Source: Escherichia phage BF17. Taken from it: a DNA stretch of 64,000 bases. This document shows positions 1 through 64,000 of this stretch, one piece after another. A model generated the notes under the pieces. It saw nothing but the letters and a program-made list of their open reading frames with translations. It ran no database searches and was not told the origin of the DNA. How positions within the stretch are numbered: position 1 is the first letter of the stretch; each line of letters opens with the position of its first letter. Position numbers and translations under genes: made by a program. Location: sequence record MW822008.1; one strand, given 5' to 3'.

Positions 1-48
1 AGGATATTGATAAATTGAATATTCATTGTGAACTTTAAGGTATAACAA

Positions 49-432
49 ATGATAAACGATGTAATGCTTTATGTATTAATTACTCCGATTCTTATTAACT
101 CAGTAATAACTATTTCAATGGCATTATTTGGTATAGTAGCAATTGTTTATGCGGTTAGTACTGGAAAGTATACTTTAATTAGTAAGGTTGATTCATGGTT
201 CGCATCTGATAGTGTACCATATTCAGCTAGTATGATTACGATTGGTATTCTAATCGTTGCATTTACACTGCACTGTATTGGTTTTATTAATACAAGTATT
301 TTTTCAGTTTTTATTGGTCTATCATTATATCCATCACTTTGGTACTTGATTTATGTAATCGATGTTTGGTATAATAACTACAAGCAGTACAAAGTGAAGA
401 AATCCATTTTATCCAAAGGAAACAAATCATGA
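49..432 (+). CDS. hypothetical membrane protein
   Basis: 127-aa ORF, strongly hydrophobic with several TM-like segments; stop overlaps next start. Confidence 0.55.
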   Translation: MINDVMLYVLITPILINSVITISMALFGIVAIVYAVSTGKYTLISKVDSWFASDSVPYSASMITIGILIVAFTLHCIGFINTSIFSVFIGLSLYPSLWYLIYVIDVWYNNYKQYKVKKSILSKGNKS

Positions 433-779
433 AAGTAATTTTGTTTTTTGTTTGTATGATTATATGTGGTATGTCTTATGCAGAACCATTACCTGGACTA
501 GTCTGTACTGAAGGTGATATTAAACACATTTACCAAGGTGATAGCGATGACCATACTATCGTTTATATCGATGGTGAAGTGTATAATTTTGTTAAAGAAC
601 ATACTGTAGGTGACATTAGTTTTACGCAGTACTCGAATGATACTGATCCCAATATGCTTGCATTTCTTCAAGTTGATGTATATGAAGAAAGTAATGGCGA
701 ACAGTATGTTAAACTTGTGATGATGCGTAAGGCAGCAAAACAGGCAACATTCGGTGGCTTGTGTAAATATGAGGACTAA
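429..779 (+). CDS. small secreted protein
   Basis: 116 aa; N-terminal signal-peptide-like MKVILFFVCMIICGMSYA; translationally coupled to upstream ORF. Confidence 0.6.
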   Translation: MKVILFFVCMIICGMSYAEPLPGLVCTEGDIKHIYQGDSDDHTIVYIDGEVYNFVKEHTVGDISFTQYSNDTDPNMLAFLQVDVYEESNGEQYVKLVMMRKAAKQATFGGLCKYED

Positions 780-783
780 ACAT

Positions 784-975
784 ATGTTGATTTATCAATG
801 TGATAACATTCGTGTTATGCAGCATCCATACTTACAAATCTTTGATGTGCAGCAGTATATGGAAGGTGATGATCCAAGAACCTATGGTCGTAAGTATGAT
901 TACTTCACTGTAAAGCAGTGTCGTGACATCAAAGAAGTACGACAATTAGTTCAAGAACTTCAAAATAAAGGTTGA
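784..975 (+). CDS. hypothetical protein
   Basis: ORF 754-975 trimmed to ATG 784, which follows GAGGA; ends in terminator hairpin. Confidence 0.45.
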   Translation: MLIYQCDNIRVMQHPYLQIFDVQQYMEGDDPRTYGRKYDYFTVKQCRDIKEVRQLVQELQNKG

Positions 976-1003
976 CTTCGGTCAACCTTTTTTGTTATAA
1001 TTA
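969..1003 (+). terminator. hairpin terminator with embedded -35 TTGACT and downstream TATAAT
   Basis: AGGTTGACTTCGGTCAACCT + T-run, then TTATAAT ~17 nt after TTGACT. Confidence 0.6.
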
Positions 1004-1030
1004 TTTCATCAACTACTGGGGATTTTAATT

Positions 1031-1471
1031 ATGTACGTATATCGTTTTGAACTTAAATTCAGTTATATTGAACCTAACTTAGATCCAGCAAAAACAGTAG
1101 GGCCGTTCGCACGGTACTCTTCACGATACAGTACTAAAAATGGATTTGACCGTTTGTGCATGACCACGCCTTCGCAATTCCAACCAGAACCAACTGAAGA
1201 TGGAATCTATTCAATCAAACGTGGCTGGGCATTTGGCTGTCAGAGTTTGAATGATTTGTTTAAGTTCTTTACTATGGACTTGGGTAAATTACATCGTGCA
1301 GGGTTTGCTGTATCAGTATATGAAGTTCCTGATAATCATGTTGACATTGGTCGTAGTCAGGTTCAGTACTATTGTGGTAGTGCCAATCTGGTTCGTATTA
1401 TGTCAGTGAGAGAAGCAAAGGATGAGTACCGCCAAAGTAAAAGAGTAATACATGAGGCTGTATATGGATAA
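1031..1471 (+). CDS. hypothetical protein
   Basis: 146-aa ORF downstream of the terminator/promoter unit. Confidence 0.6.
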   Translation: MYVYRFELKFSYIEPNLDPAKTVGPFARYSSRYSTKNGFDRLCMTTPSQFQPEPTEDGIYSIKRGWAFGCQSLNDLFKFFTMDLGKLHRAGFAVSVYEVPDNHVDIGRSQVQYYCGSANLVRIMSVREAKDEYRQSKRVIHEAVYG

Positions 1472-1808
1472 GACTCAAATAGAATTAAAAAAATTTGTAT
1501 CGTTTTATCTACCCAATGACCCACGTTGTACACAATATGATGTTGCATATTACAATGCATTGACTACACAGTTAATGAAGAAATTCAAACAGTGCTTGAC
1601 TGTATTCAATGATGATGGTAGACGTAGATATAGAATCATTCCAATGAATGATGAAAACGATAACTACTTTGACTTTGATGTTGTTTTTCGAGCATACAAT
1701 GATGATAGAATAAAATTAAATTATGAGCAAATAATGCTTGACCTGAGTGTTATCTGTGTTATAATTACTCACATAGCCGAACTTGATGGTTTAAAAGAAT
1801 GGTATTAA
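1452..1808 (+). CDS. hypothetical protein
   Basis: 118-aa ORF; true start may be ATG 1464. Confidence 0.5.
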   Translation: MRLYMDKTQIELKKFVSFYLPNDPRCTQYDVAYYNALTTQLMKKFKQCLTVFNDDGRRRYRIIPMNDENDNYFDFDVVFRAYNDDRIKLNYEQIMLDLSVICVIITHIAELDGLKEWY

Positions 1809-1822
1809 CTTAGAGGATAATC

Positions 1823-2089
1823 ATGAAGCTTAAATTACAATACAATGGTTTTACTTTGCGTAACGACACTGAGTTTGTCAATCGTTCACCCGGTGCTGAG
1901 TTGTTTTTGCGAGAGATGAACATTCCTTTCGTCATCACTACTGTTGGTGACCGTGAAGTGCTACAATACGCAGAGCATCAAGTTATTGATGTTCCGTGGT
2001 ATTCTGAGCATATGTATATGGATATGGCCCGTCGCTACGACTGTAAGTTCGTAGTTGAAGGTGATAAAATTACAGTCCAATTCAAATAA
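1823..2089 (+). CDS. hypothetical protein
   Basis: 88-aa ORF, AGGA upstream. Confidence 0.55.
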   Translation: MKLKLQYNGFTLRNDTEFVNRSPGAELFLREMNIPFVITTVGDREVLQYAEHQVIDVPWYSEHMYMDMARRYDCKFVVEGDKITVQFK

Positions 2090-2100
2090 GGTAACTTAAA

Positions 2101-2394
2101 ATGATCAGTACTTCAGTAAATGCAAGCATCGTGGCAGACGTAGAAATGGTTAAAGAATGTACAGACGAAACCCTTCGCAACATGTACATCAATGATTTGA
2201 TTTCAGAGTACGGAAGTCGTGGTGTTCATGAGTTTGTTCGCCTAAGCGGTGAATTGATGAAGAATCGCATTCGTATGAAGCTTAATGTGCATCCAAAAGC
2301 ATGGGCGTTTACAATGAAGTACGCTGAAGATATTGTTGAGTTGCGTCGCAATGATGTGTATAATCGTTTACACAATGGTACATTAAAGGACTAA
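2101..2394 (+). CDS. hypothetical protein
   Basis: 97-aa ORF; followed by inverted repeat GGAATCC...GGATTCC. Confidence 0.55.
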   Translation: MISTSVNASIVADVEMVKECTDETLRNMYINDLISEYGSRGVHEFVRLSGELMKNRIRMKLNVHPKAWAFTMKYAEDIVELRRNDVYNRLHNGTLKD

Positions 2395-2444
2395 ATTATA
2401 GGAATCCGTAAAAGGATTCCTGTTCTTGTTTATAAGGTAATAAA

Positions 2445-2669
2445 ATGAAATATCTAGTACTAGTACTGCTATTCTTGAGTACTGTTGTATGTGCTAAACC
2501 AAAGTATCATGTAGTGTGTATCAACGAGATGGAAGGATATACTGAAACATATAAGAACCATATTGTTGAAGTTGCAGCCCAAGGTTCCTATGGGACCATC
2601 ATCTTCCTTAAGAACAATGTGATTGTTCAGTACAAAAAAGATTTAAATTGTAAAGTGACTAAAAAATGA
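2445..2669 (+). CDS. small secreted protein
   Basis: 74 aa; signal-peptide-like MKYLVLVLLFLSTVVCA. Confidence 0.55.
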   Translation: MKYLVLVLLFLSTVVCAKPKYHVVCINEMEGYTETYKNHIVEVAAQGSYGTIIFLKNNVIVQYKKDLNCKVTKK

Positions 2670-2739
2670 TCTAGATCAATTTTTCAGATATTCTCTGTAA
2701 ATAATAGCAGTACAGAACATTATTTTACGGAGGTGTAAT

Positions 2740-2976
2740 ATGGAAACTATAATCATCATATGTGCGTTGTTTGCATTTTTGGTAATGTGGTCACCAACAT
2801 TCATTGCATATAAAATGAAAAATAAAAATGCAGAAGCAATTATGTACGTAAACTTATGTTGCATACTAACTTATGGAATACTTTTATTCTTTACTGAATT
2901 TACATTAATCCCAGTAGTAGTTTGTTCATCAATGTTTATTTGGTTGTTTCTGCTTTATGAATCTATTAAAAAATAA
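2740..2976 (+). CDS. small membrane protein
   Basis: 78 aa, two hydrophobic helices; GGAGG upstream. Confidence 0.55.
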   Translation: METIIIICALFAFLVMWSPTFIAYKMKNKNAEAIMYVNLCCILTYGILLFFTEFTLIPVVVCSSMFIWLFLLYESIKK

Positions 2977-3030
2977 AAGATATAGGGTTGGTAATATGCC
3001 ATCCCTTTTACTTTATGTGGGGTTTAATTA

Positions 3031-3603
3031 ATGAATAGAAAAGGTAAGTTCAAAGTATCAAAGAAGAACAAAAGTTCTAGATTTAGACCTATAACTTTAA
3101 CTTTTAAGGCTAAAGAAGAATTAACTGCACTTAGTAAAAAGATAATTTCATCTAAGATTAAAGTATCATACGTAAATTCGGTAAAATTTCAGAAGGTTAA
3201 ACCACAAGACAAACTCATTTCACTTATATTTAAACGTAATGATTTTGAGATATTAGTAGATGATTATAGAGCCTATAATGCTGGATTCATTCATGTCACT
3301 TGTAATACCGAACTAACTGAGTTGGAACATTTGACATGTATCATAAGTGTAGATAACGGTGTGGTGAAGTACAATTTTTTACATTTTACCAATATCAATA
3401 ATGGAATGGGTGTACAATCCAGACCTATAGTACCTACATGTGATGTGACTAATTTAGCAAAGCTCAATGAAGAAGAATATTTTCAAGAAAGCATTGTAAC
3501 TGAGCATTTAGATGCTATAATAGCAACTTACAAAGAATGCATATGGGTTTTGAATGCGATAAAGCCCAAATTGTGTTTAATGAATGTCGTTCGTGATTTA
3601 TAA
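3031..3603 (+). CDS. hypothetical protein
   Basis: 190-aa ORF with Lys-rich N-terminus. Confidence 0.6.
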   Translation: MNRKGKFKVSKKNKSSRFRPITLTFKAKEELTALSKKIISSKIKVSYVNSVKFQKVKPQDKLISLIFKRNDFEILVDDYRAYNAGFIHVTCNTELTELEHLTCIISVDNGVVKYNFLHFTNINNGMGVQSRPIVPTCDVTNLAKLNEEEYFQESIVTEHLDAIIATYKECIWVLNAIKPKLCLMNVVRDL

Positions 3604-3616
3604 CTGGAGATGTAGT

Positions 3617-4060
3617 ATGGGTTGGATTAACGTTAATAGCATTGAACTAAATGAGCAAGACATATTTGCCTTTGTTAATTTGGTAGAGAACATTGCTATT
3701 AAAGGTCGTCTGTTTAGTTCATCGGACGGTAAAAAATGGATCTCTCTTATGAACGACAATGGCGAGATTTATGACGTTATGCAACTACCTCATTGGGCTT
3801 ATAAGAATACATCTGATGATGTGATGGCTGCTGTTATGCGTGAGTTTGAGAAGCTGCCAGGTGGTGATATTAAGAACATCGTATTCAATGCAGAACGCAT
3901 GAACTACACACCAGAGCAGCTTCAACAGTTGGCAATTGCTGCCTATCAAGCTGCCATTAAGAAACCTGAATGTGTGATATTAAAGTACACACCGAACTTG
4001 AAGTTAACATTAGAAGATATGGATTCCTTTATCTTCAGTTCAGAACTTAAACAGTACTGA
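3617..4060 (+). CDS. hypothetical protein
   Basis: ORF 3584-4060 trimmed to ATG 3617 after GGAG. Confidence 0.55.
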   Translation: MGWINVNSIELNEQDIFAFVNLVENIAIKGRLFSSSDGKKWISLMNDNGEIYDVMQLPHWAYKNTSDDVMAAVMREFEKLPGGDIKNIVFNAERMNYTPEQLQQLAIAAYQAAIKKPECVILKYTPNLKLTLEDMDSFIFSSELKQY

Positions 4061-4171
4061 TTTGACTTTGGAACAACCATTTCATATGTGATATAATCTT
4101 AAGTGTCTGTTGAAATAAACAGCACATGAAGTATAAATATTAAAGTAATTTATCTCTTTAAGGAGTATGAA

Positions 4172-4555
4172 ATGGTTGATAAATGGAATAAGAAAGATCC
4201 ATCGCATGATGTGGATATTTCTGGAATTGATAATGCACATAAGCATAAGTATCTTGATTCACTAGGTCTACTAAAGCCTGACCAAAGTCTTGCACATGAT
4301 CGTCCTTCACGTGAAAAAGCTTTCAGTCTAGAATCACTAGGCCATGAATTGAATCGTGTATTTGAAGATCATCCAATTTATGTACGTGATATCATTGAGA
4401 AACTTAAAGTGACTCCTAAAGAGCACTTCAAGGCAACAGTACACGCAGCATTCCGTGCACTACATGAAGCACTAAAGAAAACTCATAACCTTCGCAAGAT
4501 TCATGATGACATCGTGAACTCTATTGAAGGCGAAAAACATAAGTTTAAAAAATAA
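4172..4555 (+). CDS. hypothetical protein
   Basis: 127 aa; AAGGAG upstream; shares SLGLL motif with 5403-6914. Confidence 0.6.
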   Translation: MVDKWNKKDPSHDVDISGIDNAHKHKYLDSLGLLKPDQSLAHDRPSREKAFSLESLGHELNRVFEDHPIYVRDIIEKLKVTPKEHFKATVHAAFRALHEALKKTHNLRKIHDDIVNSIEGEKHKFKK

Positions 4556-4561
4556 TTAAAA

Positions 4562-4595
4562 GGGGTTGACTTCAGTCAGCCCTTTGTCGTATAAT
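4562..4595 (+). terminator. hairpin terminator with embedded -35 and downstream TATAAT
   Basis: GGGGTTGACTTCAGTCAGCCC then TATAAT. Confidence 0.6.
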
Positions 4596-4642
4596 ATTTT
4601 CATCAAGTGATACAAAATACAAACAACGTGAGGTATTAAATT

Positions 4643-4756
4643 ATGCAAGGTACTAAATTCATCATCGCTGCCCTAATCGCTGCTGTTGTAGTGGGTACAG
4701 TATGTTATTCAATTGACACCTATATCAATACACCTAGTGTTGAACAAACCAAATAA
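4643..4756 (+). CDS. small hydrophobic peptide
   Basis: 37-aa ORF below track cutoff; GAGG upstream; single TM-like helix. Confidence 0.35.
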   Translation: MQGTKFIIAALIAAVVVGTVCYSIDTYINTPSVEQTK

Positions 4757-4764
4757 GGGATATC

Positions 4765-5028
4765 ATGGCTGAAACATTATCACTATATGCGTTAGTACTG
4801 TTATTTGTCGGATTTCTTCCCGCACTCATTACCGCCATTCGTGTTGTTAAACATGAAGCTGCATTGATTGTATGTAGTATTGGGTCGAACATTCTATTGT
4901 ATTTCTTTTTGACAAATACTATTGTACTGTTTGCTTTCTTTATCATGATTCTCTGGGTACTTGTAATTCTCGGATTCTTCATTTGGTCATTGGTTGATCC
5001 TAAGAAAAAATCAGGAGAAGTGAAATGA
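4765..5028 (+). CDS. small membrane protein
   Basis: 87 aa, three hydrophobic segments. Confidence 0.55.
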   Translation: MAETLSLYALVLLFVGFLPALITAIRVVKHEAALIVCSIGSNILLYFFLTNTIVLFAFFIMILWVLVILGFFIWSLVDPKKKSGEVK

Positions 5029-5321
5029 AATTAATTATTGCAATGATGATGTGTTTGGCTTTCCCTGTACTGGCTACTCCTAATCTGGACTGCACACTGT
5101 TGCGTTCAGATGGTGACACACTTGAAATCAACACATATGAACTCTTTGGTCCAAGTGTAGTGGAGAATGAAACCACCTACAATTTCAAAGCTATTGACTT
5201 TGAAGGTAATGTTCCAGTACTAACTACAATGACTATTGACAAAACTACTTTACTCGGACGAATCACCACACAACGAGGTGAAAGTAAAACATTCACAGCG
5301 AAAGCTGACTGTAACTACTAA
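5025..5321 (+). CDS. small secreted protein
   Basis: 98 aa; signal-peptide-like MKLIIAMMMCLAFPVLA; overlapping stop/start. Confidence 0.6.
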   Translation: MKLIIAMMMCLAFPVLATPNLDCTLLRSDGDTLEINTYELFGPSVVENETTYNFKAIDFEGNVPVLTTMTIDKTTLLGRITTQRGESKTFTAKADCNY

Positions 5322-5342
5322 TGGTATAGTACAGTGAAAATA

Positions 5343-5380
5343 GGGTTGACTTCGGTCAACCTTTTCTTTATACTATAAAT
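5343..5380 (+). terminator. hairpin terminator with embedded -35
   Basis: GGGTTGACTTCGGTCAACC + T-run. Confidence 0.55.
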
Positions 5381-5402
5381 ATAGTCATAGAGAATAAACA
5401 AT

Positions 5403-6914
5403 ATGAAATCTATGGAGAGAAATCAAATGCCAGGTCAATTTACTGATAAAAATGGCGGGAACATGGCAGGTCACTCTGATAAATGGAGTGAACGCAATCG
5501 TCGTCAAAATAGCTACCAAGCAGGACAGGGGTCACGTGGTTCACGTAATCAAGGGACAGGTTTAGCTGGTAAGGCAAACGCAGAAGCAGGTGAAGTTAAG
5601 AGTACTGAGAACATGACTGAGCTAGAAAAGCTACGTTATGTTAACTCATTAGGTCTTCTTAACGCAACACAGAAACAACGCCTTGCTGATATGGAACGTG
5701 CTGAGAAAGAACAAGCAGTTCCTAAAGAAGAACCAAAACCAGAAGCTCCTAAAGCAGCTAACCCTGTTAAAGAGTTATCTGATAACTTAGGTAAGATCTT
5801 TGCTAACAAACCACAGTTGATTCAGGGTATTGTCAAAGCACTACAGGCAGTTCCTAAAGAAGAACTCAAAGGTAAAGCACAAGCTGTACTTGATGCAATG
5901 AAAGGTAATAAGAGCACTGAACCCACTGAAGTATTCAGTACTATCATGCGTGCACTTGAAGGTACACACAAAGAAGATTCCAAAGAACCTGAACAGGGTG
6001 AAGCAAGTCTTGATGGTATTCTTAAAACTTTTGATAGTATTGGTAAAGCAGACCGTGCTAATGCCCAGCAAGTCAAGAATGTACTGGCTAAACTTGAAAA
6101 CCGTTTAGAAGGTAAAGATGATAAGGTTAAGCTCGTATCAGATGCAGTTAACAGTGCACTTAAATCTTATGTACAAGGTGAGAAAAGTCGCTTCGTAACA
6201 GCTATGGATGCTGCATTCAACACTATGAAAAAGTATGAAGCAGAACATGGTGAGAAAGTGACACCTGATGGATATCTACTACGTAAAGATGAAGAAGGTG
6301 CAGTTGAACAGAAAGATGTTGAGCCTGAGCAAGAAGATCTACCTGATACCGTTGATATGGATGGATACATTCATCGTCCTGAGATGGAAGAGTTTGGGTC
6401 AGATAAAGAAGGTTTTGAACATGCAATGGCAGTATATAAAGCATTAGTTAAAAATCCAGATTATGCTAACCGTTTTGTTGACGAGTTTGATAGTGCATGG
6501 AATAACTACAAAGAGAAAGGTTATGACTTCCCTGCTGAAGCTGCATTCTTTGAACTTGGTAAACTATTAGCTAAACATGGAATTGACGTTGGTTCATCTG
6601 ATTCTGACGGTATGGAAGAAGAACATCTTGAAATGACTGATAAATCAATTCATGAACTTCAAAAGTTAATGATGTGGATATCCGAGATTGGTAAAAAAGC
6701 AGGTGCTGATAGTAAAAGTATCAACAAAAATATTAGTTGGATTAAAGATAATGTTGGTAACAATGCTCGTAAACTTCAAAAGGCTTGGGCTGATTTAGTA
6801 AATGGTGCAGATGATGTTGACATTGAATCACCAGAAGCATATGAGTATGCACTAACTACACTTGATAACTCATTCAAAGAGTACGACCGTGGTGTTGGAA
6901 AGGATAAAAAATAA
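5403..6914 (+). CDS. large charged low-complexity protein
   Basis: 503 aa, Lys/Glu/Asp/Ala-rich; several possible start ATGs between 5403 and 5439. Confidence 0.65.
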   Translation: MKSMERNQMPGQFTDKNGGNMAGHSDKWSERNRRQNSYQAGQGSRGSRNQGTGLAGKANAEAGEVKSTENMTELEKLRYVNSLGLLNATQKQRLADMERAEKEQAVPKEEPKPEAPKAANPVKELSDNLGKIFANKPQLIQGIVKALQAVPKEELKGKAQAVLDAMKGNKSTEPTEVFSTIMRALEGTHKEDSKEPEQGEASLDGILKTFDSIGKADRANAQQVKNVLAKLENRLEGKDDKVKLVSDAVNSALKSYVQGEKSRFVTAMDAAFNTMKKYEAEHGEKVTPDGYLLRKDEEGAVEQKDVEPEQEDLPDTVDMDGYIHRPEMEEFGSDKEGFEHAMAVYKALVKNPDYANRFVDEFDSAWNNYKEKGYDFPAEAAFFELGKLLAKHGIDVGSSDSDGMEEEHLEMTDKSIHELQKLMMWISEIGKKAGADSKSINKNISWIKDNVGNNARKLQKAWADLVNGADDVDIESPEAYEYALTTLDNSFKEYDRGVGKDKK

Positions 6915-6923
6915 ACATTTAAA

Positions 6924-6957
6924 AGGTTGACTTCGGTCAACCTTTTTTTGTAAATAT
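6924..6957 (+). terminator. hairpin terminator with embedded -35
   Basis: AGGTTGACTTCGGTCAACCT + TTTTTTT. Confidence 0.6.
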
Positions 6958-6985
6958 TGTAGAGGGTTTTATAAGAGGTAATGCA

Positions 6986-7237
6986 ATGTTTAAATATGTT
7001 TTATTTTCACTTGTATTGTTTACTGATATAGTTTATAGTACTGAATACCAGTGCTCCATTGCTAGACAGGAGTTTAGAAACGGTGAGTTCTATACCAAGT
7101 CTTACACTAGAGGATTGGTACATGACAATAATAAAACTATAGGGTTCAATGCATTTGATAACAAAGATCGATATACGTCTGGAATACTATCTGAACGTAA
7201 GTCGGATATACTAGGTATCGAGCGTGAATTCCGGTGA
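6986..7237 (+). CDS. small secreted protein
   Basis: 83 aa; signal-peptide-like N-terminus. Confidence 0.5.
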   Translation: MFKYVLFSLVLFTDIVYSTEYQCSIARQEFRNGEFYTKSYTRGLVHDNNKTIGFNAFDNKDRYTSGILSERKSDILGIEREFR

Positions 7238-7598
7238 CACGGTTGCAATGTGTAATGATATTGAGAGTACTAAGAAAGTATATACTAATGGTGAAAATAC
7301 CTTTAGATTCCACAATCTTACTACCAATGAAAGTTTATACTTCTACAACTGTAAAGAGTTCATTAAACCTGCGGATAACTCATGTGATATGCCGGAGCCA
7401 AAAGCTGCTGTATGTGAGGAACCACAATCTAAAGCTGACAAAGATTCAAAAGATAAGAAAGACAAAGCTGACAAATCGGATAAAAAAGAAAACAAAAAGA
7501 AAGCTAAAGATGATAAAGATAAAAAGTCCCCTAAGCCAAATCCATTTGAAAAGCCAAAGAATGAAAAGCCAAAACCAGACATGACATGTAAAATATAA
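7224..7598 (+). CDS. Cys-containing protein with Lys/Asp-rich tail
   Basis: 124 aa; overlaps 6986-7237 by 14 nt in another frame. Confidence 0.45.
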   Translation: MNSGDTVAMCNDIESTKKVYTNGENTFRFHNLTTNESLYFYNCKEFIKPADNSCDMPEPKAAVCEEPQSKADKDSKDKKDKADKSDKKENKKKAKDDKDKKSPKPNPFEKPKNEKPKPDMTCKI

Positions 7599-7606
7599 AA
7601 GAAAAG

Positions 7607-7639
7607 GGTTGACTTCGGTCGGCCCTTTTTGCTATAATC
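7607..7639 (+). terminator. hairpin terminator with embedded -35 and TATAAT
   Basis: GGGTTGACTTCGGTCGGCCC TTTTTGC TATAAT. Confidence 0.6.
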
Positions 7640-7664
7640 ATTTCATCAACTACTGGAGGCAAAC

Positions 7665-8078
7665 ATGTTAAAAGTTATTTTCCGTTCTATCAGTTCATTA
7701 CTTCTTATGATTAGTTCAGTTTGTTATGCAAATGAAGTATCTGATTTATTTGAGAAGAATTACCCAACTGCACAAGAGATGGGTGTTTTAAAATGCAAGC
7801 TAACTTCGTACAACATCATCGGCAGTAAACTTGTACTGGAACATGAACGTAGTACACCAATCCCTCTAGTAGAAGAAGGTAGTACCTTTAGCTTCAAGTA
7901 CGGGGTGAATGTAACATCTGGTGTAATGAACAATGTTGATGCAGAGACTGGTTCAACATGGAGTACTAGCGGTAAAGATGTGTTTCATCGTATGCGTGAA
8001 AATGGTAAACTGAAGTACGTATATGAAAGTTCATTCATGAAACGTGTATTCATTATAAAAAATTGTGTACCAGCATAA
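7665..8078 (+). CDS. secreted protein
   Basis: 137 aa; signal-peptide-like MLKVIFRSISSLLLMISSVCYA. Confidence 0.6.
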   Translation: MLKVIFRSISSLLLMISSVCYANEVSDLFEKNYPTAQEMGVLKCKLTSYNIIGSKLVLEHERSTPIPLVEEGSTFSFKYGVNVTSGVMNNVDAETGSTWSTSGKDVFHRMRENGKLKYVYESSFMKRVFIIKNCVPA

Positions 8079-8089
8079 GGAACAACATC

Positions 8090-8365
8090 ATGCGTTCATT
8101 TGAAAACTTAATCGGTAAACTTCGCTTACAAGAAATTGAAGCTGATGTGAAGGAATTATCTGAAACTAAGAGTTACATTCATTTAGATGAACTGTTTATT
8201 AAGTACGGTGAGATTGGTTTTAAGTCATTATTTGTTTTTGTCATGAAGGTGCATAGTTTAAAGTACTTTGATTTGAGTTCAAAAGACGGACAACCAAATC
8301 TGTATTACATGTATTATCTTAAGAACATAGACGAAGCTAATACATTATTCTTAGAATATATGTAG
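8090..8365 (+). CDS. hypothetical protein
   Basis: ORF 8063-8365 trimmed to ATG 8090. Confidence 0.5.
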   Translation: MRSFENLIGKLRLQEIEADVKELSETKSYIHLDELFIKYGEIGFKSLFVFVMKVHSLKYFDLSSKDGQPNLYYMYYLKNIDEANTLFLEYM

Positions 8366-8374
8366 GGGTAAAAA

Positions 8375-8713
8375 ATGGAACAACATTTTGAATTAATTAA
8401 TAAGGTATCATTTTATGTAGTATCGTTAATTTGGGTGTATTACATGTTTTGTTACATTATTGCATTCTTCCGATACACGACCTTGTATCAACGCATATAC
8501 TACGATGCACCAATTTCATTTTTGATGTTCAGTGCATGTACGTGGGGGATAATTGAAGCACTGGTATGTGGATATAGTACGGACGAATTAAATCTCGTAT
8601 CGGTGTTGACATTACTAACAATTGCTACTATGATAGCTACAGTTCCGATATTTTTGCTCTTTAAACTGCTTCATCGCATCGATGAGTGGCGTAATAAAAT
8701 CCCTGAAAAGTAA
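8375..8713 (+). CDS. small membrane protein, paralog family (cluster A)
   Basis: 112 aa, hydrophobic, basic tail WRNKIPEK. Confidence 0.6.
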   Translation: MEQHFELINKVSFYVVSLIWVYYMFCYIIAFFRYTTLYQRIYYDAPISFLMFSACTWGIIEALVCGYSTDELNLVSVLTLLTIATMIATVPIFLLFKLLHRIDEWRNKIPEK

Positions 8714-8716
8714 GGA

Positions 8717-9064
8717 TTGATAATGATTTTTTACACTAATGCGTTTGCTTATGCCGTTGCATCAATCTACATTGTGTACTTCTTATTTGGTGGAGTACTG
8801 TACTTCTTTAAGTACAAAACATTGTTTAACCGAATGTATCCAAATCACCCAATTGTAGTAGTACTTTTGATTATTTCTGTTGCTCACATCATTGTAGAAA
8901 CAATAATGGGTATTAGTGCAGTACATTACAGTCTAGGTACTATTGTAATTATTACTATGATCATCGCATACATTTTAGTAATGGGTTCTGGTTTATTTGG
9001 GAATGTAGCAATGAAAATGTATAATCGAATCAAAACATTACGTGATAATCTACCGGAGCGTTGA
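8717..9064 (+). CDS. small membrane protein, paralog family (cluster A)
   Basis: 115 aa, tail LRDNLPER. Confidence 0.6.
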   Translation: MIMIFYTNAFAYAVASIYIVYFLFGGVLYFFKYKTLFNRMYPNHPIVVVLLIISVAHIIVETIMGISAVHYSLGTIVIITMIIAYILVMGSGLFGNVAMKMYNRIKTLRDNLPER

Positions 9065-9065
9065 G

Positions 9066-9410
9066 ATGTATAATTTAAATTTAATATCATATATCATAAC
9101 AACACTGTTTACTTTCTATGTCTTTGTTGGTATACTCCTACTGTACTTTAAATTTTATAAACTCTTTGACCGTTTATATCCATCATTGAAACATGAATTC
9201 TTATTGGTGATGTACATCTGTTTAACGTGTATGTCTACATTTTTCACTGTATTTGATGGTATCATCGGTATTAAAGCTGAAGATCCAAATGGGAGTACAC
9301 TTGTTGCCTTTATTCTGGTAGGATTCTTCGGTACTTATATCACTTTCATTTCAACATGGTCTGTGGTTGATTATCTCATTAGATTACGAGATAAAATGCC
9401 AAATCGATAG
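9066..9410 (+). CDS. small membrane protein, paralog family (cluster A)
   Basis: ORF 9042-9410 trimmed to ATG 9066; tail LRDKMPNR. Confidence 0.55.
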   Translation: MYNLNLISYIITTLFTFYVFVGILLLYFKFYKLFDRLYPSLKHEFLLVMYICLTCMSTFFTVFDGIIGIKAEDPNGSTLVAFILVGFFGTYITFISTWSVVDYLIRLRDKMPNR

Positions 9411-9418
9411 GGGGTGCT

Positions 9419-9676
9419 ATGTTTGCATTGCGTAATAAAAATACAAAAGAGATTCTATGTATCTCAACAGTATGGGATTGTGCAGGAAGTGAAATGATTC
9501 TCGAAGAAGGTTCAGGTGATTGTGTTTATGTTGTACAGGATCGTCGCGAACTGGAATCATTACTTGACGAATTTAATGCTGGTGGAAATCCTAAAAGTAC
9601 TCAATTCCCTGAGATCAGGAATCCAGCACCACCAGGCTCTTATGAAATTCTACAACTGTGGGAGATGGATAAGTAA
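9419..9676 (+). CDS. hypothetical protein
   Basis: 85-aa ORF, GGGGG upstream. Confidence 0.5.
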   Translation: MFALRNKNTKEILCISTVWDCAGSEMILEEGSGDCVYVVQDRRELESLLDEFNAGGNPKSTQFPEIRNPAPPGSYEILQLWEMDK

Positions 9677-9936
9677 TGCGTCAAATGCACAAAGTAACCG
9701 AGCTAAACAAGCGTCTGATTAAACAATCAATGTTTGAGGATAAAGAGTCTTACTATAACTTCAAACGTGCTGTAGAGGCTGCTATCCACATTCAGAAGCT
9801 TAAAGATAGTGGATGTATTATTCTCGAAAATGGTTCTGACGTTGTTACTGATGACTTCAGTGTAGCGTTTGATGTTTCACCTGATGGTTCGCTATCAATG
9901 CCACGCTTAGGGACTGGTGACATGACTGTGTGGTAG
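9676..9936 (+). CDS. hypothetical protein
   Basis: 86-aa ORF, start overlaps upstream stop. Confidence 0.5.
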   Translation: MRQMHKVTELNKRLIKQSMFEDKESYYNFKRAVEAAIHIQKLKDSGCIILENGSDVVTDDFSVAFDVSPDGSLSMPRLGTGDMTVW

Positions 9937-10131
9937 GTTTCACTATGGGGAATGTACCAGGCACGGTGTATGTAGATGATGCTGAGTTGAAAGAAAGCTT
10001 CAAAAACTTATCGCATCTTGAACCACAATACGCACATGAAATGAATTTATTTTGAGTTGACAAACTCATTCAGTACTGTATAATGTTTATCAAGGGGATG
10101 AACTTCTCATCCCCACAATCGAGGAATTGTC

Positions 10132-10686
10132 ATGATTACTTTTAAGAAAACTGCTAACCACATCCATGAGATCTACATTAACGGTCACAAAGCTGGCCTT
10201 CTTCGTTTACTCGCCCATCATCCGAATATTACCGTATCTGATAATGAACCTAAAGATTGGCGTGTATTTTTCTTTGGAAAGTACAGTGATTTTCAAGTAT
10301 CAAACCTGAAGAACATTCGTTCAGTATGCACGTTAACTGAAATTAAAGAAAAGTTAACCAAAGCATTGAAAACTAATCCAGATAGTGTTCTTCCACCTGA
10401 TAACTTTGTAGAGAAAGGATATGCCTTAGCTCATTTCAAAGATGGTACTATTCAATCTATCAGTACTGAATATGAATATCAATGGACTGAGTACTTCACT
10501 TATGGATCGCGTAATACATTGATGGCTTCACGTAGTAAATTGGAAGAAGTACTGACTCGTATGAATGAACGCGAGCGTCAATTTTATGACAAACCAGAAA
10601 TGTGGAGTTCAACTTACATTGACCGTATTGACTATGTTATTATGACTCCAATCTTTGACACTGCTTACTATGATTCTTTGAAATAA
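10132..10686 (+). CDS. hypothetical protein
   Basis: 184-aa ORF; GAGG upstream; preceded by TTGACA...TATAAT. Confidence 0.65.
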   Translation: MITFKKTANHIHEIYINGHKAGLLRLLAHHPNITVSDNEPKDWRVFFFGKYSDFQVSNLKNIRSVCTLTEIKEKLTKALKTNPDSVLPPDNFVEKGYALAHFKDGTIQSISTEYEYQWTEYFTYGSRNTLMASRSKLEEVLTRMNERERQFYDKPEMWSSTYIDRIDYVIMTPIFDTAYYDSLK

Positions 10687-10697
10687 GGATAACTTAT

Positions 10698-10874
10698 ATG
10701 AAACTACGTACTCGTAATCGACTGATGGATGCACTGTACCATGAACAGCTTTCACTGAATGAAGTGAAGCGTCAGTTAATGTACACATATCTGTTACCCG
10801 CTCGCATTGCAAAACAACGTGCTAAAGAATTGCTGAAAGAAGCAATCGAGTACTGGGAATCTGATTCGTACTAA
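10698..10874 (+). CDS. small hypothetical protein
   Basis: 58-aa ORF not in track; AGGA upstream. Confidence 0.4.
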   Translation: MKLRTRNRLMDALYHEQLSLNEVKRQLMYTYLLPARIAKQRAKELLKEAIEYWESDSY

Positions 10875-10902
10875 TTGTCACGTTAATTAAGTGAGGCGAT
10901 AA

Positions 10903-11154
10903 ATGAAAATTTTATTAGTTCTAATACTACTAATTGTTTTACCATTTACGTTAGTATCTCCTGAACTTGCATGGAATGTGTTTGTGTACTTACTATGTAC
11001 TATTGTAGTAAATGGTATCTTGTTCTTAGTTCTATTCATAAATGGAATAGGACACGGTGGAGGATGGACCAGTACTGCTGATATTGTACATAAAACCACT
11101 ATGTCTTTATTTGTAGTGTGGAATTTATTCTGGACTTGGTTTGTGTTCTTCTAA
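10903..11154 (+). CDS. small membrane protein
   Basis: 83 aa, hydrophobic throughout; GAGG upstream. Confidence 0.55.
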   Translation: MKILLVLILLIVLPFTLVSPELAWNVFVYLLCTIVVNGILFLVLFINGIGHGGGWTSTADIVHKTTMSLFVVWNLFWTWFVFF

Positions 11155-11164
11155 TTAAAAAAAT

Positions 11165-11536
11165 ATGAATATAGATTTGAAAGGTGCAACACGAACTGTC
11201 ATACTCATTGGGGAATATGCTATCAAGATTCCAACCTTTAAAAGTTGGAAGCTATTCTTAACAGGGATGATAGCTAACCTCAATGAACGTTCGTGGATGC
11301 AGTACTCCAAGCGTAGTAATAGTGGTATCTGCCCTACGTTGTGGTCATCATGTACTGGACTAGTAACTGTACAGAAACGTTGTAAGCCAGTGCAACATAG
11401 GGGTTTATTTTGGCTGGAGTTGTGTGCTTTAGCATTGAATTCAGAGTTAAGTGCTGACTTCTTTTATTCAGATGCGAAGCCAGAAAACTTTGGGTATCTG
11501 TGTGGTAAGTTGGTTAAACTTGATTATGGAGATTAA
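11165..11536 (+). CDS. hypothetical protein
   Basis: 123-aa ORF. Confidence 0.5.
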   Translation: MNIDLKGATRTVILIGEYAIKIPTFKSWKLFLTGMIANLNERSWMQYSKRSNSGICPTLWSSCTGLVTVQKRCKPVQHRGLFWLELCALALNSELSADFFYSDAKPENFGYLCGKLVKLDYGD

Positions 11537-11537
11537 T

Positions 11538-11810
11538 ATGTACGCACTGTATAATAAAGAAAAGAAACGATTTGCTAAGGTTGAAATTTCGATTGATACA
11601 TTTGACATGTTGGAGTACTGTATTGTAACGGACTTATATGCTAACTTGTATTACGTTCTTGATGACGTATCAGTACTGCAACGATTGCTTGAGAATTCCA
11701 AAAGTCAATGCCAGGGCATCCATGATGGTTCATCTTATGAAACACCTGAGTGTTCCTACGGCTATCTGGACGGGTATGAGATTGTGAAGTTGGGTATTGT
11801 TGGATGCTGA
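11538..11810 (+). CDS. hypothetical protein
   Basis: ORF 11451-11810 trimmed to ATG 11538 after GGAG. Confidence 0.5.
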   Translation: MYALYNKEKKRFAKVEISIDTFDMLEYCIVTDLYANLYYVLDDVSVLQRLLENSKSQCQGIHDGSSYETPECSYGYLDGYEIVKLGIVGC

Positions 11811-12084
11811 AACAATGACCAATGATGAATTCATGGAATTTATAAAAAATATACAAAGTTCAAAAACTGGAGAAGAAAAAGAAACATATAAATTTAAAAG
11901 TTCAATAATACTTATGAAAATGAAATTGATTTCTCATACTTTTAATGAGAAGTATGATTTTATCTTTGTGAACAGTGACTACAATGATTTAGTTTATAAT
12001 ATAAATGTTTTGTGGGAAGAAGAACTACAAAGCAAAATACATACAGTACGAAAACCATTAAAAAATCCTTTCAAAACGGGTTGA
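11797..12084 (+). CDS. hypothetical protein
   Basis: 95-aa ORF; ends in terminator hairpin. Confidence 0.5.
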   Translation: MLDAETMTNDEFMEFIKNIQSSKTGEEKETYKFKSSIILMKMKLISHTFNEKYDFIFVNSDYNDLVYNINVLWEEELQSKIHTVRKPLKNPFKTG

Positions 12085-12110
12085 CTTCGGTCAGCCCTTT
12101 TTGCTATAAT
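12078..12110 (+). terminator. hairpin terminator with embedded -35 and TATAAT
   Basis: GGGTTGACTTCGGTCAGCCC TTTTTGC TATAAT. Confidence 0.6.
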
Positions 12111-12138
12111 CATTTCATCAAGACGAGAGGATGAATAC

Positions 12139-12654
12139 ATGACACGCATTAACTTAGTACACGTTAAAGAACTTGCTGACCAACATCTGATGGCTGAATA
12201 TCGTGAACTCCCACGTGTGTTTGGTGCTGTACAAAAACATGTTCAAGCACGTAAGCGAGTCCGTGATTTCAAAATTAACAGTACTTACCTGTTAGGTTCA
12301 GGTCATGTAACATTCTTCTACAACAAGTTATTGTACTTACAGAAGCGTCATATTGATATTGTTAACGAATGTTTGCGTCGTGGTATGAAGATTCAAAACA
12401 CTGAAGTAAACGACATTAGCGGATTCCCTGCTGAGTTTTGTAATGACTACGTACCATCGGAGTCAGAGATTAAAATGTCTCGTGAGCGTTTGATTGAGAA
12501 GATACAGATGAAGCCTATGTGGTATAAATTTACTGACGTTGAACGCCCACAGTACGTTAAAGATATGCAGGACGTAAGTGGTGATATAGAATCTAGTACT
12601 GATATGTTCGACGAAATTGAAGAACAAATCAAAGATGAAATGAATAATTATTAA
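12139..12654 (+). CDS. denV: pyrimidine-dimer DNA glycosylase / AP lyase (T4 endonuclease V family)
   Basis: MTRINL...[19 protein letters not shown]...VRDFKI...GHVTFFY closely matches T4 endonuclease V as I recall it; ~35-aa acidic C-terminal extension. Confidence 0.88.
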
Positions 12655-12660
12655 AGGAAA

Positions 12661-12693
12661 GGGTTGACTTCGGTCAGCCCTTTTTGCTATAAT
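12661..12693 (+). terminator. hairpin terminator with embedded -35 and TATAAT
   Basis: same unit as 12078. Confidence 0.6.
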
Positions 12694-12719
12694 CATTTTA
12701 TCAACTTAAGAGGTAACAC

Positions 12720-12962
12720 ATGAAACTATCTTTTATACGATTAGCAGAATTCTTCGGTACTGATATCATTACTTTACAACAAATTGCAGACAATACTTCA
12801 TTAAGTACACAAGAAGTACTTGACTTAGATGTAATTCAGTGCGATAATACGTCCATCGATTACAAAGAAGGTCTTGTCGAAAAAGATAAGATTCAGGCTA
12901 AGATTAATGGTGCTGGACGGGTTCAGTACTGGAAAGGAGTTTTAAGTAATGTTAATTTATGA
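12720..12962 (+). CDS. hypothetical protein
   Basis: 80-aa ORF, AGAGG upstream. Confidence 0.5.
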   Translation: MKLSFIRLAEFFGTDIITLQQIADNTSLSTQEVLDLDVIQCDNTSIDYKEGLVEKDKIQAKINGAGRVQYWKGVLSNVNL

Positions 12963-14364
12963 CGAGCTTGGTGTTGGATACCATTTTACCGATGTTGTGC
13001 AATTGGAGGGTGAATATGTACGCGACGCACGAGAAGACACACCACTTGATAAAATAAAAACACTTAATTCACTAATAATAAAAAATATAATACACATTGA
13101 ATTATTACAAGGATTTGTCGTTGATGGCATAGATGAGTATAATAAAAAAAGATATTCTAAAAAATTTCGACAACCAAAATGTAATTTGAAAATAGCATTT
13201 TGGTATGATGGTTTATTGTTCATTCAAGGTTATAAACAATTTCTTTCCAACTTAAGTTCAGGAAACTATTGTCCGGGTGAAAAAATATATAATTTAGAAA
13301 AAACCATTTTATCTGCAAAAAATAAACTATCCGGTGGGTGTAGTATAATAACTGGGAATGGTGAGTGGCTGGGGAGAACAAATACTAAACTTTATGCACT
13401 CTGCACGAAAACCAATAAACCTTGGGAATTCACCATCGGTACACAATATTCTCAGAATTGTCCTGACTGTAAAAAAAGCAAAAAAACTAATAAAGACTTA
13501 GATGTGTTTTTTGAACAACAATGTATAAAATTAAATGCAAAATTTATTGGTATTTTCATGTATAATGGTGTAGATAATAGTATTGTCAAATCGGTATGTA
13601 ATTGTTGTGGTAATGAACGTATGGATTATGGAATAACGTTTCGTGCGGGCAGTAGAAAAAGTTTATGCCCACTTGAATCAAGCAGAGTAGAAAAAATAAA
13701 AAAATCCCAATACTTACAAAATGAAGTTTTGGAAGAAAAAATAAAAACTGCAATGAAAATCCATAATATAAGATTTGATGATTCTAACAAATTTGAACCT
13801 GAGAAATACGCAAATGTCAAAACTACTATTATAAATTATATTGATTCGAGTGGAACCCCTGGTAGTACATGTCTTTCAAATTTGATTTATAATACAGACA
13901 AACGAAGTATTGGTTCAAAAAACATGACTAATGGTGGTGAGTTGTATACAAATTCATTTGGAAATATGTACAAACTAGGTCACACGACAAAAACAAGTCG
14001 TAGGATATACGAACAAAATTTATCCTTCTCCAAAAAAAATATATTATGGAAAAATGAACTAATTTTAAAGTTTCCTGGTGAAAATGGGTATGGTCGAGCG
14101 ATTTATTTTGAAAAAACAATTTTAGATTATGTAAATAATATAATTGATTGGGTGAAAAACGTTCAAAAAACACCAATATTCGCCCGTGGTTGTGTTGACG
14201 AAGGTGATGGACATACTGAAACATTTTTAAAGATATATGAATCATATTTTAGATATAAATTGAATGAATTGTACTTGACATATAAAGATGAATGGGATAT
14301 AATTATTTTCAAAGATGAAAAGAATTTTATTTCTAATACAAGAGATACTAAAAATGACCAATGA
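12949..14364 (+). CDS. Cys-rich hypothetical protein in AT-rich insert
   Basis: 471 aa; Lys/Asn/Ile-rich; CPDCKK and CNCCGNE motifs. Confidence 0.6.
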   Translation: MLIYDELGVGYHFTDVVQLEGEYVRDAREDTPLDKIKTLNSLIIKNIIHIELLQGFVVDGIDEYNKKRYSKKFRQPKCNLKIAFWYDGLLFIQGYKQFLSNLSSGNYCPGEKIYNLEKTILSAKNKLSGGCSIITGNGEWLGRTNTKLYALCTKTNKPWEFTIGTQYSQNCPDCKKSKKTNKDLDVFFEQQCIKLNAKFIGIFMYNGVDNSIVKSVCNCCGNERMDYGITFRAGSRKSLCPLESSRVEKIKKSQYLQNEVLEEKIKTAMKIHNIRFDDSNKFEPEKYANVKTTIINYIDSSGTPGSTCLSNLIYNTDKRSIGSKNMTNGGELYTNSFGNMYKLGHTTKTSRRIYEQNLSFSKKNILWKNELILKFPGENGYGRAIYFEKTILDYVNNIIDWVKNVQKTPIFARGCVDEGDGHTETFLKIYESYFRYKLNELYLTYKDEWDIIIFKDEKNFISNTRDTKNDQ

Positions 14365-15412
14365 ACAAATTATTGATATTTTAAACAAACTTGGATATGA
14401 TGAAATAACAATTAATGTGGATAAATGTACATATGATGTATTTCATCCTAAAAGAAAAATAATTTATACTGGTATGGATTTAAATAAGATCAACTTTAAT
14501 ACAAAAGCAATAAAATTTCCACCGTTGGATTATAACACAATAAAATTAAGTTGTGAGAATATTTTCAAAGATAGTGAATGTAAATTTTGTTATTTGGAAT
14601 ATAATGAAAACAAACCAAATGACACAAAAGTTTTTTATTGTGCACCTAAAAGAAAAAAACCAACCAGTATATATTATAGACATTTGGTGAGTGGTGGTAT
14701 TCGTATTAATGTTGAATGGGATATTGAAGACATCTATGATAATGTCTTGATTAAAATAAAAGATATGGATGGTTTTGATATTGATCATGTTGAATATAAT
14801 GAAAAAGAAACTTCAAAAACTATAATTCATTTTAAACACCCAAATAGATTATTAACAGTTAAAAATGAATTTAGATATATAATGAGAGATAATTGGTCAT
14901 TAAAAGAACCGCAGATTTCATTAGACGAAATAAATGAGATTGGTAAGAAATTTTCAAAAGAACATCCAAAATATAAGTATCTTGGATGTAAAAGATTCAA
15001 AGGTTCAAAATCGATATTATCGTTTGTTAAAATCGATAATGGAAAAATTTGGAATCCATCATATGAATCAATAGTTTATAGTAATATTAACAGTGATGTT
15101 GGTGGATATATTGCAAATGATATAAAAAATTTATATATATTTAAAACTGATTCATTTGTTGGAACATTTATATGCAATGAAACAAAATTTAACTTTCATA
15201 AAAATGAAAGGGAGTTTTGGTTGGATGATGGGGAGATTGAGATAATTGGACAATTCAATGAACGATATTCTTTTTTAAAAGGTATTGTAGATACAGTTAA
15301 TAGTGAAATAGAAATAGATCATGATTTAGATATTGTTGGATATACGTGTATTAGGAAAATACATAATATTGAATATATACAACAACGTTGTTATGATTTA
15401 TTCAATTTATAA
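14354..15412 (+). CDS. hypothetical protein in AT-rich insert
   Basis: ORF 14315-15412 trimmed to ATG 14354; ~353 aa. Confidence 0.6.
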   Translation: MTNEQIIDILNKLGYDEITINVDKCTYDVFHPKRKIIYTGMDLNKINFNTKAIKFPPLDYNTIKLSCENIFKDSECKFCYLEYNENKPNDTKVFYCAPKRKKPTSIYYRHLVSGGIRINVEWDIEDIYDNVLIKIKDMDGFDIDHVEYNEKETSKTIIHFKHPNRLLTVKNEFRYIMRDNWSLKEPQISLDEINEIGKKFSKEHPKYKYLGCKRFKGSKSILSFVKIDNGKIWNPSYESIVYSNINSDVGGYIANDIKNLYIFKTDSFVGTFICNETKFNFHKNEREFWLDDGEIEIIGQFNERYSFLKGIVDTVNSEIEIDHDLDIVGYTCIRKIHNIEYIQQRCYDLFNL

Positions 15413-15420
15413 CAAAAAAA

Positions 15421-15453
15421 GGGTTGACTTCGGTCAGCCCTTTTTGCTATAAT
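15421..15453 (+). terminator. hairpin terminator with embedded -35 and TATAAT
   Basis: same unit as 12078. Confidence 0.6.
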
Positions 15454-15481
15454 TATTTCATCAACTGATGAGGATAACGAA

Positions 15482-16252
15482 ATGACCAGAGAAGCACGTA
15501 GCATTCAAATTCAGAAAAACTTCAACTCCATGATGGTTGCTCTTGAGTGTTTGCTCGACGATAACAGTACTGTAAAAAGTATGGTTGTCAGCGGTGCACC
15601 TGGTGTTGGTAAGACTTACACCCTGTCACAACGCCTCCAGAAAGCTCATGACGCAGCAGAATGGAACGTAGCCACTATCAGTGGTAAAATGACTACTCTT
15701 GCTCTGTACGAAGTTCTGTACAAGAATCGTCATAGCACCAACGTATTAGTACTGGATGATATGGACAGCATCTTTGATTCAGAAGACGGTATGAACCTGC
15801 TCAAAGCAGTACTGGACAGCGGTAAACGTACTGTGTCTTACATGACTAGCTCTAAGTACTTAACTACCAACGGTATCCCTAACAGCTTTGATTTTAACGG
15901 TCGTATCGTATTCATTACTAACAAAGATTTAGCACTGAATGCTAAAGCTAAAACCAAAATGTCTGCTCACTATGCTGCTCTTATGTCTCGCTCTGTGTAT
16001 GTTGACTTACAGATCCAGACTAAAAGCGATATCATGATTCACATTGAAAACGTAATGAACAAGACCAATATCCTGTCAACTAAAGGTGTTAATAGTAATG
16101 GTAGCAAAGCAATCCTGAATTGGATGCTGAAACATGAAGATGCACTTCGTGCTCCTTCACTGCGTATGCCTCTGTTGATTTCAGCAGTATACAACAACAA
16201 CCCGTATGATTGGGAAGAGCAGTGCGAAAACTTGTTCCTTGAGAAAATTTAA
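15482..16252 (+). CDS. P-loop NTPase
   Basis: Walker A GAPGVGKT and Walker B-like VLVLDDMD; GAGGA upstream. Confidence 0.7.
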   Translation: MTREARSIQIQKNFNSMMVALECLLDDNSTVKSMVVSGAPGVGKTYTLSQRLQKAHDAAEWNVATISGKMTTLALYEVLYKNRHSTNVLVLDDMDSIFDSEDGMNLLKAVLDSGKRTVSYMTSSKYLTTNGIPNSFDFNGRIVFITNKDLALNAKAKTKMSAHYAALMSRSVYVDLQIQTKSDIMIHIENVMNKTNILSTKGVNSNGSKAILNWMLKHEDALRAPSLRMPLLISAVYNNNPYDWEEQCENLFLEKI

Positions 16253-16267
16253 TTACATGTATTGACA

Positions 16268-16300
16268 GTACTACCATAGTGTAGTACTATAACTTAATAT
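16268..16300 (+). promoter_or_regulatory. sigma70-like promoter for the membrane-protein operon
   Basis: TTGACA, 17 nt, TACTAT upstream of 16320. Confidence 0.5.
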
Positions 16301-16319
16301 TCACCACCGGAGATACGAT

Positions 16320-16658
16320 ATGCTTGAGTTTTTTAATTCAGATACAATGCTTAGTATTACTTTGATTTATCTGTTTGGTTTTTTCTTTTATCATGCACTA
16401 GTTGTAGTACTATGGTATTTTAAAAAGAAAATCGTTTTCAAACTGTATCCTGATGGAAACATTTCACTACTTCTTTTCACTATTATCCAAGGTATGTTTG
16501 CAATTGTTGGTCTTATCGCACACTTAATTTATTGTGCTAATCCACAGTTGAACTCAATATCACAATATATTGTATTCCTTGGATTACTAATTTGGGTGCT
16601 GATATACTTGTTTAATCTCATCATCAATGGTAGAGCAAAAATTCGTGGGGACTTCTAA
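16320..16658 (+). CDS. small membrane protein, paralog family (cluster B)
   Basis: 112 aa, hydrophobic, basic C-terminal tail. Confidence 0.6.
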   Translation: MLEFFNSDTMLSITLIYLFGFFFYHALVVVLWYFKKKIVFKLYPDGNISLLLFTIIQGMFAIVGLIAHLIYCANPQLNSISQYIVFLGLLIWVLIYLFNLIINGRAKIRGDF

Positions 16659-17005
16659 TGTTTGAATCTTATCTTGAGTTTTTAAAGAGTAGTTCTGTTG
16701 CACATTCAATTGCAGGGATTATTCTAACAGGTTATGTAACATTTTGGGTGGTTATGTTTCTAGGATGGTATTTTAAACGACAATTCTATAAGCGTAATGG
16801 TGAAGATTTTATGAATTCTGTTATTAATCAATCGTTGTTTGCATCAACATTGATAGCATGTATTGTAGCAACACTCACAGGAAAGGTACTGCCAGCATTC
16901 TCCGCAGTTTACGGTACATTGGGTATGATATGTGTAGTTTTTTACTTGACCATTAAACTTTGTTGTGTTATGATTGACCTTCGAAACAAGATACCGGAGG
17001 AATGA
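16658..17005 (+). CDS. small membrane protein, paralog family (cluster B)
   Basis: 115 aa; tail LRNKIPEE; overlapping stop/start. Confidence 0.6.
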   Translation: MFESYLEFLKSSSVAHSIAGIILTGYVTFWVVMFLGWYFKRQFYKRNGEDFMNSVINQSLFASTLIACIVATLTGKVLPAFSAVYGTLGMICVVFYLTIKLCCVMIDLRNKIPEE

Positions 17006-17340
17006 TGGAATATTTTTTACACTTACTGCCGTGGTATATGAAAGTTAGTACTATGTACTATATTCTTAGTGCTGGATTCTACTTTCTGATGTGGTTCTTC
17101 AAACGACCAATTTCAGTATTCATCTCTGATAACATGCTGCAATTAAAATTACACGCATGGTTTTTTATGGCGATGTTTATGCCTATTATTCACTACTCAA
17201 TGATTAGTAGAGGGTTCCGTTCCAATGGTGAACCAATTATATTAGTATTCTATTGGGGTTCAACTATTGCATATGTAAGTTTGTTGTTGATCCCAGCCGT
17301 TCATAAATTACGTGCTAAAGTTCCTGATGCGAGGTACTAA
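17002..17340 (+). CDS. small membrane protein, paralog family (cluster B)
   Basis: 112 aa; tail LRAKVPDARY. Confidence 0.6.
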   Translation: MMEYFLHLLPWYMKVSTMYYILSAGFYFLMWFFKRPISVFISDNMLQLKLHAWFFMAMFMPIIHYSMISRGFRSNGEPIILVFYWGSTIAYVSLLLIPAVHKLRAKVPDARY

Positions 17341-17654
17341 TGGATATCGTAACATTGATTTACACGCTTTATTCATTCTATTTTATTATGTGTTGGGTTG
17401 GATTTTTATTTGTATTGAAGATGTTTGATTATGTTGAAAAACAGATAAAAGAATTTTGTATTCCTTTTATTGGGTCAACCATAATTAGTATTACTTGTTT
17501 GTATTATTTGGTATGTGATCCACCTGTTAATACAGCAATGATTGACTTCATGTTATTACCAACAACAGTTATTTTTTTATGTAGTCTGATGCCACCGATT
17601 AGTCGTGGGCTAACCGAATTTAGACGCAATCAAAAGCGTAAACGAGGGATGTGA
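17340..17654 (+). CDS. small membrane protein, paralog family (cluster B)
   Basis: 104 aa; basic tail. Confidence 0.6.
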   Translation: MDIVTLIYTLYSFYFIMCWVGFLFVLKMFDYVEKQIKEFCIPFIGSTIISITCLYYLVCDPPVNTAMIDFMLLPTTVIFLCSLMPPISRGLTEFRRNQKRKRGM

Positions 17655-18022
17655 TGGAAATTGCACTTATTATATTAACTGCTATGTTGTTTATTAGTAC
17701 AATTGTTATTATTGGCAAGTTCTTCTGTGTATCCTTCTTGGAAACCGTATACGATGAAATTGCTGATGATTATGAATTACATGCGGGATTTTTTACTACG
17801 TATTGGATTAGTTTATTACTACTTATCACTGTATGGATTTTACATATATTCAAATGGGGTATGGTAGATGGTGATCCAGTACTGGCAATTATCTGTGTAG
17901 TGTTTGGTCTACTCGGTGGTGCTGTCCATAATCTGATGGTAATTTGGCAAACCGTACAATATGTATTAGTTCCACATTTTCAGAGAATGCACCAAAGCAT
18001 CAAATACCGCAAACGAGGATAA
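17651..18022 (+). CDS. small membrane protein, paralog family (cluster B)
   Basis: 123 aa; basic tail. Confidence 0.6.
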   Translation: MMEIALIILTAMLFISTIVIIGKFFCVSFLETVYDEIADDYELHAGFFTTYWISLLLLITVWILHIFKWGMVDGDPVLAIICVVFGLLGGAVHNLMVIWQTVQYVLVPHFQRMHQSIKYRKRG

Positions 18023-18023
18023 C

Positions 18024-18386
18024 ATGAATAATATTGAATTATCTTTTATTGGTCAATTAATGGTAATGGCGTATACATTTATCTTCTCACTGAATGCATT
18101 CGTGTGCATTGGGAAGTACTTCCATAAGCGACCATTATCAAATATATATGATGTAATACAAAGGAGATATAGTCCAGCATATACTGTGTTGAGTACAGCA
18201 TTCAATTTTGGTTTTATTCTAATGCTGGTTGCATTATTAACATCGAGTTCGAATTTTATAACATTTGGTATTATGGTATGTTCACTAACACTGTGTGTGG
18301 TTATTCTCTGTGCATCAGTTGAGTTGATGGCGTGGATGTATAATAAGATTTCCGAAATCCATGAGCGTTTAGGTAAGAGGAACTAA
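18024..18386 (+). CDS. small membrane protein, paralog family (cluster B)
   Basis: 120 aa. Confidence 0.6.
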   Translation: MNNIELSFIGQLMVMAYTFIFSLNAFVCIGKYFHKRPLSNIYDVIQRRYSPAYTVLSTAFNFGFILMLVALLTSSSNFITFGIMVCSLTLCVVILCASVELMAWMYNKISEIHERLGKRN

Positions 18387-18387
18387 A

Positions 18388-18759
18388 ATGAGTTATCGTG
18401 AAATATTTTCGATCATTACTATTATTGTGTTTAGTTTAGGTTCTTTGATTTGGTTATTGTATTACTTCTGTGTAACCCCAGTATATAATATGCTAAATTC
18501 AGTTCGCTCTGATGTTGGTATTGTTTCTTTTATTATCTTCATGGCATATTATATGCTAAGTATCACAGGTTTGGTTTTGGTTGTTATCTTTGACCTTGGA
18601 CCGAATCAAGATGGTATGGAGATGTGGGAATTGATAACGATGTTTGCATGTATGATACCTGCATTTGGTGTATGTGCTGGTGTATTTTATGGGTTGTGTA
18701 AAGGTGTAAACTACTTAAAAAATATCCACAATACTATTCGTAAAAAACGTATGTTGTAA
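18388..18759 (+). CDS. small membrane protein, paralog family (cluster B)
   Basis: 123 aa; tail IRKKRML. Confidence 0.6.
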   Translation: MSYREIFSIITIIVFSLGSLIWLLYYFCVTPVYNMLNSVRSDVGIVSFIIFMAYYMLSITGLVLVVIFDLGPNQDGMEMWELITMFACMIPAFGVCAGVFYGLCKGVNYLKNIHNTIRKKRML

Positions 18760-18766
18760 TAAAAAA

Positions 18767-18789
18767 TCCAGTACTATAATAGTACTGGA
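18767..18789. terminator. bidirectional hairpin between convergent genes
   Basis: TCCAGTACTATAATAGTACTGGA between plus-strand stop 18759 and minus-strand stop 18796. Confidence 0.55.
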
Positions 18790-18795
18790 TTAATT

Positions 18796-19920
18796 TTAAT
18801 TATCTAAGCCACCAATTACACTGAACAGTGTGGTAACGTCTGAACTATTATCTATGTAAGTTCTTCTACCAACATAATATAGTTGTCCTTTTGCTTGAAT
18901 AAAAGTTACGGTCCCTGTATTGAATGTTATAATATCATTGTATGTAATGTCAGGTGGTAGTGCTGCTGATAACGCAGTAACTTTACTTAATGCAGCACTA
19001 GTACTACCATTTATACCAGCAGCAATACTACCAGTACCATAGAACTTATTATCTTTACCAATGAATACGTTGGCTGATGCTTGTGTAGCTGATGTTATTG
19101 CCTTACCAATTTGGAATGCGGTTCCTATGGTGTATGGTGTGCTCCTGGCTGCGTCTATGCTTTGTGTATATCCATCCCCTAGCTGACCATTAACTTTGTC
19201 ACCACATGAGTATAAAGTACCATTGAGGCTGTATATGATCCCACGGTTAGAGAAGCTAACAGCTTCTGCATTAGTCCATACTGGAGCGGTGTATGAGTTT
19301 ACACGACTAGCAGTAGTTCCTAGTCCTAGTATACCATATGTGTTATCACCACATCCAAACCATTGTCCAGTACTGTTTTGATAGAACACTGAACGTTCTG
19401 TTGATTCCATGCGTACAGCATCCACAGCACCACTTTTAACGAACGAAGTGGATGAGGATGTAGTACCAGTACCCAATGCACCATAAGTGTTTGTACCAAT
19501 CGCATAGATTGATCCTAGTGGTGTCATCACACGTATACAGTTATATCCCAATTGAACTTTACATTCAAATAGGTTGTCCCATATTTCAGGAACAGCAGAA
19601 AATAAATTTGTAATTTCGAACCATGATGTTGTCGAACCAATTAATCCTATACTGCTTTTGTTTCCTAAAATGAAAACAGTTTTGTCCTTCTTAATTATCC
19701 ATGATGATAGGAAACCTATCTCACAGCTATGAACATTTGATTCTATTTGGGTAATATAATACTTAACTGTGTTATCACCCATGAATGCCGCAGCACCGGA
19801 TGCAAAAAGGTTTCCAGTTTGTTTATTTAAAATGTAGTTATTGTTTCCATATACACTAACATCATAAGAACTTTCTTGTTTTTCGTTCCCATAATCAAAT
19901 AACAATACGAAAGGTAACAT
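18796..19920 (-). CDS. array member 1: RCC1-like repeat protein
   Basis: 374 aa; N-term MLPFVLLFDYGN; NGQLGDG and YGILGLG repeats; Gly/Thr/Ser/Asn-rich. Confidence 0.75.
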   Translation of the reverse strand: MLPFVLLFDYGNEKQESSYDVSVYGNNNYILNKQTGNLFASGAAAFMGDNTVKYYITQIESNVHSCEIGFLSSWIIKKDKTVFILGNKSSIGLIGSTTSWFEITNLFSAVPEIWDNLFECKVQLGYNCIRVMTPLGSIYAIGTNTYGALGTGTTSSSTSFVKSGAVDAVRMESTERSVFYQNSTGQWFGCGDNTYGILGLGTTASRVNSYTAPVWTNAEAVSFSNRGIIYSLNGTLYSCGDKVNGQLGDGYTQSIDAARSTPYTIGTAFQIGKAITSATQASANVFIGKDNKFYGTGSIAAGINGSTSAALSKVTALSAALPPDITYNDIITFNTGTVTFIQAKGQLYYVGRRTYIDNSSDVTTLFSVIGGLDN

Positions 19921-19997
19921 GATAAAATCTCCTTGTGTTATACTTTATTTAATCATTTTATAATGTACAATTTTACAGCGATTTAATTGAGGTACTC

Positions 19998-20648
19998 ATG
20001 AATAAAAGAAGTAAGTTCTATCAAGAATATTTCACTAAACATAAACGATTCACAAAAAAATACTTTACATCATCCCACCGACCAGTTGCAAGTTACAAAC
20101 GTCCTAATACTAACTATCTTGCTGGTGGCAAGTTTAGTGCAAAGTTCGAATTACTTATGCGTGAAAAGAATATCAAGATGCATTACGCAGAGACGAGAAA
20201 AAACTCATCAATTATTTGCTCTGATTTTCTTGAGTACGGTTGCTTAACTTATAAATTCAATGATGTATATTTGTATATTGATGTTGATTGTAACAGTACT
20301 CTTATGTTTGAGATTTCAATTCACCCAAATCACAACCGTTATATAAACATTAACTTGATTGATAAAGTACTGATTGGTATATCTAGTACTGATGGTGGTG
20401 GATTTGAATTTATTGCTTCAAAATATGATGAAGATTTCGTACTTTACCCAGTACTTGATGATGTGAAAGATATTCTCAATTCATTAAAAGGAAGTCAATA
20501 CAAATTATCTGAAGAACAGCTATTTCAGTACTCACTTATTCATGATGATATCGAGATATACTTAGAGTGTGCGAGAATCTTGGAGTATCTTTATAATGAA
20601 CTAACAACAACTGGTAAAGTGACTGCATTCACATTATATAATATGTAA
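19998..20648 (+). CDS. hypothetical protein, paralog of 40123-40782
   Basis: 216 aa; plus-strand gene inside the minus-strand array; shares CNST and LSEE[QD]LF[QM]YS with 40123-40782. Confidence 0.65.
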   Translation: MNKRSKFYQEYFTKHKRFTKKYFTSSHRPVASYKRPNTNYLAGGKFSAKFELLMREKNIKMHYAETRKNSSIICSDFLEYGCLTYKFNDVYLYIDVDCNSTLMFEISIHPNHNRYININLIDKVLIGISSTDGGGFEFIASKYDEDFVLYPVLDDVKDILNSLKGSQYKLSEEQLFQYSLIHDDIEIYLECARILEYLYNELTTTGKVTAFTLYNM

Positions 20649-20654
20649 AAGAAA

Positions 20655-20673
20655 AGCCAGTACATAGTACTGG
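20655..20673. terminator. bidirectional hairpin
   Basis: GCCAGTACATAGTACTGGC between convergent 19998-20648 and 20681-21817. Confidence 0.55.
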
Positions 20674-20680
20674 CATTATA

Positions 20681-21817
20681 TTAAACTGGTGGAGAATTAT
20701 ATGGCTCAAATTTATAAGTTGTCGTAGCAGTACCAGCAATGGCGTTGTTAGCTAGTATGTACATAGTCCTGTAGTCGATTACCACTACAGTAATACTACC
20801 ACCAAAAGCATAGTCTGTTATGTTATTAGTGTTGAATGGTAAATTAGATGAACTGGTCCATGTATTAGCTGTTGTGCTATTTGTACCATTGGAATAACCT
20901 ACACTAGATGCACCAGTTGTCCATAAGTTTCCATCATTGAACAAGGAGACATGGTTAGTTGTATATGATTTATTAGGTATAGAACTATCAATTGGTGTAT
21001 TCCAAACTTTAGTAACCCATGTTGTAACTGCTGTATTATTAGTAACGCCATTACCTAATGAACCATTTATTGGTATACCTCTTATATAAGAAGTGTTAGT
21101 ACTAGGGTCAACATATCCAAATGTATATGTATCAAATGCAAATTGAAAACAATCAGAACTCGGTAATGTGTACAGTAATGTATATGAAGACGTGTTTATT
21201 GATGAATTTGTACCGTTCACACCTTGGTATAAAATACCACTAGCCAATATTTGATTATTATTTTTTGTTATAGTGTTCATTGATGGATATGTTTTCACAT
21301 CACGCACATCATTAGTCACATATGTTTGTGTTGATAATGCAACGTTACTACCATTACCTATAACCCCTGTATTTGCACCACTCCCATAAAGTGAACCATC
21401 ATTCAAAAGAACCATTGTAACATTACCATTTCCCGTAATTGTTTTAATATTACTAACATCCACCGCAGCAAATACAGTTGATGTTAAATCAGTGAAACGT
21501 GTATAATGTGATGTTGTGCCATTGATTGGTGTCGCAAAACCAGAATACAAAATTCTATTTTCTTTGGTAATAAGGAATGTGCCAGTAACACCATTTGAAT
21601 GGATATCAACAATATTATCGCCCATTAATACCCAATCACTTACGAATGTTGTTGTACCAGTACCCAACCCATATGTCGTATTGTATCCACGTCCATACAC
21701 TCTACCATCACTGAGTAATGTTACCACACATTGACCACCACCACCAAGTATAACTTTTTGTATAGTACTCTTTACTTTTATATTCCCGTACTTAACCATT
21801 CTTGCAAAAGGTAACAT
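20681..21817 (-). CDS. array member 2: RCC1-like repeat protein
   Basis: 378 aa; N-term MLPFARMVKYGN; 14 nt downstream of member 3, so probably co-transcribed. Confidence 0.75.
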   Translation of the reverse strand: MLPFARMVKYGNIKVKSTIQKVILGGGGQCVVTLLSDGRVYGRGYNTTYGLGTGTTTFVSDWVLMGDNIVDIHSNGVTGTFLITKENRILYSGFATPINGTTSHYTRFTDLTSTVFAAVDVSNIKTITGNGNVTMVLLNDGSLYGSGANTGVIGNGSNVALSTQTYVTNDVRDVKTYPSMNTITKNNNQILASGILYQGVNGTNSSINTSSYTLLYTLPSSDCFQFAFDTYTFGYVDPSTNTSYIRGIPINGSLGNGVTNNTAVTTWVTKVWNTPIDSSIPNKSYTTNHVSLFNDGNLWTTGASSVGYSNGTNSTTANTWTSSSNLPFNTNNITDYAFGGSITVVVIDYRTMYILANNAIAGTATTTYKFEPYNSPPV

Positions 21818-21831
21818 TCTTTTTCTCCTTG

Positions 21832-22980
21832 TTATATTGATGGCATATCCAACACATATGAGTTGCTAGTGATTGATGAATATGTAGAATTTAAACCTGT
21901 ACTATAAACATAATCACCTGCCCATAAGAATGTTCTATCCAATGTTGTATGTATTTCAATATCATCATATGATGATAATGATATTTGTGCTAGTGTATAT
22001 GTAGTAGCATCAATGTTTGAACCAATACCCAAAGTACCATTGTATTGTGATTGGGAGTTTTGACCAGTTGCATATATACCAGATTTGGTTATTAAATGCT
22101 GATTATACATTGACGTACCTTTAAACAATTTAATTAAATTAGAGTTAGGTGTTGTTATTTGTGCAGGAGCAAGTATTGTTGTTGTAGTGCCACCATCACC
22201 TAATTGTCCATATCGTTGGTAACCACCAGCGTATACCTGTTTAACTCCAGTAGTAGTTTCTATAATAAAGAATGAACCATAGCCAGTAGTATTAAAGTCT
22301 ATAATTTTATTTGTACTCAAACCAACATTATATCTAGTAAATGTTGTTGCATTAGCAGAACCACCAGCATTCCCACCGACCATTTGACCACTATAATAAA
22401 ATGCACCAGTACTGTCAGTATAAGCCATACAGTTCTCACTACCATAGATTTTTACTGGTGTACTGGGGAAACTAGAGGTTATATTCACACATGTATTATA
22501 TTTTGCAGTAGTTCCAGTAATTTCACCATTGTTGTTTTGACCAATTGCCCAAACTGTGTCATCGGAACGTATAGCCATTGAGCTAAAAAACGATGACACA
22601 AATTGTTTAATAAAGGAACCAGGGAGGGAAGTAAGCATACTATTGATTTGTGCACTCACATTGGTCCATGTATTCACAACTGAATTGACACCTGCCGCTG
22701 CACCTGAACCTGAACTCCACCATGATTCATCATTCTTTTTAATCAATGTACCGTTAGCAGAACAATAAACATCAGCAACTGAACTATTAACTAATATCCA
22801 TTCCCTCGCTGTTGTGGTATTACCAGTACCTAGCTGTCCTGCTGCATTACTACCCTTAGCATATAAATCACCACTCTGCGTTAAAAGCATAGCATGTTGG
22901 TATCCAGTAGATAATTTCTTTATTTTTGGTAATGCTGGTGCTTCATTTCCATAATCAAACATTCTAACAAAAGGTAACAT
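21832..22980 (-). CDS. array member 3: RCC1-like repeat protein
   Basis: 382 aa; MLPFVRMFDYGN; AGQLGTGNTT and YGQLGDGGTT; own TATAAT/AAGGAGG cassette. Confidence 0.75.
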   Translation of the reverse strand: MLPFVRMFDYGNEAPALPKIKKLSTGYQHAMLLTQSGDLYAKGSNAAGQLGTGNTTTAREWILVNSSVADVYCSANGTLIKKNDESWWSSGSGAAAGVNSVVNTWTNVSAQINSMLTSLPGSFIKQFVSSFFSSMAIRSDDTVWAIGQNNNGEITGTTAKYNTCVNITSSFPSTPVKIYGSENCMAYTDSTGAFYYSGQMVGGNAGGSANATTFTRYNVGLSTNKIIDFNTTGYGSFFIIETTTGVKQVYAGGYQRYGQLGDGGTTTTILAPAQITTPNSNLIKLFKGTSMYNQHLITKSGIYATGQNSQSQYNGTLGIGSNIDATTYTLAQISLSSYDDIEIHTTLDRTFLWAGDYVYSTGLNSTYSSITSNSYVLDMPSI

Positions 22981-23025
22981 AATTCCCTCCTTTATTCATT
23001 ATACTATATTTAATCAAAAAGAAAA

Positions 23026-23044
23026 GCCAGCACTCTGTACTGGC
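23026..23044 (-). terminator. inter-cassette hairpin with T-run
   Basis: GCCAGCACTCTGTACTGGC, then TATAAT and AAGGAGG of the next gene. Confidence 0.55.
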
Positions 23045-23050
23045 ATAATA

Positions 23051-24202
23051 TTATTTCCACGGTAGAAGTGAATCTGGAACTCTTGTTGGTACATTGGTTG
23101 TTGACACACCTGTGAGATTTGGAACACCACATGTATATAAATTATCAGCTTCATCCACTAGCATTGTATAAGAATATCCCCTACAAAAACTACCAATTGC
23201 ACGGCCTTCTAATGCAGAAAGATTCATTTCAGTAAATGTTGTTATATTTGCCACGTTTGAACCAACACCACATTGACCATTTGTATTCAGACCACATAAA
23301 AATAACTTATTATTATTTTTAATTGTACATGATGGCCCTGCAAGGTTTGTGCCAAGTTCACCCACCAACTCTATTTCACCTTGGAATGATAAATTTGGAA
23401 TTAATGCACTCATAGGAACTGGTGTTGTATTTCCAGTACCAGCTTGTCCCCTAACGTTAGTTGAAGCCACTTTGACGGTCCCATCATTAAGAAATATATA
23501 AGAAGTTTCAATTGTATTGACTGCTTTAGTCGCAGTAATAATAGAAGATTCTTGAGTAAATGTTAGTACGTTTTGTGCTGATGTTCCTGATACAAATGTA
23601 TTACCTGCGTACCAATATGTGCCATCATTGAGCACTAATCCAGTACTGCGTATTGCACACCCAGCACTTCGAACATTTTCAATAGTACTATAAGTGAATT
23701 GTGTAACGCTTGCAGTTGAACCATTTCCAAATACACCACCTATTCCCGCTCCACAGTAGAACCACTTTCCATTTTTTAAAAATACACGTAAACAACCAGA
23801 TATAACAATATTATCAATATCATCTGCAATAACACCGAAGTCAGCAAAGTTCTGTGTTACTTCAACCCAAACACCGTTGGTATCTGCTGATAATATTGGA
23901 ATTACAGACCTTGAACCAGTGTACCAAATAGTTCCATTTTTCTTAATAGCAATTGTACCTTGAACACCACCCCAATAACGTTCCACATTTGTATTGACAT
24001 TAGTCCATGAAGTTGATGTGTTAGTTGAGCCATATGCACCATTACCGCTTTGTCCATATGTTGCTGTACCATACCAATATAGATCGCCTGTAGTGTGTAA
24101 ATAAAATTTGGAATCAGCCGAGCATTGTAATCTATTTTTAAATATAGGTTTTGGCTCTGGTGCTACATTCCCGAACTTAACCATTCTTGCAAAAGGTAAC
24201 AT
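23051..24202 (-). CDS. array member 4: beta-propeller-like repeat protein
   Basis: ORF 23051-24268 trimmed to the conserved MLPFARMVKFGN start; the longer reading runs through the RBS. Confidence 0.7.
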   Translation of the reverse strand: MLPFARMVKFGNVAPEPKPIFKNRLQCSADSKFYLHTTGDLYWYGTATYGQSGNGAYGSTNTSTSWTNVNTNVERYWGGVQGTIAIKKNGTIWYTGSRSVIPILSADTNGVWVEVTQNFADFGVIADDIDNIVISGCLRVFLKNGKWFYCGAGIGGVFGNGSTASVTQFTYSTIENVRSAGCAIRSTGLVLNDGTYWYAGNTFVSGTSAQNVLTFTQESSIITATKAVNTIETSYIFLNDGTVKVASTNVRGQAGTGNTTPVPMSALIPNLSFQGEIELVGELGTNLAGPSCTIKNNNKLFLCGLNTNGQCGVGSNVANITTFTEMNLSALEGRAIGSFCRGYSYTMLVDEADNLYTCGVPNLTGVSTTNVPTRVPDSLLPWK

Positions 24203-24247
24203 ATTTCCTCCTTTATTCATTATACTATATTTAATATAAAAAGAAAA

Positions 24248-24266
24248 GCCAGTATCAAGTACTGGC
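24248..24266 (-). terminator. inter-cassette hairpin with T-run
   Basis: minus strand reads GCCAGTACTTGATACTGGC TTTTCTTTTT, then TATAAT, AAGGAGG, ATG. Confidence 0.6.
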
Positions 24267-24279
24267 ATAGTATTAAGGT

Positions 24280-25410
24280 TTAAATATTTTTATAATTAAT
24301 TTCTACATAGTTACGTTGTGTTCCAGTATATCCTGGAACATTACCTAAATTTCCATTACCTGCACCAAACAGACGTTCTCCGACTGCAAAATATGTCCCA
24401 TAGAAACAACCATCAAACACAGGAACATCATTATAATTTGATATGTAATTATCCATTGAATCCATTCTAGTGTATGCAGTCAGAGTTACATTTGTACCTA
24501 TACCATATGCACCATAAGGGTTAGTACCAGCAACATAATACCCAGTGGGTGTACATATTACTGGTGAATTTGCCCCTGATCTCGTGTGGATAAATCTAAA
24601 TGTACCTTCAGGTACTGGTGCTTCTTTACTGAATAATGTTGTAGCTACTACTGGGTAATCAATACCATAACTATTACCACTCAACCACGTTTTACCATCA
24701 CTATCTTTGAATAATGAACAGGATTGTGTGCATCCGAACAGATTCAAATTGGTTACATTTGGAAATTTACTAATTTGTGTATATACCAGAACTGTGGTTG
24801 CGGTAGCACTACCAAGTTGTCCACGACCATTATCACCCGCACTGTACATGTACCCATCGGTCTTTAATATTATACTAGCGTTTCCTAAAATATCAAAATC
24901 AACAACATCCGTTTGTGTTAATGTAGCTATAGGATAACGAAAATTCACTGCCTCACCAGTACCAAATTGACAATTGGTGTTTACCCCACATCCATATAAG
25001 TTGCCGTTTTGCATTAATATAAACAAACCTGTTGTCATTTTAATTTTCTTAATATTAAGAATATCTATATCTTGGAATATGTGTGTTACATTTACAAATG
25101 TGGTTGAGTTAACAGCACTTGAACCATAATAAGAACCGTTCCCGCTACCAAAGAATTCATCGCCTTTTCTGTACATTGCACATAGACTGCCACCCCATAC
25201 ATCATCAACTCCAGTGTCAATTTGAATAACTGAAGTAACACTAGTTGTTGCACCAGTGCCAAGTTCACCACCTGAATTGAATCCAAAACCATACAAATCT
25301 CCACTTTCGGTGAGCACCAAAACACTGTTAGTGGTTGTGCATGAAATCTTTTTGATATTATTAGATGGTCTTTTATTTCCGTACTTAACCATTCTTGCAA
25401 AAGGTAACAT
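24280..25410 (-). CDS. array member 5: RCC1-like repeat protein
   Basis: trimmed to MLPFARMVKYGN; GGELGTG and RGQLGS repeats. Confidence 0.7.
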   Translation of the reverse strand: MLPFARMVKYGNKRPSNNIKKISCTTTNSVLVLTESGDLYGFGFNSGGELGTGATTSVTSVIQIDTGVDDVWGGSLCAMYRKGDEFFGSGNGSYYGSSAVNSTTFVNVTHIFQDIDILNIKKIKMTTGLFILMQNGNLYGCGVNTNCQFGTGEAVNFRYPIATLTQTDVVDFDILGNASIILKTDGYMYSAGDNGRGQLGSATATTVLVYTQISKFPNVTNLNLFGCTQSCSLFKDSDGKTWLSGNSYGIDYPVVATTLFSKEAPVPEGTFRFIHTRSGANSPVICTPTGYYVAGTNPYGAYGIGTNVTLTAYTRMDSMDNYISNYNDVPVFDGCFYGTYFAVGERLFGAGNGNLGNVPGYTGTQRNYVEINYKNI

Positions 25411-25454
25411 AATTCCTCCTTTATTCATTATACTATATTTAATCAAAAATAAAA

Positions 25455-25473
25455 GCCAGTATCAAGTACTGGC
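25455..25473 (-). terminator. inter-cassette hairpin
   Basis: GCCAGTATCAAGTACTGGC on plus strand. Confidence 0.6.
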
Positions 25474-25487
25474 ATAGTTTTATAGTA

Positions 25488-26597
25488 TCATTTCGGCATT
25501 GTAATTGCAGACCATGAGTTCGTGGTAATAGGACCTGGCACATACAAAAAAGAACCACAAGCATAAATTTGATTATTACCATCAAATACTATACTAAAAT
25601 GTGCACATGTGTATAATGCTGATTTTTCTGGGTTGTAATTATCTAAAGTTAGTGTATTGGTGAATCTACTCAAACCACCACCAGAACCATTTCTACCAAA
25701 TTCACCAGTACTATATATCTTTCCTTCGGTTGTTGCGTACATATTAACATATGAAGTTGCACTTGATTTTGATATTTTATGTATCTTACTATCAATAGTA
25801 GTGGAGTTAAATGCAAATGGATATACTTGTGTGTTCGTTGTAATACCGTTACCAAGTTGACCAACATACTGCCAACCTGCGTTGTATATATTGCTGGCTG
25901 AATAAGCAAGAGTACCAGTACTGTTACCACCAAACAGTTTAACACTGGTTAACCTGCTTACTAGTGTAGTATACTGTCCTGGACTTACGCCAAGTGAACC
26001 ATACCCACTACTCCCACAACCGAGAAGTTCACCATTTGATGTTAATATTAATGTGTTATTCTGTGTACCCAATATATCAAGGACTGTATTAGCTCCGGTA
26101 TTAATAACTGAAACAAAAGTACTCTGAGCCGTGGAATACCCACCACCGAGTGAATAGTTACCATTCATGCCTCTACCATAAACAATCGAACCACTAGCAT
26201 CAACGTAGTGCATTGTATCTGCACCAATTGATATCATTTTAATATTAGATATATGTGGAAATGAAGAAGTAACATTCAAACCACCCAACGGAATCGTAGT
26301 ATTTCCTGTGCCTAATTGTGTGGTAACTCCATGCATTATGAATTCTTCACCCTTGATATAAAGAATATTGTACGCCCCAGCCCATGCATCAGTAACACCT
26401 TCTGAAATTAATATCCAAGTATTTCTTGTTGCTGTATTTGTAACGTTTAACTGAAAATACGAATTAACCCCACAACCATAAAGTGAGCCATCGCCATAGA
26501 GGACGTACAAATTATCAAGACCGCACAGTACTTTCTTTATCTTTGGATCTTCAGGTGCAATATTCCCGTAATCAAACATTCTAACAAAAGGTAACAT
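25488..26597 (-). CDS. array member 6: RCC1-like repeat protein
   Basis: trimmed to MLPFVRMFDYGN; VGQLGNG repeat. Confidence 0.7.
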   Translation of the reverse strand: MLPFVRMFDYGNIAPEDPKIKKVLCGLDNLYVLYGDGSLYGCGVNSYFQLNVTNTATRNTWILISEGVTDAWAGAYNILYIKGEEFIMHGVTTQLGTGNTTIPLGGLNVTSSFPHISNIKMISIGADTMHYVDASGSIVYGRGMNGNYSLGGGYSTAQSTFVSVINTGANTVLDILGTQNNTLILTSNGELLGCGSSGYGSLGVSPGQYTTLVSRLTSVKLFGGNSTGTLAYSASNIYNAGWQYVGQLGNGITTNTQVYPFAFNSTTIDSKIHKISKSSATSYVNMYATTEGKIYSTGEFGRNGSGGGLSRFTNTLTLDNYNPEKSALYTCAHFSIVFDGNNQIYACGSFLYVPGPITTNSWSAITMPK

Positions 26598-26642
26598 ATT
26601 TCCTCCTTTATTCATTATACTATATTTAATACAAAAAGAAAA

Positions 26643-26661
26643 GCCAGTATCAAGTACTGGC
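26643..26661 (-). terminator. inter-cassette hairpin
   Basis: GCCAGTATCAAGTACTGGC. Confidence 0.6.
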
Positions 26662-26668
26662 CTATATC

Positions 26669-27406
26669 TTAGACTGAATTGTCAGGATAATATCTCCCAC
26701 GTCCCCATATTATTCGCACAGCACCACCACCAGCAGCCGTATAAGAAGAATTATCCCATATACTACCACCACCACCATACCTCTTACCAGCACCACCACT
26801 ACCAGCACCACCATTATATGAACCATCGTAGCTACCACCAATACCATTAGCACCTTGAACAATGATACCAGTACCACCACCCGTACCAATGAACGAGGTA
26901 TTATAGAATGCACCACCACCACCGCCCCCGCCAGCACCATTTTCACCAGTGATTGCATTTCCGTTACCACCTTTACCTGTGTAGCCACCAGCACCACCAC
27001 CAATGACTGCACCACCACTTAAACCAGTGTTGCCACCATTACCACCACCATCATTAATAGCGTTAGCAGCTTTTCCACCTAGTCCACCAACCGTATATGC
27101 ACCAGTGAAGCTAACACATAGTTTTTCAGTTCCACGATATAAACCGTTTTCAACTGCTGTAGTAGTGTTGGGATGTGTAAGAGAAACACTTAAGTACTCA
27201 CCACCAGAAACCGGAATATTATTACGCCACGATAAGCCGCCACCAGCACCACGTTGACCACCCGGCGAAATAACACATACTGATATTTCGGTAACGCCAG
27301 CAGGAACTGTAAATTGTGTTGTTCCTATTGTCGTGATTAATTGTTCACCATGTGGCTTATATTCAATTTTATTCCCGAACTTAACCATTCTTGCAAAAGG
27401 TAACAT
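26669..27406 (-). CDS. array member 7: glycine-rich protein with the shared N-terminal tag
   Basis: 245 aa; MLPFARMVKFGN followed by long poly-Gly tracts. Confidence 0.7.
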   Translation of the reverse strand: MLPFARMVKFGNKIEYKPHGEQLITTIGTTQFTVPAGVTEISVCVISPGGQRGAGGGLSWRNNIPVSGGEYLSVSLTHPNTTTAVENGLYRGTEKLCVSFTGAYTVGGLGGKAANAINDGGGNGGNTGLSGGAVIGGGAGGYTGKGGNGNAITGENGAGGGGGGGAFYNTSFIGTGGGTGIIVQGANGIGGSYDGSYNGGAGSGGAGKRYGGGGSIWDNSSYTAAGGGAVRIIWGRGRYYPDNSV

Positions 27407-27451
27407 AATTCCCTCCTTTATTCATTATACTATATTTAACCAAAAAGAAAA

Positions 27452-27470
27452 GCCAGTATCAAGTACTGGC
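27452..27470 (-). terminator. inter-cassette hairpin
   Basis: GCCAGTATCAAGTACTGGC. Confidence 0.6.
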
Positions 27471-27477
27471 TTTTACA

Positions 27478-28668
27478 TTACAATTGTCTAGGTGTATCCA
27501 GTACATATCTATTTGTACTAGGACCACCATCATCATAAGTTCCGGTTGAATATATATTTTTCATATCAGCAGTTAGGAAAGTACGTAACGACCCTCGATA
27601 TATTTTTATTTTATCATACATAGAATATGTTATTTCTGACGGCAATGGACATGCAGTAAATTTACCAATGGTAACATTAGAACCAACACCCAATGAACCA
27701 GCATAACTACTCGCATTTAAACCTGTTGCATATACACCAGAACTCGTAACTAGTATACTAGATTGTGCTGGGTATCCAGTATGAATTGAATACAAAGTAC
27801 CGGGTGGTAAGGTTGAACTATTATTTCCTAATACTGCTCGTGCTGTACTAGACGTAGTGTTATTACCCCATGCCCCATTATTGGCGTTCCCACCCACTAG
27901 GAACTGACGTGCTCCTGTACTTGGATTCTCCACTAAAGCACTGACTGCACCAATTGTACATACAACATATTGTAATGTTTTTGTATATGTTGTACTTGGC
28001 TGATATAAAGTATATTGATTGTATGGAGTCCATGTATCAGTAGTACTTATACCTGATGTACTACCACCAATATATAAATTATTTTGTGTATCATAAAACA
28101 TTACACAGCTATTTGTTGACTGTATTCGTGCAATATCAACATTAGGCGTGACAGCTTTTACAAATGATCCATCTGTTATTTGTTGAGTACTACCAGTACC
28201 ATCAGCGAATTGTCTAGCCCCACTCCAACCAGTACTCCATATTGTATTATTATCCATTAAGAAAGTAAACCAAGTAGTACCTGCATACATCTGTTTAATT
28301 GAAGTACCTGAACTTTGTGTGTACAAATTTTCAATATATTGGTTATAACTTAAAAATGATGTAGTACTAGTTTCTAAACCAATATGACCACCATATCCAC
28401 AATAAAAATAATTTAAGTCCTTATCTTGAACTAACAAAGTTCCTTGTGTCATCCAGCAATCTTTGACATTTTCTCTAATTAATGTCCACGACCTTACTGC
28501 ATTATTATTTCCGCGACCGAACTTCCCATAACTATTATTTCCTCGTGCGTATAGTTGACCGTCAGTATAAAGTACAACCACATCAGTATCAGTTGGTATT
28601 ATTTTCTTAATTAGAAGAGGTTCAGGTGTGATATTCCCATAATCAAACAATCTAACAAAAGGTAACAT
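27478..28668 (-). CDS. array member 8: beta-propeller-like repeat protein
   Basis: 396 aa; MLPFVRLFDYGN; Thr/Ser/Asn/Gly-rich. Confidence 0.7.
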   Translation of the reverse strand: MLPFVRLFDYGNITPEPLLIKKIIPTDTDVVVLYTDGQLYARGNNSYGKFGRGNNNAVRSWTLIRENVKDCWMTQGTLLVQDKDLNYFYCGYGGHIGLETSTTSFLSYNQYIENLYTQSSGTSIKQMYAGTTWFTFLMDNNTIWSTGWSGARQFADGTGSTQQITDGSFVKAVTPNVDIARIQSTNSCVMFYDTQNNLYIGGSTSGISTTDTWTPYNQYTLYQPSTTYTKTLQYVVCTIGAVSALVENPSTGARQFLVGGNANNGAWGNNTTSSTARAVLGNNSSTLPPGTLYSIHTGYPAQSSILVTSSGVYATGLNASSYAGSLGVGSNVTIGKFTACPLPSEITYSMYDKIKIYRGSLRTFLTADMKNIYSTGTYDDGGPSTNRYVLDTPRQL

Positions 28669-28713
28669 ATTTCCCTCCTTTATTCATTATACTATATTTA
28701 ACCAAAAAGAAAA

Positions 28714-28732
28714 GCCAGTACTTGATACTGGC
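28714..28732 (-). terminator. inter-cassette hairpin
   Basis: GCCAGTACTTGATACTGGC. Confidence 0.6.
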
Positions 28733-28738
28733 GTAATG

Positions 28739-29881
28739 TCAATAAGCTTCCCACGGTAAGGGTGTCTTCCTAAATCCATACCTGGTTGTGGTCGCACCAT
28801 CACCAGCAATGTATCGACCGATACCACATTGGTATAACTCTGTACTACTACATATAGCACCACCAATAGTACCACTACTCCACAGAATTATATTAGAATA
28901 TGTTATTGGTAAATCACTACATTTAGTATATACACCAACGGTAGCAGCCCCACTAATACCACCAAACATACTTCGGTTAGCACCAGTATAATATATACCA
29001 TCTGGACTCATAAATGCAGAGGTGTAAGTTGTACTACAATCCACTGGACTTCTTATAGTATTAAGATCGCCTGGGTATGTCCTGGCACCAAAGGTGTATA
29101 CATTACCATCAGTTGTAATACCATTACCTAACTGCCCACTGTTTTGTCCACCACATGTAAGCAACAATGCAGAACCAGAAACAATTGCAGTAGCATTATA
29201 CGAAGTACCCATCGCAATAGAAGCACCAGACAATAGTTTTGGAGTAACAATAGCTGTTGTATTACCCTGGCCTAATTCACCATTGATATTTCGTCCCCAT
29301 GCGTATATAGAAGTTGTATCCAATCGACATAGTACTGAACCATAACTAAACGTATATCGCATGTCAATTACCGCATTAGGCAAATTAACCTTAGTTGCAA
29401 CACTAATAACACCACCAGTAACACCACTGTTTGCGTTCATGTTACGACCATATGCATATAAAGAACCATCTGAAGTTTTAATATGCATCATACCATCTGT
29501 ACAATACAATGCATCTATACTATCCACTGCAACCGGACCCATACTGGTAGTTATATCGGTCCACCCAAGCGTGGTAGTACTGGAAATTAAGTTATTTCCG
29601 GCGTATAGTATTCTATTATTATTAGTAACTACAACTGTATATCTGGCAGTAACACCAATTAATCGAACATCAGTATATATCTTAGACCACGCACCTAATG
29701 AATTGGTGTTTGCATCCAAAAAGCCCAACTGCCCATCTGTATTGTATCCAATACCCCATACATCACCTGCACTGTCCAATAACACTTCATGTGAAAATCC
29801 AATCTTAAAATCTTTTATTGTAGGAACTACCGGAACTGGTGCAATATTCCCGTACTTAACCATTCTAGCAAAAGGTAACAT
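28739..29881 (-). CDS. array member 9: RCC1-like repeat protein
   Basis: 380 aa; MLPFARMVKYGN; DGQLG, NGELGQG, SGQLGNG repeats. Confidence 0.75.
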   Translation of the reverse strand: MLPFARMVKYGNIAPVPVVPTIKDFKIGFSHEVLLDSAGDVWGIGYNTDGQLGFLDANTNSLGAWSKIYTDVRLIGVTARYTVVVTNNNRILYAGNNLISSTTTLGWTDITTSMGPVAVDSIDALYCTDGMMHIKTSDGSLYAYGRNMNANSGVTGGVISVATKVNLPNAVIDMRYTFSYGSVLCRLDTTSIYAWGRNINGELGQGNTTAIVTPKLLSGASIAMGTSYNATAIVSGSALLLTCGGQNSGQLGNGITTDGNVYTFGARTYPGDLNTIRSPVDCSTTYTSAFMSPDGIYYTGANRSMFGGISGAATVGVYTKCSDLPITYSNIILWSSGTIGGAICSSTELYQCGIGRYIAGDGATTTRYGFRKTPLPWEAY

Positions 29882-29927
29882 AATTCCCTCCTTTATTCAT
29901 TATACTATATTTAATACAAATAAGAAT

Positions 29928-29946
29928 GCCAGTATCAAGTACTGGC
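29928..29946 (-). terminator. inter-cassette hairpin
   Basis: GCCAGTATCAAGTACTGGC. Confidence 0.6.
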
Positions 29947-29952
29947 ATTATG

Positions 29953-31062
29953 TTATTTTGGTAAATCAATTTTAGTAAAGACTGCAACATCCTCGCTTGC
30001 TCCAGGAATGGCGTAATACGATCCAGTACTATACACATCTCCATCTTTGGTTAATATTGATGTCAAACCATCACTAAAAAGAACATCCCTAATTGCACTA
30101 ACTTCAACGGGTAATTGTAAATTTGTAGCACTATATATAGCACCAGTTTGAGAATTGTTTAATCCCAAACCACGGTTCGCCCCAACACCCTTCTGATATG
30201 TACTAGTAATTACCATTTGTGTCGCAGTATTTAAGGCAGGTGAATTCGTCATAAACAACGGAGAACTATTCGGCAAAGTACTTACAGGAACTGCACGGAA
30301 TGTAGTCGTACCTGAACTAAGAAAGTTTGGAGTTTGACCACATACGAAATATGATGTGCCATTATAGTAATTTAATGCATTACCACCAATTGCTGCATCG
30401 ATTACACCAGAACTACGTAATCCCCAAGTGTTAACTTGTGTTTGGCTCCCCGTGCCATGCTGCCCACTGCTATTCCATCCAGAACTATATAGCTTATTAT
30501 CTAATGTAAGATACATACTATCATTCGCATTGGTCATTACTTTACGAACGTTCGTAGCACATTGAGTTAATGTGTAAATTGATGATGAACCAATACCTAA
30601 AGAACCACGATATCCATTATCTCCTGCACCATAGAGTACTGAATTAGTGCTAAGTACAAATATTAAACCATTTGTACATACAATATTAGCAATTTCACTT
30701 ACTGGTATTGCATTTGTGAACCAACTGGTTCTATCAACTAATACAGTACTGTAAGAAGTAGTTGTGGAAGATGTGAACCAGTACGTTTGACCTGATGACC
30801 ATATCGTATTATCATTTTTAATAATAACAAGTGTACGATCACCCACGAAAAAATTAGAAACATCTGTACTTACTAATATCCATGAGGATACTGTGTTGGT
30901 ATTTCCATTTCCAGATTCACCACCTTGATTTCTACCTATGTAATATAAATCATGTGAATCTGTCAATAAGAATTGACCCTGTGTAGAAGCACCAACTTTA
31001 ATTATATTTTTAGGACCAGGTGTGATATTCCCATAATCAAACAATCTAACAAAAGGTAACAT
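29953..31062 (-). CDS. array member 10: beta-propeller-like repeat protein
   Basis: 369 aa; MLPFVRLFDYGN; 10 nt downstream of member 11. Confidence 0.7.
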   Translation of the reverse strand: MLPFVRLFDYGNITPGPKNIIKVGASTQGQFLLTDSHDLYYIGRNQGGESGNGNTNTVSSWILVSTDVSNFFVGDRTLVIIKNDNTIWSSGQTYWFTSSTTTSYSTVLVDRTSWFTNAIPVSEIANIVCTNGLIFVLSTNSVLYGAGDNGYRGSLGIGSSSIYTLTQCATNVRKVMTNANDSMYLTLDNKLYSSGWNSSGQHGTGSQTQVNTWGLRSSGVIDAAIGGNALNYYNGTSYFVCGQTPNFLSSGTTTFRAVPVSTLPNSSPLFMTNSPALNTATQMVITSTYQKGVGANRGLGLNNSQTGAIYSATNLQLPVEVSAIRDVLFSDGLTSILTKDGDVYSTGSYYAIPGASEDVAVFTKIDLPK

Positions 31063-31072
31063 ATTTCTCTCC

Positions 31073-32203
31073 TTAATTTAGTAATGCCCCTGGCAAATCC
31101 ACTTTGACGAATTGTGCATATGCTGAGGAATTTTGATCAAAGTTTGGTCCCAATCCATAAAATGAGCTAATGCCGTCTTCATTTGTGTATATGATATAAA
31201 CGTTCTTTACATCATTTCCGCATATAAATCGAATGTCTTTCGTTTGTGTTCCCGCTGGAACATTACGAAGGTTCACAACGCCATTACTTGCATTGTTATC
31301 AGCCGACGCAATTGGTAATTGATTTTGACCATATTGACCACGCATATTTTTTGCATCTAAACCAAACACAGTATCTGATACCGCACCAACTTTCAAAAAT
31401 GAACCAAAACTATTATTGAATGACTTTGGAAATGTACCACTATAAACACTTCTCCCATCTGATAATACCGCTGAACTGAATTTCCCGCTATTCGATATGG
31501 CAAATTCATTGTAAGGAAGTGTACCCATTTTGGTATATACAGAATATGAATTAGTGGAAGTATTATCAATAATCTTATTACCATTATATCCAATACCATA
31601 CTGGTATCCGTCTGCATCTTGAACTATACACAAAGGACCACTTGGGGTTTGTGTCAACGAAACAACACGTTCAACTTGTATATCACCAAATGTATTTCTT
31701 CGCCATGTTCTATCTATTATAGTACTAGTATTACCCAAAGATAATGCCACACTATATAATAGATTGTTTTCAGTAAAAATGGCAACATAATATGCGTGGT
31801 TAATAACTTGCTTCATCCCAGCATCAATAACTTCCTGTGGAATATGATCAGTAACATCCAACCAATCAAGGTTAGATGATGCAATATCTGGAGTACTGAA
31901 TTTGTCAAATCTAGTTGAGCCACAAACTAGCACTCTATCATCATTTGTCAAAGCCACTGTGCTAGTCTGCATATTAGAACTGAATGATTTAACATTACTA
32001 ATGTTAGACTTGTACCAACCCTTATCAGCAGCACCCACCGTGAATCCGGTTCCCATTGATCCACTTGTACTTGTACCATAAGCCCACATCTCACCACTAT
32101 ATGTTAGTGCCATACAGTGGCTTCCATTTGCTTGGAAATCCTTTATACCAGTGGGAGCAACCACTGTATTCCCATAATCAAACATTCTAACAAAAGGTAA
32201 CAT
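31073..32203 (-). CDS. array member 11: beta-propeller-like repeat protein
   Basis: trimmed to MLPFVRMFDYGN; more divergent body. Confidence 0.65.
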   Translation of the reverse strand: MLPFVRMFDYGNTVVAPTGIKDFQANGSHCMALTYSGEMWAYGTSTSGSMGTGFTVGAADKGWYKSNISNVKSFSSNMQTSTVALTNDDRVLVCGSTRFDKFSTPDIASSNLDWLDVTDHIPQEVIDAGMKQVINHAYYVAIFTENNLLYSVALSLGNTSTIIDRTWRRNTFGDIQVERVVSLTQTPSGPLCIVQDADGYQYGIGYNGNKIIDNTSTNSYSVYTKMGTLPYNEFAISNSGKFSSAVLSDGRSVYSGTFPKSFNNSFGSFLKVGAVSDTVFGLDAKNMRGQYGQNQLPIASADNNASNGVVNLRNVPAGTQTKDIRFICGNDVKNVYIIYTNEDGISSFYGLGPNFDQNSSAYAQFVKVDLPGALLN

Positions 32204-32245
32204 AACTAAAATCTCCATATAATAATTATAATGTATTTACAAAAA

Positions 32246-32269
32246 AATACCAGTACGTATTTCAGTACT
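32246..32269 (-). terminator. inter-cassette hairpin (variant)
   Basis: ACCAGTACGTATTTCAGTACTGGT. Confidence 0.5.
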
Positions 32270-32277
32270 GGTATCAT

Positions 32278-33459
32278 TTATGGTAAAATGATAGATTGTA
32301 ACGAACTCATACCCAATGCTGGAACACTAGCCTGTGGTGCTGGAGAATTCAATTTTGGTGATGAAACCGCATAAGTCATTCCTGTACCCAAATCTGGATC
32401 AAAAACTACAGCACAATAATTCCCACTATATATAAGTCCATTCTTGTATCCTTGTGCACTTTGAATGCATTTCGTGAACGTACCAATATCTGTAGTGGCA
32501 TTTATTAAGTTCCTCCCACGATAACCGCAGGTGTATATGAAATTATCATCGCCTATGTACATACTAGAATCCCCAGAAGAACTACATAGATACGACATAT
32601 AAGCACGCATGTTTTTAGGAGCAACTGACAATGTACCTGCATAGAATTTATTATTCGAACCCGTAATATCACCATCACCCAATGCACCAAAACTTCCCCA
32701 GCCAGTACCGTAATATCTCTTATCACTCAAAAATATAATACAGTTGTTATTACACATCTTGATTTGATATATCAATGAAGGATCAACCCCAGGGAATGAT
32801 TCAGTGAATGTTAGAACAGCCGGATCAGTACTAGCATTACATTGATGATATGTATTAGTACCAGCGGACAAGATTGTTCCATTAGCTAACAGAATTCTCG
32901 CAGTACCAGTACCAGCAGTACAAGCAACTGCACTTCCTGCACTTCCGGTGTATATTTGTCTGAAAGTAAAGAAACCAACAGTCTTACTCCCTTGTCCACT
33001 CCAACCAGTATTATCAACACCACACGCCCATACTGAACCATCTTCCATGATCATCATTACACCAAAGCGTTCTATTGAAATATAAACAATCTTTTTAGTA
33101 TCAACTGCACGAAATCTAGAAGTTATATCCGTCCAAACCTTTACACTTACCGAAGTCGCACTGGAAGTAGGATCTTCACCTGCTATCATTATCCTACCAT
33201 TGTTAGTCAGATACATTGTCTGACTATAACCAGTACTACAAAACTTAACACTATCAGTCTCTGGAACTTTTAACCACTCGTTGTAACGTGTTACGTTAGT
33301 GTTATTACCTAACTGATAATAGTTATTCATCCCAGATACATATAACACACCATCCTTTATTAAACTATAAGTCGCACTATAGTCACTACAGGTATAACGT
33401 GTACCCACAGGTCGCTCAACGACGTTCCCATAATCAAACATTCTAACAAAAGGTAACAT
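32278..33459 (-). CDS. array member 12: beta-propeller-like repeat protein
   Basis: 393 aa; MLPFVRMFDYGN; 9 nt downstream of member 13. Confidence 0.7.
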   Translation of the reverse strand: MLPFVRMFDYGNVVERPVGTRYTCSDYSATYSLIKDGVLYVSGMNNYYQLGNNTNVTRYNEWLKVPETDSVKFCSTGYSQTMYLTNNGRIMIAGEDPTSSATSVSVKVWTDITSRFRAVDTKKIVYISIERFGVMMIMEDGSVWACGVDNTGWSGQGSKTVGFFTFRQIYTGSAGSAVACTAGTGTARILLANGTILSAGTNTYHQCNASTDPAVLTFTESFPGVDPSLIYQIKMCNNNCIIFLSDKRYYGTGWGSFGALGDGDITGSNNKFYAGTLSVAPKNMRAYMSYLCSSSGDSSMYIGDDNFIYTCGYRGRNLINATTDIGTFTKCIQSAQGYKNGLIYSGNYCAVVFDPDLGTGMTYAVSSPKLNSPAPQASVPALGMSSLQSIILP

Positions 33460-33468
33460 GATTTTCTC

Positions 33469-34662
33469 CTATGATTGCCATAACTGCGTTGGCATTAATG
33501 TTAATGTTTTAATTAAGTAAGTACCATCCGGTAAGTTACCACCTGAACCGTTAAAGCCCCCACATGCATATAATTTATAATCTTTAGTTATAATTATTGT
33601 TCTGGACCAGTCTTTGGATGCCATAAGAACATTGTCATATCCACCCTGTATCGCACTTAAAGAAAACGCCCCCCACGAAGTAATTACTGTTGTATTTCCC
33701 GTCCCTTCTTGACCATATGTATTGATGCCTGCACTCCTGACATATGATGGGTATTGAGCCATAGGTGCACCAATTGTTGAGTTACCCATATTACTAGGAC
33801 ACAGGAAACCATCACTAATATTCACTATAACCTGTGAATTCTGAACTGTAGTTAATTGGTTTGTAGTTGAAGTAGTACCATTCCCAGCTTGTCCAGAATT
33901 GTTTCTACCACTCCAGTACACCCTACCGGCAGTGAACCACCAGGTAACATCATAAGTAGCACTTATATAATCGACGTTGGTTCGTATTAATTTATTAGTA
34001 AAAACGTATGAGCTAGTCCCACCACCACTTTCACCAAAGTTATCCTTACCACAAAACCATGCTTCTTTATTTGTTTTGAGATAGTGCGTACCCTGTAATG
34101 AACACGCCAATTGAGAAACTTCACCCATACCAGTAACAACTGTTAGTACTGGAATGGAATTTTGGTTACCTGTTCCACATTCGGCATTTGCATTTTTACC
34201 ACAAACAACTACTCTTCCATCGTGTAGTAATATTCTAGTACTTTCACCTATATGTACACTCTTGATTAAATTAGCGTGTACATTTATTTTGTTAAATGCG
34301 GCAGTAACATCAGTCCATGTTCTAAAATAACCATTAACTGGAGTTGCATCTCCATAATCGGGGAATGCTACAGTATTCCCTGTGAAATATATTCTATTAT
34401 CCAAGTCAATCATCAATGAGCCATGAACGCCTAACCAAAAGGCTGCACAGTGCGTTGCCAGTACTGTAAAAGTAGAAACTGTCGATTGATTCCCTAGACC
34501 TAATTGGCTCAAGTTATTACCACCATAACCGTATAGTGTATTCGTGGGCTTATGTAGATACATAGCATTAGTATAATGTTGCTGTAAAACATCAGTGAAC
34601 TCAACTGGTTCAGGAATAGGCAGTTTATTCCCGTATTTAACCATTCTTGCAAAAGGTAACAT
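33469..34662 (-). CDS. array member 13: RCC1-like repeat protein
   Basis: 397 aa; MLPFARMVKYGN. Confidence 0.7.
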   Translation of the reverse strand: MLPFARMVKYGNKLPIPEPVEFTDVLQQHYTNAMYLHKPTNTLYGYGGNNLSQLGLGNQSTVSTFTVLATHCAAFWLGVHGSLMIDLDNRIYFTGNTVAFPDYGDATPVNGYFRTWTDVTAAFNKINVHANLIKSVHIGESTRILLHDGRVVVCGKNANAECGTGNQNSIPVLTVVTGMGEVSQLACSLQGTHYLKTNKEAWFCGKDNFGESGGGTSSYVFTNKLIRTNVDYISATYDVTWWFTAGRVYWSGRNNSGQAGNGTTSTTNQLTTVQNSQVIVNISDGFLCPSNMGNSTIGAPMAQYPSYVRSAGINTYGQEGTGNTTVITSWGAFSLSAIQGGYDNVLMASKDWSRTIIITKDYKLYACGGFNGSGGNLPDGTYLIKTLTLMPTQLWQS

Positions 34663-34725
34663 ATTTCCCTCCTTTATTCATTATACTATATTTAATCAAA
34701 AATAAATGCCAGTACTCATTTAATT

Positions 34726-35880
34726 TTAACGAGGTATAACTATTTTTTTGAATAATCCAGTATTTCCTGCATTTTCTTCTTCATATGGAATTGTACCCAT
34801 ACCAGCAGTTCTGCCACCATTCCCTGAACCATACAGTTCTCCATTCTTAATCATGAATGTTATCATATAACCATGTGTCATTTTATCATATGGAACTGGT
34901 TCAGTTATATTATTACATGCTCGCCATGTACTAATAACACGAGAGTTCGTTATACCATCACCTGATGCGTTTCCTCGACCAGCGAAATACCATATCCCAC
35001 CTGCTCTAACGTGTGCTTCATAATTAGAACCACCTATGTAATCAATCGCAGTACTAGGAATACTAGAAGCTGGTATCTTTGTGATTGTTCTAAGACTGTT
35101 AATAGTGCCATCAGTTCCATCACCCAACTGTCCATCTATTTGTGAACCGAATACATATAGCCCATCACTCTTTAATACGTAATTAGCACTATATGCATTT
35201 TCTGAATTTATCTGTAATACTCCAGTAGTAACAGTAGTCAATGTGGTAGTTGTACTAGTCGTACCAGTCGAACCAATACTAGATTTATTCCCACTGTACT
35301 TTAATGTCCCATCATTGTATAATACAAATGAAGCATTATTCGCGGTTACACCAATATCTTTAACATCAACTTCAGGTGTCAATGTCAGTACTGATACTCT
35401 TTGTCCAACAGCCCCAGTAAAAACTTCACCGTTGTTATTGTCACCCATCTTATATAATTTATTATCTATTGTTAATAATAATGTAACGCCGTTTCCTATA
35501 ACTATTTTACTATATGTGTCATTCACATTATTAAAAATACCAAGTATTTCTGTCCATACACGATAAGTAGTATTAACACCACGATAGATTTGAGTACCAG
35601 TACTCCACCATGTGCCATCATTTTTACGTACTAATATTCCTTGTGTATCACCAGTAGTCCAAAATTCCTTTACATCAGTTAAACATAAAACCCACTCTTC
35701 AACTATAGTAGGAGAACTACTACCAGTACCTAATTGATAGTAAAAATTATGCCCTCTGCCATATAATCTTCCGTCTTCTAATAAAATAAACACATTATTC
35801 TGTAAAACTTTTACCATCTTTATACCAACTGGCACAGGTGCTTCATTCCCATAATCGAACATTCTAACAAAAGGTAACAT
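34726..35880 (-). CDS. array member 14: RCC1-like repeat protein
   Basis: ORF 34726-36015 trimmed to MLPFVRMFDYGN; DGQLGDGTDGT. Confidence 0.7.
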   Translation of the reverse strand: MLPFVRMFDYGNEAPVPVGIKMVKVLQNNVFILLEDGRLYGRGHNFYYQLGTGSSSPTIVEEWVLCLTDVKEFWTTGDTQGILVRKNDGTWWSTGTQIYRGVNTTYRVWTEILGIFNNVNDTYSKIVIGNGVTLLLTIDNKLYKMGDNNNGEVFTGAVGQRVSVLTLTPEVDVKDIGVTANNASFVLYNDGTLKYSGNKSSIGSTGTTSTTTTLTTVTTGVLQINSENAYSANYVLKSDGLYVFGSQIDGQLGDGTDGTINSLRTITKIPASSIPSTAIDYIGGSNYEAHVRAGGIWYFAGRGNASGDGITNSRVISTWRACNNITEPVPYDKMTHGYMITFMIKNGELYGSGNGGRTAGMGTIPYEEENAGNTGLFKKIVIPR

Positions 35881-35926
35881 ATTCCCTCCTTTATTCATTA
35901 TAATATATTTAATACAAAAAAGAAAA

Positions 35927-35945
35927 GCCAGTATCAAGTACTGGC
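35927..35945 (-). terminator. inter-cassette hairpin
   Basis: GCCAGTATCAAGTACTGGC. Confidence 0.6.
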
Positions 35946-35953
35946 ATATTAAT

Positions 35954-37102
35954 TTACTGCACAAATGACATATCGACTTCGGTATAATTAAGAACGTTCT
36001 GTCCAGCACTACCACCCATTACTACAAATGAAGCACCCGAATAATATAACTTCGAAGTGTCAGTAAGTATAAGTGAACCAGATGGAGTGCGTACCAAATT
36101 ACACGAAGTATTAAACGAAGTATATGAAGGAGTATAGGAGTACTGATTATTATTATTACCAACACCTAATTGCCCAAACCCATTCGATCCAGAAGCATAT
36201 AGAACTTCATCTGCTTTGACAATATGTGATGCCATGTTACCAACACAAGTATATAGAGTATAAACTCCTGAACTCAATAATGTCGGAGTTTTATATTGTA
36301 TATCTGTAGATGTAGAAGTACCACCTGTACCAAATTCGTTCCCATATTGTGCACCGAACTGTTTACCACAAGCGTACAAATTATTATCCGATTTGATAAA
36401 AAATGTACTCTGATAACTTACATTAAAATCTATAACATCCGAAGAAATCATCGTCACCCCAGTAATAGAAGTTTGATTACCCGTGCCCAACTGGTAGTAA
36501 TAGTTAAAACCACAACCCCATAAAGTATTATCTTCTCGCAAATAAATGTTACCAACTGCCTTTTTAACCGAAGTTATAGTATCTACTCTTTTGAATGTGT
36601 TAAAAGAATTAATGTTTGTGCCATCACCAAATGATGATATGTTCGATATATTGTTAGTTCCACAACAATACAATGTACCATCGTTTGTTATCAAATTCAC
36701 CTTCATATCATAAAAACTACTCATGTATTTTATATCAGAAACATTAATACCACTTGATGTTATCCACGTAGTACAGTCCGTCCACAAAGTTTTTCTATCA
36801 GTTACACCAGTGAATGCCTTCGTGTTACCAGTGATAAAAACTTTTCCAGTACCTTTCTCTTCATACAATTGACAATCACTACTGTTATCTTCCAATAGAA
36901 CTCGTTTAACATTCTCCGCACAAAGAATAAATTTACTCGATGTTACACCTGTACCAGTACCCCAATTCGCCGCAGAAGATGCATACAACTTATCAGTATA
37001 AGTATCATGAAGATACATAGAATCACTGGAATATATTTTAAAACGCCCAGAGTTGGTAGGTGCTTCATTCCCATAATCAAACATTCTTACAAAAGGTAAC
37101 AT
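35954..37102 (-). CDS. array member 15: RCC1-like repeat protein
   Basis: 382 aa; MLPFVRMFDYGN; YYQLGTGNQTS and FGQLGVGNNNN; 12 nt downstream of member 16. Confidence 0.75.
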   Translation of the reverse strand: MLPFVRMFDYGNEAPTNSGRFKIYSSDSMYLHDTYTDKLYASSAANWGTGTGVTSSKFILCAENVKRVLLEDNSSDCQLYEEKGTGKVFITGNTKAFTGVTDRKTLWTDCTTWITSSGINVSDIKYMSSFYDMKVNLITNDGTLYCCGTNNISNISSFGDGTNINSFNTFKRVDTITSVKKAVGNIYLREDNTLWGCGFNYYYQLGTGNQTSITGVTMISSDVIDFNVSYQSTFFIKSDNNLYACGKQFGAQYGNEFGTGGTSTSTDIQYKTPTLLSSGVYTLYTCVGNMASHIVKADEVLYASGSNGFGQLGVGNNNNQYSYTPSYTSFNTSCNLVRTPSGSLILTDTSKLYYSGASFVVMGGSAGQNVLNYTEVDMSFVQ

Positions 37103-37114
37103 ATTTCCTCCAAA

Positions 37115-38020
37115 TTATTTAAAAACATACTGCGTATTAACACGTGTCCCGTTGTCGTAACCAAGTACGTAAAATATTTCAGCACTATTATTAGAGCCAA
37201 ATAATGCACCAGTACTATTACTCAACGTTGTATTGATAGCTAATGGTATCCATTTGTTTTGCTCGGCATCATATTTTAATAAATTTAATGCACCATAAGA
37301 TACTGCATATATACCTTTGTCATATCTATTGTAAATTATCTTACTAGGGTTAGCTCCACCAACTGCTGCCATTCTTGACCAAACCGCACTCTCTATGTGA
37401 TATTTTTGTGCAGGAGTAGATCCTTGTCCTGTAAAATATATGTAAGTACCATCAGTGCACATATCACCACCACCATTGTTTGTTGTATTCCCAGTAGTAC
37501 CTAACGATGCCCATGTATTAGTACTCGGCGTATAACTATATAATGCAGTATTAGACGGTGAACCCCACAAATATATCTTATCCCCTGTAGTAATCATCTT
37601 ACTATATACTGCCTGGTTAGGTTTGCCAACACTTGTATTATTCAGTGTCCATGTATCAGAGCTTATGTCATATACATAAAAATTATTATTAGCAACATTC
37701 GCTGCACCTAAACCACCGAACAAATATATTTTTCCTTGATAGGCACACAATGCACTTCCATAGGTGGATACTGGTGGTGATGATAATTGTACCCATATTC
37801 TAGAATTTAAATTAAAACTCCATAACTGATTATCCTGGTTCGAAGTATTCATTATACCACCAAATATATAAGCAGTATTTCTTGATGCATCATACGTATA
37901 ACCAAAGTTATTTCGTGCTGAAGGTACTGGTGATGTGGTAAATTGAGTTCGTACACCACCATTTGGGACTGGTAATGGAGCTTCATTCCCGTAATCAAAC
38001 ATTCTAACAAAAGGTAACAT
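37115..38020 (-). CDS. array member 16: Kelch-like repeat protein with the shared N-terminal tag
   Basis: 301 aa; MLPFVRMFDYGN then repeated IY(L)FGG...W blades. Confidence 0.7.
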   Translation of the reverse strand: MLPFVRMFDYGNEAPLPVPNGGVRTQFTTSPVPSARNNFGYTYDASRNTAYIFGGIMNTSNQDNQLWSFNLNSRIWVQLSSPPVSTYGSALCAYQGKIYLFGGLGAANVANNNFYVYDISSDTWTLNNTSVGKPNQAVYSKMITTGDKIYLWGSPSNTALYSYTPSTNTWASLGTTGNTTNNGGGDMCTDGTYIYFTGQGSTPAQKYHIESAVWSRMAAVGGANPSKIIYNRYDKGIYAVSYGALNLLKYDAEQNKWIPLAINTTLSNSTGALFGSNNSAEIFYVLGYDNGTRVNTQYVFK

Positions 38021-38123
38021 AAATCCCTCCTTTATTCATTATATCATATTTACCCCAAAAAGAAAACCCTTGACAACCTTCCAGTACTGATGTACTATAG
38101 AAGGAATATAAGGAGAACTGTAC
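38021..38123. promoter_or_regulatory. divergent promoter region
   Basis: minus-strand TATAAT/AAGGAGG for member 16 plus plus-strand TTGACA-17-TACTAT and AAGGAG for 38124. Confidence 0.5.
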
Positions 38124-38351
38124 ATGACAACTACACTTAAGTACTACATTAATACTCTAAATGAAATAGAGTACGCGAAGTTTCTCGCGGATAGTTCGTG
38201 GCTAATTGAGCTAAAAACACATAACAGTACTGGATGTAACCTTATGCTGAACAATGCACTTGATACCCTTGTAGTGAGTATTTTACACAGCAACATCTGC
38301 GGGAATAGCAATAAACAATTATCAAAAATCTTAGTACTGGTAGCTCTATGA
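38124..38351 (+). CDS. small protein, ~60-aa paralog family
   Basis: 75 aa; first gene of the plus-strand array. Confidence 0.55.
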   Translation: MTTTLKYYINTLNEIEYAKFLADSSWLIELKTHNSTGCNLMLNNALDTLVVSILHSNICGNSNKQLSKILVLVAL

Positions 38352-38560
38352 ACACTATGAACATTGAACAGTACTACATTGATGCACTACCAACAAAAGG
38401 TCTACGAGAAAGCCTACTGTATACACAAAATAATTATATAAACCTCAAACATTGTCCTAAACTCTTGAACTCGTACAGGAATAATAAAATAAGAAATGCT
38501 GTACAAGGGGTAGAAAGTATGCAATACTATTACATCCTAACCCTTTTAATCGAGCACTAA
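38348..38560 (+). CDS. small protein, ~60-aa paralog family
   Basis: 70 aa; shared Y-Y near N-terminus and L-x-L-I near C-terminus. Confidence 0.55.
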   Translation: MNTMNIEQYYIDALPTKGLRESLLYTQNNYINLKHCPKLLNSYRNNKIRNAVQGVESMQYYYILTLLIEH

Positions 38561-38561
38561 T

Positions 38562-38747
38562 ATGTATAAAGAATTCTACTGTAGTAAGCTGCACAAACAA
38601 TACAGAGATTCATTTCCCAATGAACCTATGGATATGAATAGTCCCTTTTATAAATTTGACTTCAGACTGGAGACACGTTATGCAATAGAACATCAATTTC
38701 CTGAAACTAAGTACTTATCTATCATGAACCTCATCTTTAAGTTCTAA
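38562..38747 (+). CDS. small protein, ~60-aa paralog family
   Basis: 61 aa. Confidence 0.5.
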   Translation: MYKEFYCSKLHKQYRDSFPNEPMDMNSPFYKFDFRLETRYAIEHQFPETKYLSIMNLIFKF

Positions 38748-38758
38748 AAGAGTACTAT

Positions 38759-38971
38759 ATGAAAACAATGAACATACACCAGTACTACTTAGATATTCTC
38801 CCTAAAGATGTACAGTTCATCCTTAAACAAGAATACAGTACTTTAAAAAACCTTAAAAGAACCGCACCGAATGTATTAATCCTGCACCAAGAAAATGTAG
38901 TTGATAATATTCTACAAGGTGTACCAGGGACCGAGTACTTTAACATAATAAGGCTAATTACATTACCATGA
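38759..38971 (+). CDS. small protein, ~60-aa paralog family
   Basis: 70 aa; close paralog of 38348. Confidence 0.55.
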   Translation: MKTMNIHQYYLDILPKDVQFILKQEYSTLKNLKRTAPNVLILHQENVVDNILQGVPGTEYFNIIRLITLP

Positions 38972-39153
38972 ATCATATATTATACTATTACCAAAATCTA
39001 TCCGACAGGGACAAGTACACCCACAACTCCAATGTATGGTACTACAAACGCGGTAGTATAAGAGATAAACAACATTACTTCTGTATTGCTATAAAAGAAG
39101 CACTAACAACTAAGTACACGTACAGAGCAGTACTGAAACTTATTGATATGTAA
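38968..39153 (+). CDS. small protein, ~60-aa paralog family
   Basis: 61 aa; C-term YTYRAVLKLIDM. Confidence 0.5.
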   Translation: MNHILYYYQNLSDRDKYTHNSNVWYYKRGSIRDKQHYFCIAIKEALTTKYTYRAVLKLIDM

Positions 39154-39163
39154 AGAGAATACT

Positions 39164-39346
39164 ATGAGCATTGAATTGTACTTAAGTAAATTACAGCCTG
39201 GCGATAGATTCATCTACAATAAGTTCGAATTCAACTACAAGAACGGGAGCAACAAATATCGTCGAGGATACCTATATACAAGCACAAGAGATGCACAAAA
39301 CGAAAAGTACACATACAGAGAAGTACTTAAACTAATCTCTATTTGA
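39164..39346 (+). CDS. small protein, ~60-aa paralog family
   Basis: ORF 39143 trimmed to ATG 39164; C-term YTYREVLKLISI. Confidence 0.5.
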   Translation: MSIELYLSKLQPGDRFIYNKFEFNYKNGSNKYRRGYLYTSTRDAQNEKYTYREVLKLISI

Positions 39347-39354
39347 GGTAATAT

Positions 39355-39540
39355 ATGAATACATTTGAGTACTATACCAATAAACTATCTATGCCTGAAA
39401 GATCTCATCTCTATGTGTGGAGAAATGCGTATAAAAGCGGCAATAAACTTATACAAAGAAATTCCCTTACAGTGTGTACAAATTTAATTAAAGCAGAGTA
39501 CCGCACATATATTGAAGTACTGAAGCTGATAGCAATCTAA
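39355..39540 (+). CDS. small protein, ~60-aa paralog family
   Basis: 61 aa; MNTFEYY...VLKLIAI. Confidence 0.55.
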   Translation: MNTFEYYTNKLSMPERSHLYVWRNAYKSGNKLIQRNSLTVCTNLIKAEYRTYIEVLKLIAI

Positions 39541-39548
39541 GGTACTCT

Positions 39549-39728
39549 ATGCAAGAATTCTATATCTATAACCTCCAGCACAAAGATAGATACAACTATA
39601 ATAAATTCCAAAGGTACTACACAGTCGGGAACAAAAGAGATAAAAAACGATACCTACTATCATGTACAGTAGAAGCACAAAACGAAAAGTACACGTACAG
39701 AGAAGTACTTAAACTAATCTCAATCTAA
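39549..39728 (+). CDS. small protein, ~60-aa paralog family
   Basis: 59-aa ORF below track cutoff; MQEFYIY...YTYREVLKLISI. Confidence 0.5.
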   Translation: MQEFYIYNLQHKDRYNYNKFQRYYTVGNKRDKKRYLLSCTVEAQNEKYTYREVLKLISI

Positions 39729-39735
39729 GGTAGAC

Positions 39736-39924
39736 ATGAACACTTTTGAGTACTACTTCAATAAACTAAACCGCATAGAACAAAGTATGCACAACTCATT
39801 TATTCAGCACCATCAATCATCTGCATCTGGAATTAAAAATATATCGATTGAGATTATCACTACCCGTGTACTGTCATCTGAACGTTATATGTATATTGAT
39901 GTACTGAAACTCATCTCTATGTAA
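39736..39924 (+). CDS. small protein, ~60-aa paralog family
   Basis: 62 aa; MNTFEYY...VLKLISM. Confidence 0.55.
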   Translation: MNTFEYYFNKLNRIEQSMHNSFIQHHQSSASGIKNISIEIITTRVLSSERYMYIDVLKLISM

Positions 39925-39932
39925 GGAATAAT

Positions 39933-40112
39933 ATGCAAGAATACTATATAGAACACATAAGCATTAAAGACCGTTTCATGTACGACACCTTCGTGAAGTA
40001 CTACAACCTGGCAACTAACAGTACTAAAAATATTAATCTCAATAGCTGCATTCATCACGCACTAACAAAAGATAATCCCTTCAGGGAAATCCTCGCACTA
40101 GCATCTGTATAA
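39933..40112 (+). CDS. small protein, ~60-aa paralog family
   Basis: 59-aa ORF below track cutoff; MQEYYIEH. Confidence 0.45.
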   Translation: MQEYYIEHISIKDRFMYDTFVKYYNLATNSTKNINLNSCIHHALTKDNPFREILALASV

Positions 40113-40122
40113 AGGAAACCAA

Positions 40123-40782
40123 ATGAAACTTAATGCACACAGCAAACAATACCTTAAGCACTTTAAGTACCTCAACAGTATTCAAGCAGAATCTTTTACA
40201 TCTGCATATACGTATCACCCAAATGTACTAAAGAAACGAAATAAAAAGAAAAAATCCAGAAATGTTCTCGTATCTAAGAACCTCAAATCGTACTTGAAGA
40301 AAAATAATATAGCTCTTGCTTTTATTAATATCTATAATACTGATTTAAAAGTATTGAGTACTAATACCAGCACAAAAGCACTAAAGAATGCATCTATCTA
40401 TATACACATGGATAATATCCCGTGCACTATAATTCTATCTTTCGGGAATGTATACTTCTTCGGGAATTGTAATAGCACCCATGATATCAGTACTGCACAA
40501 TTCCAAATCGGAGATATGTACTGCATGGGTTCAGAAAAAATACACGATAACATGCACTTCTTCCAAAAGCAACGTACTAACGAAACTGATACAGTACTGC
40601 AATTCCTCAAAGAACTACAAAACAAAGAATTATCAGAAGAAGATCTATTCATGTACAGTACTGTAATCGATAATCCAGGACTCTATAAAAACGCGTACAA
40701 ACTAACAAAACATGTACAGGAACTTATCAGTACTGATAAGAAATTTCATAACCTCATTACGTATATTTCAAACTATGTATAA
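40123..40782 (+). CDS. hypothetical protein, paralog of 19998-20648
   Basis: 219 aa; embedded in the small-protein array. Confidence 0.65.
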   Translation: MKLNAHSKQYLKHFKYLNSIQAESFTSAYTYHPNVLKKRNKKKKSRNVLVSKNLKSYLKKNNIALAFINIYNTDLKVLSTNTSTKALKNASIYIHMDNIPCTIILSFGNVYFFGNCNSTHDISTAQFQIGDMYCMGSEKIHDNMHFFQKQRTNETDTVLQFLKELQNKELSEEDLFMYSTVIDNPGLYKNAYKLTKHVQELISTDKKFHNLITYISNYV

Positions 40783-40957
40783 AGAATACTACAAAGATAA
40801 AATCCCAATGCATCTACAACACCATATACCAAACGTTGCATTGGGTATCAAAGAACACGCAAAGATAATGTTCCAACAATGTACTAAGTACACGCTCATA
40901 TACGATGATAATCCATATATGCTGTACTACGTAGTAATGCTAACATTCAGGTACTAA
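40775..40957 (+). CDS. small protein, ~60-aa paralog family
   Basis: ORF 40712 trimmed to MYKEYYKDK. Confidence 0.5.
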   Translation: MYKEYYKDKIPMHLQHHIPNVALGIKEHAKIMFQQCTKYTLIYDDNPYMLYYVVMLTFRY

Positions 40958-40958
40958 T

Positions 40959-41138
40959 ATGCACAAATATAAAGAATTCTACCTCTCGTACCTTAATTCC
41001 GATATAGTAACATCCAATACCTTCAGTACTAAAATTATCTATAATGAATTAATGAAAGAATGTATTAAAGGTGCTATTAACCCTAAAGATACGTATGACT
41101 TGTACTATGCAGTACTAACCCTTGTTTTCACGAAATAA
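40959..41138 (+). CDS. small protein, ~60-aa paralog family
   Basis: 59-aa ORF below track cutoff; MHKYKEFY. Confidence 0.45.
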   Translation: MHKYKEFYLSYLNSDIVTSNTFSTKIIYNELMKECIKGAINPKDTYDLYYAVLTLVFTK

Positions 41139-41146
41139 CACATAAT

Positions 41147-41338
41147 ATGAATAACCACAAAGAATACTACATAGAGAAACTCCCAATGTATCTCCAACAT
41201 CTTGTACCAACAGAACCATTGCGTATAGAAAAAGACTACGAAAAAGACTACTTCGTTAAGTGCACTAAATCCTCGATAGATATTGAGGACTATAATCGAG
41301 TACTGTATCACATCCTTTTACTAATATATAAGTACTAA
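41147..41338 (+). CDS. small protein, ~60-aa paralog family
   Basis: 63 aa; MNNHKEYYIEKL...LLLIYKY. Confidence 0.55.
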   Translation: MNNHKEYYIEKLPMYLQHLVPTEPLRIEKDYEKDYFVKCTKSSIDIEDYNRVLYHILLLIYKY

Positions 41339-41339
41339 T

Positions 41340-41528
41340 ATGAATAACCACAAAGAATACTACATACAATTTCTCCCCAGTATTTTTGAACACTACGCCA
41401 GATATAAAGTCCCCCTGGATAACGATTTGGCAGTACTGGGATTCAATAACTGCATAGAACGAAGTATAGAAAATAGTAGTAGCTATGACCAATTATATAA
41501 CACTATCCTACTTATATTCAGGTACTAA
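41340..41528 (+). CDS. small protein, ~60-aa paralog family
   Basis: 62 aa; MNNHKEYYIQFL...LLIFRY. Confidence 0.55.
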   Translation: MNNHKEYYIQFLPSIFEHYARYKVPLDNDLAVLGFNNCIERSIENSSSYDQLYNTILLIFRY

Positions 41529-41529
41529 T

Positions 41530-41718
41530 ATGCATAAAGAATACTACACAAAATATTTCCCAATGTACCTCAGTACTAATCTATTAGATAAACCTCGCGG
41601 TATCAATGCTCAAAACGATAAAGTGTACTTTACTATGTGCACTAAAGCATGTATACTAGATTTTGACAGCTATCATCGAGTACTGTATCATACCCTGTAC
41701 CTAGCTTTCGTGTACTAA
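41530..41718 (+). CDS. small protein, ~60-aa paralog family
   Basis: ORF 41485 trimmed to MHKEYYTKY. Confidence 0.55.
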   Translation: MHKEYYTKYFPMYLSTNLLDKPRGINAQNDKVYFTMCTKACILDFDSYHRVLYHTLYLAFVY

Positions 41719-41728
41719 AGAGGCCAAT

Positions 41729-41935
41729 ATGAACGAACAGAAAGAATTTTACACCAAACACCTCAGTGCATCAGAACAAATGTTTCTAAGGAGTGTATCA
41801 CCTTTAAGTTTAGATACACCACACGCCAGAGATTGCTTTAATAATTGTATACGTATTACTCTAGAAGCTTTAGAAAACAATAACAAAAATATTCAGTACT
41901 CAGGCGTAATGGGACTAATATTCTTCTATGAATAA
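41729..41935 (+). CDS. small protein, ~60-aa paralog family
   Basis: 68 aa; close paralog of 42309. Confidence 0.55.
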   Translation: MNEQKEFYTKHLSASEQMFLRSVSPLSLDTPHARDCFNNCIRITLEALENNNKNIQYSGVMGLIFFYE

Positions 41936-42116
41936 CAAAGAATTCTACTTAAACCATCTGGAACTAAACTCCCAAATGCTTATACCACTAAAACCAATAG
42001 ATATCAAGGATAAGAAAAATACCAAACAATTCCACTACCACACACTATGTGCAATCAACCCAGATTATAATACATATAAACTGTACTACATTCTCGCCCT
42101 AATATACAGGTACTGA
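41928..42116 (+). CDS. small protein, ~60-aa paralog family
   Basis: 62 aa; ends LALIYRY. Confidence 0.55.
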   Translation: MNNKEFYLNHLELNSQMLIPLKPIDIKDKKNTKQFHYHTLCAINPDYNTYKLYYILALIYRY

Positions 42117-42117
42117 T

Positions 42118-42303
42118 ATGCATAGAGAATACTACACACAATTTGTTAAAGGGAACTACAAACACGCCGTCCCCGTAAACCCCTTAAATTCTAATGACCC
42201 AAGTACTATATTCTTGTTCCATGACGCAATACGTACAGTACTCAATACTAAAGATGAACAGGTGCAGTACGTATTCTTACTATTACTTATATACAGACAC
42301 TAA
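42118..42303 (+). CDS. small protein, ~60-aa paralog family
   Basis: 61 aa; MHREYYTQF...LLLIYRH. Confidence 0.55.
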   Translation: MHREYYTQFVKGNYKHAVPVNPLNSNDPSTIFLFHDAIRTVLNTKDEQVQYVFLLLLIYRH

Positions 42304-42308
42304 CTAAT

Positions 42309-42518
42309 ATGAATAAAGAACATAAAGAATACTACTCCAAACACCTCAGCCCCTCAGAACAAATGTTTCTAAGGACTACAGCACCTTTAAGTACTGATAC
42401 ATATTTCGGCAGATTATGCTACAATAATTGTATTCAAATGACTTTAAACGCAAACGACAATAATAACAGTACTAACCTGTACTCAGGCATCATAGGTATA
42501 CTATTTCTATATGAATAA
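42309..42518 (+). CDS. small protein, ~60-aa paralog family
   Basis: 69 aa; MNKEHKEYYSKHLSPSEQMFLR. Confidence 0.55.
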   Translation: MNKEHKEYYSKHLSPSEQMFLRTTAPLSTDTYFGRLCYNNCIQMTLNANDNNNSTNLYSGIIGILFLYE

Positions 42519-42693
42519 AAAACATAAAGAGTACTATATAAGTAAACTAACATTCGTCCCCGTAAAAATATATAAAGAATGCGACCCAAGATTATACCTA
42601 TGGCACTTCAATGAGTGCATAAAAGATTCTATATACCATAAGAACTATAAAGAACAATTGATCTCAGTACTAACACTAGTACTATCATATTAA
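42511..42693 (+). CDS. small protein, ~60-aa paralog family
   Basis: 60 aa; MNKKHKEYYISKL. Confidence 0.55.
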   Translation: MNKKHKEYYISKLTFVPVKIYKECDPRLYLWHFNECIKDSIYHKNYKEQLISVLTLVLSY

Positions 42694-42706
42694 TAGAGAT
42701 AATACT

Positions 42707-42889
42707 ATGTATAAAGACTTCTATATAAGTAAACTAAAAGAAAATGAACAAATATGGATTAACAATCTAATCCCCCTACCAATGACTCAATACGAATTTA
42801 ATATGTGTACAAAGATTGTTTTAACTAGTAATGATATCTCTAATACGTACTACTTCCTATTAAGAGTACTATATGGTACTTTGAAATAA
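42707..42889 (+). CDS. small protein, ~60-aa paralog family
   Basis: 60 aa; MYKDFYISKL. Confidence 0.5.
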   Translation: MYKDFYISKLKENEQIWINNLIPLPMTQYEFNMCTKIVLTSNDISNTYYFLLRVLYGTLK

Positions 42890-42900
42890 TAAGGTATACT

Positions 42901-43107
42901 ATGCAGAACATAAAAAACTATAAAGAGTACTATATAAGTAAACTACCACCGACTGACCAAGCATGGATTAGATCTATAATAGTACTGGCATTTAATAGAT
43001 ATGCATTTAACAGATGTACCGAGATTGCTATAGACCCTTATAATATTAAAGAGAATGTACAGCATAATCAGTACTACTATATGTTAATGCTTATATATAG
43101 GAAGTAA
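42901..43107 (+). CDS. small protein, ~60-aa paralog family
   Basis: 68 aa; last member; ...YKEYYISKL...MLMLIYRK. Confidence 0.55.
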   Translation: MQNIKNYKEYYISKLPPTDQAWIRSIIVLAFNRYAFNRCTEIAIDPYNIKENVQHNQYYYMLMLIYRK

Positions 43108-43227
43108 TTCAACATATAGACAGGGGAAGCTCCGCAGGGAAAGCATTGGACAGGCTTTAACATATGTTATATATGTTAAAATTCAGCCTGGACAAATGCG
43201 ATCACTAGGATTCTCCCCAGGCTAAAC

Positions 43228-43520
43228 CCCGTAATCATATGTAGTCATAAGTAATCATATATAAACATTTATGTAATCATTTATAATCATTGTAGTGATT
43301 AGTATTGAGTACTAGAGTGTAATAGAGTACAGGAATGTGCACGTTTAATCAAGAACGTAGCAGTACTGCCCCAAAAGTATTCAGTACTGAAGGTGTCGAT
43401 ATCCCACTAAAGTAGGCAGAGGAAGTCTGCCGTACTTTTTAGTTTCCAAGCTCCTTTTCCATTTTTCAAATTACATCAAATGTAATCAAAAGTAATCACG
43501 CAATGATTAGTACTGAATTA
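43228..43520. repeat. cluster of GTAATCA / TGATTAC heptamer repeats
   Basis: GTAATCAT five times in 43228-43300; ATGTAATCAAAAGTAATCACGCAATGATTAG at 43470-43515. Confidence 0.5.
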
Positions 43521-44194
43521 TTACTTTCACCTTAATTTCAATTACCCTTTTACCCGTCGGGGTAAAATTCAATTACCCCTTGAGGCTCCAGAAAAAAGTT
43601 GGTTAGTACTCCATCCTAAATCTCGATCCTAAAAATTTTGGAGTACCTATGAAATAAAAGTTGGATCTTCGAAAGTTGAAATTTACGTTGGGACGTTTAT
43701 GATTTGTGGGATATAATGATGTTTGTAGACGGGTAGTTCTCAAGAATATCAGTACTGAATAATGAAAGAAAGTTATTGACATTATGATTCAGTACTGTAT
43801 AATGTTCTACATAGCTTCAAGGGTGATGAGTTGCTGCGAACAATTCATTTACTCTACCTCCTGTCGTGAGACAGTACAGAAAAGATAGTTCCTCCTGTGG
43901 TGGTACATCTTTTTGAACCTCATATGAAAATCGTAATAACAGTACTGATATTAACAGAATGGTGTCAGTACTGATTTTAATCTAAAGCATTATGCCACCA
44001 GCACAAGCTGGTGGATTCCCTCTAACAGTATTCAGTACTACATGATAGTCTTCATCCTCCTAGGGTAACATAGTGAGGGCTATGATGGCAGTACTGAATA
44101 CTCCCTTTCAAAAGATAGATCTATGGTATAGTACTGACGGATTTTGGGCGTAGTTACCCTGGATGGATTTTGGACGTAGATATGTCTAGCCCTC

Positions 44195-44335
44195 CAGAAG
44201 TCTGGAAGTAAAGATGGCTATCCATCTAGACGGCTAAACGGCTAGATTTCTGGATGGCTAGATGGCTAGACGTTTGGACGGCTAAACGGCTAGATGGTTA
44301 CACGTCTGGAAGTATAGACGGCTAAATCAAAATTT
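44195..44335. repeat. iteron-like cluster of GGCTA(A/G)A / ACGGCTA repeats
   Basis: GGCTA nine times in ~130 bp. Confidence 0.55.
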
Positions 44336-45081
44336 TATTTTGTTTTTCCAATAGTTCCCCTACCGCGTGGGGATAGTTTCCCCGCAGTATCTGGAGTTAG
44401 ATTTTTCTGAATCTGGAATCATTATCTTATAAACTGGGGGCAATGTCAACGACCTGGACGGATATTTTTAAAAATTTTTTCAGTACTGAATTTTGGGCGT
44501 AACTATGCACCCGGTGGGCTTGAGTCTTTCTCGACTTGATGGAACTATTATACAGTACTGAAAAAATAAAGCAATACCCTGGAAGCAAAAAAGTTTTAAT
44601 TAATTTGCTTGCTATCCTGGGCCGGACTATGGTACTATATTTCAGTACTGAGAAAGTGCGTTTACCTGCTAGGGTGCGGGAGTGTATCCTTTTTTTATAT
44701 CTTGAATTTTGGGCGTAATTTCGCACCCTCTGGGGTTTCCGCTTTCTCGCGTCTATGTAGTAATTATACGCTTTTTCAGGATCAAGTCAATACCTAAAAA
44801 CAAAATAATTGAAAATAATTTAACGCGTTTAAACGGCCCGTAAAGCCCTGGAATGATTGGAATGGTGCAAATGTATAGCTTATGTGTATTAATGCGTTAG
44901 AATGCGTCTGAGGCCGTTTTACGGGGTATGGGGATGATTTGGTGGATTGATTCAGTACTGAATAATAGTACTACTATATAGAAAGATAGTTCCCCTGGAT
45001 GGTTGCAGTACTGAATGATAGTACTGAATAATAGTTCCCCTATATAGAAAGAAAACTATTTTAAAAGTATTTGTAGAAAGT

Positions 45082-45142
45082 ACTTGCAAACTAAGTTTAA
45101 CGGCGTATAATGTTTTACATCGAGAGCGGGAACACTTCCCGC
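45082..45142 (+). promoter_or_regulatory. early-type sigma70-like promoter with leader hairpin
   Basis: ACTTGCAAACTAAGTTTAACGGCG TATAAT ... GCGGGAACACTTCCCGC. Confidence 0.6.
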
Positions 45143-45166
45143 TACATATTACGAGAGATTAAAACG

Positions 45167-45529
45167 ATGGCGACTCAAATCACTAAAATTATTGCTAACC
45201 TGGTTAACTTTCGCGACGAGATGAAAGATCTTCCGGCAGAAACGGTAAAAATTCACATTTCAGCTTATCGGGAACTTATTGCAATGTTACCGCTTAAGCG
45301 TGAACAATACGCCGCGACCGTGATGCTTGATGCGATGATCCATAAGATGATCGCCAGTGATTTAACGATGGTTTATCAGTATATGGGCGAAAATTTCGCG
45401 GTGTATAGTAAACCAGTACCAGGAATGGAAAGTACAGAAGTATTACACGGTTTAAATTTAAAACAAGATGCATGGGATAATATGCCTCGTTTCCTGGTAT
45501 GGGCTGACAGTGGCAAAATTTACGAATAA
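45167..45529 (+). CDS. hypothetical protein
   Basis: ORF 45110 trimmed to MATQITK; the longer reading starts inside the promoter. Confidence 0.6.
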   Translation: MATQITKIIANLVNFRDEMKDLPAETVKIHISAYRELIAMLPLKREQYAATVMLDAMIHKMIASDLTMVYQYMGENFAVYSKPVPGMESTEVLHGLNLKQDAWDNMPRFLVWADSGKIYE

Positions 45530-45541
45530 GTTTAATAAAGT

Positions 45542-45602
45542 ACTTGCAAACTAAGTTTAAAAGCGTATAATACTTTACATCAGGTGGGGAATAGTTCCCC
45601 AC
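45542..45602 (+). promoter_or_regulatory. early-type promoter with leader hairpin
   Basis: TACTTGCAAACTAAGTTTAAAAGCG TATAAT; hairpin GGGGAATAGTTCCCC. Confidence 0.6.
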
Positions 45603-45623
45603 TATAATTAAGAGATTAATTTT

Positions 45624-45857
45624 ATGAGTACTATTTTAACTGTTTCTCAATCCGTTGCACTGACTGACCTATTAAACGCTTTAAGCCGTTGCACTGAGGT
45701 TGGCTTGTTTGATGTGGTTGACGTTGCACCGGACGTTATTAATCATTTTTGTGATGCGATGGAAGAATGTAAGGAAGATGATAGCCGTATGATGGCGGTC
45801 GCCTTTGAGGAAGTACAGCCGGGTGAGATCAAAGGTTTACCAGTACTGAAAAAATAG
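45624..45857 (+). CDS. hypothetical protein
   Basis: 77-aa ORF after promoter/hairpin. Confidence 0.6.
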   Translation: MSTILTVSQSVALTDLLNALSRCTEVGLFDVVDVAPDVINHFCDAMEECKEDDSRMMAVAFEEVQPGEIKGLPVLKK

Positions 45858-45918
45858 TACTTGCAAACTAAGTTTAAAAGCGTATAATACTTTCTATCAG
45901 GTGGTGAATAGTTCCCCA
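45858..45918 (+). promoter_or_regulatory. early-type promoter with leader hairpin
   Basis: near-identical copy of 45542 unit. Confidence 0.6.
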
Positions 45919-45939
45919 CTATATAAGAGGATTAAAAAA

Positions 45940-46179
45940 ATGGCTAAATCAAAAATGTTCTTAGGTCACAAAAACAAAACTCATTGGAATGTAAGCCTTT
46001 GGATTAATAACGATGAGTCATTGTACCGGTTGGCCCAGGACTTTATTAATGATAGCACTAATCGCAATGATGCGGCCCGTCATATGATGCTATTTTTAGA
46101 ACAGACTGGACAAGATAAAACACCGGACGGATTCAAATATAGCACTACTGCGATCCGTGCGGCGATGGTTGGAATGTAA
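45940..46179 (+). CDS. hypothetical protein, paralog of 47980-48219
   Basis: trimmed to MAKSK; shares GHKNKT.WNVSLWINN and PDGFKYSTTAIRAAMVGM. Confidence 0.6.
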   Translation: MAKSKMFLGHKNKTHWNVSLWINNDESLYRLAQDFINDSTNRNDAARHMMLFLEQTGQDKTPDGFKYSTTAIRAAMVGM

Positions 46180-46265
46180 TAGAATTTATTTAAAGTACTA
46201 TCATTTTTTTGCGATAGTACTTTATAATAGTGTTTTATTCATACACCAACGATAAGGGTAACAGC

Positions 46266-46532
46266 ATGAATATTAAGTATTTTGCGACGCGTGAACAAGC
46301 TCGGATCGCCGCACGCCAGGACGGGGCAACGTTTAAAGATATGGGAGCGGGATCGGCAAGTGGTGAACGTTGGGCCATTGTAAAGCGTAGTACCGCCAGA
46401 TCATTACAGTACTGGTTAGCGGCGTTAAAAAGTCCCGATAGTGTATCGCGTCGAGTGGTAGAAATAAAGCTCGACCGAAAGGGCAACCGCGTGACCGTGT
46501 ACCGTACTAAAAAGATTGCAGTACTTGAATAA
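46266..46532 (+). CDS. hypothetical protein, paralog of 58638-59033
   Basis: trimmed to MNIKYFATREQARIAARQDG; shares DRKGNRVTVY. Confidence 0.6.
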   Translation: MNIKYFATREQARIAARQDGATFKDMGAGSASGERWAIVKRSTARSLQYWLAALKSPDSVSRRVVEIKLDRKGNRVTVYRTKKIAVLE

Positions 46533-46536
46533 AAAG

Positions 46537-46598
46537 TACTTGCAAACTATGTTTAATGGCGTATAATGTTTTACATCGAGAGCGGGAACACTTCCCGC
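46537..46598 (+). promoter_or_regulatory. early-type promoter with leader hairpin
   Basis: ACTTGCAAACTATG...TATAAT...GCGGGAACACTTCCCGC. Confidence 0.6.
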
Positions 46599-46619
46599 CT
46601 ATAACCTGGAGTAATAAAA

Positions 46620-46850
46620 ATGACTAATATGTATATGACTGAAGTTAAAACCGTAAAAGATACTACCACGAATAAAACTACTTACTTACAGCGGATCTGC
46701 GGTGTATGGCAACGTATCAGCAAATCAAAGTACTTTAAATTAACATCATATGCAAACCGTTCGGATTCATTCAGTACTGAAATAAAAGGTAATAAAGTAC
46801 ACCAATACGGCACTTATTATTATTATAGCCTGGACGCGATTGCAGTATAA
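46620..46850 (+). CDS. hypothetical protein
   Basis: 76-aa ORF, GGAG upstream. Confidence 0.55.
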   Translation: MTNMYMTEVKTVKDTTTNKTTYLQRICGVWQRISKSKYFKLTSYANRSDSFSTEIKGNKVHQYGTYYYYSLDAIAV

Positions 46851-47092
46851 GCAGTTTACAAATCTTTACAATTGCCGGTATTGACTTATTTTGTCAGTAC
46901 TGGCATAATGTATTCATTGGCAGATAAGCCGTAGCCCATAGGGTGCGGGAGTGTATCTATAGAAAAAGTAGTTTATTACAGTTACAATTGTGCACCCGGT
47001 GGGTTAGCTGTTGTCATGGGGTATATTATGCCAGTACTTGATAATGCTGTCAATACTTTTTTTACTATTCAGTACTGAAAACTATTTTTAAA

Positions 47093-47130
47093 AAGTACTT
47101 GCAAACTATGTTTAAAGGCGTATAATGTTT
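47093..47130 (+). promoter_or_regulatory. early-type promoter driving a non-coding leader
   Basis: ACTTGCAAACTATGTTTAAAGGCG TATAAT; no ORF before the next promoter. Confidence 0.55.
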
Positions 47131-47215
47131 TACATCAGGACGGGGAACGAAATAAGTAACTCCCCGTTAAGTAGCCCAGGAGTAAGGCACACGAAAAACT
47201 CCCCTGATAAAATAG
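47131..47215 (+). ncRNA. candidate small RNA / structured leader, copy 1
   Basis: ~85-nt conserved block CAGGACGGGGAACGAAA.AAGTAAC.CCCGTTAAGTAG.CCAGGAGTAAG...CCCCTGATAAAA; second copy at 57447-57525. Confidence 0.4.
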
Positions 47216-47262
47216 TTTGACAAATGTTTTTAAAAGCGTATAATACTTACATCAACTACTGA
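47216..47262 (+). promoter_or_regulatory. promoter upstream of 47277
   Basis: TTGACA ... TATAAT before GAGGG and ATG. Confidence 0.45.
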
Positions 47263-47276
47263 ATGAGGGTTACAAA

Positions 47277-47888
47277 ATGAAAACTATCACTACTACTACT
47301 TTCGTTATGGATTTTTCTGAATTGAACGCAGAACAAAAAACGTCAGCTATCGAACTGGTTCGGGAACGTGAAAAAAACTTAAACGATGATTATTTTTCTG
47401 AAAGTGAAATTGAATACTATAAAGAAACAGTACTACCGGAATATGGCATTAATGACGCTGATTTACGTTTCAGTGGCTTTTGGTCCCAGGGTGACGGTGC
47501 ATCAATCAGTACTGACCACGTTGACGCAGTGAAGTTTTTACGCAAGGTAAGAGCATTAACTAAGTATCGCTCAATCCGTCACTTGCTGAATGAAGATGAT
47601 TTGGCGATGAGTGTAAAGCGTTCTCACTCCCACTACTCGCATGAAAACACTGTAAGCGGGTACATTGAATCGGCTTACACTGATTTAACCGCAAAACAAG
47701 AAACGTTAGTTAATGAGCTTGAGGAACTACTCACTGAAACTATTCGTGAATTATCCCGCAAGTTGTACCGTGATTTAGAGAATGCATATGAGGATCAATT
47801 CACTACTGAAAACATTACGGCACTGATTGAGGGTAACGAATATCAATTCAATGTTATTGATGGCGTAGTAGAATCAATCGAATATTAA
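47277..47888 (+). CDS. hypothetical acidic protein
   Basis: 203-aa ORF. Confidence 0.65.
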   Translation: MKTITTTTFVMDFSELNAEQKTSAIELVREREKNLNDDYFSESEIEYYKETVLPEYGINDADLRFSGFWSQGDGASISTDHVDAVKFLRKVRALTKYRSIRHLLNEDDLAMSVKRSHSHYSHENTVSGYIESAYTDLTAKQETLVNELEELLTETIRELSRKLYRDLENAYEDQFTTENITALIEGNEYQFNVIDGVVESIEY

Positions 47889-47896
47889 TTTAAAAA

Positions 47897-47960
47897 AGTA
47901 CTTGCAAACTAAGTTTAAAAGCGTATAATACTTTATATCGAGGCGGGGAGTGGTTCCCCG
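47897..47960 (+). promoter_or_regulatory. early-type promoter with leader hairpin
   Basis: ACTTGCAAACTAAG...TATAAT; hairpin GCGGGGAGTGGTTCCCCGC. Confidence 0.6.
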
Positions 47961-47979
47961 CTCAAACGAGGATTTAAAA

Positions 47980-48219
47980 ATGGCTAGTTCTAAAACTTAC
48001 AACGGGCACAAAAACAAAACTCAATGGAATGTAAGCCTTTGGATTAATAACGGTGAGTCATTGTATCGGCTTGCACAAAGTTGTATCGCACAAAGTAGAA
48101 CTAAAGATATTGCAGCGGAATGTATGTACCGCAGATTAAAAGCCAACGGTACTACTACAACGCCGGACGGTTTTAAGTATAGCACTACTGCGATCCGTGC
48201 TGCAATGGTTGGAATGTAA
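47980..48219 (+). CDS. hypothetical protein, paralog of 45940-46179
   Basis: trimmed to MASSKTYNGHKNKTQWNVSLWINN. Confidence 0.6.
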   Translation: MASSKTYNGHKNKTQWNVSLWINNGESLYRLAQSCIAQSRTKDIAAECMYRRLKANGTTTTPDGFKYSTTAIRAAMVGM

Positions 48220-48276
48220 TATTCAGTACTGAGATAATGGCGGGTAATAGTTCCCGCCTTTACTGAGGGTTATCTA

Positions 48277-48537
48277 ATGAGTAAAGTAATAAAGTACAAT
48301 GTGTTAAGCAAATCATTGTCTATCAGTGAATGCACCGATGGTTTTTGGATGTACGATGAAACGCGTGGCATGAATTTAGCTATGCGTGCAAAAACTGCTG
48401 AGGCGGCGTATATTCAAGCACTGGAATACTACCAGGAACGTTTAAAGGAAGTAGAAGAAGATTATAAAAGCCTCAAAGCGAAAGTAGATCATTTCGTCGG
48501 TCAATTCATCGAGGAAGACGACGACAAACAATATTGA
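48277..48537 (+). CDS. hypothetical protein
   Basis: 86-aa ORF, GAGGG upstream. Confidence 0.55.
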   Translation: MSKVIKYNVLSKSLSISECTDGFWMYDETRGMNLAMRAKTAEAAYIQALEYYQERLKEVEEDYKSLKAKVDHFVGQFIEEDDDKQY

Positions 48538-48540
48538 AAA

Positions 48541-48606
48541 AGTACTTGCAATTAGTTTTCAGTACTGTATAATGGTTTACATCAAAGGGAGAAATGGTTC
48601 TCCCTG
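48541..48606 (+). promoter_or_regulatory. early-type promoter with leader hairpin
   Basis: ACTTGCAATTAG...TATAAT; hairpin GGGAGAAATGGTTCTCCC. Confidence 0.6.
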
Positions 48607-48623
48607 GTAATGAGGAAAATAAA

Positions 48624-48845
48624 ATGGCTAATATCACTACTCTTTCCCAACTGGAAGCACTGGTTAAATCTATGCGGGAACATGCCGACAAAATCGGCGT
48701 ACAAGATCCAGCCGTTTGCTTCTGCGACGAATTGAATGATGATACCCTGGTAATAGCAGAAGTCCAGGACGTTTCTAACTATTCATCGCGTTACACTGGC
48801 GGCGTAGCAAATAAAGGTGACTTCTGTTTATACCTTACAAAATAA
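48624..48845 (+). CDS. hypothetical protein
   Basis: trimmed to MANITTLSQ. Confidence 0.55.
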   Translation: MANITTLSQLEALVKSMREHADKIGVQDPAVCFCDELNDDTLVIAEVQDVSNYSSRYTGGVANKGDFCLYLTK

Positions 48846-49009
48846 CAACGCGGGGAGATAATAACTCCCCGTTACTTTTTCAGTACTGAATCATTTAATA
48901 GACGGATCTATGCACCCGGTGGGTTAGTGACTGTTTCGTCTTGATGTAGTAATTATGCCAGTACTGGATGCACTTGTCAACAACTATTTTTCAAATACTT
49001 TTTATTAAA

Positions 49010-49068
49010 ATACTTGCAATTAGTTTTTAAACGCGTATAATGTTTTGCATAGGGGGAGCGGTTCCCCT
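49010..49068 (+). promoter_or_regulatory. early-type promoter with leader hairpin
   Basis: ACTTGCAATTAG...TATAAT; hairpin GGGGGAGCGGTTCCCC. Confidence 0.6.
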
Positions 49069-49088
49069 GGTAACTAAGGAATAATAAA

Positions 49089-49325
49089 ATGCTTGAACAA
49101 ATCAAATCAACGTCTTCGAATGTAACGGGAACGGTAGCACACTTTACTAGTGATGAATCGCGGGGCGTTCCCTATTGTGCTGTACATGTAAACACTGAGG
49201 GTAACTACTGGTTTACGGTTTACGGATCATATTCATTTGGACGGCCAGGGCATCAAAAAATTCTGGATAAAGTACAACCAACGGGTAAAAATATCACTGC
49301 TGAAATGTTTTATAAAAAATCATAA
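49089..49325 (+). CDS. hypothetical protein
   Basis: 78-aa ORF. Confidence 0.55.
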   Translation: MLEQIKSTSSNVTGTVAHFTSDESRGVPYCAVHVNTEGNYWFTVYGSYSFGRPGHQKILDKVQPTGKNITAEMFYKKS

Positions 49326-49326
49326 A

Positions 49327-49390
49327 GTACTTGATAATAGTTTTTAGTACTGTATAATATTTTACATCGCAAGGGGGAGCGGTTCCCCCT
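49327..49390 (+). promoter_or_regulatory. early-type promoter with leader hairpin
   Basis: ACTTGATAATAG...TATAAT; hairpin GGGGGAGCGGTTCCCCC. Confidence 0.55.
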
Positions 49391-49409
49391 GGTAACTAAG
49401 GATAATCAA

Positions 49410-49709
49410 ATGAAAATTGCAATCATCGCCCTGGCTTTATCTGTTTCCTCTTTCGCTGTTAATGCGTCATTAGATGTAAGTAGTGAAAAATTCATTCAGT
49501 GCACTGTTGCAATGACCGATGAAAGTACTGGCGAGATTGTTTTAAAGGATTTAGAGATCCAGCCGGAAGCATTTAAAAACGGGCCGTTCCATGAAGAAGA
49601 CGAAAAAGGTAGCACGACAATTTATTACGATGCAAGTACTAAACGCGGTTCGGTCACTGTTATGGATACTGAGAAAGTAACTCATACTGGCGTTATTAAT
49701 TGCCGTTGA
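49410..49709 (+). CDS. small secreted protein
   Basis: 99 aa; signal-peptide-like MKIAIIALALSVSSFAVNA. Confidence 0.6.
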   Translation: MKIAIIALALSVSSFAVNASLDVSSEKFIQCTVAMTDESTGEIVLKDLEIQPEAFKNGPFHEEDEKGSTTIYYDASTKRGSVTVMDTEKVTHTGVINCR

Positions 49710-49730
49710 TATATACTACGGGGTAACATC

Positions 49731-49961
49731 ATGACTAAGCGAATTGTTTTACTTAACGAAAGCAGTACTACACAACTACTTAACGCCGTGCATTATGATA
49801 TTGAAACGAGCGTTAATCTTATCAGTACTGTAGTACTGTTGGACACTGGAAAGGTCGCCAATGATAAAGCGATTGCAGGTATACTAACGGATCTTGAGCC
49901 TGGTAGCAGTGCATCAATAACGTTAAATGGTAAAGTGTTTAACATTTTACTTACTGATTAA
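49731..49961 (+). CDS. hypothetical protein
   Basis: 76-aa ORF. Confidence 0.5.
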   Translation: MTKRIVLLNESSTTQLLNAVHYDIETSVNLISTVVLLDTGKVANDKAIAGILTDLEPGSSASITLNGKVFNILLTD

Positions 49962-49966
49962 GTACA

Positions 49967-49995
49967 TAGCCCACCTGGTGGGCTTTTTTGTTTTT
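49967..49995 (+). terminator. rho-independent terminator
   Basis: AGCCCACCTGGTGGGCT + TTTTTGTTTTTG. Confidence 0.65.
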
Positions 49996-50043
49996 GTAGT
50001 ATCGTAGTACTGAGATACTTTGAAAATAGTTTTAAAAAAGTAG

Positions 50044-50072
50044 TTGACATTACCGCAGAAAAGCGTAGAATG
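50044..50072 (+). promoter_or_regulatory. sigma70-like promoter with ~120-nt leader
   Basis: TTGACA, 16-17 nt, TAGAAT. Confidence 0.5.
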
Positions 50073-50194
50073 TATTACATCAAGACGGGGAGCACTAAGT
50101 AGACCGCCAGTAAGTCGAACGAAAAACTGGACACGTCGAGAAAACTTTGATACACTAATAAACGTAAACTAAACTTTAATTGAGGATTTATAAA

Positions 50195-50677
50195 ATGGCT
50201 AATGTAAAATCATTCATCAAAGCACTGGTAGCAAATGAAACTAACGTCGCGGCTGAGATCCTGGCTGAACTGGATAACGATACCATGAAAGCGGTACGCA
50301 ATAATTTTAACATCGCGTACAGTACTGCGAAAGAACTACAAGCAAATAAAGCGGCAGAAATTGAAGCGGCAAAGGCGGCCCGTGAAGCAGAACTACAAGC
50401 AACAATCGAAAGTATTCAGGCGGCAGTAGTTGGATTGGATCTGGAAGTAGTTACAGAGATGGCACAAAAAGCCCTGGCGGTTAAGTATGGGGAAGACAAG
50501 CCAGAAGTAAAAGCCAAAAAATGGATTCAGGAACGCGTAGCGGTAGTACTGGACAACGGGGAAGAATATCTGATTCCGGTGCGTGGTAACTGCATTGCGG
50601 TAGTACTGGACGCGATTAACTCCAGTGGTATGACTCGCGAGGAATGGATCGAAGCTCATCGCAAAGTTGAAGCATAA
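50195..50677 (+). CDS. hypothetical Ala/Glu-rich protein
   Basis: trimmed to MANVKSF after GAGGA; ~160 aa. Confidence 0.6.
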   Translation: MANVKSFIKALVANETNVAAEILAELDNDTMKAVRNNFNIAYSTAKELQANKAAEIEAAKAAREAELQATIESIQAAVVGLDLEVVTEMAQKALAVKYGEDKPEVKAKKWIQERVAVVLDNGEEYLIPVRGNCIAVVLDAINSSGMTREEWIEAHRKVEA

Positions 50678-50698
50678 CAATTAAAGTACTGAATCACT

Positions 50699-50730
50699 AG
50701 CCCACTTATACAGTGGGCTTTTTTGTGTTT
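50699..50730 (+). terminator. rho-independent terminator
   Basis: AGCCCACTTATACAGTGGGCT + TTTTTGTGTTT. Confidence 0.65.
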
Positions 50731-50875
50731 ATCGTTTACCAGGCCACCAGCACCGCCTAGAAACGATTCTAACGCATTAAACTGATTATCTGATGCATCA
50801 CCCTAGCTGGTGGCGTTAAGGTCGTTAGAATGCGATTGAGTGCGTTTAAAGTATTTTACAAAAAGTAATAAAAAG

Positions 50876-50940
50876 TACTTGCACGATTAAGAGATTAGCG
50901 TATAATGTTTTACATCGAGAGGGGGAAACGGTTCTCCTTC
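50876..50940 (+). promoter_or_regulatory. early-type promoter with leader hairpin
   Basis: ACTTGCACGATT...TATAAT; hairpin GGGGGAAACGGTTCTCC. Confidence 0.55.
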
Positions 50941-50961
50941 CAAATCAAAGGAATCAAAACA

Positions 50962-51189
50962 ATGGCTATTATCATTACTCGCGTATCTGGTACTACTGGC
51001 AACGAACAAGTAGTTGCAGTCATTACCAACAAGGAAGGTGCGGAATTGCAAAATGCAATGAATACCTGGGCCGTTAATGAGTTCGGTCAGTGGGCAAGTG
51101 TAGCATACATTGAAACCTATCAAGTGCCGTCGATTAGTTTAACTGATTTGGGCGTTGAGCGTATCCTTTGCCTTGATGAATTAAATTAA
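50962..51189 (+). CDS. hypothetical protein
   Basis: trimmed to MAIIITRVSG. Confidence 0.55.
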   Translation: MAIIITRVSGTTGNEQVVAVITNKEGAELQNAMNTWAVNEFGQWASVAYIETYQVPSISLTDLGVERILCLDELN

Positions 51190-51193
51190 AAAA

Positions 51194-51260
51194 GTACTTG
51201 CAAAGTAAATCGAATAAAGTATAATACATTACATCAAGGGGAGAAAATGGTTCTCCCCAC
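51194..51260 (+). promoter_or_regulatory. early-type promoter with leader hairpin
   Basis: ACTTGCAAAGTAAATCGAATAAAG TATAAT; hairpin GGGGAGAAAATGGTTCTCCCC. Confidence 0.55.
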
Positions 51261-51275
51261 TACAAGGAAACTAAA

Positions 51276-51419
51276 ATGAAAACTTGTCAATGTGGTCAGA
51301 AATCTATTACGGGTTTAAAGCGGGGCGTTGCTCTTTGCCAGTACCATTATAATTTACAAGTATGGGGTAAAGAATGGGCCGACCAGGTGGAAGCAGCAAA
51401 GAAAGCAAAAAGTAAGTAA
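51276..51419 (+). CDS. small Cys-containing protein
   Basis: 47-aa ORF below cutoff; MKTCQCGQ...CQYH. Confidence 0.4.
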   Translation: MKTCQCGQKSITGLKRGVALCQYHYNLQVWGKEWADQVEAAKKAKSK

Positions 51420-51438
51420 AAATATTATCACAGTACTA

Positions 51439-51467
51439 TTGACATAGTTTGATAGTACTGGCATAAT
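51439..51467 (+). promoter_or_regulatory. sigma70-like promoter (TTGACA class), in an ~80-bp repeat
   Basis: TTGACATAGTTTGATAGTACTGG CATAAT; block repeated at 51712-51790. Confidence 0.55.
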
Positions 51468-51498
51468 AGATTTTATCAAGACGACTAAGGAAAACAAA

Positions 51499-51711
51499 AT
51501 GGCTATCATTACAAAAATCAAAGTAAACAAATCACTGGTTAAACTTGAACAAGTGAAAGCAGGTTATAAAGTATCGTGGTGCGGTATGTATCGGATGTTC
51601 GCAGATATTGATGAAGCGATCAATTATTACAGCGACACGGTTAAAAACTTTGTTCGTGCTGATGTGGTTATGGCAGTGGCAGCACATAAAGCAGCGAAAG
51701 AAAGTAAGTAA
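51499..51711 (+). CDS. hypothetical protein
   Basis: 70 aa; MAIITKIKV; N-terminal similarity to 54613-54792. Confidence 0.55.
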   Translation: MAIITKIKVNKSLVKLEQVKAGYKVSWCGMYRMFADIDEAINYYSDTVKNFVRADVVMAVAAHKAAKESK

Positions 51712-51730
51712 AAATATTATCACAGTACTA

Positions 51731-51759
51731 TTGACATAGTTTGATAGTACTGGCATAAT
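51731..51759 (+). promoter_or_regulatory. sigma70-like promoter (TTGACA class), repeat copy
   Basis: same sequence as 51439-51467. Confidence 0.55.
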
Positions 51760-51800
51760 AGATTTTATCAAGACAACATATTAATTTAAGGAATACAAAA

Positions 51801-52124
51801 ATGGCTAAAACTATCATTAACACCGTTTCCCTGGCTGCAATCCGTGCAATCAATGTTGACGGTAAACGTTGGACTGATTCATATGGCAATACTTATCATT
51901 CTTGTCATGTAAGCGTTGAACTGGATAACGGTTTGAATGATCTGGCGGTTGAATCATTTACTTATGGCTATGAAGATGCATATCAACAAACGGCGTTAGA
52001 TCTCTTAAAGGAATCAGTAGACGGGCTTAATACTGATGAAACCTCCCTTACTCGTTTGTGCAATGATCTTAATATCCCGTTGCATTGTACTGTACAGAAT
52101 GTTAAACGCAAAAAAGATCTTTAA
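51801..52124 (+). CDS. hypothetical protein, paralog of 58219-58542
   Basis: 107 aa; shared RWTDS.GNTYHSC.VS and FTYGY, ending VKRKKD. Confidence 0.6.
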   Translation: MAKTIINTVSLAAIRAINVDGKRWTDSYGNTYHSCHVSVELDNGLNDLAVESFTYGYEDAYQQTALDLLKESVDGLNTDETSLTRLCNDLNIPLHCTVQNVKRKKDL

Positions 52125-52204
52125 TTAGCTTTACTTTATGCAGATACTTTGATATAGTGTCTGCATAGGGGAAAGAAATTAAATTAACTTAAGAGGATCG
52201 TATA

Positions 52205-52474
52205 ATGAAAAATATCAGTACTTTAATCGATGCAGGTACACATGTTCGGCGGTCTATGGTTGCAACCAGTACTACAAAACAAGTAGCGAGCGGTTATCTT
52301 GTATTTGTGCACGATGGTAAACTCCTGGAACGTTCAATCAATTTTGATGTTAAAAACAATTGCCGTTTTATTATCTTTAAGCGTGAACAATATAAAATTG
52401 ATTTACCAGCGAAGCCCATAAGCGGGGCGTACAACGTGCAATCATTGTTTGAGCGTCAACCTTACACCTATTAA
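52205..52474 (+). CDS. hypothetical protein
   Basis: 89-aa ORF, GAGGA upstream. Confidence 0.55.
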   Translation: MKNISTLIDAGTHVRRSMVATSTTKQVASGYLVFVHDGKLLERSINFDVKNNCRFIIFKREQYKIDLPAKPISGAYNVQSLFERQPYTY

Positions 52475-52525
52475 TCAAAACATCGTTAGCGGTCGTTTAA
52501 GGCCGCTTATATTGGGGATTATACC

Positions 52526-52798
52526 ATGAACGTTAATCAAGTACTGAATGAGATCGAAAGCATCATTAAACCGATGAAGCGTACTGATGCTATGTTAACA
52601 CCGGAAGAAAGCCGCCTATATGAGCGTTACAGCGTCGAACAAGTCCAGGCAATGGCTATGGCTACGCCAGCCGTTAAACCGCCTGAGAATGCGTTACAGG
52701 ACGTTACAGGGGATTATATCATTAATCCAGTACTAGGGAAGATGCCGCCAATCACCGAAGAACAAAAAGACTATTTGAGTCAGTACTTAAAAGGTTAA
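52526..52798 (+). CDS. hypothetical protein
   Basis: 90-aa ORF. Confidence 0.55.
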   Translation: MNVNQVLNEIESIIKPMKRTDAMLTPEESRLYERYSVEQVQAMAMATPAVKPPENALQDVTGDYIINPVLGKMPPITEEQKDYLSQYLKG

Positions 52799-52803
52799 TT
52801 AAT

Positions 52804-53013
52804 ATGCTTACTGTACAGGATAAGATCGACATCTTAAAGGTTAATATGTATGTGATTGATGCCGTACCTGGTAAAGTATTTGCATACGATGATTCTAATC
52901 GCAGTCCTTTCTATTGTAGTCATGTAGTTGGATACGTGCCGTTGGCGTATGTTATCGAAAGAGTGGTTGATGCAGCATACAATCATTTTTTAGAAAATAA
53001 TACTTGCAATTAG
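52804..53013 (+). CDS. hypothetical protein
   Basis: 69-aa ORF. Confidence 0.5.
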   Translation: MLTVQDKIDILKVNMYVIDAVPGKVFAYDDSNRSPFYCSHVVGYVPLAYVIERVVDAAYNHFLENNTCN

Positions 53014-53065
53014 TTTTTAAACGCGTATAATGTTTTACATGAAGGGGAGAAATGATTCTCCCCAC
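53002..53065 (+). promoter_or_regulatory. early-type promoter with leader hairpin
   Basis: ACTTGCAATTAG...TATAAT; hairpin GGGGAGAAATGATTCTCCCC. Confidence 0.55.
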
Positions 53066-53082
53066 TAATTAAGGAATATGAA

Positions 53083-53229
53083 ATGAAAGCATCAAAAAAG
53101 AGTAATACCAAGAAAGCATGTTCACCTTTCGCTGGGGTATTCCCTTTACGTTTCGTTGATGAAGTGGTTTCCTACCCGCTGGGCCTTACTCCTGAGATGG
53201 TAGAAAGTTTGCGTAAATCTAAAAAATAA
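53083..53229 (+). CDS. small basic protein
   Basis: 48-aa ORF below cutoff. Confidence 0.4.
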   Translation: MKASKKSNTKKACSPFAGVFPLRFVDEVVSYPLGLTPEMVESLRKSKK

Positions 53230-53230
53230 T

Positions 53231-53292
53231 ACTTGCAATTAGTTTTCAGTACTGTATAATAGTTTACATGAAGGGGAGAAATGATTCTCCCC
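53231..53292 (+). promoter_or_regulatory. early-type promoter with leader hairpin
   Basis: near-duplicate of 53002 unit. Confidence 0.55.
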
Positions 53293-53310
53293 AATAACAG
53301 GAGAAACAAA

Positions 53311-53463
53311 ATGAAACAATACAACGCTCGGTTTGATGTTACTATCGGCAACGGCAAAGGTCAATTCTCTTTCAGTACTCGCCGCAGTTATACAGAAAAC
53401 TTCCTGCGAAATTGTGCACTGACCGCCGCACAAATTAAACATTACTTCCAGGCTAAAAAATGA
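53311..53463 (+). CDS. small protein
   Basis: trimmed to MKQYNARF; 50 aa. Confidence 0.45.
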   Translation: MKQYNARFDVTIGNGKGQFSFSTRRSYTENFLRNCALTAAQIKHYFQAKK

Positions 53464-53679
53464 AATCATTAGCTTATTACAGTTCGGCGGTGATCGGTGC
53501 ATTGATCGCGGCATTGTTAGTAACCTATCTATTCTTTATGGTGATTTAAATGAATCCTAACGGTTTAATTTACAGTACTACTAAAACGAAAGCAGATAAA
53601 GCGAAAGTAAAGGAGTACATTAAGCAAGGCATGACGCGAAAGGCGGCAGTACTGAAAGCTAAAAAATAAATGAAAAAAG

Positions 53680-53699
53680 TGGTTGACTTCGGTCAGCCA
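53680..53699 (+). terminator. hairpin terminator with embedded TTGACT
   Basis: TGGTTGACTTCGGTCAGCCA. Confidence 0.5.
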
Positions 53700-53800
53700 T
53701 TTTGCTATTATATATTCATTGAGAGATAGCTCACTAGCCCACCGGGTGCATAAGTGTATCTATTATATAAGTATTGAGTACTGAGAACTATTTTTAAAAA

Positions 53801-53866
53801 GTACTTGCAAACTATCTCAATTGGCGTATAATGTTTTACATCGAGAGGGGGAACGGTTTCCCCTGG
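53801..53866 (+). promoter_or_regulatory. early-type promoter with leader hairpin
   Basis: ACTTGCAAACTATCTCAATTGGCG TATAAT; hairpin GGGGGAACGGTTTCCCC. Confidence 0.6.
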
Positions 53867-53883
53867 TAATAAGGAAACGAATC

Positions 53884-54225
53884 ATGACTATCTCAATTGC
53901 TCAATCTAACTTTGAAAATGAAATCATCGCCCAGGCACTGCGTTTAAATGATGGTCGGGCCGAAATTAATTACGGTTTCAATTCAGGCGGTTGTGAAAAC
54001 TATCAGTACTTTGTAACTGCTGATGGCGGTGTCCTGGGCATCAATACCGTTATTGTAAACATTCAGAAAATTAATTTCAATGATCCAGACGATAGCCAGT
54101 TTTACATTGTAGGCGTAGACGTGAACTATGAGGATGACTCACTAACTGATGATCACACTGGCGAGAAGTTAGAAAGTGCATACGGTGAAGATGATTATCA
54201 GTCCGGTCCAGAAGATTTTGAATAA
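53884..54225 (+). CDS. hypothetical acidic protein
   Basis: trimmed to MTISIAQSNFE; 113 aa. Confidence 0.6.
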   Translation: MTISIAQSNFENEIIAQALRLNDGRAEINYGFNSGGCENYQYFVTADGGVLGINTVIVNIQKINFNDPDDSQFYIVGVDVNYEDDSLTDDHTGEKLESAYGEDDYQSGPEDFE

Positions 54226-54238
54226 TATTAAAAAATAG

Positions 54239-54300
54239 TTTGACAATAGATTATAGTACTGTATAATAAGTTACATCAAGGGGAGAATAGTTCTCCCCAC
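54239..54300 (+). promoter_or_regulatory. sigma70-like promoter with leader hairpin
   Basis: TTGACA-17-TATAAT; hairpin GGGGAGAATAGTTCTCCCC. Confidence 0.6.
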
Positions 54301-54316
54301 TAACAGAGAAAACAAA

Positions 54317-54529
54317 ATGGCTAATATCTGCACTGTACTGAAAAATGCAAAACAAGTTTTATTTTCTGACCACGATTATTTTAATAAAGATATTACAGGC
54401 GTTCGGAATATCAAAGATGTAAAAAGTGTTATGGGTATCTATTGCAATATGAAACGTGTTGGAACGTTCGGCGACAAAGTACTATACCAGGCAGGGGATT
54501 ACAATTTTACACTGACTATCATTAACTAA
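54317..54529 (+). CDS. hypothetical protein
   Basis: 70-aa ORF. Confidence 0.55.
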   Translation: MANICTVLKNAKQVLFSDHDYFNKDITGVRNIKDVKSVMGIYCNMKRVGTFGDKVLYQAGDYNFTLTIIN

Positions 54530-54548
54530 AAATATTATCACAGTACTA

Positions 54549-54578
54549 TTGACATAGTTTGATAGTACTGACATAATA
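54549..54578 (+). promoter_or_regulatory. sigma70-like promoter (TTGACA class), repeat copy
   Basis: third copy of the 51421 block with -10 variant ACATAAT. Confidence 0.5.
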
Positions 54579-54612
54579 ACTTTTATCAACTACACTACTA
54601 AGGAATTAAAAA

Positions 54613-54792
54613 ATGGCTATCATCGCAAAAACTGAAATCGTTGGTCTGGATTCTATCATCATGACGTTTGAAGATCAAAAAGGTATGTATGTAGTTTCAT
54701 ATGGTGATTATGTTCGGGAGTATGAAACGGTAGACGAAGCCTTTGAAAGTTATATTCGCCAGGTGAATAAAGCATACGACGACTACCGCTAA
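54613..54792 (+). CDS. small protein
   Basis: 59-aa ORF below cutoff; MAIIAKTEIVGL. Confidence 0.45.
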   Translation: MAIIAKTEIVGLDSIIMTFEDQKGMYVVSYGDYVREYETVDEAFESYIRQVNKAYDDYR

Positions 54793-54819
54793 AATATATT
54801 ACCAGTACTATTAAAGTTA

Positions 54820-54848
54820 TTGACATAGTTTGATAGTACTGTATAATA
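54820..54848 (+). promoter_or_regulatory. sigma70-like promoter (TTGACA class)
   Basis: TTGACATAGTTTGATAGTACTG TATAAT. Confidence 0.5.
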
Positions 54849-54891
54849 AGTTTTATAAACAGTAGTTAACTTAACCTAAGAGAGAAATAAA

Positions 54892-55035
54892 ATGATCGCA
54901 CTGGATTCATTCATCGACGCAGTACTGGCAAAAACTGGCGAGGATCTGACCGCAGAACAATACGCGATGATCGAGCAATGTCAGCAAAACGGTAAATCGG
55001 TGAAAGATACTGTTAAGATTATCCGCAAGATGTAA
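54892..55035 (+). CDS. small protein
   Basis: 47-aa ORF below cutoff; followed by terminator-like inverted repeat. Confidence 0.4.
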   Translation: MIALDSFIDAVLAKTGEDLTAEQYAMIEQCQQNGKSVKDTVKIIRKM

Positions 55036-55134
55036 GATTATAGCCCACTGGTTAACGCTGGTGGGCTTTAATCCTTTACCCTATACAATGTCAGTACTAA
55101 ACCGTTTATCTCATTAGAATGCGTTACAGGACGT

Positions 55135-55338
55135 TTGACAATGATTAGCATGAAATCAGTACAAAAACAAATAGAAACATTATCAAAAATTAAACGTAAA
55201 CAGTACTCGTTAGAATATACAATCAATGGTAACTATCATCTAATGAAAGAGAATAATTTTATCGTCATTGATGAATCATTGCAAGTTATTAGTATAGTAC
55301 TGAAAGCATTAATTAATGATAGAAAAAAATTAAAATAA
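55135..55338 (+). CDS. hypothetical protein
   Basis: 67-aa ORF. Confidence 0.45.
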   Translation: MTMISMKSVQKQIETLSKIKRKQYSLEYTINGNYHLMKENNFIVIDESLQVISIVLKALINDRKKLK

Positions 55339-55669
55339 TCTATTGACAATATCCTCCAGTACTGGCATAATACTTACATCAAGACGAGAACGTCACTAAC
55401 CCATAGGGTGCACAAATGTAACTGTATAATATTGATCAAAAAATGATCTGATCAATACTTGATCAATTTGCGTAAAGTAGTATAATTCTATGCAGTTGGT
55501 TAGACGAAAGGTTATGATTAGTAGTGCAAGTGTATAAAAATTTTCATGGTGTATCGTTCCGCACATATGGCAATGAATATGTGGTATCATGTGGATTGGA
55601 AAAAGTAAGAACAAGTAATATTATTGTCGCATTACAGTACTATAGTATTTTTATAATGAGGTTAAAATA

Positions 55670-55927
55670 ATGGCTGTAGGATTCGCGAAAGATGGGGCCG
55701 AACAAGACGAGATTAACGCAGTGATTCAGGCCGCCGTTAACCACGCTAGAAAGCAAATTAACGCACAAATAGAATCACTGATACATTGCCTCGACTGCGG
55801 CGATATAATCCCTGAGAAACGACGCCAGGCCGTTAAGGGATGTAAGTACTGCATAACTTGCCAGGAGGATCATGATAGTACTTTTAAACGTCCCCCGCGT
55901 AATTGTTGGCATAGATCTATGAGATAA
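55670..55927 (+). CDS. TraR/DksA-family C4 zinc-finger protein
   Basis: 85 aa; C-x2-C...C-x2-C in HCLDCGDIIPEKRRQAVKGCKYCITCQE. Confidence 0.65.
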   Translation: MAVGFAKDGAEQDEINAVIQAAVNHARKQINAQIESLIHCLDCGDIIPEKRRQAVKGCKYCITCQEDHDSTFKRPPRNCWHRSMR

Positions 55928-55933
55928 AAAGTA

Positions 55934-55990
55934 TTGACAGTACTATCCAGTAGTGTTATAGTACTTACATCAAGGGGAAACATCTTCCCC
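55934..55990 (+). promoter_or_regulatory. sigma70-like promoter with leader hairpin
   Basis: TTGACAGTACTATCCAGTAGTG TTATAGT; hairpin GGGGAAACATCTTCCCC. Confidence 0.5.
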
Positions 55991-56002
55991 TACTAAGAGG
56001 AA

Positions 56003-56197
56003 ATGAAAATGGAAAACTTATCAAGTATTTTAGTACAAGATGATTTCGGTAATCCTGGAAGTGCTATCATTGTTCGGGGTAATAAAGCAACATTTGTTAT
56101 TGCTGGTGGACCTGTACAGCGTAGCATTAAAAACAATGCCGTTACTATTAATAATGTACGCTATCGCTTAGATAAAGAATTGATTCATAAACTGTAA
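56003..56197 (+). CDS. hypothetical protein
   Basis: 64-aa ORF (alternative start 56009). Confidence 0.5.
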   Translation: MKMENLSSILVQDDFGNPGSAIIVRGNKATFVIAGGPVQRSIKNNAVTINNVRYRLDKELIHKL

Positions 56198-56224
56198 TAT
56201 TAATTTAATAGAGGATAACAATAA

Positions 56225-56548
56225 ATGTACATTCATACTACTATCACAAAGGAAGTCCGTTGCCAGTTCGAAAGTATTCCGGGCGTATGTTTCATCACTG
56301 GTACGTTTTCCCCTGGTGATCGTGATAATCCAGTACTGTTACAATTACGCCATCCATCATGGGATAAAGCATTTGATCTACCGTTGAATGAATTCGCAAC
56401 TACTGCTGAAAAGTACATTAAAAATATTCGCGAGAATGATCGACTATTCATTAATGCTTTCAGTGATTCCGCGTTAAGCGAGATCCACAGCGTATTGGTT
56501 GCAATCATGGAATCAATGGAGAAAACTAAATTCAAACAAGGTGAATAA
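56225..56548 (+). CDS. hypothetical protein
   Basis: 107-aa ORF, GAGGA upstream. Confidence 0.55.
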   Translation: MYIHTTITKEVRCQFESIPGVCFITGTFSPGDRDNPVLLQLRHPSWDKAFDLPLNEFATTAEKYIKNIRENDRLFINAFSDSALSEIHSVLVAIMESMEKTKFKQGE

Positions 56549-56553
56549 AAACT

Positions 56554-56616
56554 ATTGACAAGATAATCTAGTACTGTATAATAAGTTACATGAAGGGGAG
56601 AAATGATTCTCCCCAC
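56554..56616 (+). promoter_or_regulatory. sigma70-like promoter with leader hairpin
   Basis: TTGACA-17-TATAAT; hairpin GGGGAGAAATGATTCTCCCC. Confidence 0.6.
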
Positions 56617-56631
56617 TGAGAGGAAAGAAAA

Positions 56632-56844
56632 ATGCAAGGTCAACTAATCGTTCGTAAATGGTCTGATACTAACGCTAAACCGTGGGATGTACAATACATC
56701 GGACCGGATGGGGTATCACGTTATCAGCCTGGCGTAACGCATAGTACTGAGCAATATGCCGCCGCTCACCGCGAACGCCTGTTAGAATCCATGAAACAGG
56801 GATACGGTGAAAAATTCATTCAAGATCATTGGCTGAAAGATTAA
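56632..56844 (+). CDS. hypothetical protein
   Basis: 70-aa ORF. Confidence 0.55.
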   Translation: MQGQLIVRKWSDTNAKPWDVQYIGPDGVSRYQPGVTHSTEQYAAAHRERLLESMKQGYGEKFIQDHWLKD

Positions 56845-56861
56845 TATAAGGAGTACAGCTT

Positions 56862-56954
56862 ATGCAAATGAATCCGATGATTATTGTGTTAGCTGTACTT
56901 ATGATCATTCATGCAATAGTAAAAGTATTAACGCAATCAGGAGTAATAAAATGA
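56862..56954 (+). CDS. small hydrophobic peptide
   Basis: 30-aa ORF; AAGGAG upstream; single TM-like helix. Confidence 0.35.
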   Translation: MQMNPMIIVLAVLMIIHAIVKVLTQSGVIK

Positions 56955-57124
56955 TTCAAGTAGAATTATCAGTACTGAAAGATCTGTTTTATCGGTTAGG
57001 TACTACTGGCGAGTATCCTAAAAGTGATACCGCAAAACTTTTTGTATCACTCGACTTATGGCAACGCGAACAATTAGTAATGTCCTGGCGTAAAGGTAAA
57101 GCAGATAGCGAGGTGAAAGCATGA
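56951..57124 (+). CDS. small protein
   Basis: 57-aa ORF overlapping upstream stop (ATGA). Confidence 0.35.
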   Translation: MIQVELSVLKDLFYRLGTTGEYPKSDTAKLFVSLDLWQREQLVMSWRKGKADSEVKA

Positions 57125-57270
57125 AAGAATTCTTATTCGAAGTAGTGTTTCAAGGTGTCGGTAGTAACCAACTGATTCGCTCAAGTGGTTATAATGTTAA
57201 CCAGGCATGGAATAACATTAAACAAATGTACCCGAACGCTATCACCTATCGCAACCCGAAAGAAGTTTAA
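57121..57270 (+). CDS. small protein
   Basis: 49-aa ORF overlapping upstream stop. Confidence 0.35.
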   Translation: MKEFLFEVVFQGVGSNQLIRSSGYNVNQAWNNIKQMYPNAITYRNPKEV

Positions 57271-57284
57271 AAATATTTGAAAAA

Positions 57285-57306
57285 GGGATTGACTCCGGTC
57301 AGTCCC
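57285..57306 (+). terminator. hairpin terminator with embedded TTGACT
   Basis: GGGATTGACTCCGGTCAGTCCC. Confidence 0.55.
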
Positions 57307-57414
57307 TTTGCTATTATATACGCATAGAAACAAATCAGCCCACAGGGTGCATAAATGTATCTATTGTTTGCTGGTGGCTAGTACTGAAAACTATTTTTAA
57401 AAAAGTACTTGCAT

Positions 57415-57446
57415 TGTACTTAGAATCAAGTATAATGTTTTACATC
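57415..57446 (+). promoter_or_regulatory. early-type promoter driving the second candidate small-RNA copy
   Basis: ACTTGCATTGTACTTAGAATCAAG TATAAT. Confidence 0.55.
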
Positions 57447-57525
57447 AGGACGGGGAACGAAACAAGTAACCCCGTTAAGTAGTCCAGGAGTAAGACATAA
57501 GAAAACCTCCCCTGATAAAATAGTT
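57447..57525 (+). ncRNA. candidate small RNA / structured leader, copy 2
   Basis: near-identical to 47131-47215; again between an upstream promoter and a downstream TTGACA...TATAAT. Confidence 0.4.
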
Positions 57526-57585
57526 TGACAATAGAAAGTAAACGAGTATAATACTTACATCAACCACTGATAAGGAAACATTAAA

Positions 57586-57861
57586 ATGCGGATTCTACTG
57601 ACAGCTAACGAAATCGAACAAGTACTGACTACTAACCTGGAAGACTGGAAACGTGAAGCAGATATCCAGGCGGTTCAACTGCTTAACGATAAGTTAACGC
57701 CGGATGACTTAAGCAAGATTGTAGATCCTCAATTCTACGAAGATATCCACGACACCGCGTTAAGCGTCGAGGATGTACTAGATAAGCACTACATTGATAT
57801 TGATTTGCAGGTTTACGGTCGTAAAAACTTTATCACTATTCACGACATTTATAATAATTAA
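57586..57861 (+). CDS. hypothetical protein
   Basis: 91-aa ORF. Confidence 0.55.
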   Translation: MRILLTANEIEQVLTTNLEDWKREADIQAVQLLNDKLTPDDLSKIVDPQFYEDIHDTALSVEDVLDKHYIDIDLQVYGRKNFITIHDIYNN

Positions 57862-57863
57862 GT

Positions 57864-57925
57864 ATTGACAAAGTATCTTAGTACTGTATAATAGTTTACA
57901 TCGAGAGGGGGAATGGTTCCCCTCC
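57864..57925 (+). promoter_or_regulatory. sigma70-like promoter with leader hairpin
   Basis: TTGACAAAGTATCTTAGTACTG TATAAT; hairpin GGGGGAATGGTTCCCCTCC. Confidence 0.6.
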
Positions 57926-57947
57926 TAACAAAGAGAGAGAAATAAAA

Positions 57948-58130
57948 ATGGCTAAATGCACTATCTGCAAGAAAGAAATAGTATTAGTTCCAAGTGCCCG
58001 TGAACGTGCCGCTCGGTTCGGTGGCAAAGCGTCAGACTATACAAAAATGTTTACTACCCATGCAGCTTGCCAGGTAGCAAAACGTTCACAAGAAAGCGTA
58101 GAATTAATGCGTAAACTTTCCAAAAAATAA
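57948..58130 (+). CDS. small Cys-containing protein
   Basis: 60 aa; C-x2-C at N-terminus. Confidence 0.5.
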   Translation: MAKCTICKKEIVLVPSARERAARFGGKASDYTKMFTTHAACQVAKRSQESVELMRKLSKK

Positions 58131-58133
58131 GTA

Positions 58134-58196
58134 TTGACAAAGTATCTTAGTACTGTATAATAGTTTACATCAAGTGAGGGGAAACGGTTCCCCTCC
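58134..58196 (+). promoter_or_regulatory. sigma70-like promoter with leader hairpin
   Basis: near-duplicate of 57864 unit. Confidence 0.6.
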
Positions 58197-58218
58197 TAAC
58201 AAAGAGAGAGAAATAAAA

Positions 58219-58542
58219 ATGGCTATGATCCTTGCCCAGAAAGTAGAACTGAAAATTGTAACCTCCTTTGACATTAAAGTTAATCGGTGGACTGATTCAC
58301 ACGGCAATACTTACCACTCTTGCTACGTGTCCGCGTTAATTGGCGACCGCTGGGAAGACTTGGGACATGAAACCTTTACTTACGGTTACGGTACACAAGG
58401 AGAATACACGGGCTTGGAGATCATTAAAGAAACCGTTATAGGTTTCAACCCGAAAGAAAAAGTTATTCACCGCATCGAAAAAGAGATTAACAAAGAAATA
58501 ACAGTTCGCTACTACGATGTAAAACGTAAGAAAGACATGTAA
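58219..58542 (+). CDS. hypothetical protein, paralog of 51801-52124
   Basis: trimmed to MAMILAQ. Confidence 0.6.
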   Translation: MAMILAQKVELKIVTSFDIKVNRWTDSHGNTYHSCYVSALIGDRWEDLGHETFTYGYGTQGEYTGLEIIKETVIGFNPKEKVIHRIEKEINKEITVRYYDVKRKKDM

Positions 58543-58637
58543 TAGAATCCATTTAAAGTACTATTTGACATTGCCCAGATAGTACTTTATAATAGACTCT
58601 AACTTGTAGTACTAACTCAACTAATAGGATGTATACC

Positions 58638-59033
58638 ATGATTACTAAATTCTACGCTACCCGTGAAGCTGCCCGTATTGTTGCACGCGAGGAAGGAGCA
58701 GCATTTAAAGACATGGGCAAAGATGCACCGAAAGGTCAACGCTGGGCCGTACAGTTCAAAGAAATCTCTGATATTGTGAATTCACCTGAGCCAGTACTAA
58801 CAGCAGCAGAACTAAAACGAGCGGATTTACTGGCGGCAGTACTTAACGCACAAGATGAATTTATCGCTGATTCTGATATCAAAGTACAGACAAACCATAC
58901 CGCTTGGACTCACGCGGATCACCTGGCAAACCTTAAGCGTCCAAGTGAACTGGTTCGCAACCAGAAAGAGATCCGACACGACCGTAAGGGTAATCGTGTA
59001 ACAGTATACAGTAAACGCCGCCAGGTTATCTAA
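58638..59033 (+). CDS. hypothetical protein, paralog of 46266-46532
   Basis: trimmed to MITKFYATREAARIVAREEG. Confidence 0.6.
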   Translation: MITKFYATREAARIVAREEGAAFKDMGKDAPKGQRWAVQFKEISDIVNSPEPVLTAAELKRADLLAAVLNAQDEFIADSDIKVQTNHTAWTHADHLANLKRPSELVRNQKEIRHDRKGNRVTVYSKRRQVI

Positions 59034-59054
59034 TAACTTGCAGTACTAACAACA

Positions 59055-59088
59055 CGGCGGGATCAGTTCCCGCCTTTTTTATAGGATA
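59055..59088 (+). terminator. rho-independent terminator
   Basis: GGCGGGATCAGTTCCCGCC + TTTTTT. Confidence 0.65.
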
Positions 59089-59095
59089 AACTAAA

Positions 59096-59350
59096 ATGAT
59101 TAAGGTACAACTATCTAAAGATAATATCTTGCGGGTACACTATAAAGCACCACAGAGAATCATCACAAAGGCCGTACAGCTTGCTAATGAGTTTATTAAT
59201 GGTAACCTATTACCAAGGAAGTTAAGCAACGGAAAACTGCGTGTAATCGATGTAGACACTAACAACAGAATAGTAATTGAGAACACAGGAAAGATAAACC
59301 TATATGAACACCAACAATATAATAAGAAAATAAAACTAATATCACGTTGA
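59096..59350 (+). CDS. hypothetical protein
   Basis: 84-aa ORF. Confidence 0.5.
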   Translation: MIKVQLSKDNILRVHYKAPQRIITKAVQLANEFINGNLLPRKLSNGKLRVIDVDTNNRIVIENTGKINLYEHQQYNKKIKLISR

Positions 59351-59376
59351 CAGTACTCAATTGTTTTAGTATTATG
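59347..59376 (+). promoter_or_regulatory. sigma70-like promoter
   Basis: TTGACA-17-TATTAT; duplicated at 59623. Confidence 0.55.
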
Positions 59377-59403
59377 TACACATACCAACACGGGAGAAAC
59401 AAA

Positions 59404-59622
59404 ATGAAATTATCTAAAATCGAAAAGAAAACTATTGATGAAGCAGTTAAGCACGGTTATACCTTTCGTAATGATTCACATTTTACCAATTTTCAACAAG
59501 GCCAAAGGACTATTAAAAAACTAATTGACAAAGGTTTATTAGTTAAAGTAGATAACGGTAACGGCATTGAGTATCAGCCAACCCAAGACGCATTATCTTT
59601 AAAGAAATATGCAATTATCTAA
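59404..59622 (+). CDS. hypothetical protein
   Basis: trimmed to MKLSKIEKK. Confidence 0.55.
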   Translation: MKLSKIEKKTIDEAVKHGYTFRNDSHFTNFQQGQRTIKKLIDKGLLVKVDNGNGIEYQPTQDALSLKKYAII

Positions 59623-59653
59623 TTGACAGTACTCAAATGTTTTAGTACTATAT
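59623..59653 (+). promoter_or_regulatory. sigma70-like promoter (duplicate of 59347 unit)
   Basis: TTGACAGTACTCAAATGTTTTAG TACTAT. Confidence 0.55.
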
Positions 59654-59679
59654 GTACATACCAACACGGGGAAAACAAA

Positions 59680-59922
59680 ATGATTACTTTAGAAAAACGT
59701 ATCAAAGAAACTACATCGCTGGTGGAACTGTTAACAGTACTGAAATGCCGTACTACTCGGTTTAGTACACCGGACTTTATTAATATGGTTGATGTTAACG
59801 GTCGTTATCGCATTGCAGTAGAACATGGAACAGCGAAAGTATTCAGTACTAAAAACACTAAGGAAGTGATTCACGCGGTTAGTGTGAAAAAAGTGGTTGC
59901 CATTGATAGTAAAGTACTGTAA
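59680..59922 (+). CDS. hypothetical protein
   Basis: trimmed to MITLEKRIKE. Confidence 0.55.
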   Translation: MITLEKRIKETTSLVELLTVLKCRTTRFSTPDFINMVDVNGRYRIAVEHGTAKVFSTKNTKEVIHAVSVKKVVAIDSKVL

Positions 59923-59953
59923 GATAGTTTCATTAACTCAAGGAGAACATGCA

Positions 59954-60538
59954 ATGCGTAATTATACTAAATTCATCCGTACCCTGTCAGAAATGGAAAC
60001 CAACAAAGAGATCCTTTCAGCTTGTCGGTTAGCTGGTCTGGAGATCATCGGTGCGGGTTCTTCCCGTATTGTATTCGCTTTAAATGATCGGTTAGTGATT
60101 AAGGTCGCCAATTGTGATGCGGGTGTAGAACAAAATGAAACTGAATGTAAGGTATGGAATTTTTTAGACTATGACCGCCCTCAATTGAAACAGTACTTTG
60201 CAAAGGTGCATATGCATTTATGCGATCCTGATAATATGTTTATCGTTATGGATCGGTTGAGTACTGCAAGCAAAGGCAGTGTAAAGCACGTTAACGCGTG
60301 CAACGAATTAAAGTACAATATTAAACGTAATGCCATTGAACGCCAGCACCGCTTTGCTGATGCACTACAACACGTCGATGATACATTATCAACACTAACG
60401 ATAAGAGATATCAGAAAACAGAATATCGGCCAGGATCGTAATGGACTTATTAAAGTACTTGATTACGGTTTAACCCGCAATATCTGGAATCAGTACTATA
60501 AAAAGCGTGATGTGGCAGCAAGTAAAGTAACACGATAA
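59954..60538 (+). CDS. possible small protein-kinase-like protein
   Basis: trimmed to MRNYTKF after AGGAGA; kinase-like motifs IGAGSSRIVF, VIKVA, IRDIRKQNIG, VLDYGL. Confidence 0.45.
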   Translation: MRNYTKFIRTLSEMETNKEILSACRLAGLEIIGAGSSRIVFALNDRLVIKVANCDAGVEQNETECKVWNFLDYDRPQLKQYFAKVHMHLCDPDNMFIVMDRLSTASKGSVKHVNACNELKYNIKRNAIERQHRFADALQHVDDTLSTLTIRDIRKQNIGQDRNGLIKVLDYGLTRNIWNQYYKKRDVAASKVTR

Positions 60539-60551
60539 AAAAGATTAAAAA

Positions 60552-60573
60552 AGGGATTGATTTCGGTCAGTCC
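60552..60573 (+). terminator. hairpin terminator with embedded -35-like box
   Basis: GGGATTGATTTCGGTCAGTCCC. Confidence 0.55.
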
Positions 60574-60674
60574 CTTTGCTATTATATATTCATTGAGAGA
60601 TAGCTCACTGACCCACAGGGTGCATAAATGTATCTATTATATAAGTATTCAGTACTGAAAACTATTTTTAAAAA

Positions 60675-60742
60675 GTACTTGCATTGTACTTAGAATCAAG
60701 TATAATGTTTTATATCGAGAGGGGGGGAACGGTTCTCCCTCA
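60675..60742 (+). promoter_or_regulatory. early-type promoter with leader hairpin
   Basis: ACTTGCATTGTACTTAGAATCAAG TATAAT; hairpin GGGGGGGAACGGTTCTCCCTC. Confidence 0.6.
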
Positions 60743-60761
60743 AAGAATAAGGAATAAAATC

Positions 60762-60983
60762 ATGACTACAATGACTTGCATTTACGCTTCCAATCTTCTG
60801 AATGATGCGGCCTTTAATGTTGATTCAGAATATCAATGTTATCGGGATGAAAATAAAAAAGTTTTTGTAGTTGATAATAATGGTTTCCATATTGAAATAC
60901 AATCCGGCTTCACTGGTGTTGATGGTAAATCAGTATGGGGCGTACAGGATGATAACGGTACATATCATTTTAAACGTAATTAA
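60762..60983 (+). CDS. hypothetical protein
   Basis: trimmed to MTTMTCIYAS. Confidence 0.55.
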   Translation: MTTMTCIYASNLLNDAAFNVDSEYQCYRDENKKVFVVDNNGFHIEIQSGFTGVDGKSVWGVQDDNGTYHFKRN

Positions 60984-60985
60984 GT

Positions 60986-61046
60986 ATTGACAAAGTATCT
61001 TAGTACTGTATAATAGTTTACATCAAGGGGAGAATAGTTCTCCCCG
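60986..61046 (+). promoter_or_regulatory. sigma70-like promoter with leader hairpin
   Basis: TTGACAAAGTATCTTAGTACTG TATAAT; hairpin GGGGAGAATAGTTCTCCCC. Confidence 0.6.
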
Positions 61047-61067
61047 ATACTAAAAGGAAACAAAATT

Positions 61068-61340
61068 ATGTCCAGCTACTCCGCTACTATGATCATTAAA
61101 GATATGAACGGTAATCCTACTTCCGCTGGTGGATCATTTGGAAACATTAATTTAGATGGTCGGTTATCCATGCAATCAGCCATCGATGCAGCGAAAGAAG
61201 TTTTTAAGAATGAATGCACTGTAAGCAAGCTGGATTATATGGGATTCGCTATCGAGAAAACTAATCGTTTTGTGAACTACAAAAATCCACTGATGATTGA
61301 TACTAACCTGAAAGCTAACGAAGTGGAATACTTATTATGA
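61068..61340 (+). CDS. hypothetical protein
   Basis: 90-aa ORF. Confidence 0.55.
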   Translation: MSSYSATMIIKDMNGNPTSAGGSFGNINLDGRLSMQSAIDAAKEVFKNECTVSKLDYMGFAIEKTNRFVNYKNPLMIDTNLKANEVEYLL

Positions 61341-61528
61341 CAGTTGAAGAAGTTAAAAAAGTACTGGCAGTACTACGCTATCATAATCATTGCAAGGTGA
61401 AGAATGATCCTGATTATGTTGATTCATCCCTGGAGGAAGACACATTAAACGCAATAAGCCATATGCAAACATTAGCAAAGCGTATGACCGAAAAGAATAG
61501 ACCGGACTATATCGGAAATAAAATTTAA
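61337..61528 (+). CDS. hypothetical protein
   Basis: 63-aa ORF overlapping upstream stop. Confidence 0.5.
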   Translation: MTVEEVKKVLAVLRYHNHCKVKNDPDYVDSSLEEDTLNAISHMQTLAKRMTEKNRPDYIGNKI

Positions 61529-61530
61529 AA

Positions 61531-61597
61531 AGTACTTGCATTGTAGTTAGATTAACGTATAATGTTTTACATAGAGCGGGGGAATAGTTCTCCCGCC
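61531..61597 (+). promoter_or_regulatory. early-type promoter with leader hairpin
   Basis: ACTTGCATTGTAGTTAGATTAACG TATAAT; hairpin GCGGGGGAATAGTTCTCCCGC. Confidence 0.6.
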
Positions 61598-61614
61598 AGT
61601 CCAGGAGATACACC

Positions 61615-61878
61615 ATGAACACTATCGAAATCACTATCAATGCACACGTATACGACAACGTAGTACTGCAAACTACTATGACCGCTAACGATACCAGTAC
61701 TTTGCGGAATACTGTTATTAGTGCCGTATGTGCCGCTATCGGTGATGTCGCCCTGGAAAATGCAAAACACGTAAACGATGGTTTCACTATGTGCAAACGT
61801 GATAACGCAAAACATATCATCGTGGAAGGTTACGGCGGTGTAGAATTTAATGTTTATATGAAAAAAGTACTTGCATAA
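61615..61878 (+). CDS. hypothetical protein
   Basis: 87-aa ORF. Confidence 0.55.
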   Translation: MNTIEITINAHVYDNVVLQTTMTANDTSTLRNTVISAVCAAIGDVALENAKHVNDGFTMCKRDNAKHIIVEGYGGVEFNVYMKKVLA

Positions 61879-61927
61879 TAACTAAAACAAAGTATAATGT
61901 TTTGCATAGGGGGAGATGTCCTCCCCC
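61866..61927 (+). promoter_or_regulatory. early-type promoter with leader hairpin
   Basis: ACTTGCATAATAACTAAAACAAAG TATAAT; hairpin GGGGGAGATGTCCTCCCCC. Confidence 0.55.
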
Positions 61928-61945
61928 ACTAAAAGGAGTAATAAA

Positions 61946-62170
61946 ATGGCTAACTTTGATGAACTGATGCGGGAAGTAGCTAACCTGGCAGAAGAGAAAA
62001 AATCATTCGATTCTATCTATAACACCTCTTACCGTGATTCAGTACTGGCATGTAACCAGGATCAAAAAGATGAACTAATCGCCACCTATCATGAAGCATG
62101 GAAGTACTACCGACAATGGGAGAAAGAAGAAAGAGAGTCTACCATTGACGGCCTCAATAATCTAATCTAA
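61946..62170 (+). CDS. hypothetical protein
   Basis: trimmed to MANFDELMRE. Confidence 0.55.
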   Translation: MANFDELMREVANLAEEKKSFDSIYNTSYRDSVLACNQDQKDELIATYHEAWKYYRQWEKEERESTIDGLNNLI

Positions 62171-62189
62171 AAGTTTTATTTCAGTACTA

Positions 62190-62220
62190 TTGACATAGCT
62201 TGATAGTACTGATGTAATAA
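62190..62220 (+). promoter_or_regulatory. sigma70-like promoter (TTGACA class), repeat copy
   Basis: TTGACATAGCTTGATAGTACTGA TGTAAT. Confidence 0.5.
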
Positions 62221-62246
62221 CTTTACTAACTACAAGGGGAAACATC

Positions 62247-62504
62247 ATGGAACAATTCACACAATATCGGGTAAATCCTCAAGCTATGGCCTACGTAGAA
62301 GACCATAAAACGTTACCAGTACTGCAACCAGTTAAAGGCCATATCTATCGTGCAATGTCGTGGAGTACGGCCCAGGATGGCTATAAAACCGTAGCCGTTG
62401 GTATGTACTGCGGTAATGGTGAATGGTTTGATCCAAATAATCCGGTAGCCATTGACAGTACTGAAAAAATGAAATGGGCCGACTACATCGAAGATATTTC
62501 ATAA
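62247..62504 (+). CDS. hypothetical protein
   Basis: 85-aa ORF. Confidence 0.55.
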   Translation: MEQFTQYRVNPQAMAYVEDHKTLPVLQPVKGHIYRAMSWSTAQDGYKTVAVGMYCGNGEWFDPNNPVAIDSTEKMKWADYIEDIS

Positions 62505-62518
62505 AAAGAATAAAAAAA

Positions 62519-62540
62519 AGGAGTTGACTTCGGTCCGCTC
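62519..62540 (+). terminator. hairpin terminator with embedded TTGACT
   Basis: GGAGTTGACTTCGGTCCGCTCC. Confidence 0.55.
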
Positions 62541-62746
62541 CTTTAGTACTATATACGCATAGAAACAAATCAGCCCACAGGGTGCATAAGTGTATCCAAA
62601 ATATATAGTTAATAACGGTGAGTAACTATCTGCTGGTGGAACTAAAACTATTAATAAAAAAGTATTGACAAAGTATATCAGTACTGCAATAATGTATCTC
62701 GTAGGGCGGCAATGGTGCGACGGCCCACAAAGTTAGGAGATTCAAA

Positions 62747-63079
62747 ATGAGTACTTCAATCGCTATCGTTAAAGCTTTCATCCGTACCAATGTTTCATCT
62801 GTATTCATCGACGGTCTGGATCGGGAAGTAGAATACTCAATCATTATCGCACAGACTGCAAACGGTGCTCGGTATATCCTTAATGATAGTGAAGCAAATC
62901 ACTACTACTTCACTAAAGCTACTGGCTTTAAACGCATCGATGCTGATGTAGTATACGCTAAGATGAATAAGCTGGTAGACAAGATTAACGCTAAAGGTAC
63001 TATAGATTTACAGTACTGGACCGAAACCGATCCAGAATATGGATCTCACCGCTACCTGAATCCAGGTATTAAAATGTAA
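62747..63079 (+). CDS. hypothetical protein
   Basis: 110-aa ORF; AGGAG upstream; preceded by TTGACA promoter at 62664. Confidence 0.55.
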   Translation: MSTSIAIVKAFIRTNVSSVFIDGLDREVEYSIIIAQTANGARYILNDSEANHYYFTKATGFKRIDADVVYAKMNKLVDKINAKGTIDLQYWTETDPEYGSHRYLNPGIKM

Positions 63080-63083
63080 AAAG

Positions 63084-63150
63084 TACTTGCATAGTACTTA
63101 GAATCAAGTATAATGTTTTACATAGAGAGGGGGAAATGGTTCTCCCTCCT
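63084..63150 (+). promoter_or_regulatory. early-type promoter with leader hairpin
   Basis: ACTTGCATAGTACTTAGAATCAAG TATAAT; hairpin GAGGGGGAAATGGTTCTCCCTCC. Confidence 0.6.
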
Positions 63151-63168
63151 AAATTAAGGAGTTTTATC

Positions 63169-63570
63169 ATGACCTTCTCAATCAATTCCTTCGCTGACGT
63201 TTTAGTACTGGCTCGGACTTTCGGTAAAGATGCACTGGAGTACGCTGTAAGTAATGGCACTATCCAACCGGAACAGTGCCGCATCATTGGAAACTGCAAA
63301 CGTTGGGCGGTATCCAATACTATTGCACTGGAAAACTTCCACGATGGCAACAATGAATATTCTGTTGATGTAGTATTCGAAGCCGTTGATCTCGGCGGTA
63401 TCTATAATACTAACCTGAATGATGTGCGTATCGTTCGCACGGGGTTCGGTGCTTATGATGTATCTATCCGTGAAGCTATGGACAACGGATACATTAGCAA
63501 GGACTTACTTGCTCACATCATGCAGCTGTGTACGGAACGTAACGAAGCACGCACTATCTTAGGACTGTAA
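63169..63570 (+). CDS. hypothetical protein
   Basis: trimmed to MTFSINSF; 133 aa. Confidence 0.6.
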   Translation: MTFSINSFADVLVLARTFGKDALEYAVSNGTIQPEQCRIIGNCKRWAVSNTIALENFHDGNNEYSVDVVFEAVDLGGIYNTNLNDVRIVRTGFGAYDVSIREAMDNGYISKDLLAHIMQLCTERNEARTILGL

Positions 63571-63584
63571 GCGTTACACATCAC

Positions 63585-63615
63585 CAAACATCATAGGCCG
63601 CCTTGTAGCGGCCTT
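63585..63615 (+). terminator. terminator-like hairpin
   Basis: GGCCGCCTTGTAGCGGCC; no strong T-run. Confidence 0.4.
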
Positions 63616-63638
63616 AACTATATCAGGAGTACATACAT

Positions 63639-63848
63639 ATGTTCTATACAGTATACAGCGTTCTAGGTACTATTGCAGGCGTACATGATAACGTCAATGA
63701 TGCTATGCGTACAGTACTGCAACAGGTTCCACTAAAGCCTAAGACCATTAAGCAGATGACAGCACGACTAACCAGGGCGACCGATGGCGTGGAAGTATGG
63801 CAGGACTACGGGGATACACAGATAATCGTTAGCGTAACGAAGGATTAA
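63639..63848 (+). CDS. hypothetical protein
   Basis: 69-aa ORF, AGGAG upstream. Confidence 0.55.
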   Translation: MFYTVYSVLGTIAGVHDNVNDAMRTVLQQVPLKPKTIKQMTARLTRATDGVEVWQDYGDTQIIVSVTKD

Positions 63849-64000
63849 TGCGTAAAGGGATCTAGTACTGATTCAGAAAAAAGTCAAGGCGTTTTTAAAA
63901 TTATGCGTTAAAAAAATGCATAGGTAATCCCTTGACTTTTTTGAAATAAAAGGGATTGGACTATGGCAAAATGCGTAGGGGGCTAAAGGGCGGGTAACCT

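Follow-up and report, generated by a model that had tools for sequence, protein, structure and literature searches.

A Kelch-type propeller behind the shared N-terminal tag of an Asteriusvirus gene array: a candidate docking peptide for exchangeable virion heads

The closest described relatives of the protein studied here are the Kelch-like virion proteins of phage CBB (CBB_550, CBB_552 and CBB_554), which Buttimer et al. 2017 (PMC5259590) considered to be oddities lacking obvious homologues among the other Rak2-like phages, and the RCC1-like "DNA condensation proteins" of 121Q and phAPEC6 that were reported by Wagemans et al. 2020 (PMC7247149). In Escherichia phage A4, an orthologue has been annotated as a "kelch-like protein". 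Short or exchangeable protein modules are also known from other phages. In T4, a short N-terminal peptide, the CTS, directs unrelated and quickly exchanged proteins, the polymorphic internal proteins IPI-III, into the particle (PMC3012670). In the multi-tailspike systems (TSP1-4 of ViI and CBA120, and the N-terminal motif of RaK2 gp526 and gp529, PMC3622015), a conserved N-terminal attachment is combined with an exchangeable C-terminal module, binding or enzymatic, and several versions are found per virion. At the DNA level, Arbiol et al. 2010 (PMC2839356) and Comeau et al. 2014 (PMC4122927) showed that the PeSL promoter/terminator cassettes mediate modular shuffling in T4-like phages. A 2026 jumbo-phage review describes hair-like appendages without naming their component proteins, and CBB, phAPEC6 and 121Q had no matches in it.

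In this study, the window, i.e., the whole stretch of 64,000 nucleotides from Escherichia phage BF17 (MW822008.1) that was analysed, is Asteriusvirus DNA and contains an array of tagged genes (Table 1) that is interrupted only once, by a plus-strand ORF at 19998-20648. The tagged Kelch protein is encoded by a 301-aa ORF that has an ATG start and whose N-terminus is MLPFVRMFDYGNEAP. In BF17, it is listed as a hypothetical protein (100% identity), while its 99% identical orthologue in vB_Ec-M-J is labelled "virion structural protein", the evidence for which is unstated. Its dN/dS against the EJP2 orthologue was 0.21, and the gene is under purifying selection. Taken alone, the Kelch gene is ordinary and was annotated before in related genomes; it is the system around it that is of interest.

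Table 1. Coordinates of the tagged array, the Kelch gene and their regulatory elements in the window
Feature	Position	Strand	Basis or remark
Whole array, 16 tagged genes (14 RCC1-like, 1 Kelch, 1 Gly-rich)	18796..38020	-	
Kelch protein gene	37115..38020	-	array member 1 (member 16 of the initial annotation)
Tag MLPFVRMFDYGN, Kelch codons 1-12	37985..38020	-	alignment of 16 window members
Proline-rich linker EAPLPVPNGGV, Kelch codons 13-23	37952..37984	-	low model confidence
Six-bladed Kelch beta-propeller, codons 24-301	37118..37951	-	AF2 strands, Foldseek, PDB sequence matches
Kelch upstream cassette	38021..38110	-	cassette common to other members
Late-type promoter-like motif TAAATATGATATAAT of the Kelch gene	38038-38052	-	
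Kelch RBS AAGGAGGG, 5 nt upstream of ATG	38025-38032	-	
Spacer TTTGGAGGAAAT, 12 nt, Kelch stop to member 2 ATG	37103..37114	-	
Member 2, tagged RCC1-like seven-bladed propeller, 382 aa	35954..37102	-	Pfam RCC1, AF2, Foldseek
Member 10, 245 aa, tagged and Gly-rich (third type of body found in the window)	26669..27406	-	
Terminator hairpin GCCAGTACTTGATACTGGC then T-run, between members	35927..35945	-	terminator scan
Similar terminator hairpins	32246-32275, 29925-29949, 28714-28732, 27448-27474, 26641-26663	-	
Further similar terminator hairpins	25455-25473, 24248-24266, 23026-23044, 20656-20674, 18765-18791	-	

The initial annotation had described the body of this protein as Kelch-type blades, repeated about five times, rather than RCC1 repeats, and the family assignment was borne out by profile scoring, structure prediction and structural neighbours. 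In Pfam, the ORF matched only Kelch families (PF24681 at 2.6e-26 and 92.7 bits with a cut-off of 50; Kelch_3 63.9, Kelch_6 58.6, Kelch_4 58.5, Kelch_1 47.9 and Kelch_2 26.9, all above their gathering cut-offs), and no match to the RCC1 families PF00415, PF13540 or PF25390 was found at E<=1. When five RCC1-type members were scanned, PF00415 exceeded its cut-off in all five and PF13540 in three, while PF25390 was present but remained below its own. The AlphaFold2 model of the Kelch protein (pLDDT 88.6, pTM 0.87) has 24 strands that form six four-stranded blades, with the N-terminal strand 24-27 completing blade 6 in an N/C-terminal "velcro" closure. The repeated Kelch blades stood but their number did not; the earlier count fits the five blades that carry a strand-D tryptophan (blades 1-5), and blade 6 takes its outer strand from the N-terminus. 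The GG signature is present in blades 1-2 only (YIFGG and YLFGG), and this position is degenerate in blades 3-6 (YLWGS, YFTGQ, YAVSY and YVLGY). In the Foldseek search against the PDB, the top matches were all Kelch propellers, mostly six-bladed (E ~1e-14), with KLHDC10, NS1-BP, LZTR1, KLHDC2 and the SAKe6 designs among the neighbours, and the PDB sequence matches were LZTR1, KLHDC3/10 and KEAP1. The PDB phmmer matches of the Kelch member and of member 2 comprised only Kelch and RCC1 proteins, mostly eukaryotic, with no phage particle component among them. Member 2, which is the orthologue of 121Q gene 248, was modelled as an RCC1-like propeller whose best Foldseek matches were UVR8, RPGR, HERC2 and RCC1 (TM 0.76).

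It could be argued that the Kelch member is a strongly diverged RCC1 paralogue that arose by duplication and drift, or that the Kelch call is a profile artefact, as both kinds of members are S/T/N/G-rich beta-propellers and the gene lies within an RCC1 array. We find this hardly credible. The folds differ in their number of blades (six compared to seven), the Kelch profiles scored between 1e-13 and 1e-26 with no RCC1 match, the structural neighbours were Kelch only, hhalign of the Kelch family against the RCC1 paralogues of the window gave a probability of 0.3%, and the Kelch orthologues have been kept across genera at 35-77% identity. In particular, the profiles, the blade count and the hhalign result ruled out RCC1 duplication and drift as the origin of the Kelch member. 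BLASTP aligned the Kelch protein and member 2 with 15/15 identity at residues 1-15 and found no significant similarity past them, and an identical 15-residue N-terminus in front of unrelated folds is something for which duplication and drift cannot account. Among the Kelch homologues, the B-C loops were the most variable part (0.50 compared to 0.70 for the strands); this signal was too weak for an arms-race claim about the loops, which was dropped.

That the Kelch member shares a tag with its neighbours, as was initially noticed, was likewise confirmed: it starts with the same 12-residue N-terminal tag as the RCC1 members, for which the consensus is M-L-P-F-x-R-x-x-x-Y-G-N. The tagged set was defined here by an N-terminal M-[LI]-P-F-x5-[YF]-[GA]-N at residues 1-12 with a linker and an unrelated body behind it, an arrangement that was found in the Kelch member as well as in its A4, EJP2, CBB, Hallingskeid, pEa_SNUABM_12 and XbC2 orthologues. 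A protein-level scan returned 16 tagged genes, which span the array, and the degenerate DNA pattern of the tag gave nine matches in the window compared to none expected from shuffles. M1, L2, P3, F4, G11 and N12 occur in each of the 16 window members without exception, R6 and Y10 are nearly invariant, and the even-numbered positions L2, F4, R6, F/V8 and Y10 make up a strand-like conserved face. Most of the members have xAPxP-like linkers after the tag, and the RCC1 bodies behind the invariant tag are only 20-27% identical to one another. Member 10 belongs to phrog_4474, a family of unknown function, has no Pfam match and has orthologues in 121Q (95% identity) and CBB. Across eight aligned Kelch homologues, conservation was 0.73 in the tag and 0.43 in the linker. 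In the Kelch model, the pLDDT of the tag is below 50, and both tag and linker are disordered in the AF2 models of the Kelch protein and member 2, which suggests that the tag does not fold onto its own body.

Beyond the window, the tag was limited to jumbo phages, with 60 phage records that were all at least 310 kb long. The motif persists in Asteriusvirus (6-15 copies per genome), Mimasvirus, Eneladusvirus, Hallingskeid and jumbo phages of Yersinia, Serratia and Salmonella. The bodies behind it in the IMG/VR and GenBank relatives were RCC1, Kelch, Laminin_G_3, Gly-rich and several unassigned ones of 170-260 aa, and tag-RCC1-Kelch fusion-type proteins of 667-689 aa were found in other jumbo phages. 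The IMG/VR scan also returned a few chance matches in unrelated short contigs such as a PF09950 major capsid protein starting with MLPFTPLDGYGN, which were disregarded. The tag strings were absent from the literature searched, the tag did not come up in term searches of the CBB, phAPEC6 and RaK2 papers, and we found no description of the tag system.

Within the window, the tag DNA is homogenised, with ATG TTA CCT in 16 of the 16 members and TTT in 15, and the tags of each genome are alike, a likeness that could stem from gene conversion alone, with no need for a shared partner. One might suppose that the common 5' end is kept for nucleic-acid reasons, i.e., for translation initiation, mRNA stability or as a recombination or gene-conversion tract, and that the peptide is functionless. 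The first four codons being DNA-identical in 15-16 of the 16 members, the nearly identical upstream cassette and the fact that the tag is where the homology blocks end would all fit. Across genera, however, the residues are kept while the codons change synonymously (CCG/CCA/CCT, TTA/CTT, TAT/TAC and GGA/GGT), the DNA upstream of the tagged genes is not conserved in CBB, and the motif persists in all of the genera and phages that were listed above. We regard a functionless peptide as very improbable; judging from the codons, selection acts on the tag peptide.

Two different propeller families behind one tag were initially taken to indicate module exchange rather than duplication and drift, and genome comparisons supported this view, with tag and body having separate histories; the tag-RCC1-Kelch fusions of other jumbo phages also speak for it. 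The upstream intergenic cassette of 121Q is that of the window (88% identity over a 416-bp upstream block), and in 121Q, this cassette directly adjoins the orthologue of member 2 (gene 248; body 94% identical), which means that the window and 121Q differ by an indel. This indel comprises exactly the Kelch body, the stop codon, the 12-nt RBS spacer and a tag, and at its two borders are tag-coding repeats with 41 of 45 nt matching; a deletion in 121Q seems to be the more likely direction. Moreover, the tag subtypes differ (MLPFVRMFDYGN or MLPFVRLFDYGN in the window and MLPFARMVKYGN-like in 121Q) where the bodies of the window and of 121Q share 86-97% identity. When vB_Ec-M-J and 121Q were compared with the window, 11 of the 11 ends of the homology blocks were located in the cassette or 19-52 nt into the CDS, at the end of the tag, and the gene content of the window array was a mosaic relative to both phages. 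The Kelch unit is present in BF17/vB_Ec-M-J, A4, Turkey5 and EJP2 and is missing from the 121Q-type phages. Its tagged orthologues are 75-77% identical in EJP2 and A4, 46-51% in metagenomic jumbo phages, 37% in CBB and 35% in Hallingskeid, where the gene likewise heads an RCC1 array. Given the tagged orthologues in CBB and Hallingskeid, the tag-Kelch combination is old rather than the product of a recent event. The CBB orthologue, CBB_550, is full-length, has a tag of the same family (MLPFPRLIEYGN) and is part of a comparable cluster of tagged genes, although the bodies in CBB are mainly of the Laminin_G_3 type whereas the partners in the window are RCC1 propellers. The "DNA condensation proteins" of 121Q and phAPEC6 share the array, the tag and the promoter cassette and were detected in virions, but they have seven-bladed RCC1 folds, unlike the Kelch member.

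The initial annotation had also placed the Kelch gene at the "promoter-proximal" end of the array. This proved to be a misnomer, because 12 of the 16 members, the Kelch gene included, have their own promoter-like cassette, which makes the term not meaningful; a clear terminator hairpin accompanies 11 of these 12 cassettes. The motif TAAATA-N3-TATA[AT][AT] occurs 11 times in the window, every time directly upstream of an array member, and three times in 150 kb of non-array vB_Ec-M-J DNA, where it precedes a head-tail adaptor gene, a tail-tube gene and an orphan tagged RCC1 gene. It was absent from a 100 kb early-type region, and sigma-70-like sites were not enriched (76 found compared to 96 expected). 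We infer that the array genes are expressed late, from late-type promoters. The terminator scan gave 22 sites where 7.9 +/- 3.3 were expected, among which 11 minus-strand hairpins of the form GCCAGTAC...GTACTGGC with a T-run are located within the array or next to it. Nine of these are between members and are followed by TAAATA-N3-TATAAT, and two flank member 16 (numbered with the Kelch gene as member 1). Neither a terminator nor a promoter was found in the 12-nt spacer, which implies that the Kelch gene and member 2 are co-transcribed.

This layout resembles the PeSL cassettes, in which a terminator hairpin and a promoter are also repeated between the genes of hyperplastic regions and in which the indels and replacements between close relatives start and end inside the cassettes. 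It differs in that the promoter of the window is late-like while that of PeSL is early (sigma-70 class), and in that the repeat runs ~36-45 nt into the coding sequence, so that recombination would preserve an in-frame peptide tag. We propose that homologous recombination and gene conversion in the repeated ~100-nt cassette (terminator hairpin, promoter, RBS and tag) insert, delete, replace and reorder the heads and would keep the tags of one genome alike, and that the Kelch unit would be one such exchangeable cassette.

Tagged proteins have been found in phage virions by mass spectrometry. Mass spectrometry of CBB virions detected the tagged CBB_536, 537, 548, 549, 551, 552 and 553 with a coverage of 9.5-51% (PMC5259590), among which was the Kelch paralogue CBB_552; the orthologue CBB_550 was not detected. 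The CBB peptide table holds LFEYANVIIPPNYK, LLQYGNK and YANVIVEYATK, which correspond to tag residues 7-12 or 10-12 and the following residues of CBB_536, CBB_553 and CBB_548. Such tag-overlapping peptides indicate that the tag is retained, residues 1-6 being outside the reach of tryptic peptides. For six of the CBB virion proteins, GAP32 has no gene; four of them are tagged (536, 537, 551 and 552), and according to the authors, virion proteins without a GAP32 gene should include the components of the hairs (PMC5259590). GAP32 itself has approximately three tagged genes, though hairs are unreported for it. As a separate observation, a 40-kDa globular propeller alone would not explain hairs of ~119 nm. 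In phAPEC6, six early-numbered array products (gp003, 005, 006, 007, 009 and 010) were detected, four of which are labelled "DNA condensation protein", at low counts of 1-4 peptides (PMC7247149), so that a low-copy or adventitious association is possible. The published idea of a role in DNA condensation or the inner body derives solely from the RCC1 family name. The tagged proteins have a pI of 5.1-9.1, they contain 36-50% S/T/N/G compared to 23% in the other ORFs of the window and 10-16% K/R/D/E compared to 24%, and this composition is unlike that of DNA-binding proteins. Together with tag retention and lectin-type relatives, it argues against the DNA-condensation idea.

A short conserved N-terminal peptide on unrelated proteins with fast turnover is also what characterises the T4 internal-protein loci (PMC3012670), which are plastic in the same way as the tagged array. 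The tag could hence be a CTS-like capsid-targeting signal, with the tagged proteins being packed into the head. One such place could be the inner body of phAPEC6, for which its authors proposed RCC1 proteins (PMC7247149). The virion association of the tagged proteins would fit, and beta-propellers are protein-binding scaffolds that could serve as inhibitors; on entering the host by ejection, such cargo might act as a polymorphic anti-defence or DNA-organising set. We nevertheless consider an internal location rather unlikely. The T4 signal is removed by the prohead protease, whereas the tag-derived peptides in mature CBB virions exclude a CTS-like removal after the tag. Neither a conserved T4-type (L/I)xE nor a phiKZ-type (S/A/G)xE site was found at the tag boundary of the members examined, and there is variation (D, K, E, Q, N and T) both at position 9 and behind N12; GNE|AP and APE|P occur in some members but are not conserved, and a cleavage motif was rejected as a defining feature. 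While the CTS cargo is small, basic and internal, the tagged proteins are large (25-75 kDa), charge-poor and mostly neutral or acidic. Finally, the Laminin_G_3/ConA-like type, which is among the bodies behind the tag, is typical of external carbohydrate binders.

Alternatively, the tag may be a self-assembly element, the N-terminal strand of which inserts into the next tagged protein or into a shaft protein, thereby forming or studding the hairs. Its strand-like conserved face, its free and disordered state in the monomer models, the CBB and phAPEC6 hairs without assigned proteins and the high coverage of several tagged CBB proteins are consistent with this. However, each of the two propellers is complete and closed on itself in its model, where no vacant strand slot is apparent, and the peptide counts in phAPEC6 were low, which leaves self-assembly as a distinctly improbable explanation.

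Our preferred reading, to which we give about an even chance of being correct, is that the Kelch ORF of this Rak2-like jumbo phage encodes a modular virion protein that consists of the tag, a short proline-rich linker and a six-bladed propeller, that the tag is an uncleaved virion-docking peptide for exchangeable heads, and that the array evolves by cassette recombination. The fold, the sharing of the tag, the tag-bounded indels and swaps, the promoter motif common to structural genes and the retained-tag proteins in CBB virions have been demonstrated. The docking function, the surface location and a role as adhesins are inferred. The tag would probably be a short strand whose single conserved face consists of L2, F4 and Y10, and by which unrelated beta-rich heads (RCC1, Kelch, Laminin_G_3/ConA-like, Gly-rich and others) would be plugged into one acceptor site that they share on the particle. 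This site is likely to belong to the hair-like fibres or decorations that the capsid and tail of these phages bear. The virion would then have a mixed, exchangeable set of ligand-binding heads, the genes for which would be expressed from late-type promoters. In principle, including several versions per virion, this would resemble the multi-tailspike systems. The tailspike anchors, however, are folded, measure ~50 residues or more and are found on trimeric fibres or spikes located at the baseplate, whereas the tag has 12 residues, is disordered and precedes heads that appear to be globular and of the propeller or lectin type.

More tentatively, and with the balance leaning somewhat against it, MLPFxRxxxYGN may be a universal 12-residue "plug" that loads shuffled binding domains onto one particle socket (such as capsid-hexamer fibres or tail hairs). 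As the tag sequence would then also be the recombination junction, new heads would be captured in frame. If this is true, each virion would display a combinatorial mixture of heads, and jumbo phages would have a built-in display-and-diversification system as well as a ready-made tag for engineering their surface. The hair-like appendages and decorations of the 121Q, phAPEC6 and CBB-type phages still have no assigned proteins, and the large RCC1 arrays continue to be annotated as "DNA condensation" proteins on account of a family name. One retained tag on RCC1, Kelch, Laminin_G_3 and other bodies offers a testable hypothesis for how such proteins are incorporated into the virion. It suggests that the purpose of the arrays may be to provide an exchangeable set of binding heads, gives a concrete recombination mechanism for the diversity of host interactions and makes the tag a candidate for a portable signal by which foreign proteins could be displayed on jumbo phages.

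The initial annotation had placed a Kelch-type body behind the tag, the 12-residue N-terminus that is shared by the array members, and this was borne out by Pfam, an AlphaFold2 model, Foldseek and phmmer. Scoring of the ORF against Kelch and RCC1 profiles returned Kelch families only (PF24681, 2.6e-26), with five single-repeat Kelch models exceeding their curated cut-offs, and RCC1 families were found in all five of the RCC1-type members scanned. The model, which was predicted with 39 homologues as input (pLDDT 88.6, pTM 0.87; pLDDT below 50 at residues 4-20), has 24 strands forming six four-stranded blades, the last of which is closed by strand 24-27. The earlier count of about five blades was too low and arose because five strand-D tryptophans are present. 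Foldseek matched the model to Kelch domains only in the PDB, most of them six-bladed, and phmmer gave the same answer. The model of member 2 was an RCC1-like propeller (pLDDT 77) whose nearest structures were UVR8, RPGR, HERC2 and RCC1. Two propeller families do share one tag, as the N-termini of the two proteins are identical at 15 of 15 positions and their bodies are unrelated (profile-profile probability 0.3%). In both models, the tag is disordered, and a proline-rich linker comes after it.

The phage is an E. coli jumbo phage of the 121Q/PBECO4 group (Asteriusvirus). Escherichia phage BF17 (383,493 bp) encodes a hypothetical protein with exactly the sequence of the Kelch ORF product (100% identity), and EcMJ_585 of vB_Ec-M-J shares 99% identity with it. 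The gene is annotated as a "kelch-like protein" in A4 and CBB and as a "virion structural protein" in vB_Ec-M-J, and the Kelch proteins were already discussed in the CBB paper (PMC5259590). The tag-Kelch unit is ancient and, because its dN/dS against the EJP2 orthologue is 0.21, constrained.

An all-frame scan found 16 genes with the tag, all minus-strand and all within 18796-38020; the tag is MLPFVRMFDYGN-like in ten and MLPFARMVK[YF]GN in six. A degenerate DNA pattern of the tag had nine matches in the window vs none in shuffles. Using 23 residues of tag and linker as the tblastn query, the tag was found in 60 phage records, every one of at least 310 kb, and at 6-15 places per Asteriusvirus genome; the hosts of these jumbo phages were Escherichia, Salmonella, Erwinia, Yersinia, Cronobacter, Serratia, Pectobacterium, Klebsiella and Xanthomonas. 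An IMG/VR scan with the DNA pattern agreed, apart from a few chance matches. The unrelated PF09950 major capsid protein also starts with MLPFTPLDGYGN (outside loci L004, L006 and L010; IMG/VR contigs of 21-72 kb), which is probably a coincidence because the frequency of such matches is about that expected by chance for the pattern.

The bodies behind the tag comprise RCC1, Kelch, Laminin_G_3/ConA-like and Gly-rich families, as well as several families (170-260 aa) that had no Pfam match. The RCC1 paralogues of the window share only 20-27% body identity, with M1, L2, P3, F4, G11 and N12 invariant. The Gly-rich member 10, which had no Pfam match, adds a third body type to the RCC1 array; its orthologue in 121Q is gene 243 (95% identity), and CBB encodes one too. 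The ORF at 19998-20648 also had no Pfam match, and 121Q gene 233 is like it in size and position. Tag, RCC1 and Kelch also appear to be joined in one chain, in proteins of 667-676 aa whose C-terminal halves are 26-32% identical to the window Kelch body or CBB_550. In contrast to these fusions, the window propellers are encoded by separate, neighbouring, probably co-transcribed genes in the reverse order (Kelch then RCC1).

Coordinates of the Kelch gene and associated features (L-numbers are outside loci)
Feature	Location	Strand	Details
Kelch gene (member 1)	37115-38020	-	ORF, 301 aa, N-terminus MLPFVRMFDYGNEAP
Member 2	35954-37102	-	RCC1-like neighbour
Member 4	33469-34662	-	
Member 10	26669-27406	-	Gly-rich tagged protein, 245 aa, MLPFARMVKFGN...; phrog_4474 (unknown function)
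Member 12	24280-25410	-	
216-aa ORF	19998-20648	+	breaks array between members 15 and 16; phrog_34359 (unknown function)
Small-ORF run	38124-39924	+	at least 8 ORFs, 61-75 aa
Orphan tagged RCC1 gene	OQ718158.1 (vB_Ec-M-J) 98812-99984	-	390 aa, MLPFARMVKYGNRAP...; loci L030/L031; no GenBank feature
Fragmented or short array genes of 121Q	L027 5090-9911		genes 234/235, 237, 238, 239/240
Tag-RCC1-Kelch fusion	L009 +140		both domains confirmed by Pfam
Apparent tag-RCC1-Kelch fusions	L013 -4200; L023 +1903		BLAST links to RCC1 and Kelch families
XbC2_591, fusion-like	L033 359-2425		689 aa; inferred from length and tag alone

An intergenic cassette precedes 12 of the 16 members, among them the Kelch gene, in the order hairpin (GCCAGTAC...GTACTGGC and a T-run; the one before the Kelch gene is degenerate), TAAATA-N3-TATAAT, AAAGGAGG and ATG; the other four begin only 10-14 nt past the preceding member. 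Terminator-like hairpins were enriched in the window (22 vs 7.9 +/- 3.3), and sigma-70-like promoters were not. The motif TAAATA-N3-TATA[AT][AT], which we read from its placement as a late-type promoter, had 11 sites in the 64 kb, each immediately 5' of an array member, and three in 150 kb of non-array vB_Ec-M-J, in front of the head-tail adaptor, a tail-tube gene and the orphan tagged RCC1 gene, which is distant from the array. Since the Kelch gene has a putative promoter of its own, calling it promoter-proximal within the array is not useful. Member 2 starts 12 nt past it across a gap without a hairpin, and the Kelch gene is probably co-transcribed with member 2 only. Longer starts for several members (34726-36015, 23051-24268, 24280-25446 and 25488-26615, all minus strand) were rejected as artefacts of a mechanical ORF list, because they read in frame through the RBS and promoter cassette (e.g., ...MNKGGNMLPF...); these members truly start at the MLPF methionine. 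The small ORFs at 38124-39924, many clearly paralogous and several ending in ...Y.EVLKLI..., are oriented divergently to the array and resemble a further family expanded in tandem.

The module exchange that had been suggested initially was supported by comparison with related phages. Phage 121Q has no Kelch gene, and its gene 248, the member 2 orthologue (body 94% identical), lies directly behind the same cassette and divergent gene as are found in front of Kelch in the window. The indel is exactly the Kelch body, stop, 12-nt spacer and tag, flanked by tag-coding repeats, and the absence of Kelch in 121Q-type phages would most simply be a tag-to-tag deletion. Members 2, 7, 9 and 11 have bodies 86-97% identical to those of 121Q, yet their tag subtypes differ. 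The array is a mosaic, with some members common to vB_Ec-M-J only, some to 121Q only and two to neither, and all 11 homology-block ends lie in the cassette or 19-52 nt inside the coding sequence, i.e., at the tag end. In EJP2, the Kelch gene comes third in the array, with a cassette on either side, and in Erwinia phage Hallingskeid its orthologue (35% identity) heads an RCC1 array, as it does in the window. In five of six genomes, the best match of the Kelch tag among non-Kelch tags of the same genome (10-12/12) was closer than its best match among Kelch orthologues elsewhere (9-10/12); in CBB, the two tied at 10. The first four codons are identical in DNA in 15-16 of the 16 members and differ synonymously across genera. 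Conservation of the tag purely for nucleic-acid reasons is unlikely, as the peptide is kept across genera despite these synonymous changes. Taken together, the indel, subtype swaps, mosaic, block ends, within-genome tag likeness and codon data support an exchange of heads in which recombination and gene conversion act at the tag or cassette. Members 4 and 12, whose best body identity in vB_Ec-M-J or 121Q is 27-32%, illustrate the fast turnover of array content; an EJP2 gene shares 85% identity with member 4. A truncated tag, ATGTTACCTTTTCCGCAATTGGTGGTGCTGTAA (MLPFPQLVVL and a stop), about 95 nt 5' of CBB_554 (locus L002) may be what is left of a member that was lost or rearranged, and the fragmented or short 121Q genes, with products including 68 and 269 aa, point to decay or sequencing frameshifts.

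The Kelch annotation, the anchor-plus-head principle and cassette shuffling are already known: multi-tailspike phages likewise carry variable heads on a conserved N-terminal anchor, and PeSLs, the promoter/terminator stem-loops of T4-like phages, likewise mediate shuffling. The searchable literature yielded no description of the 12-residue tag, of its occurrence on many unrelated folds, of its persistence in virions or of its double role as an in-frame recombination junction.

Published proteomics of purified CBB virions detected seven tagged proteins (coverage 9.5-51%; PMC5259590), and that of phAPEC6 virions six array products (PMC7247149); of the six virion proteins of CBB without a GAP32 gene, four are tagged. 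The peptides LFEYANVIIPPNYK, LLQYGNK and YANVIVEYATK in the CBB supplementary table (PMC5259590) cover the end of the tag (residues 7-12 or 10-12) and run on into the sequence behind it in CBB_536, CBB_553 and CBB_548; therefore, the tag stays on the virion-associated protein. No conserved protease motif was found at the tag boundary among the tagged proteins compared. The T4 capsid targeting sequence (CTS) likewise joins a conserved N-terminal element to a variable remainder. We consider it rather unlikely that the tag has a CTS-like role and targets proteins to the particle interior. Hair-like fibres are present on the tail and capsid of CBB (PMC5259590), phAPEC6 (PMC7247149) and 121Q, and a tag acting as a self-assembly element in these hairs seems more improbable still. 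Because the tagged proteins have few charged residues and much S/T/N/G, the "DNA condensation" label taken from the RCC1 name does not fit. The best reading, to which we give about an even chance, is that the tag would be an uncleaved docking peptide through which exchangeable binding heads may be attached to one common site on the virion.

Follow-up and report, generated by a model that had tools for sequence, protein, structure and literature searches.

A 23-gene tandem array beside the terminal repeat of an Asteriusvirus jumbo phage probably encodes one genus-restricted family of small proteins

Introduction

Escherichia phage BF17 (MW822008.1), an Asteriusvirus jumbo coliphage of the 121Q/PBECO4 group, carries on the plus strand, at positions 38124–43107 of the 64,000-nucleotide stretch analysed here (the window), a dense row of very small open reading frames (ORFs). 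Are these genes real, are they related to one another, and what may their products do? The original prediction, drawn from the sequence alone, had proposed 22 tightly packed paralogs, possibly an expanded family of host-interacting or anti-defence proteins.

Results

Organization of the array

The row is an unbroken chain of 22 small ORFs (59–75 aa) and one ORF of 219 aa. It runs divergently to the propeller genes of the minus strand, across an intergenic region of 103 bp. The number, size and orientation of the small genes are thus as originally proposed, and so is their tight packing, with ORF spacing of −8 to +13 nt and a coding share of ~97% of 4984 bp; the array does not consist of small paralogs only, however, as the unmentioned 219-aa ORF (L11) lies in its middle. 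The stop-to-start TAATATG overlaps held to join the genes are found as Stop-T-ATG at five boundaries, whereas at the other junctions the ORFs either overlap by 4 or 8 nt or lie 5–13 nt apart. For three genes (39164, 40775 and 41530) the start has to be set at an internal ATG instead of the longest one. The genes, all on the plus strand, are the following (groups A to C are defined below):

38124..38351, plus, S01: 75 aa, probable divergent family member
38348..38560, plus, S02: 70 aa, group C (67 aa from alternative ATG 38357)
38562..38747, plus, S03: 61 aa, group B (PHROG 11711)
38759..38971, plus, S04: 70 aa, group C
38968..39153, plus, S05: 61 aa, group A
39164..39346, plus, S06: 60 aa, group A, ATG start (longest ORF from TTG 39143)
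39355..39540, plus, S07: 61 aa, group A, top group A match of the group B HMM (E 8e-4)
39549..39728, plus, S08: 59 aa, group A
39736..39924, plus, S09: 62 aa, group A
39933..40112, plus, S10: 59 aa, group A
40123..40782, plus, L11: 219 aa, basic (pI 9.4), lysine-rich stretch, PHROG 29152, conserved, mid-array
40775..40957, plus, S12: 60 aa, group B, 8-nt overlap with L11
40959..41138, plus, S13: 59 aa, group B
41147..41338, plus, S14: 63 aa, group B, AlphaFold-modelled
41340..41528, plus, S15: 62 aa, group B, first 27 nt identical to those of S14
41530..41718, plus, S16: 62 aa, group B
41729..41935, plus, S17: 68 aa, group B, recent paralog of S20 (nucleotide identity 74%)
41928..42116, plus, S18: 62 aa, group B
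42118..42303, plus, S19: 61 aa, group B
42309..42518, plus, S20: 69 aa, group B
42511..42693, plus, S21: 60 aa, group B
42707..42889, plus, S22: 60 aa, group B
42901..43107, plus, S23: 68 aa, group B, final array gene

Since 60 codons in a row without a stop have p ~0.01 at the local G+C, chance is excluded for 23 consecutive co-oriented ORFs. Across eight genomes the ORFs are all undisrupted, and synteny is conserved. The concatenated dN/dS of the array is 0.26–0.48, that of three flanking genes mostly 0.12–0.35 across comparisons (full range 0.00–0.84), and substitutions are distributed over the codon positions as 540:413:750. By these computations the array consists of real genes, on which purifying selection acts in somewhat relaxed form, with no sign of positive selection (dN/dS < 1). 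A clear Shine-Dalgarno sequence is missing in about half of them. That gene callers would miss such genes is borne out by the annotations, which hold 11 of 23 array genes in vB_Ec-M-J and 9 of 20 in phAPEC6, those of WPEC5 and 121Q being complete.

One family in three groups

The small ORFs fall into three subfamilies, with S01 apart: group B (13 genes; K-E-Y-Y ... L-x-L-I-Y-R-Y), group A (six genes, 38968–40112; x-E-(Y/F)-Y ... Y-x-Y-R-E-V-L-K-L-I-S-I) and group C (two genes; M-N-I-x-Q-Y-Y ... Y-x-I-L-x-L). The K-E-Y-Y ... L-x-L-I pattern that had been ascribed to all of them therefore describes group B, whereas groups A and C differ from it and S01 is marginal. Within groups, BLASTP E-values go down to 1e-28, and the family HMMs recover members at 1e-16 to 1e-31 against ~1e-2 at best for anything else in the window; a similarity due to AT-rich low complexity was rejected on these grounds. 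Comparison of enriched profiles with hhalign joins the groups over their full length (A–B, E 2.8e-6, 88%; B–C, E 2.7e-6, 88%) and relates S01 to group C at E 1.3e-3. Five of six S01 orthologues, among the best 15 matches listed, score 10.9–13.0 bits against the merged profile, above every one of 500 shuffles (maximum 10.4 bits), and S01 is, on these profile scores, a probable marginal member. One genus-restricted family takes in 21, and probably 22, of the array's 23 genes. L11 (net charge +12, with a K/R-rich stretch) shows no significant sequence similarity to the small ORFs, its C-terminal ~60 residues being weakly family-like. Five group B members were scanned against the PHROGs, and each matches PHROG 11711 from end to end (E from 3.6e-27 to 2.5e-9); the corresponding full-length match of L11 is PHROG 29152 (E 1.3e-114). 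No PHROG was found at E ≤ 0.01 for S06 and S08 of group A, S02 of group C or S01.

Four elements make up the common scaffold: a K-E-Y-Y helix at the N terminus, a loop with P-L, F-N-x-C-T where helix 3 opens, and a C-terminal helix of hydrophobic character. Variable parts are the loop and the surfaces of the helices. In the K-E-Y-Y codons, paralogs differ unusually little at synonymous sites. Identical 5' nucleotides, however, are not shared by several copies as had been stated, the 27-nt string ATGAATAACCACAAAGAATACTACATA occurring exactly twice, at 41147 and 41340.

The AlphaFold model of S14 is a confident four-helix fold (pLDDT 89.8, pTM 0.74; helices at residues 4–9, 14–17, 30–45 and 49–62), for which no analogue was found in the PDB or among viral structures. 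As expected from the original prediction, the small proteins are non-hydrophobic (highest 19-residue Kyte-Doolittle mean 1.13) and contain no domain recognised by Pfam, NCBIfam or PADLOC. The family can be described as one of soluble, tyrosine-rich, four-helix proteins of ~60 residues. Searches of 5.8 and 1.84 billion proteins gave relatives in Asteriusvirus only. Matches numbering 68, 34 and 23 were all attributable to this genus, and an exhaustive profile search of the 1.84 billion representatives yielded only ~26 true matches of ~60 aa, the most divergent of which trace to Asteriusvirus JNE01, Turkey5 and A4. The proposal of an expanded family holds in this sense: the proteins are lineage-specific, small, soluble, without known domains and often missed by annotation pipelines.

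Gain and loss of gene units

The array comprises 16–23 genes per phage, and its genes form 45 orthogroups over eight genomes, 12 of them common to seven genomes. Indels are whole gene units of 187–209 nt, as with S12 and S21, both missing from WPEC5 through unit deletions of 190 and 187 nt, respectively. Four of five mapped breakpoints lie inside the first ~60 nt of adjacent paralogs, that is, in the conserved 5' block, and both WPEC5 breakpoints fall exactly in the K-E-Y-Y-coding repeat. The longest nucleotide repeats (families D3, D5 and D6, 58–64 nt) span gene junctions, and the gene centres are variable. Complete gene units are thus shown to be gained and lost from one strain to another.

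Promoters and the terminal repeat

The following signals were located on the plus strand:

38070..38098, plus: sigma70-like promoter TTGACA-17-TACTAT upstream of the array, kept in 8 of 8 Asteriusvirus loci
38110..38115, plus: Shine-Dalgarno sequence AAGGAG, 8 nt ahead of the first ATG, invariant in 8 of 8 loci
41663..41691, plus: candidate internal promoter TTGACA-N10-AGTACT-G-TATCAT inside S16, in 7 of 8 loci
43411..43431, plus: start of the direct terminal repeat, to which the left end of the vB_Ec-M-J genome, as annotated, corresponds (PMC13070987)

The upstream promoter matches 10 of 12 consensus positions and reads TTGACA-17-TACAAT in the divergent JNE01; the site inside S16 has the architecture of the terminal-repeat promoters. 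No terminator-like site was found on the plus strand inside the array, and the T4-late-like motif TATAAATA is absent within and upstream of it. The terminal repeat (21 kb, ~25 strong plus-strand sigma70-type promoters) begins 304 bp beyond S23, with the hairpin GGCAGAGGAAGTCTGCC at 43415–43431, and at its start the unique region that contains the array comes to its downstream end. Unlike the terminal-repeat genes, those of the array have neither promoters of their own nor GGGGAG/CTCCCC leader hairpins, so that timing and strength of expression may differ. In the related phage CBB, a region of short genes running into the terminal repeat has been proposed for early host takeover (PMC5259590). 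The phAPEC6 virion contains 62 proteins, including the RCC1-like gp549 and gp551, neighbours of the array, and no array protein (PMC7247149); virion mass spectrometry may, however, easily miss small proteins, half of which are unannotated in phAPEC6.

The AGTACT palindrome

AGTACT is over-represented 13–15-fold and reaches its highest density in the array, whose coding sequences contain 40 sites; shuffling of synonymous codons gives 10.5 ± 2.7 (z 10.8), and the codon usage of neighbouring genes would predict 4.7. As the observed number exceeds synonymous-codon expectation, the coding sequence is overlaid by a signal at the level of DNA or RNA, and the excess shows that part of the array's sequence constraint acts elsewhere than on the protein. 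The sites are spread over the three frames (15, 13 and 12) at non-homologous positions; tyrosine makes up 9.9% of array residues, with 63% TAC against 25% in the RCC1 genes, and GTA encodes 71% of valines against 29%. Density is kept at 6–8.3 per kb in 8 of 8 arrays while individual sites turn over, being conserved no better than background 6-mers. AGTACT also adjoins the −10 element in ~20 terminal-repeat promoters. Its excess extends to phage CBB, whose equivalent locus has no small-gene array, so the motif is independent of the small-protein family; being genome-wide and clade-wide, it does not explain the array in particular. This signal, missed in the original prediction, opens further readings of the locus.

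Discussion

The explanation that we tentatively favour, at a little below even confidence, is that a 23-gene operon, built on a genus-restricted family of ~60 residues, supplies an accessory host-takeover or counter-defence set. The array would be a polycistronic operon of 23 protein-coding genes, transcribed by host RNA polymerase from the promoter at 38070–38098, probably early in infection alongside the adjacent promoter-rich terminal repeat, with translation coupled over the short gene junctions. The proteins would act in the infected cell as diversified binders of host or competing-phage macromolecules, each variable surface fitting a different target. A putative early accessory or host-interaction role is plausible, and such a host-interacting or anti-defence role is consistent with the promoter, the proximity of the terminal repeat, the absence from the virion, the turnover and the relaxed selection. 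Counting against takeover are the lack of similarity, by sequence or fold, to known anti-defence, host-takeover or DNA-binding proteins, the promoter match at only 10 of 12 positions, the position outside the terminal repeat, the lack of promoters and leader hairpins at the individual array genes, the ease with which small proteins escape virion mass spectrometry, a dN/dS that gives no hint of positive selection, and the share of the constraint that the AGTACT excess places off the protein.

Could the small proteins instead be nucleic-acid-binding regulators or structural DNA-binding proteins, expanded in this lineage and perhaps reading AGTACT? The strongly basic group A (pI 9.4–9.6, net charge +4.5 to +5.6), the charge and K/R-rich stretch of L11, and the excess of AGTACT, densest in the array and adjoining ~20 terminal-repeat −10 elements, speak for it. 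So does an earlier case in a jumbo phage, the ~35 zinc-ribbon copies of Bacillus phage G, where a small putative transcription factor has expanded (PMC7824862); group B, however, is mostly near neutral or acidic and CBB has the excess without the array, so we regard this as unlikely. The 5-kb block might also be primarily DNA- or RNA-functional, a motif-dense AGTACT buffer by the genome end (for example as platform for binding, protective signal or element of RNA structure) with the ORFs as secondary passengers and the conserved E-Y-Y, V-L and S-T motifs partly mirroring AGTACT. The site counts above both expectations, the use of all three frames at non-homologous positions, the TAC and GTA skew and the density kept despite turnover agree with this. 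It is nevertheless unlikely as well: ORFs, start codons and frames are kept in all genomes at dN/dS 0.26–0.48, the alignment predicts a confident common fold, family similarity extends well past the motif-coding positions (P-L, F-N-x-C-T, L-x-L-I), single sites are conserved no better than background, and the excess is not specific to the array.

That the small proteins serve the RCC1/kelch-like propeller proteins, as assembly chaperones or as minor components that are part of the virion or ejected from it, is very unlikely. The two paralog arrays do adjoin across a common 103-bp control region, both vary in copy number between phages, and gp549 and gp551 are virion proteins, but the phAPEC6 virion yielded no array protein, the promoter is sigma70-like without a T4-late-like motif, and the kelch-like structural array of CBB adjoins the terminal repeat without a small-gene array. 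Fibre chaperone genes, moreover, are usually interleaved with the genes served, which the small genes are not. Finally, untranslated chance or decaying frames in AT-rich DNA, to which the missing Shine-Dalgarno sequences might point, are hardly credible given the ~97% filling of 5 kb by co-oriented ORFs, their intactness at dS up to ~0.2 and, in JNE01, past DNA alignability, the dN/dS below 0.5 with excess third-position substitutions, and the confident AlphaFold model.

Gene accordions and multigene families are known from large eukaryotic DNA viruses, as in poxvirus K3L amplification and the ASFV MGF families. The BF17 array resembles them in tandem paralog copy-number variation near the genome end of a large virus; its proteins are unrelated, and selection-driven amplification and a host target are not in evidence in the array. 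Bacillus phage G has a lineage-specific expansion of a small zinc-ribbon protein in ~35 copies (PMC7824862), likewise one small family at high copy number in a jumbo phage with function only inferred, whereas the BF17 family is helical, with one cysteine and no metal site, in one contiguous tandem operon. In the S. aureus lpl tandem cluster the conserved unit consists of an ORF 3' end, the junction and the next 5' end (PMC2568036), and strings of non-identical immunity genes evolve by recombination between tandem paralogs (PMC9484751). Junction-spanning repeats, unit indels broken in the 5' block and variable gene centres recall both, although those are bacterial lipoprotein and immunity genes and these are phage genes with no cognate toxin or partner identified. 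PHROGs 11711 and 29152 carry no annotated function, and neither the superfamily link nor the array organization is recorded there.

Large virulent phages possess host-takeover or pre-early clusters, such as the SPO1 terminal-redundancy module of ~24 small genes, the pre-early genes in the T5 terminal repeat and the small early ORFs of T4. With these and the CBB region the BF17 array shares many small co-oriented genes of no assigned function, sigma70-type promoters, location at or beside a long terminal repeat and products undetected in virions. Those clusters, however, consist mostly of unrelated genes, often with a strong promoter each, whereas the BF17 array, whose early timing is putative, has 21–22 paralogs behind essentially one upstream promoter, just outside the repeat.

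Three groups of small proteins and their relationship

An unbroken chain of open reading frames runs along the plus strand, and both an ORF listing and a survey of start codons bear out the original prediction of 22 small genes of 59–75 residues, to which one longer gene, omitted there, has to be added:

38124–43107 (+), array of 22 small ORFs, numbered S01–S23 (number 11 being L11)
40123–40782 (+), L11, 219 residues

All-against-all BLASTP comparison of the encoded proteins gives three clusters, with S01 and L11 standing outside:

Group A, S05–S10: C-terminus Y-x-Y-R-E-V-L-K-L-I-S-I, mostly basic
Group B, S03 and S12–S23: K-E-Y-Y ... F-N-x-C-T ... L-x-L-I-Y-R-Y, PHROG 11711
Group C, S02 and S04

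The K-E-Y-Y ... L-x-L-I pattern that had been ascribed to all of the small proteins holds for group B, whereas the C-terminus of group A differs. The five group B members tested match PHROG 11711 over its full length (E 2.5e-9 to 3.6e-27, 60–62 of 62 profile positions), and a PHROG scan of S06 and S08 (group A), S02 (group C) and S01 gave no match at E ≤ 0.01. Once orthologues from seven further phages had been added to the group profiles, hhalign produced colinear, full-length alignments between A and B (E 2.8e-6, probability 88%) and between B and C (E 2.7e-6, probability 88%); the alignment of C with S01 is weaker (E 1.3e-3). Five of the six S01 orthologues score 10.9–13.0 bits against the merged profile, the maximum among 500 composition-matched shuffles being 10.4. 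Since hhalign links the three groups and five S01 orthologues exceed all shuffles, the array appears to hold 21 clear members and one probable member (S01) of a single superfamily. Elsewhere in the 64-kb window the group HMMs match no further copy.

L11 matches PHROG 29152 over its full length (E 1.3e-114, residues 1–219 on profile positions 1–223), and its C-terminal ~60 residues align weakly with the small-protein family (E ~0.08). L11 might conceivably be a family member with an N-terminal extension, a candidate idea drawn from weak profile matches, since its AlphaFold model is of low confidence (pLDDT 37.6).

Organization and coding status

Coding sequence occupies ~97% of the 4984 bp of the array. 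The junctions are tight, from 8-nt overlaps to 13-nt gaps, as the proposed stop-to-start packing implied, but the stop-N-ATG type is found at five of them only; a 27-nt string thought to recur in several copies has two exact occurrences only, where S14 and S15 begin. A recognisable Shine-Dalgarno core precedes about half of the genes, often within the last codons of the preceding gene (e.g. AGG-TAC-TAA-T-ATG), and the genes without such a core overlap or abut their neighbour, an arrangement that fits translational coupling.

Megablast of the region 38000–43200 matched 34 phage records, all from Escherichia or Salmonella jumbo phages, and those checked for taxonomy belong to the genus Asteriusvirus (121Q/PBECO4 group); the closest is vB_Ec-M-J (97.6% over 100% of the query). 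In the matching records the array is annotated as hypothetical proteins only, and the suspicion that gene callers overlook members proved justified: vB_Ec-M-J annotates 11 of 23 and phAPEC6 9 of 20, the set being complete in WPEC5 and 121Q. No description of the array, of its expression or of the AGTACT motif treated below was found in the searched literature.

The same architecture (S01, C, B, B or C, two to six A, L11, nine to twelve B) is common to all eight Asteriusvirus loci compared, with 16–23 genes per array and every reading frame intact. The array genes are under purifying selection, somewhat relaxed: dN/dS is 0.26–0.48 for the concatenated array orthologues and 0.12–0.35 in most comparisons of three flanking genes (full range 0.00–0.84), and substitutions at codon positions 1, 2 and 3 stand at 540:413:750.

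The proteins are non-hydrophobic, as had been noted, and rich in aromatic residues (7–23%). A transmembrane or secreted nature was rejected because the top 19-residue Kyte-Doolittle mean is only 1.13, and zinc binding because most members have a single cysteine. The expected lack of a recognisable domain was confirmed by Pfam, NCBIfam and PADLOC scans without a match, the curated domains (Pfam-A, NCBIfam) giving only sub-threshold chance matches (13–14 bits vs. cut-offs of 22–108). Neither tRNA genes nor Rfam families were detected in the window.

Predicted fold and distribution

The AlphaFold2 model of S14, a group B protein, was obtained from a 65-sequence alignment with a mean pLDDT of 89.8 and a pTM of 0.74; it comprises two short N-terminal helices (residues 4–9 and 14–17), a loop and two long helices (30–45 and 49–62). 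Foldseek comparison of this model with the PDB gave no E-value below 4, and comparison with BFVD returned same-family members from 121Q-like phages only. Profile searches of the PDB with group A, group B and L11 were empty, and no similarity in sequence or fold was found to PADLOC components or to solved anti-defence or host-takeover proteins of the PDB.

Word-indexed searches of 5.8 billion proteins yielded 68 clusters for group B, 34 for group A and 23 for L11, each attributable to an Asteriusvirus phage or to a contig of ~350 kb. When 1.84 billion representatives were searched exhaustively by profile, ~26 true matches were obtained, all of ~60 residues, of which the farthest diverged belong to Asteriusvirus JNE01, Turkey5 and A4. 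As the protein and profile searches match Asteriusvirus only, the small-protein family is, on the evidence of these databases, restricted to this genus. In Pectobacterium phage CBB (genus Mimasvirus) the minus-strand kelch-like structural genes are followed by the terminal repeat, with no small-gene array between them. Because the CBB structural genes abut the repeat directly, the Asteriusvirus array gives the impression of an insertion or expansion specific to its genus at this point.

Some observations concern the structural genes themselves. The CBB array of kelch-like and Laminin_G structural genes adjoining the terminal repeat lies at 350196–355924. On the minus strand beside the small-gene array, two proteins begin with the identical peptide MLPFVRMFDYGNEAP:

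35954–37102 (−), RCC1-like protein
37115–38020 (−), 301-residue protein, annotated as virion structural protein in vB_Ec-M-J

This peptide looks like a common N-terminal module placed on differing C-terminal domains.

Gain and loss of units

Clustering all members of the eight genomes at 65% identity produced 45 orthogroups. Twelve are common to seven genomes and 19 occur in a single genome, 16 of the latter making up the whole array of JNE01. The slot of some orthogroups varies by phage; the type of S17 (41729–41935, +) stands third in 121Q, SP27, slurp01 and phAPEC6. The longest nucleotide repeats (58–64 nt, families D3, D5 and D6) straddle the junctions, and identity between group B paralogs is highest at the K-E-Y-Y codons, where third positions reach 1.00, 0.59, 0.85 and 0.62 vs. 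~0.35 elsewhere. The locus thus shows the arrangement of a recombining tandem paralog cluster, in which conserved blocks span the 3' end, the junction and the 5' end and the gene centres are variable.

Pairwise alignment with WPEC5 and SP27 resolves the length differences into whole units, namely five indels of 187–209 nt. In four of the five, both ends fall in the opening ~60 nt of neighbouring paralogs; the two deletions in WPEC5 have their junctions exactly at direct repeats of 10 and 7 nt (TATAAAGAAT and ATAAAGA, respectively) that encode Y-K-E and belong to the K-E-Y-Y-coding block. The fifth removes nearly exactly gene S17 (nt 4–206), with a 3-nt repeat only. Unit-length indels with breakpoints in the 5' blocks are direct evidence, at the sequence level, that units are gained and lost when paralogs recombine at their conserved 5' ends. 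Clusters of tandem paralogs in bacteria have been described as behaving in this way too (PMC2568036, PMC9484751), and cassette-type turnover offers a concrete mechanism for the diversification of such phage multigene families.

Promoters and the terminal repeat

Two promoter-like sites are associated with the array:

38070–38098, sigma70-like promoter TTGACA-17-TACTAT upstream of S01, 10/12 consensus
41663–41691, internal site within S16 (41530–41718, +), 11/12 consensus, with the architecture of the terminal-repeat promoters, present in seven of the eight phages

The upstream promoter and the AAGGAG Shine-Dalgarno sequence before S01 are kept in every one of the eight phages, even in JNE01 with its otherwise barely alignable array. 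Promoter-like sites are not in excess in the region (24 vs. 35.6 in shuffles). A per-gene internal promoter of the form AGTACTG-TAnnnT was rejected, with three sites only (in S14, S16 and S22) and a good −35 element in S16 alone, as were T4-late-type TATAAATA promoters, which are absent in and near the array. No plus-strand terminator-like site was found inside the array.

The annotated left genome end of vB_Ec-M-J maps to position 43411, at a GGCAGAGGAAGTCTGCC hairpin (43415–43431), and the direct terminal repeats of Asteriusvirus measure ~21 kb (PMC13070987). The array therefore closes the unique region as its final block of genes, stopping at 43107, 304 bp short of the right repeat (43411–64000). 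It thus lies outside that repeat, unlike the genes of a terminal-repeat host-takeover or pre-early module of the SPO1/T5 type. The repeat contains ~25 near-consensus sigma70 promoters (43776–62693, +), mostly of the form TTGACA-N9-AGTACT-G-TATAAT, in which AGTACT abuts the −10 element; they look like a phage-specific early-promoter class, and such predicted near-consensus promoters are a hallmark of host-polymerase transcription. For the related phage CBB, it has been proposed that the short genes which extend up to and into the terminal repeat make up the early host-takeover region (PMC5259590). The 62 virion proteins of phAPEC6 include the products of the adjacent RCC1-like genes (gp549 and gp551) but none of the small array proteins (PMC7247149). 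Neither a transcriptome nor functional data for Asteriusvirus turned up in the searchable literature. From the promoters, the position beside the repeat, the CBB proposal and the absence from virions we infer that the array is probably expressed early, or at least not late, by the host RNA polymerase, and that its products would act inside the cell.

The terminal repeat and its surroundings carry further elements:

47142–61927, GGGGAG-loop-CTCCCC hairpin, 15 copies ~10–15 nt 3' of the −10 element of terminal-repeat promoters
44672, 46941, 46997 (−), 53744, 55406, 57345, 60618, 62580, ~25-nt element CCCAnnGGGTGCnnnAnTGTATCT
972, 4566, 5346, 7609, 12081, 12664, 15424, 53683, 57289 (+), second repeated promoter class aaaGGGTTGACTtcgGTCAGCCCtttttgcTATAAT
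43107–45110, near-ORF-free 2 kb at the start of the repeat
44718–44770, 53-nt piece common to Salmonella phages 7t3, SE_PL and PHA46 and Erwinia phage Kaldavass

The hairpins are conserved 5' leader stem-loops, and the small-gene array has none. Several of the eight copies of CCCAnnGGGTGCnnnAnTGTATCT lie just downstream of promoters, and the element has no Rfam match. In aaaGGGTTGACTtcgGTCAGCCCtttttgcTATAAT a G+C-rich hairpin with a T run behind it encloses the −35 element, forming a combined terminator-promoter unit between genes. The near-ORF-free segment keeps ~90% identity even in JNE01 and is better conserved than the array. Megablast matched 152 phage records for 42800–46800 vs. 41 for 43100–45100, so that something in ~45.1–46.8 kb is common, at 80–90% DNA identity, to more than 100 other phages, among them Phapecoctavirus, Vequintavirinae, and Campylobacter, Klebsiella and Acinetobacter phages; the shared item is probably a horizontally mobile gene.

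Excess of AGTACT and absence of GCGC

The hexamer AGTACT occurs 275 times in the window vs. 21.5 expected (12.8-fold) and is the sole outlier among the 64 palindromic hexamers, the runner-up reaching 1.7-fold; CAGTACTG occurs 63 times vs. 1 expected. Sites number 8.2 per kb in the array, ~6 in the terminal repeat and ~2 elsewhere, and their density is held at 6–8.3 per kb in all eight arrays. The sites in array genes are spread over the three reading frames (V-L 15, x-Y-x 13, S-T 12) and do not occupy homologous positions. Synonymous-codon shuffling, which kept proteins and codon usage constant, gives 10.5 ± 2.7 sites vs. 40 observed (z 10.8), ruling out a by-product of protein sequence and codon usage; the effect is weaker in the RCC1 genes (36 vs. 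13.1). Tyrosine, at 9.9% of the residues in the array, is encoded by TAC in 63% of cases vs. 25% in the RCC1 genes, and 71% of valine codons are GTA vs. 29%. Position-conserved elements were ruled out, conservation of the sites being no better than that of background 6-mers. The E-Y-Y, V-L and R-Y-stop signature of the family is partly encoded by GTAC-containing codons; the similarity reaches well past these positions.

GCGC is absent from the window (52.6 expected), and in phage CBB (330–378 kb) AGTACT occurs 221 times vs. 14.7 expected and GCGC not at all vs. 54.8. CCATGG (10.8 expected), AGGCCT and AGCGCT are likewise missing. The missing words suggest strong restriction-type avoidance or the specificity of a phage nuclease. 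Because the same excess is found in CBB, AGTACT is best regarded as a DNA- or RNA-level signal that is clade-wide and independent of the small-protein family. A phage of a different genus and host thus has both the AGTACT excess and the GCGC absence, and the two point to a sequence-specific process in the whole Rak2-like clade; the signature is a lead separate from the array.

Possible function and significance

The best-supported reading is that the small four-helix proteins form a genuine family, confined to the genus and expanded in tandem, which diversifies by cassette recombination and would be expressed from a host-type promoter, as a single operon, beside the early-type terminal repeat. 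Host interaction or counter-defence is, by inference from this setting, the most likely function. Three rivals have to be set beside it. The proteins could be DNA-binding regulators; group A is mostly basic. They could be chaperones for the neighbouring propeller proteins, some of which are virion components and directly adjoin the array; in CBB, such structural genes stand without small genes. Finally, the locus could act mainly at the level of DNA or RNA, in connection with AGTACT, which is densest here; every frame is intact in the eight arrays, and CBB has the excess without the array.

A more far-reaching proposal, which we consider rather improbable as a whole, sees in the array a cassette-shuffling hypervariable locus whose strain-specific small early four-helix proteins would neutralise different targets of host defence or physiology and be re-assorted at the K-E-Y-Y-coding junctions; as the densest carrier of a clade-wide cis-signal (C)AGTACT(G), found in codons of all three frames and in early promoters, the locus would have co-evolved its protein and DNA motifs.

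Jumbo phages are considered for therapy, and ~80% of their genes are uncharacterised. The array represents 3–4% of the Asteriusvirus gene count and is among the most variable loci between strains that are collinear elsewhere, yet routine annotation overlooks about half of it. Should its products indeed serve early host interaction or counter-defence, it would form a natural library, with no fewer than 45 sequence types from eight genomes on one tiny, confidently predicted scaffold, with which new host targets could be sought and differences in host range explained. The sequences themselves are already public as hypothetical proteins, and lineage-specific expansion of small genes in a large phage is a known kind of phenomenon.
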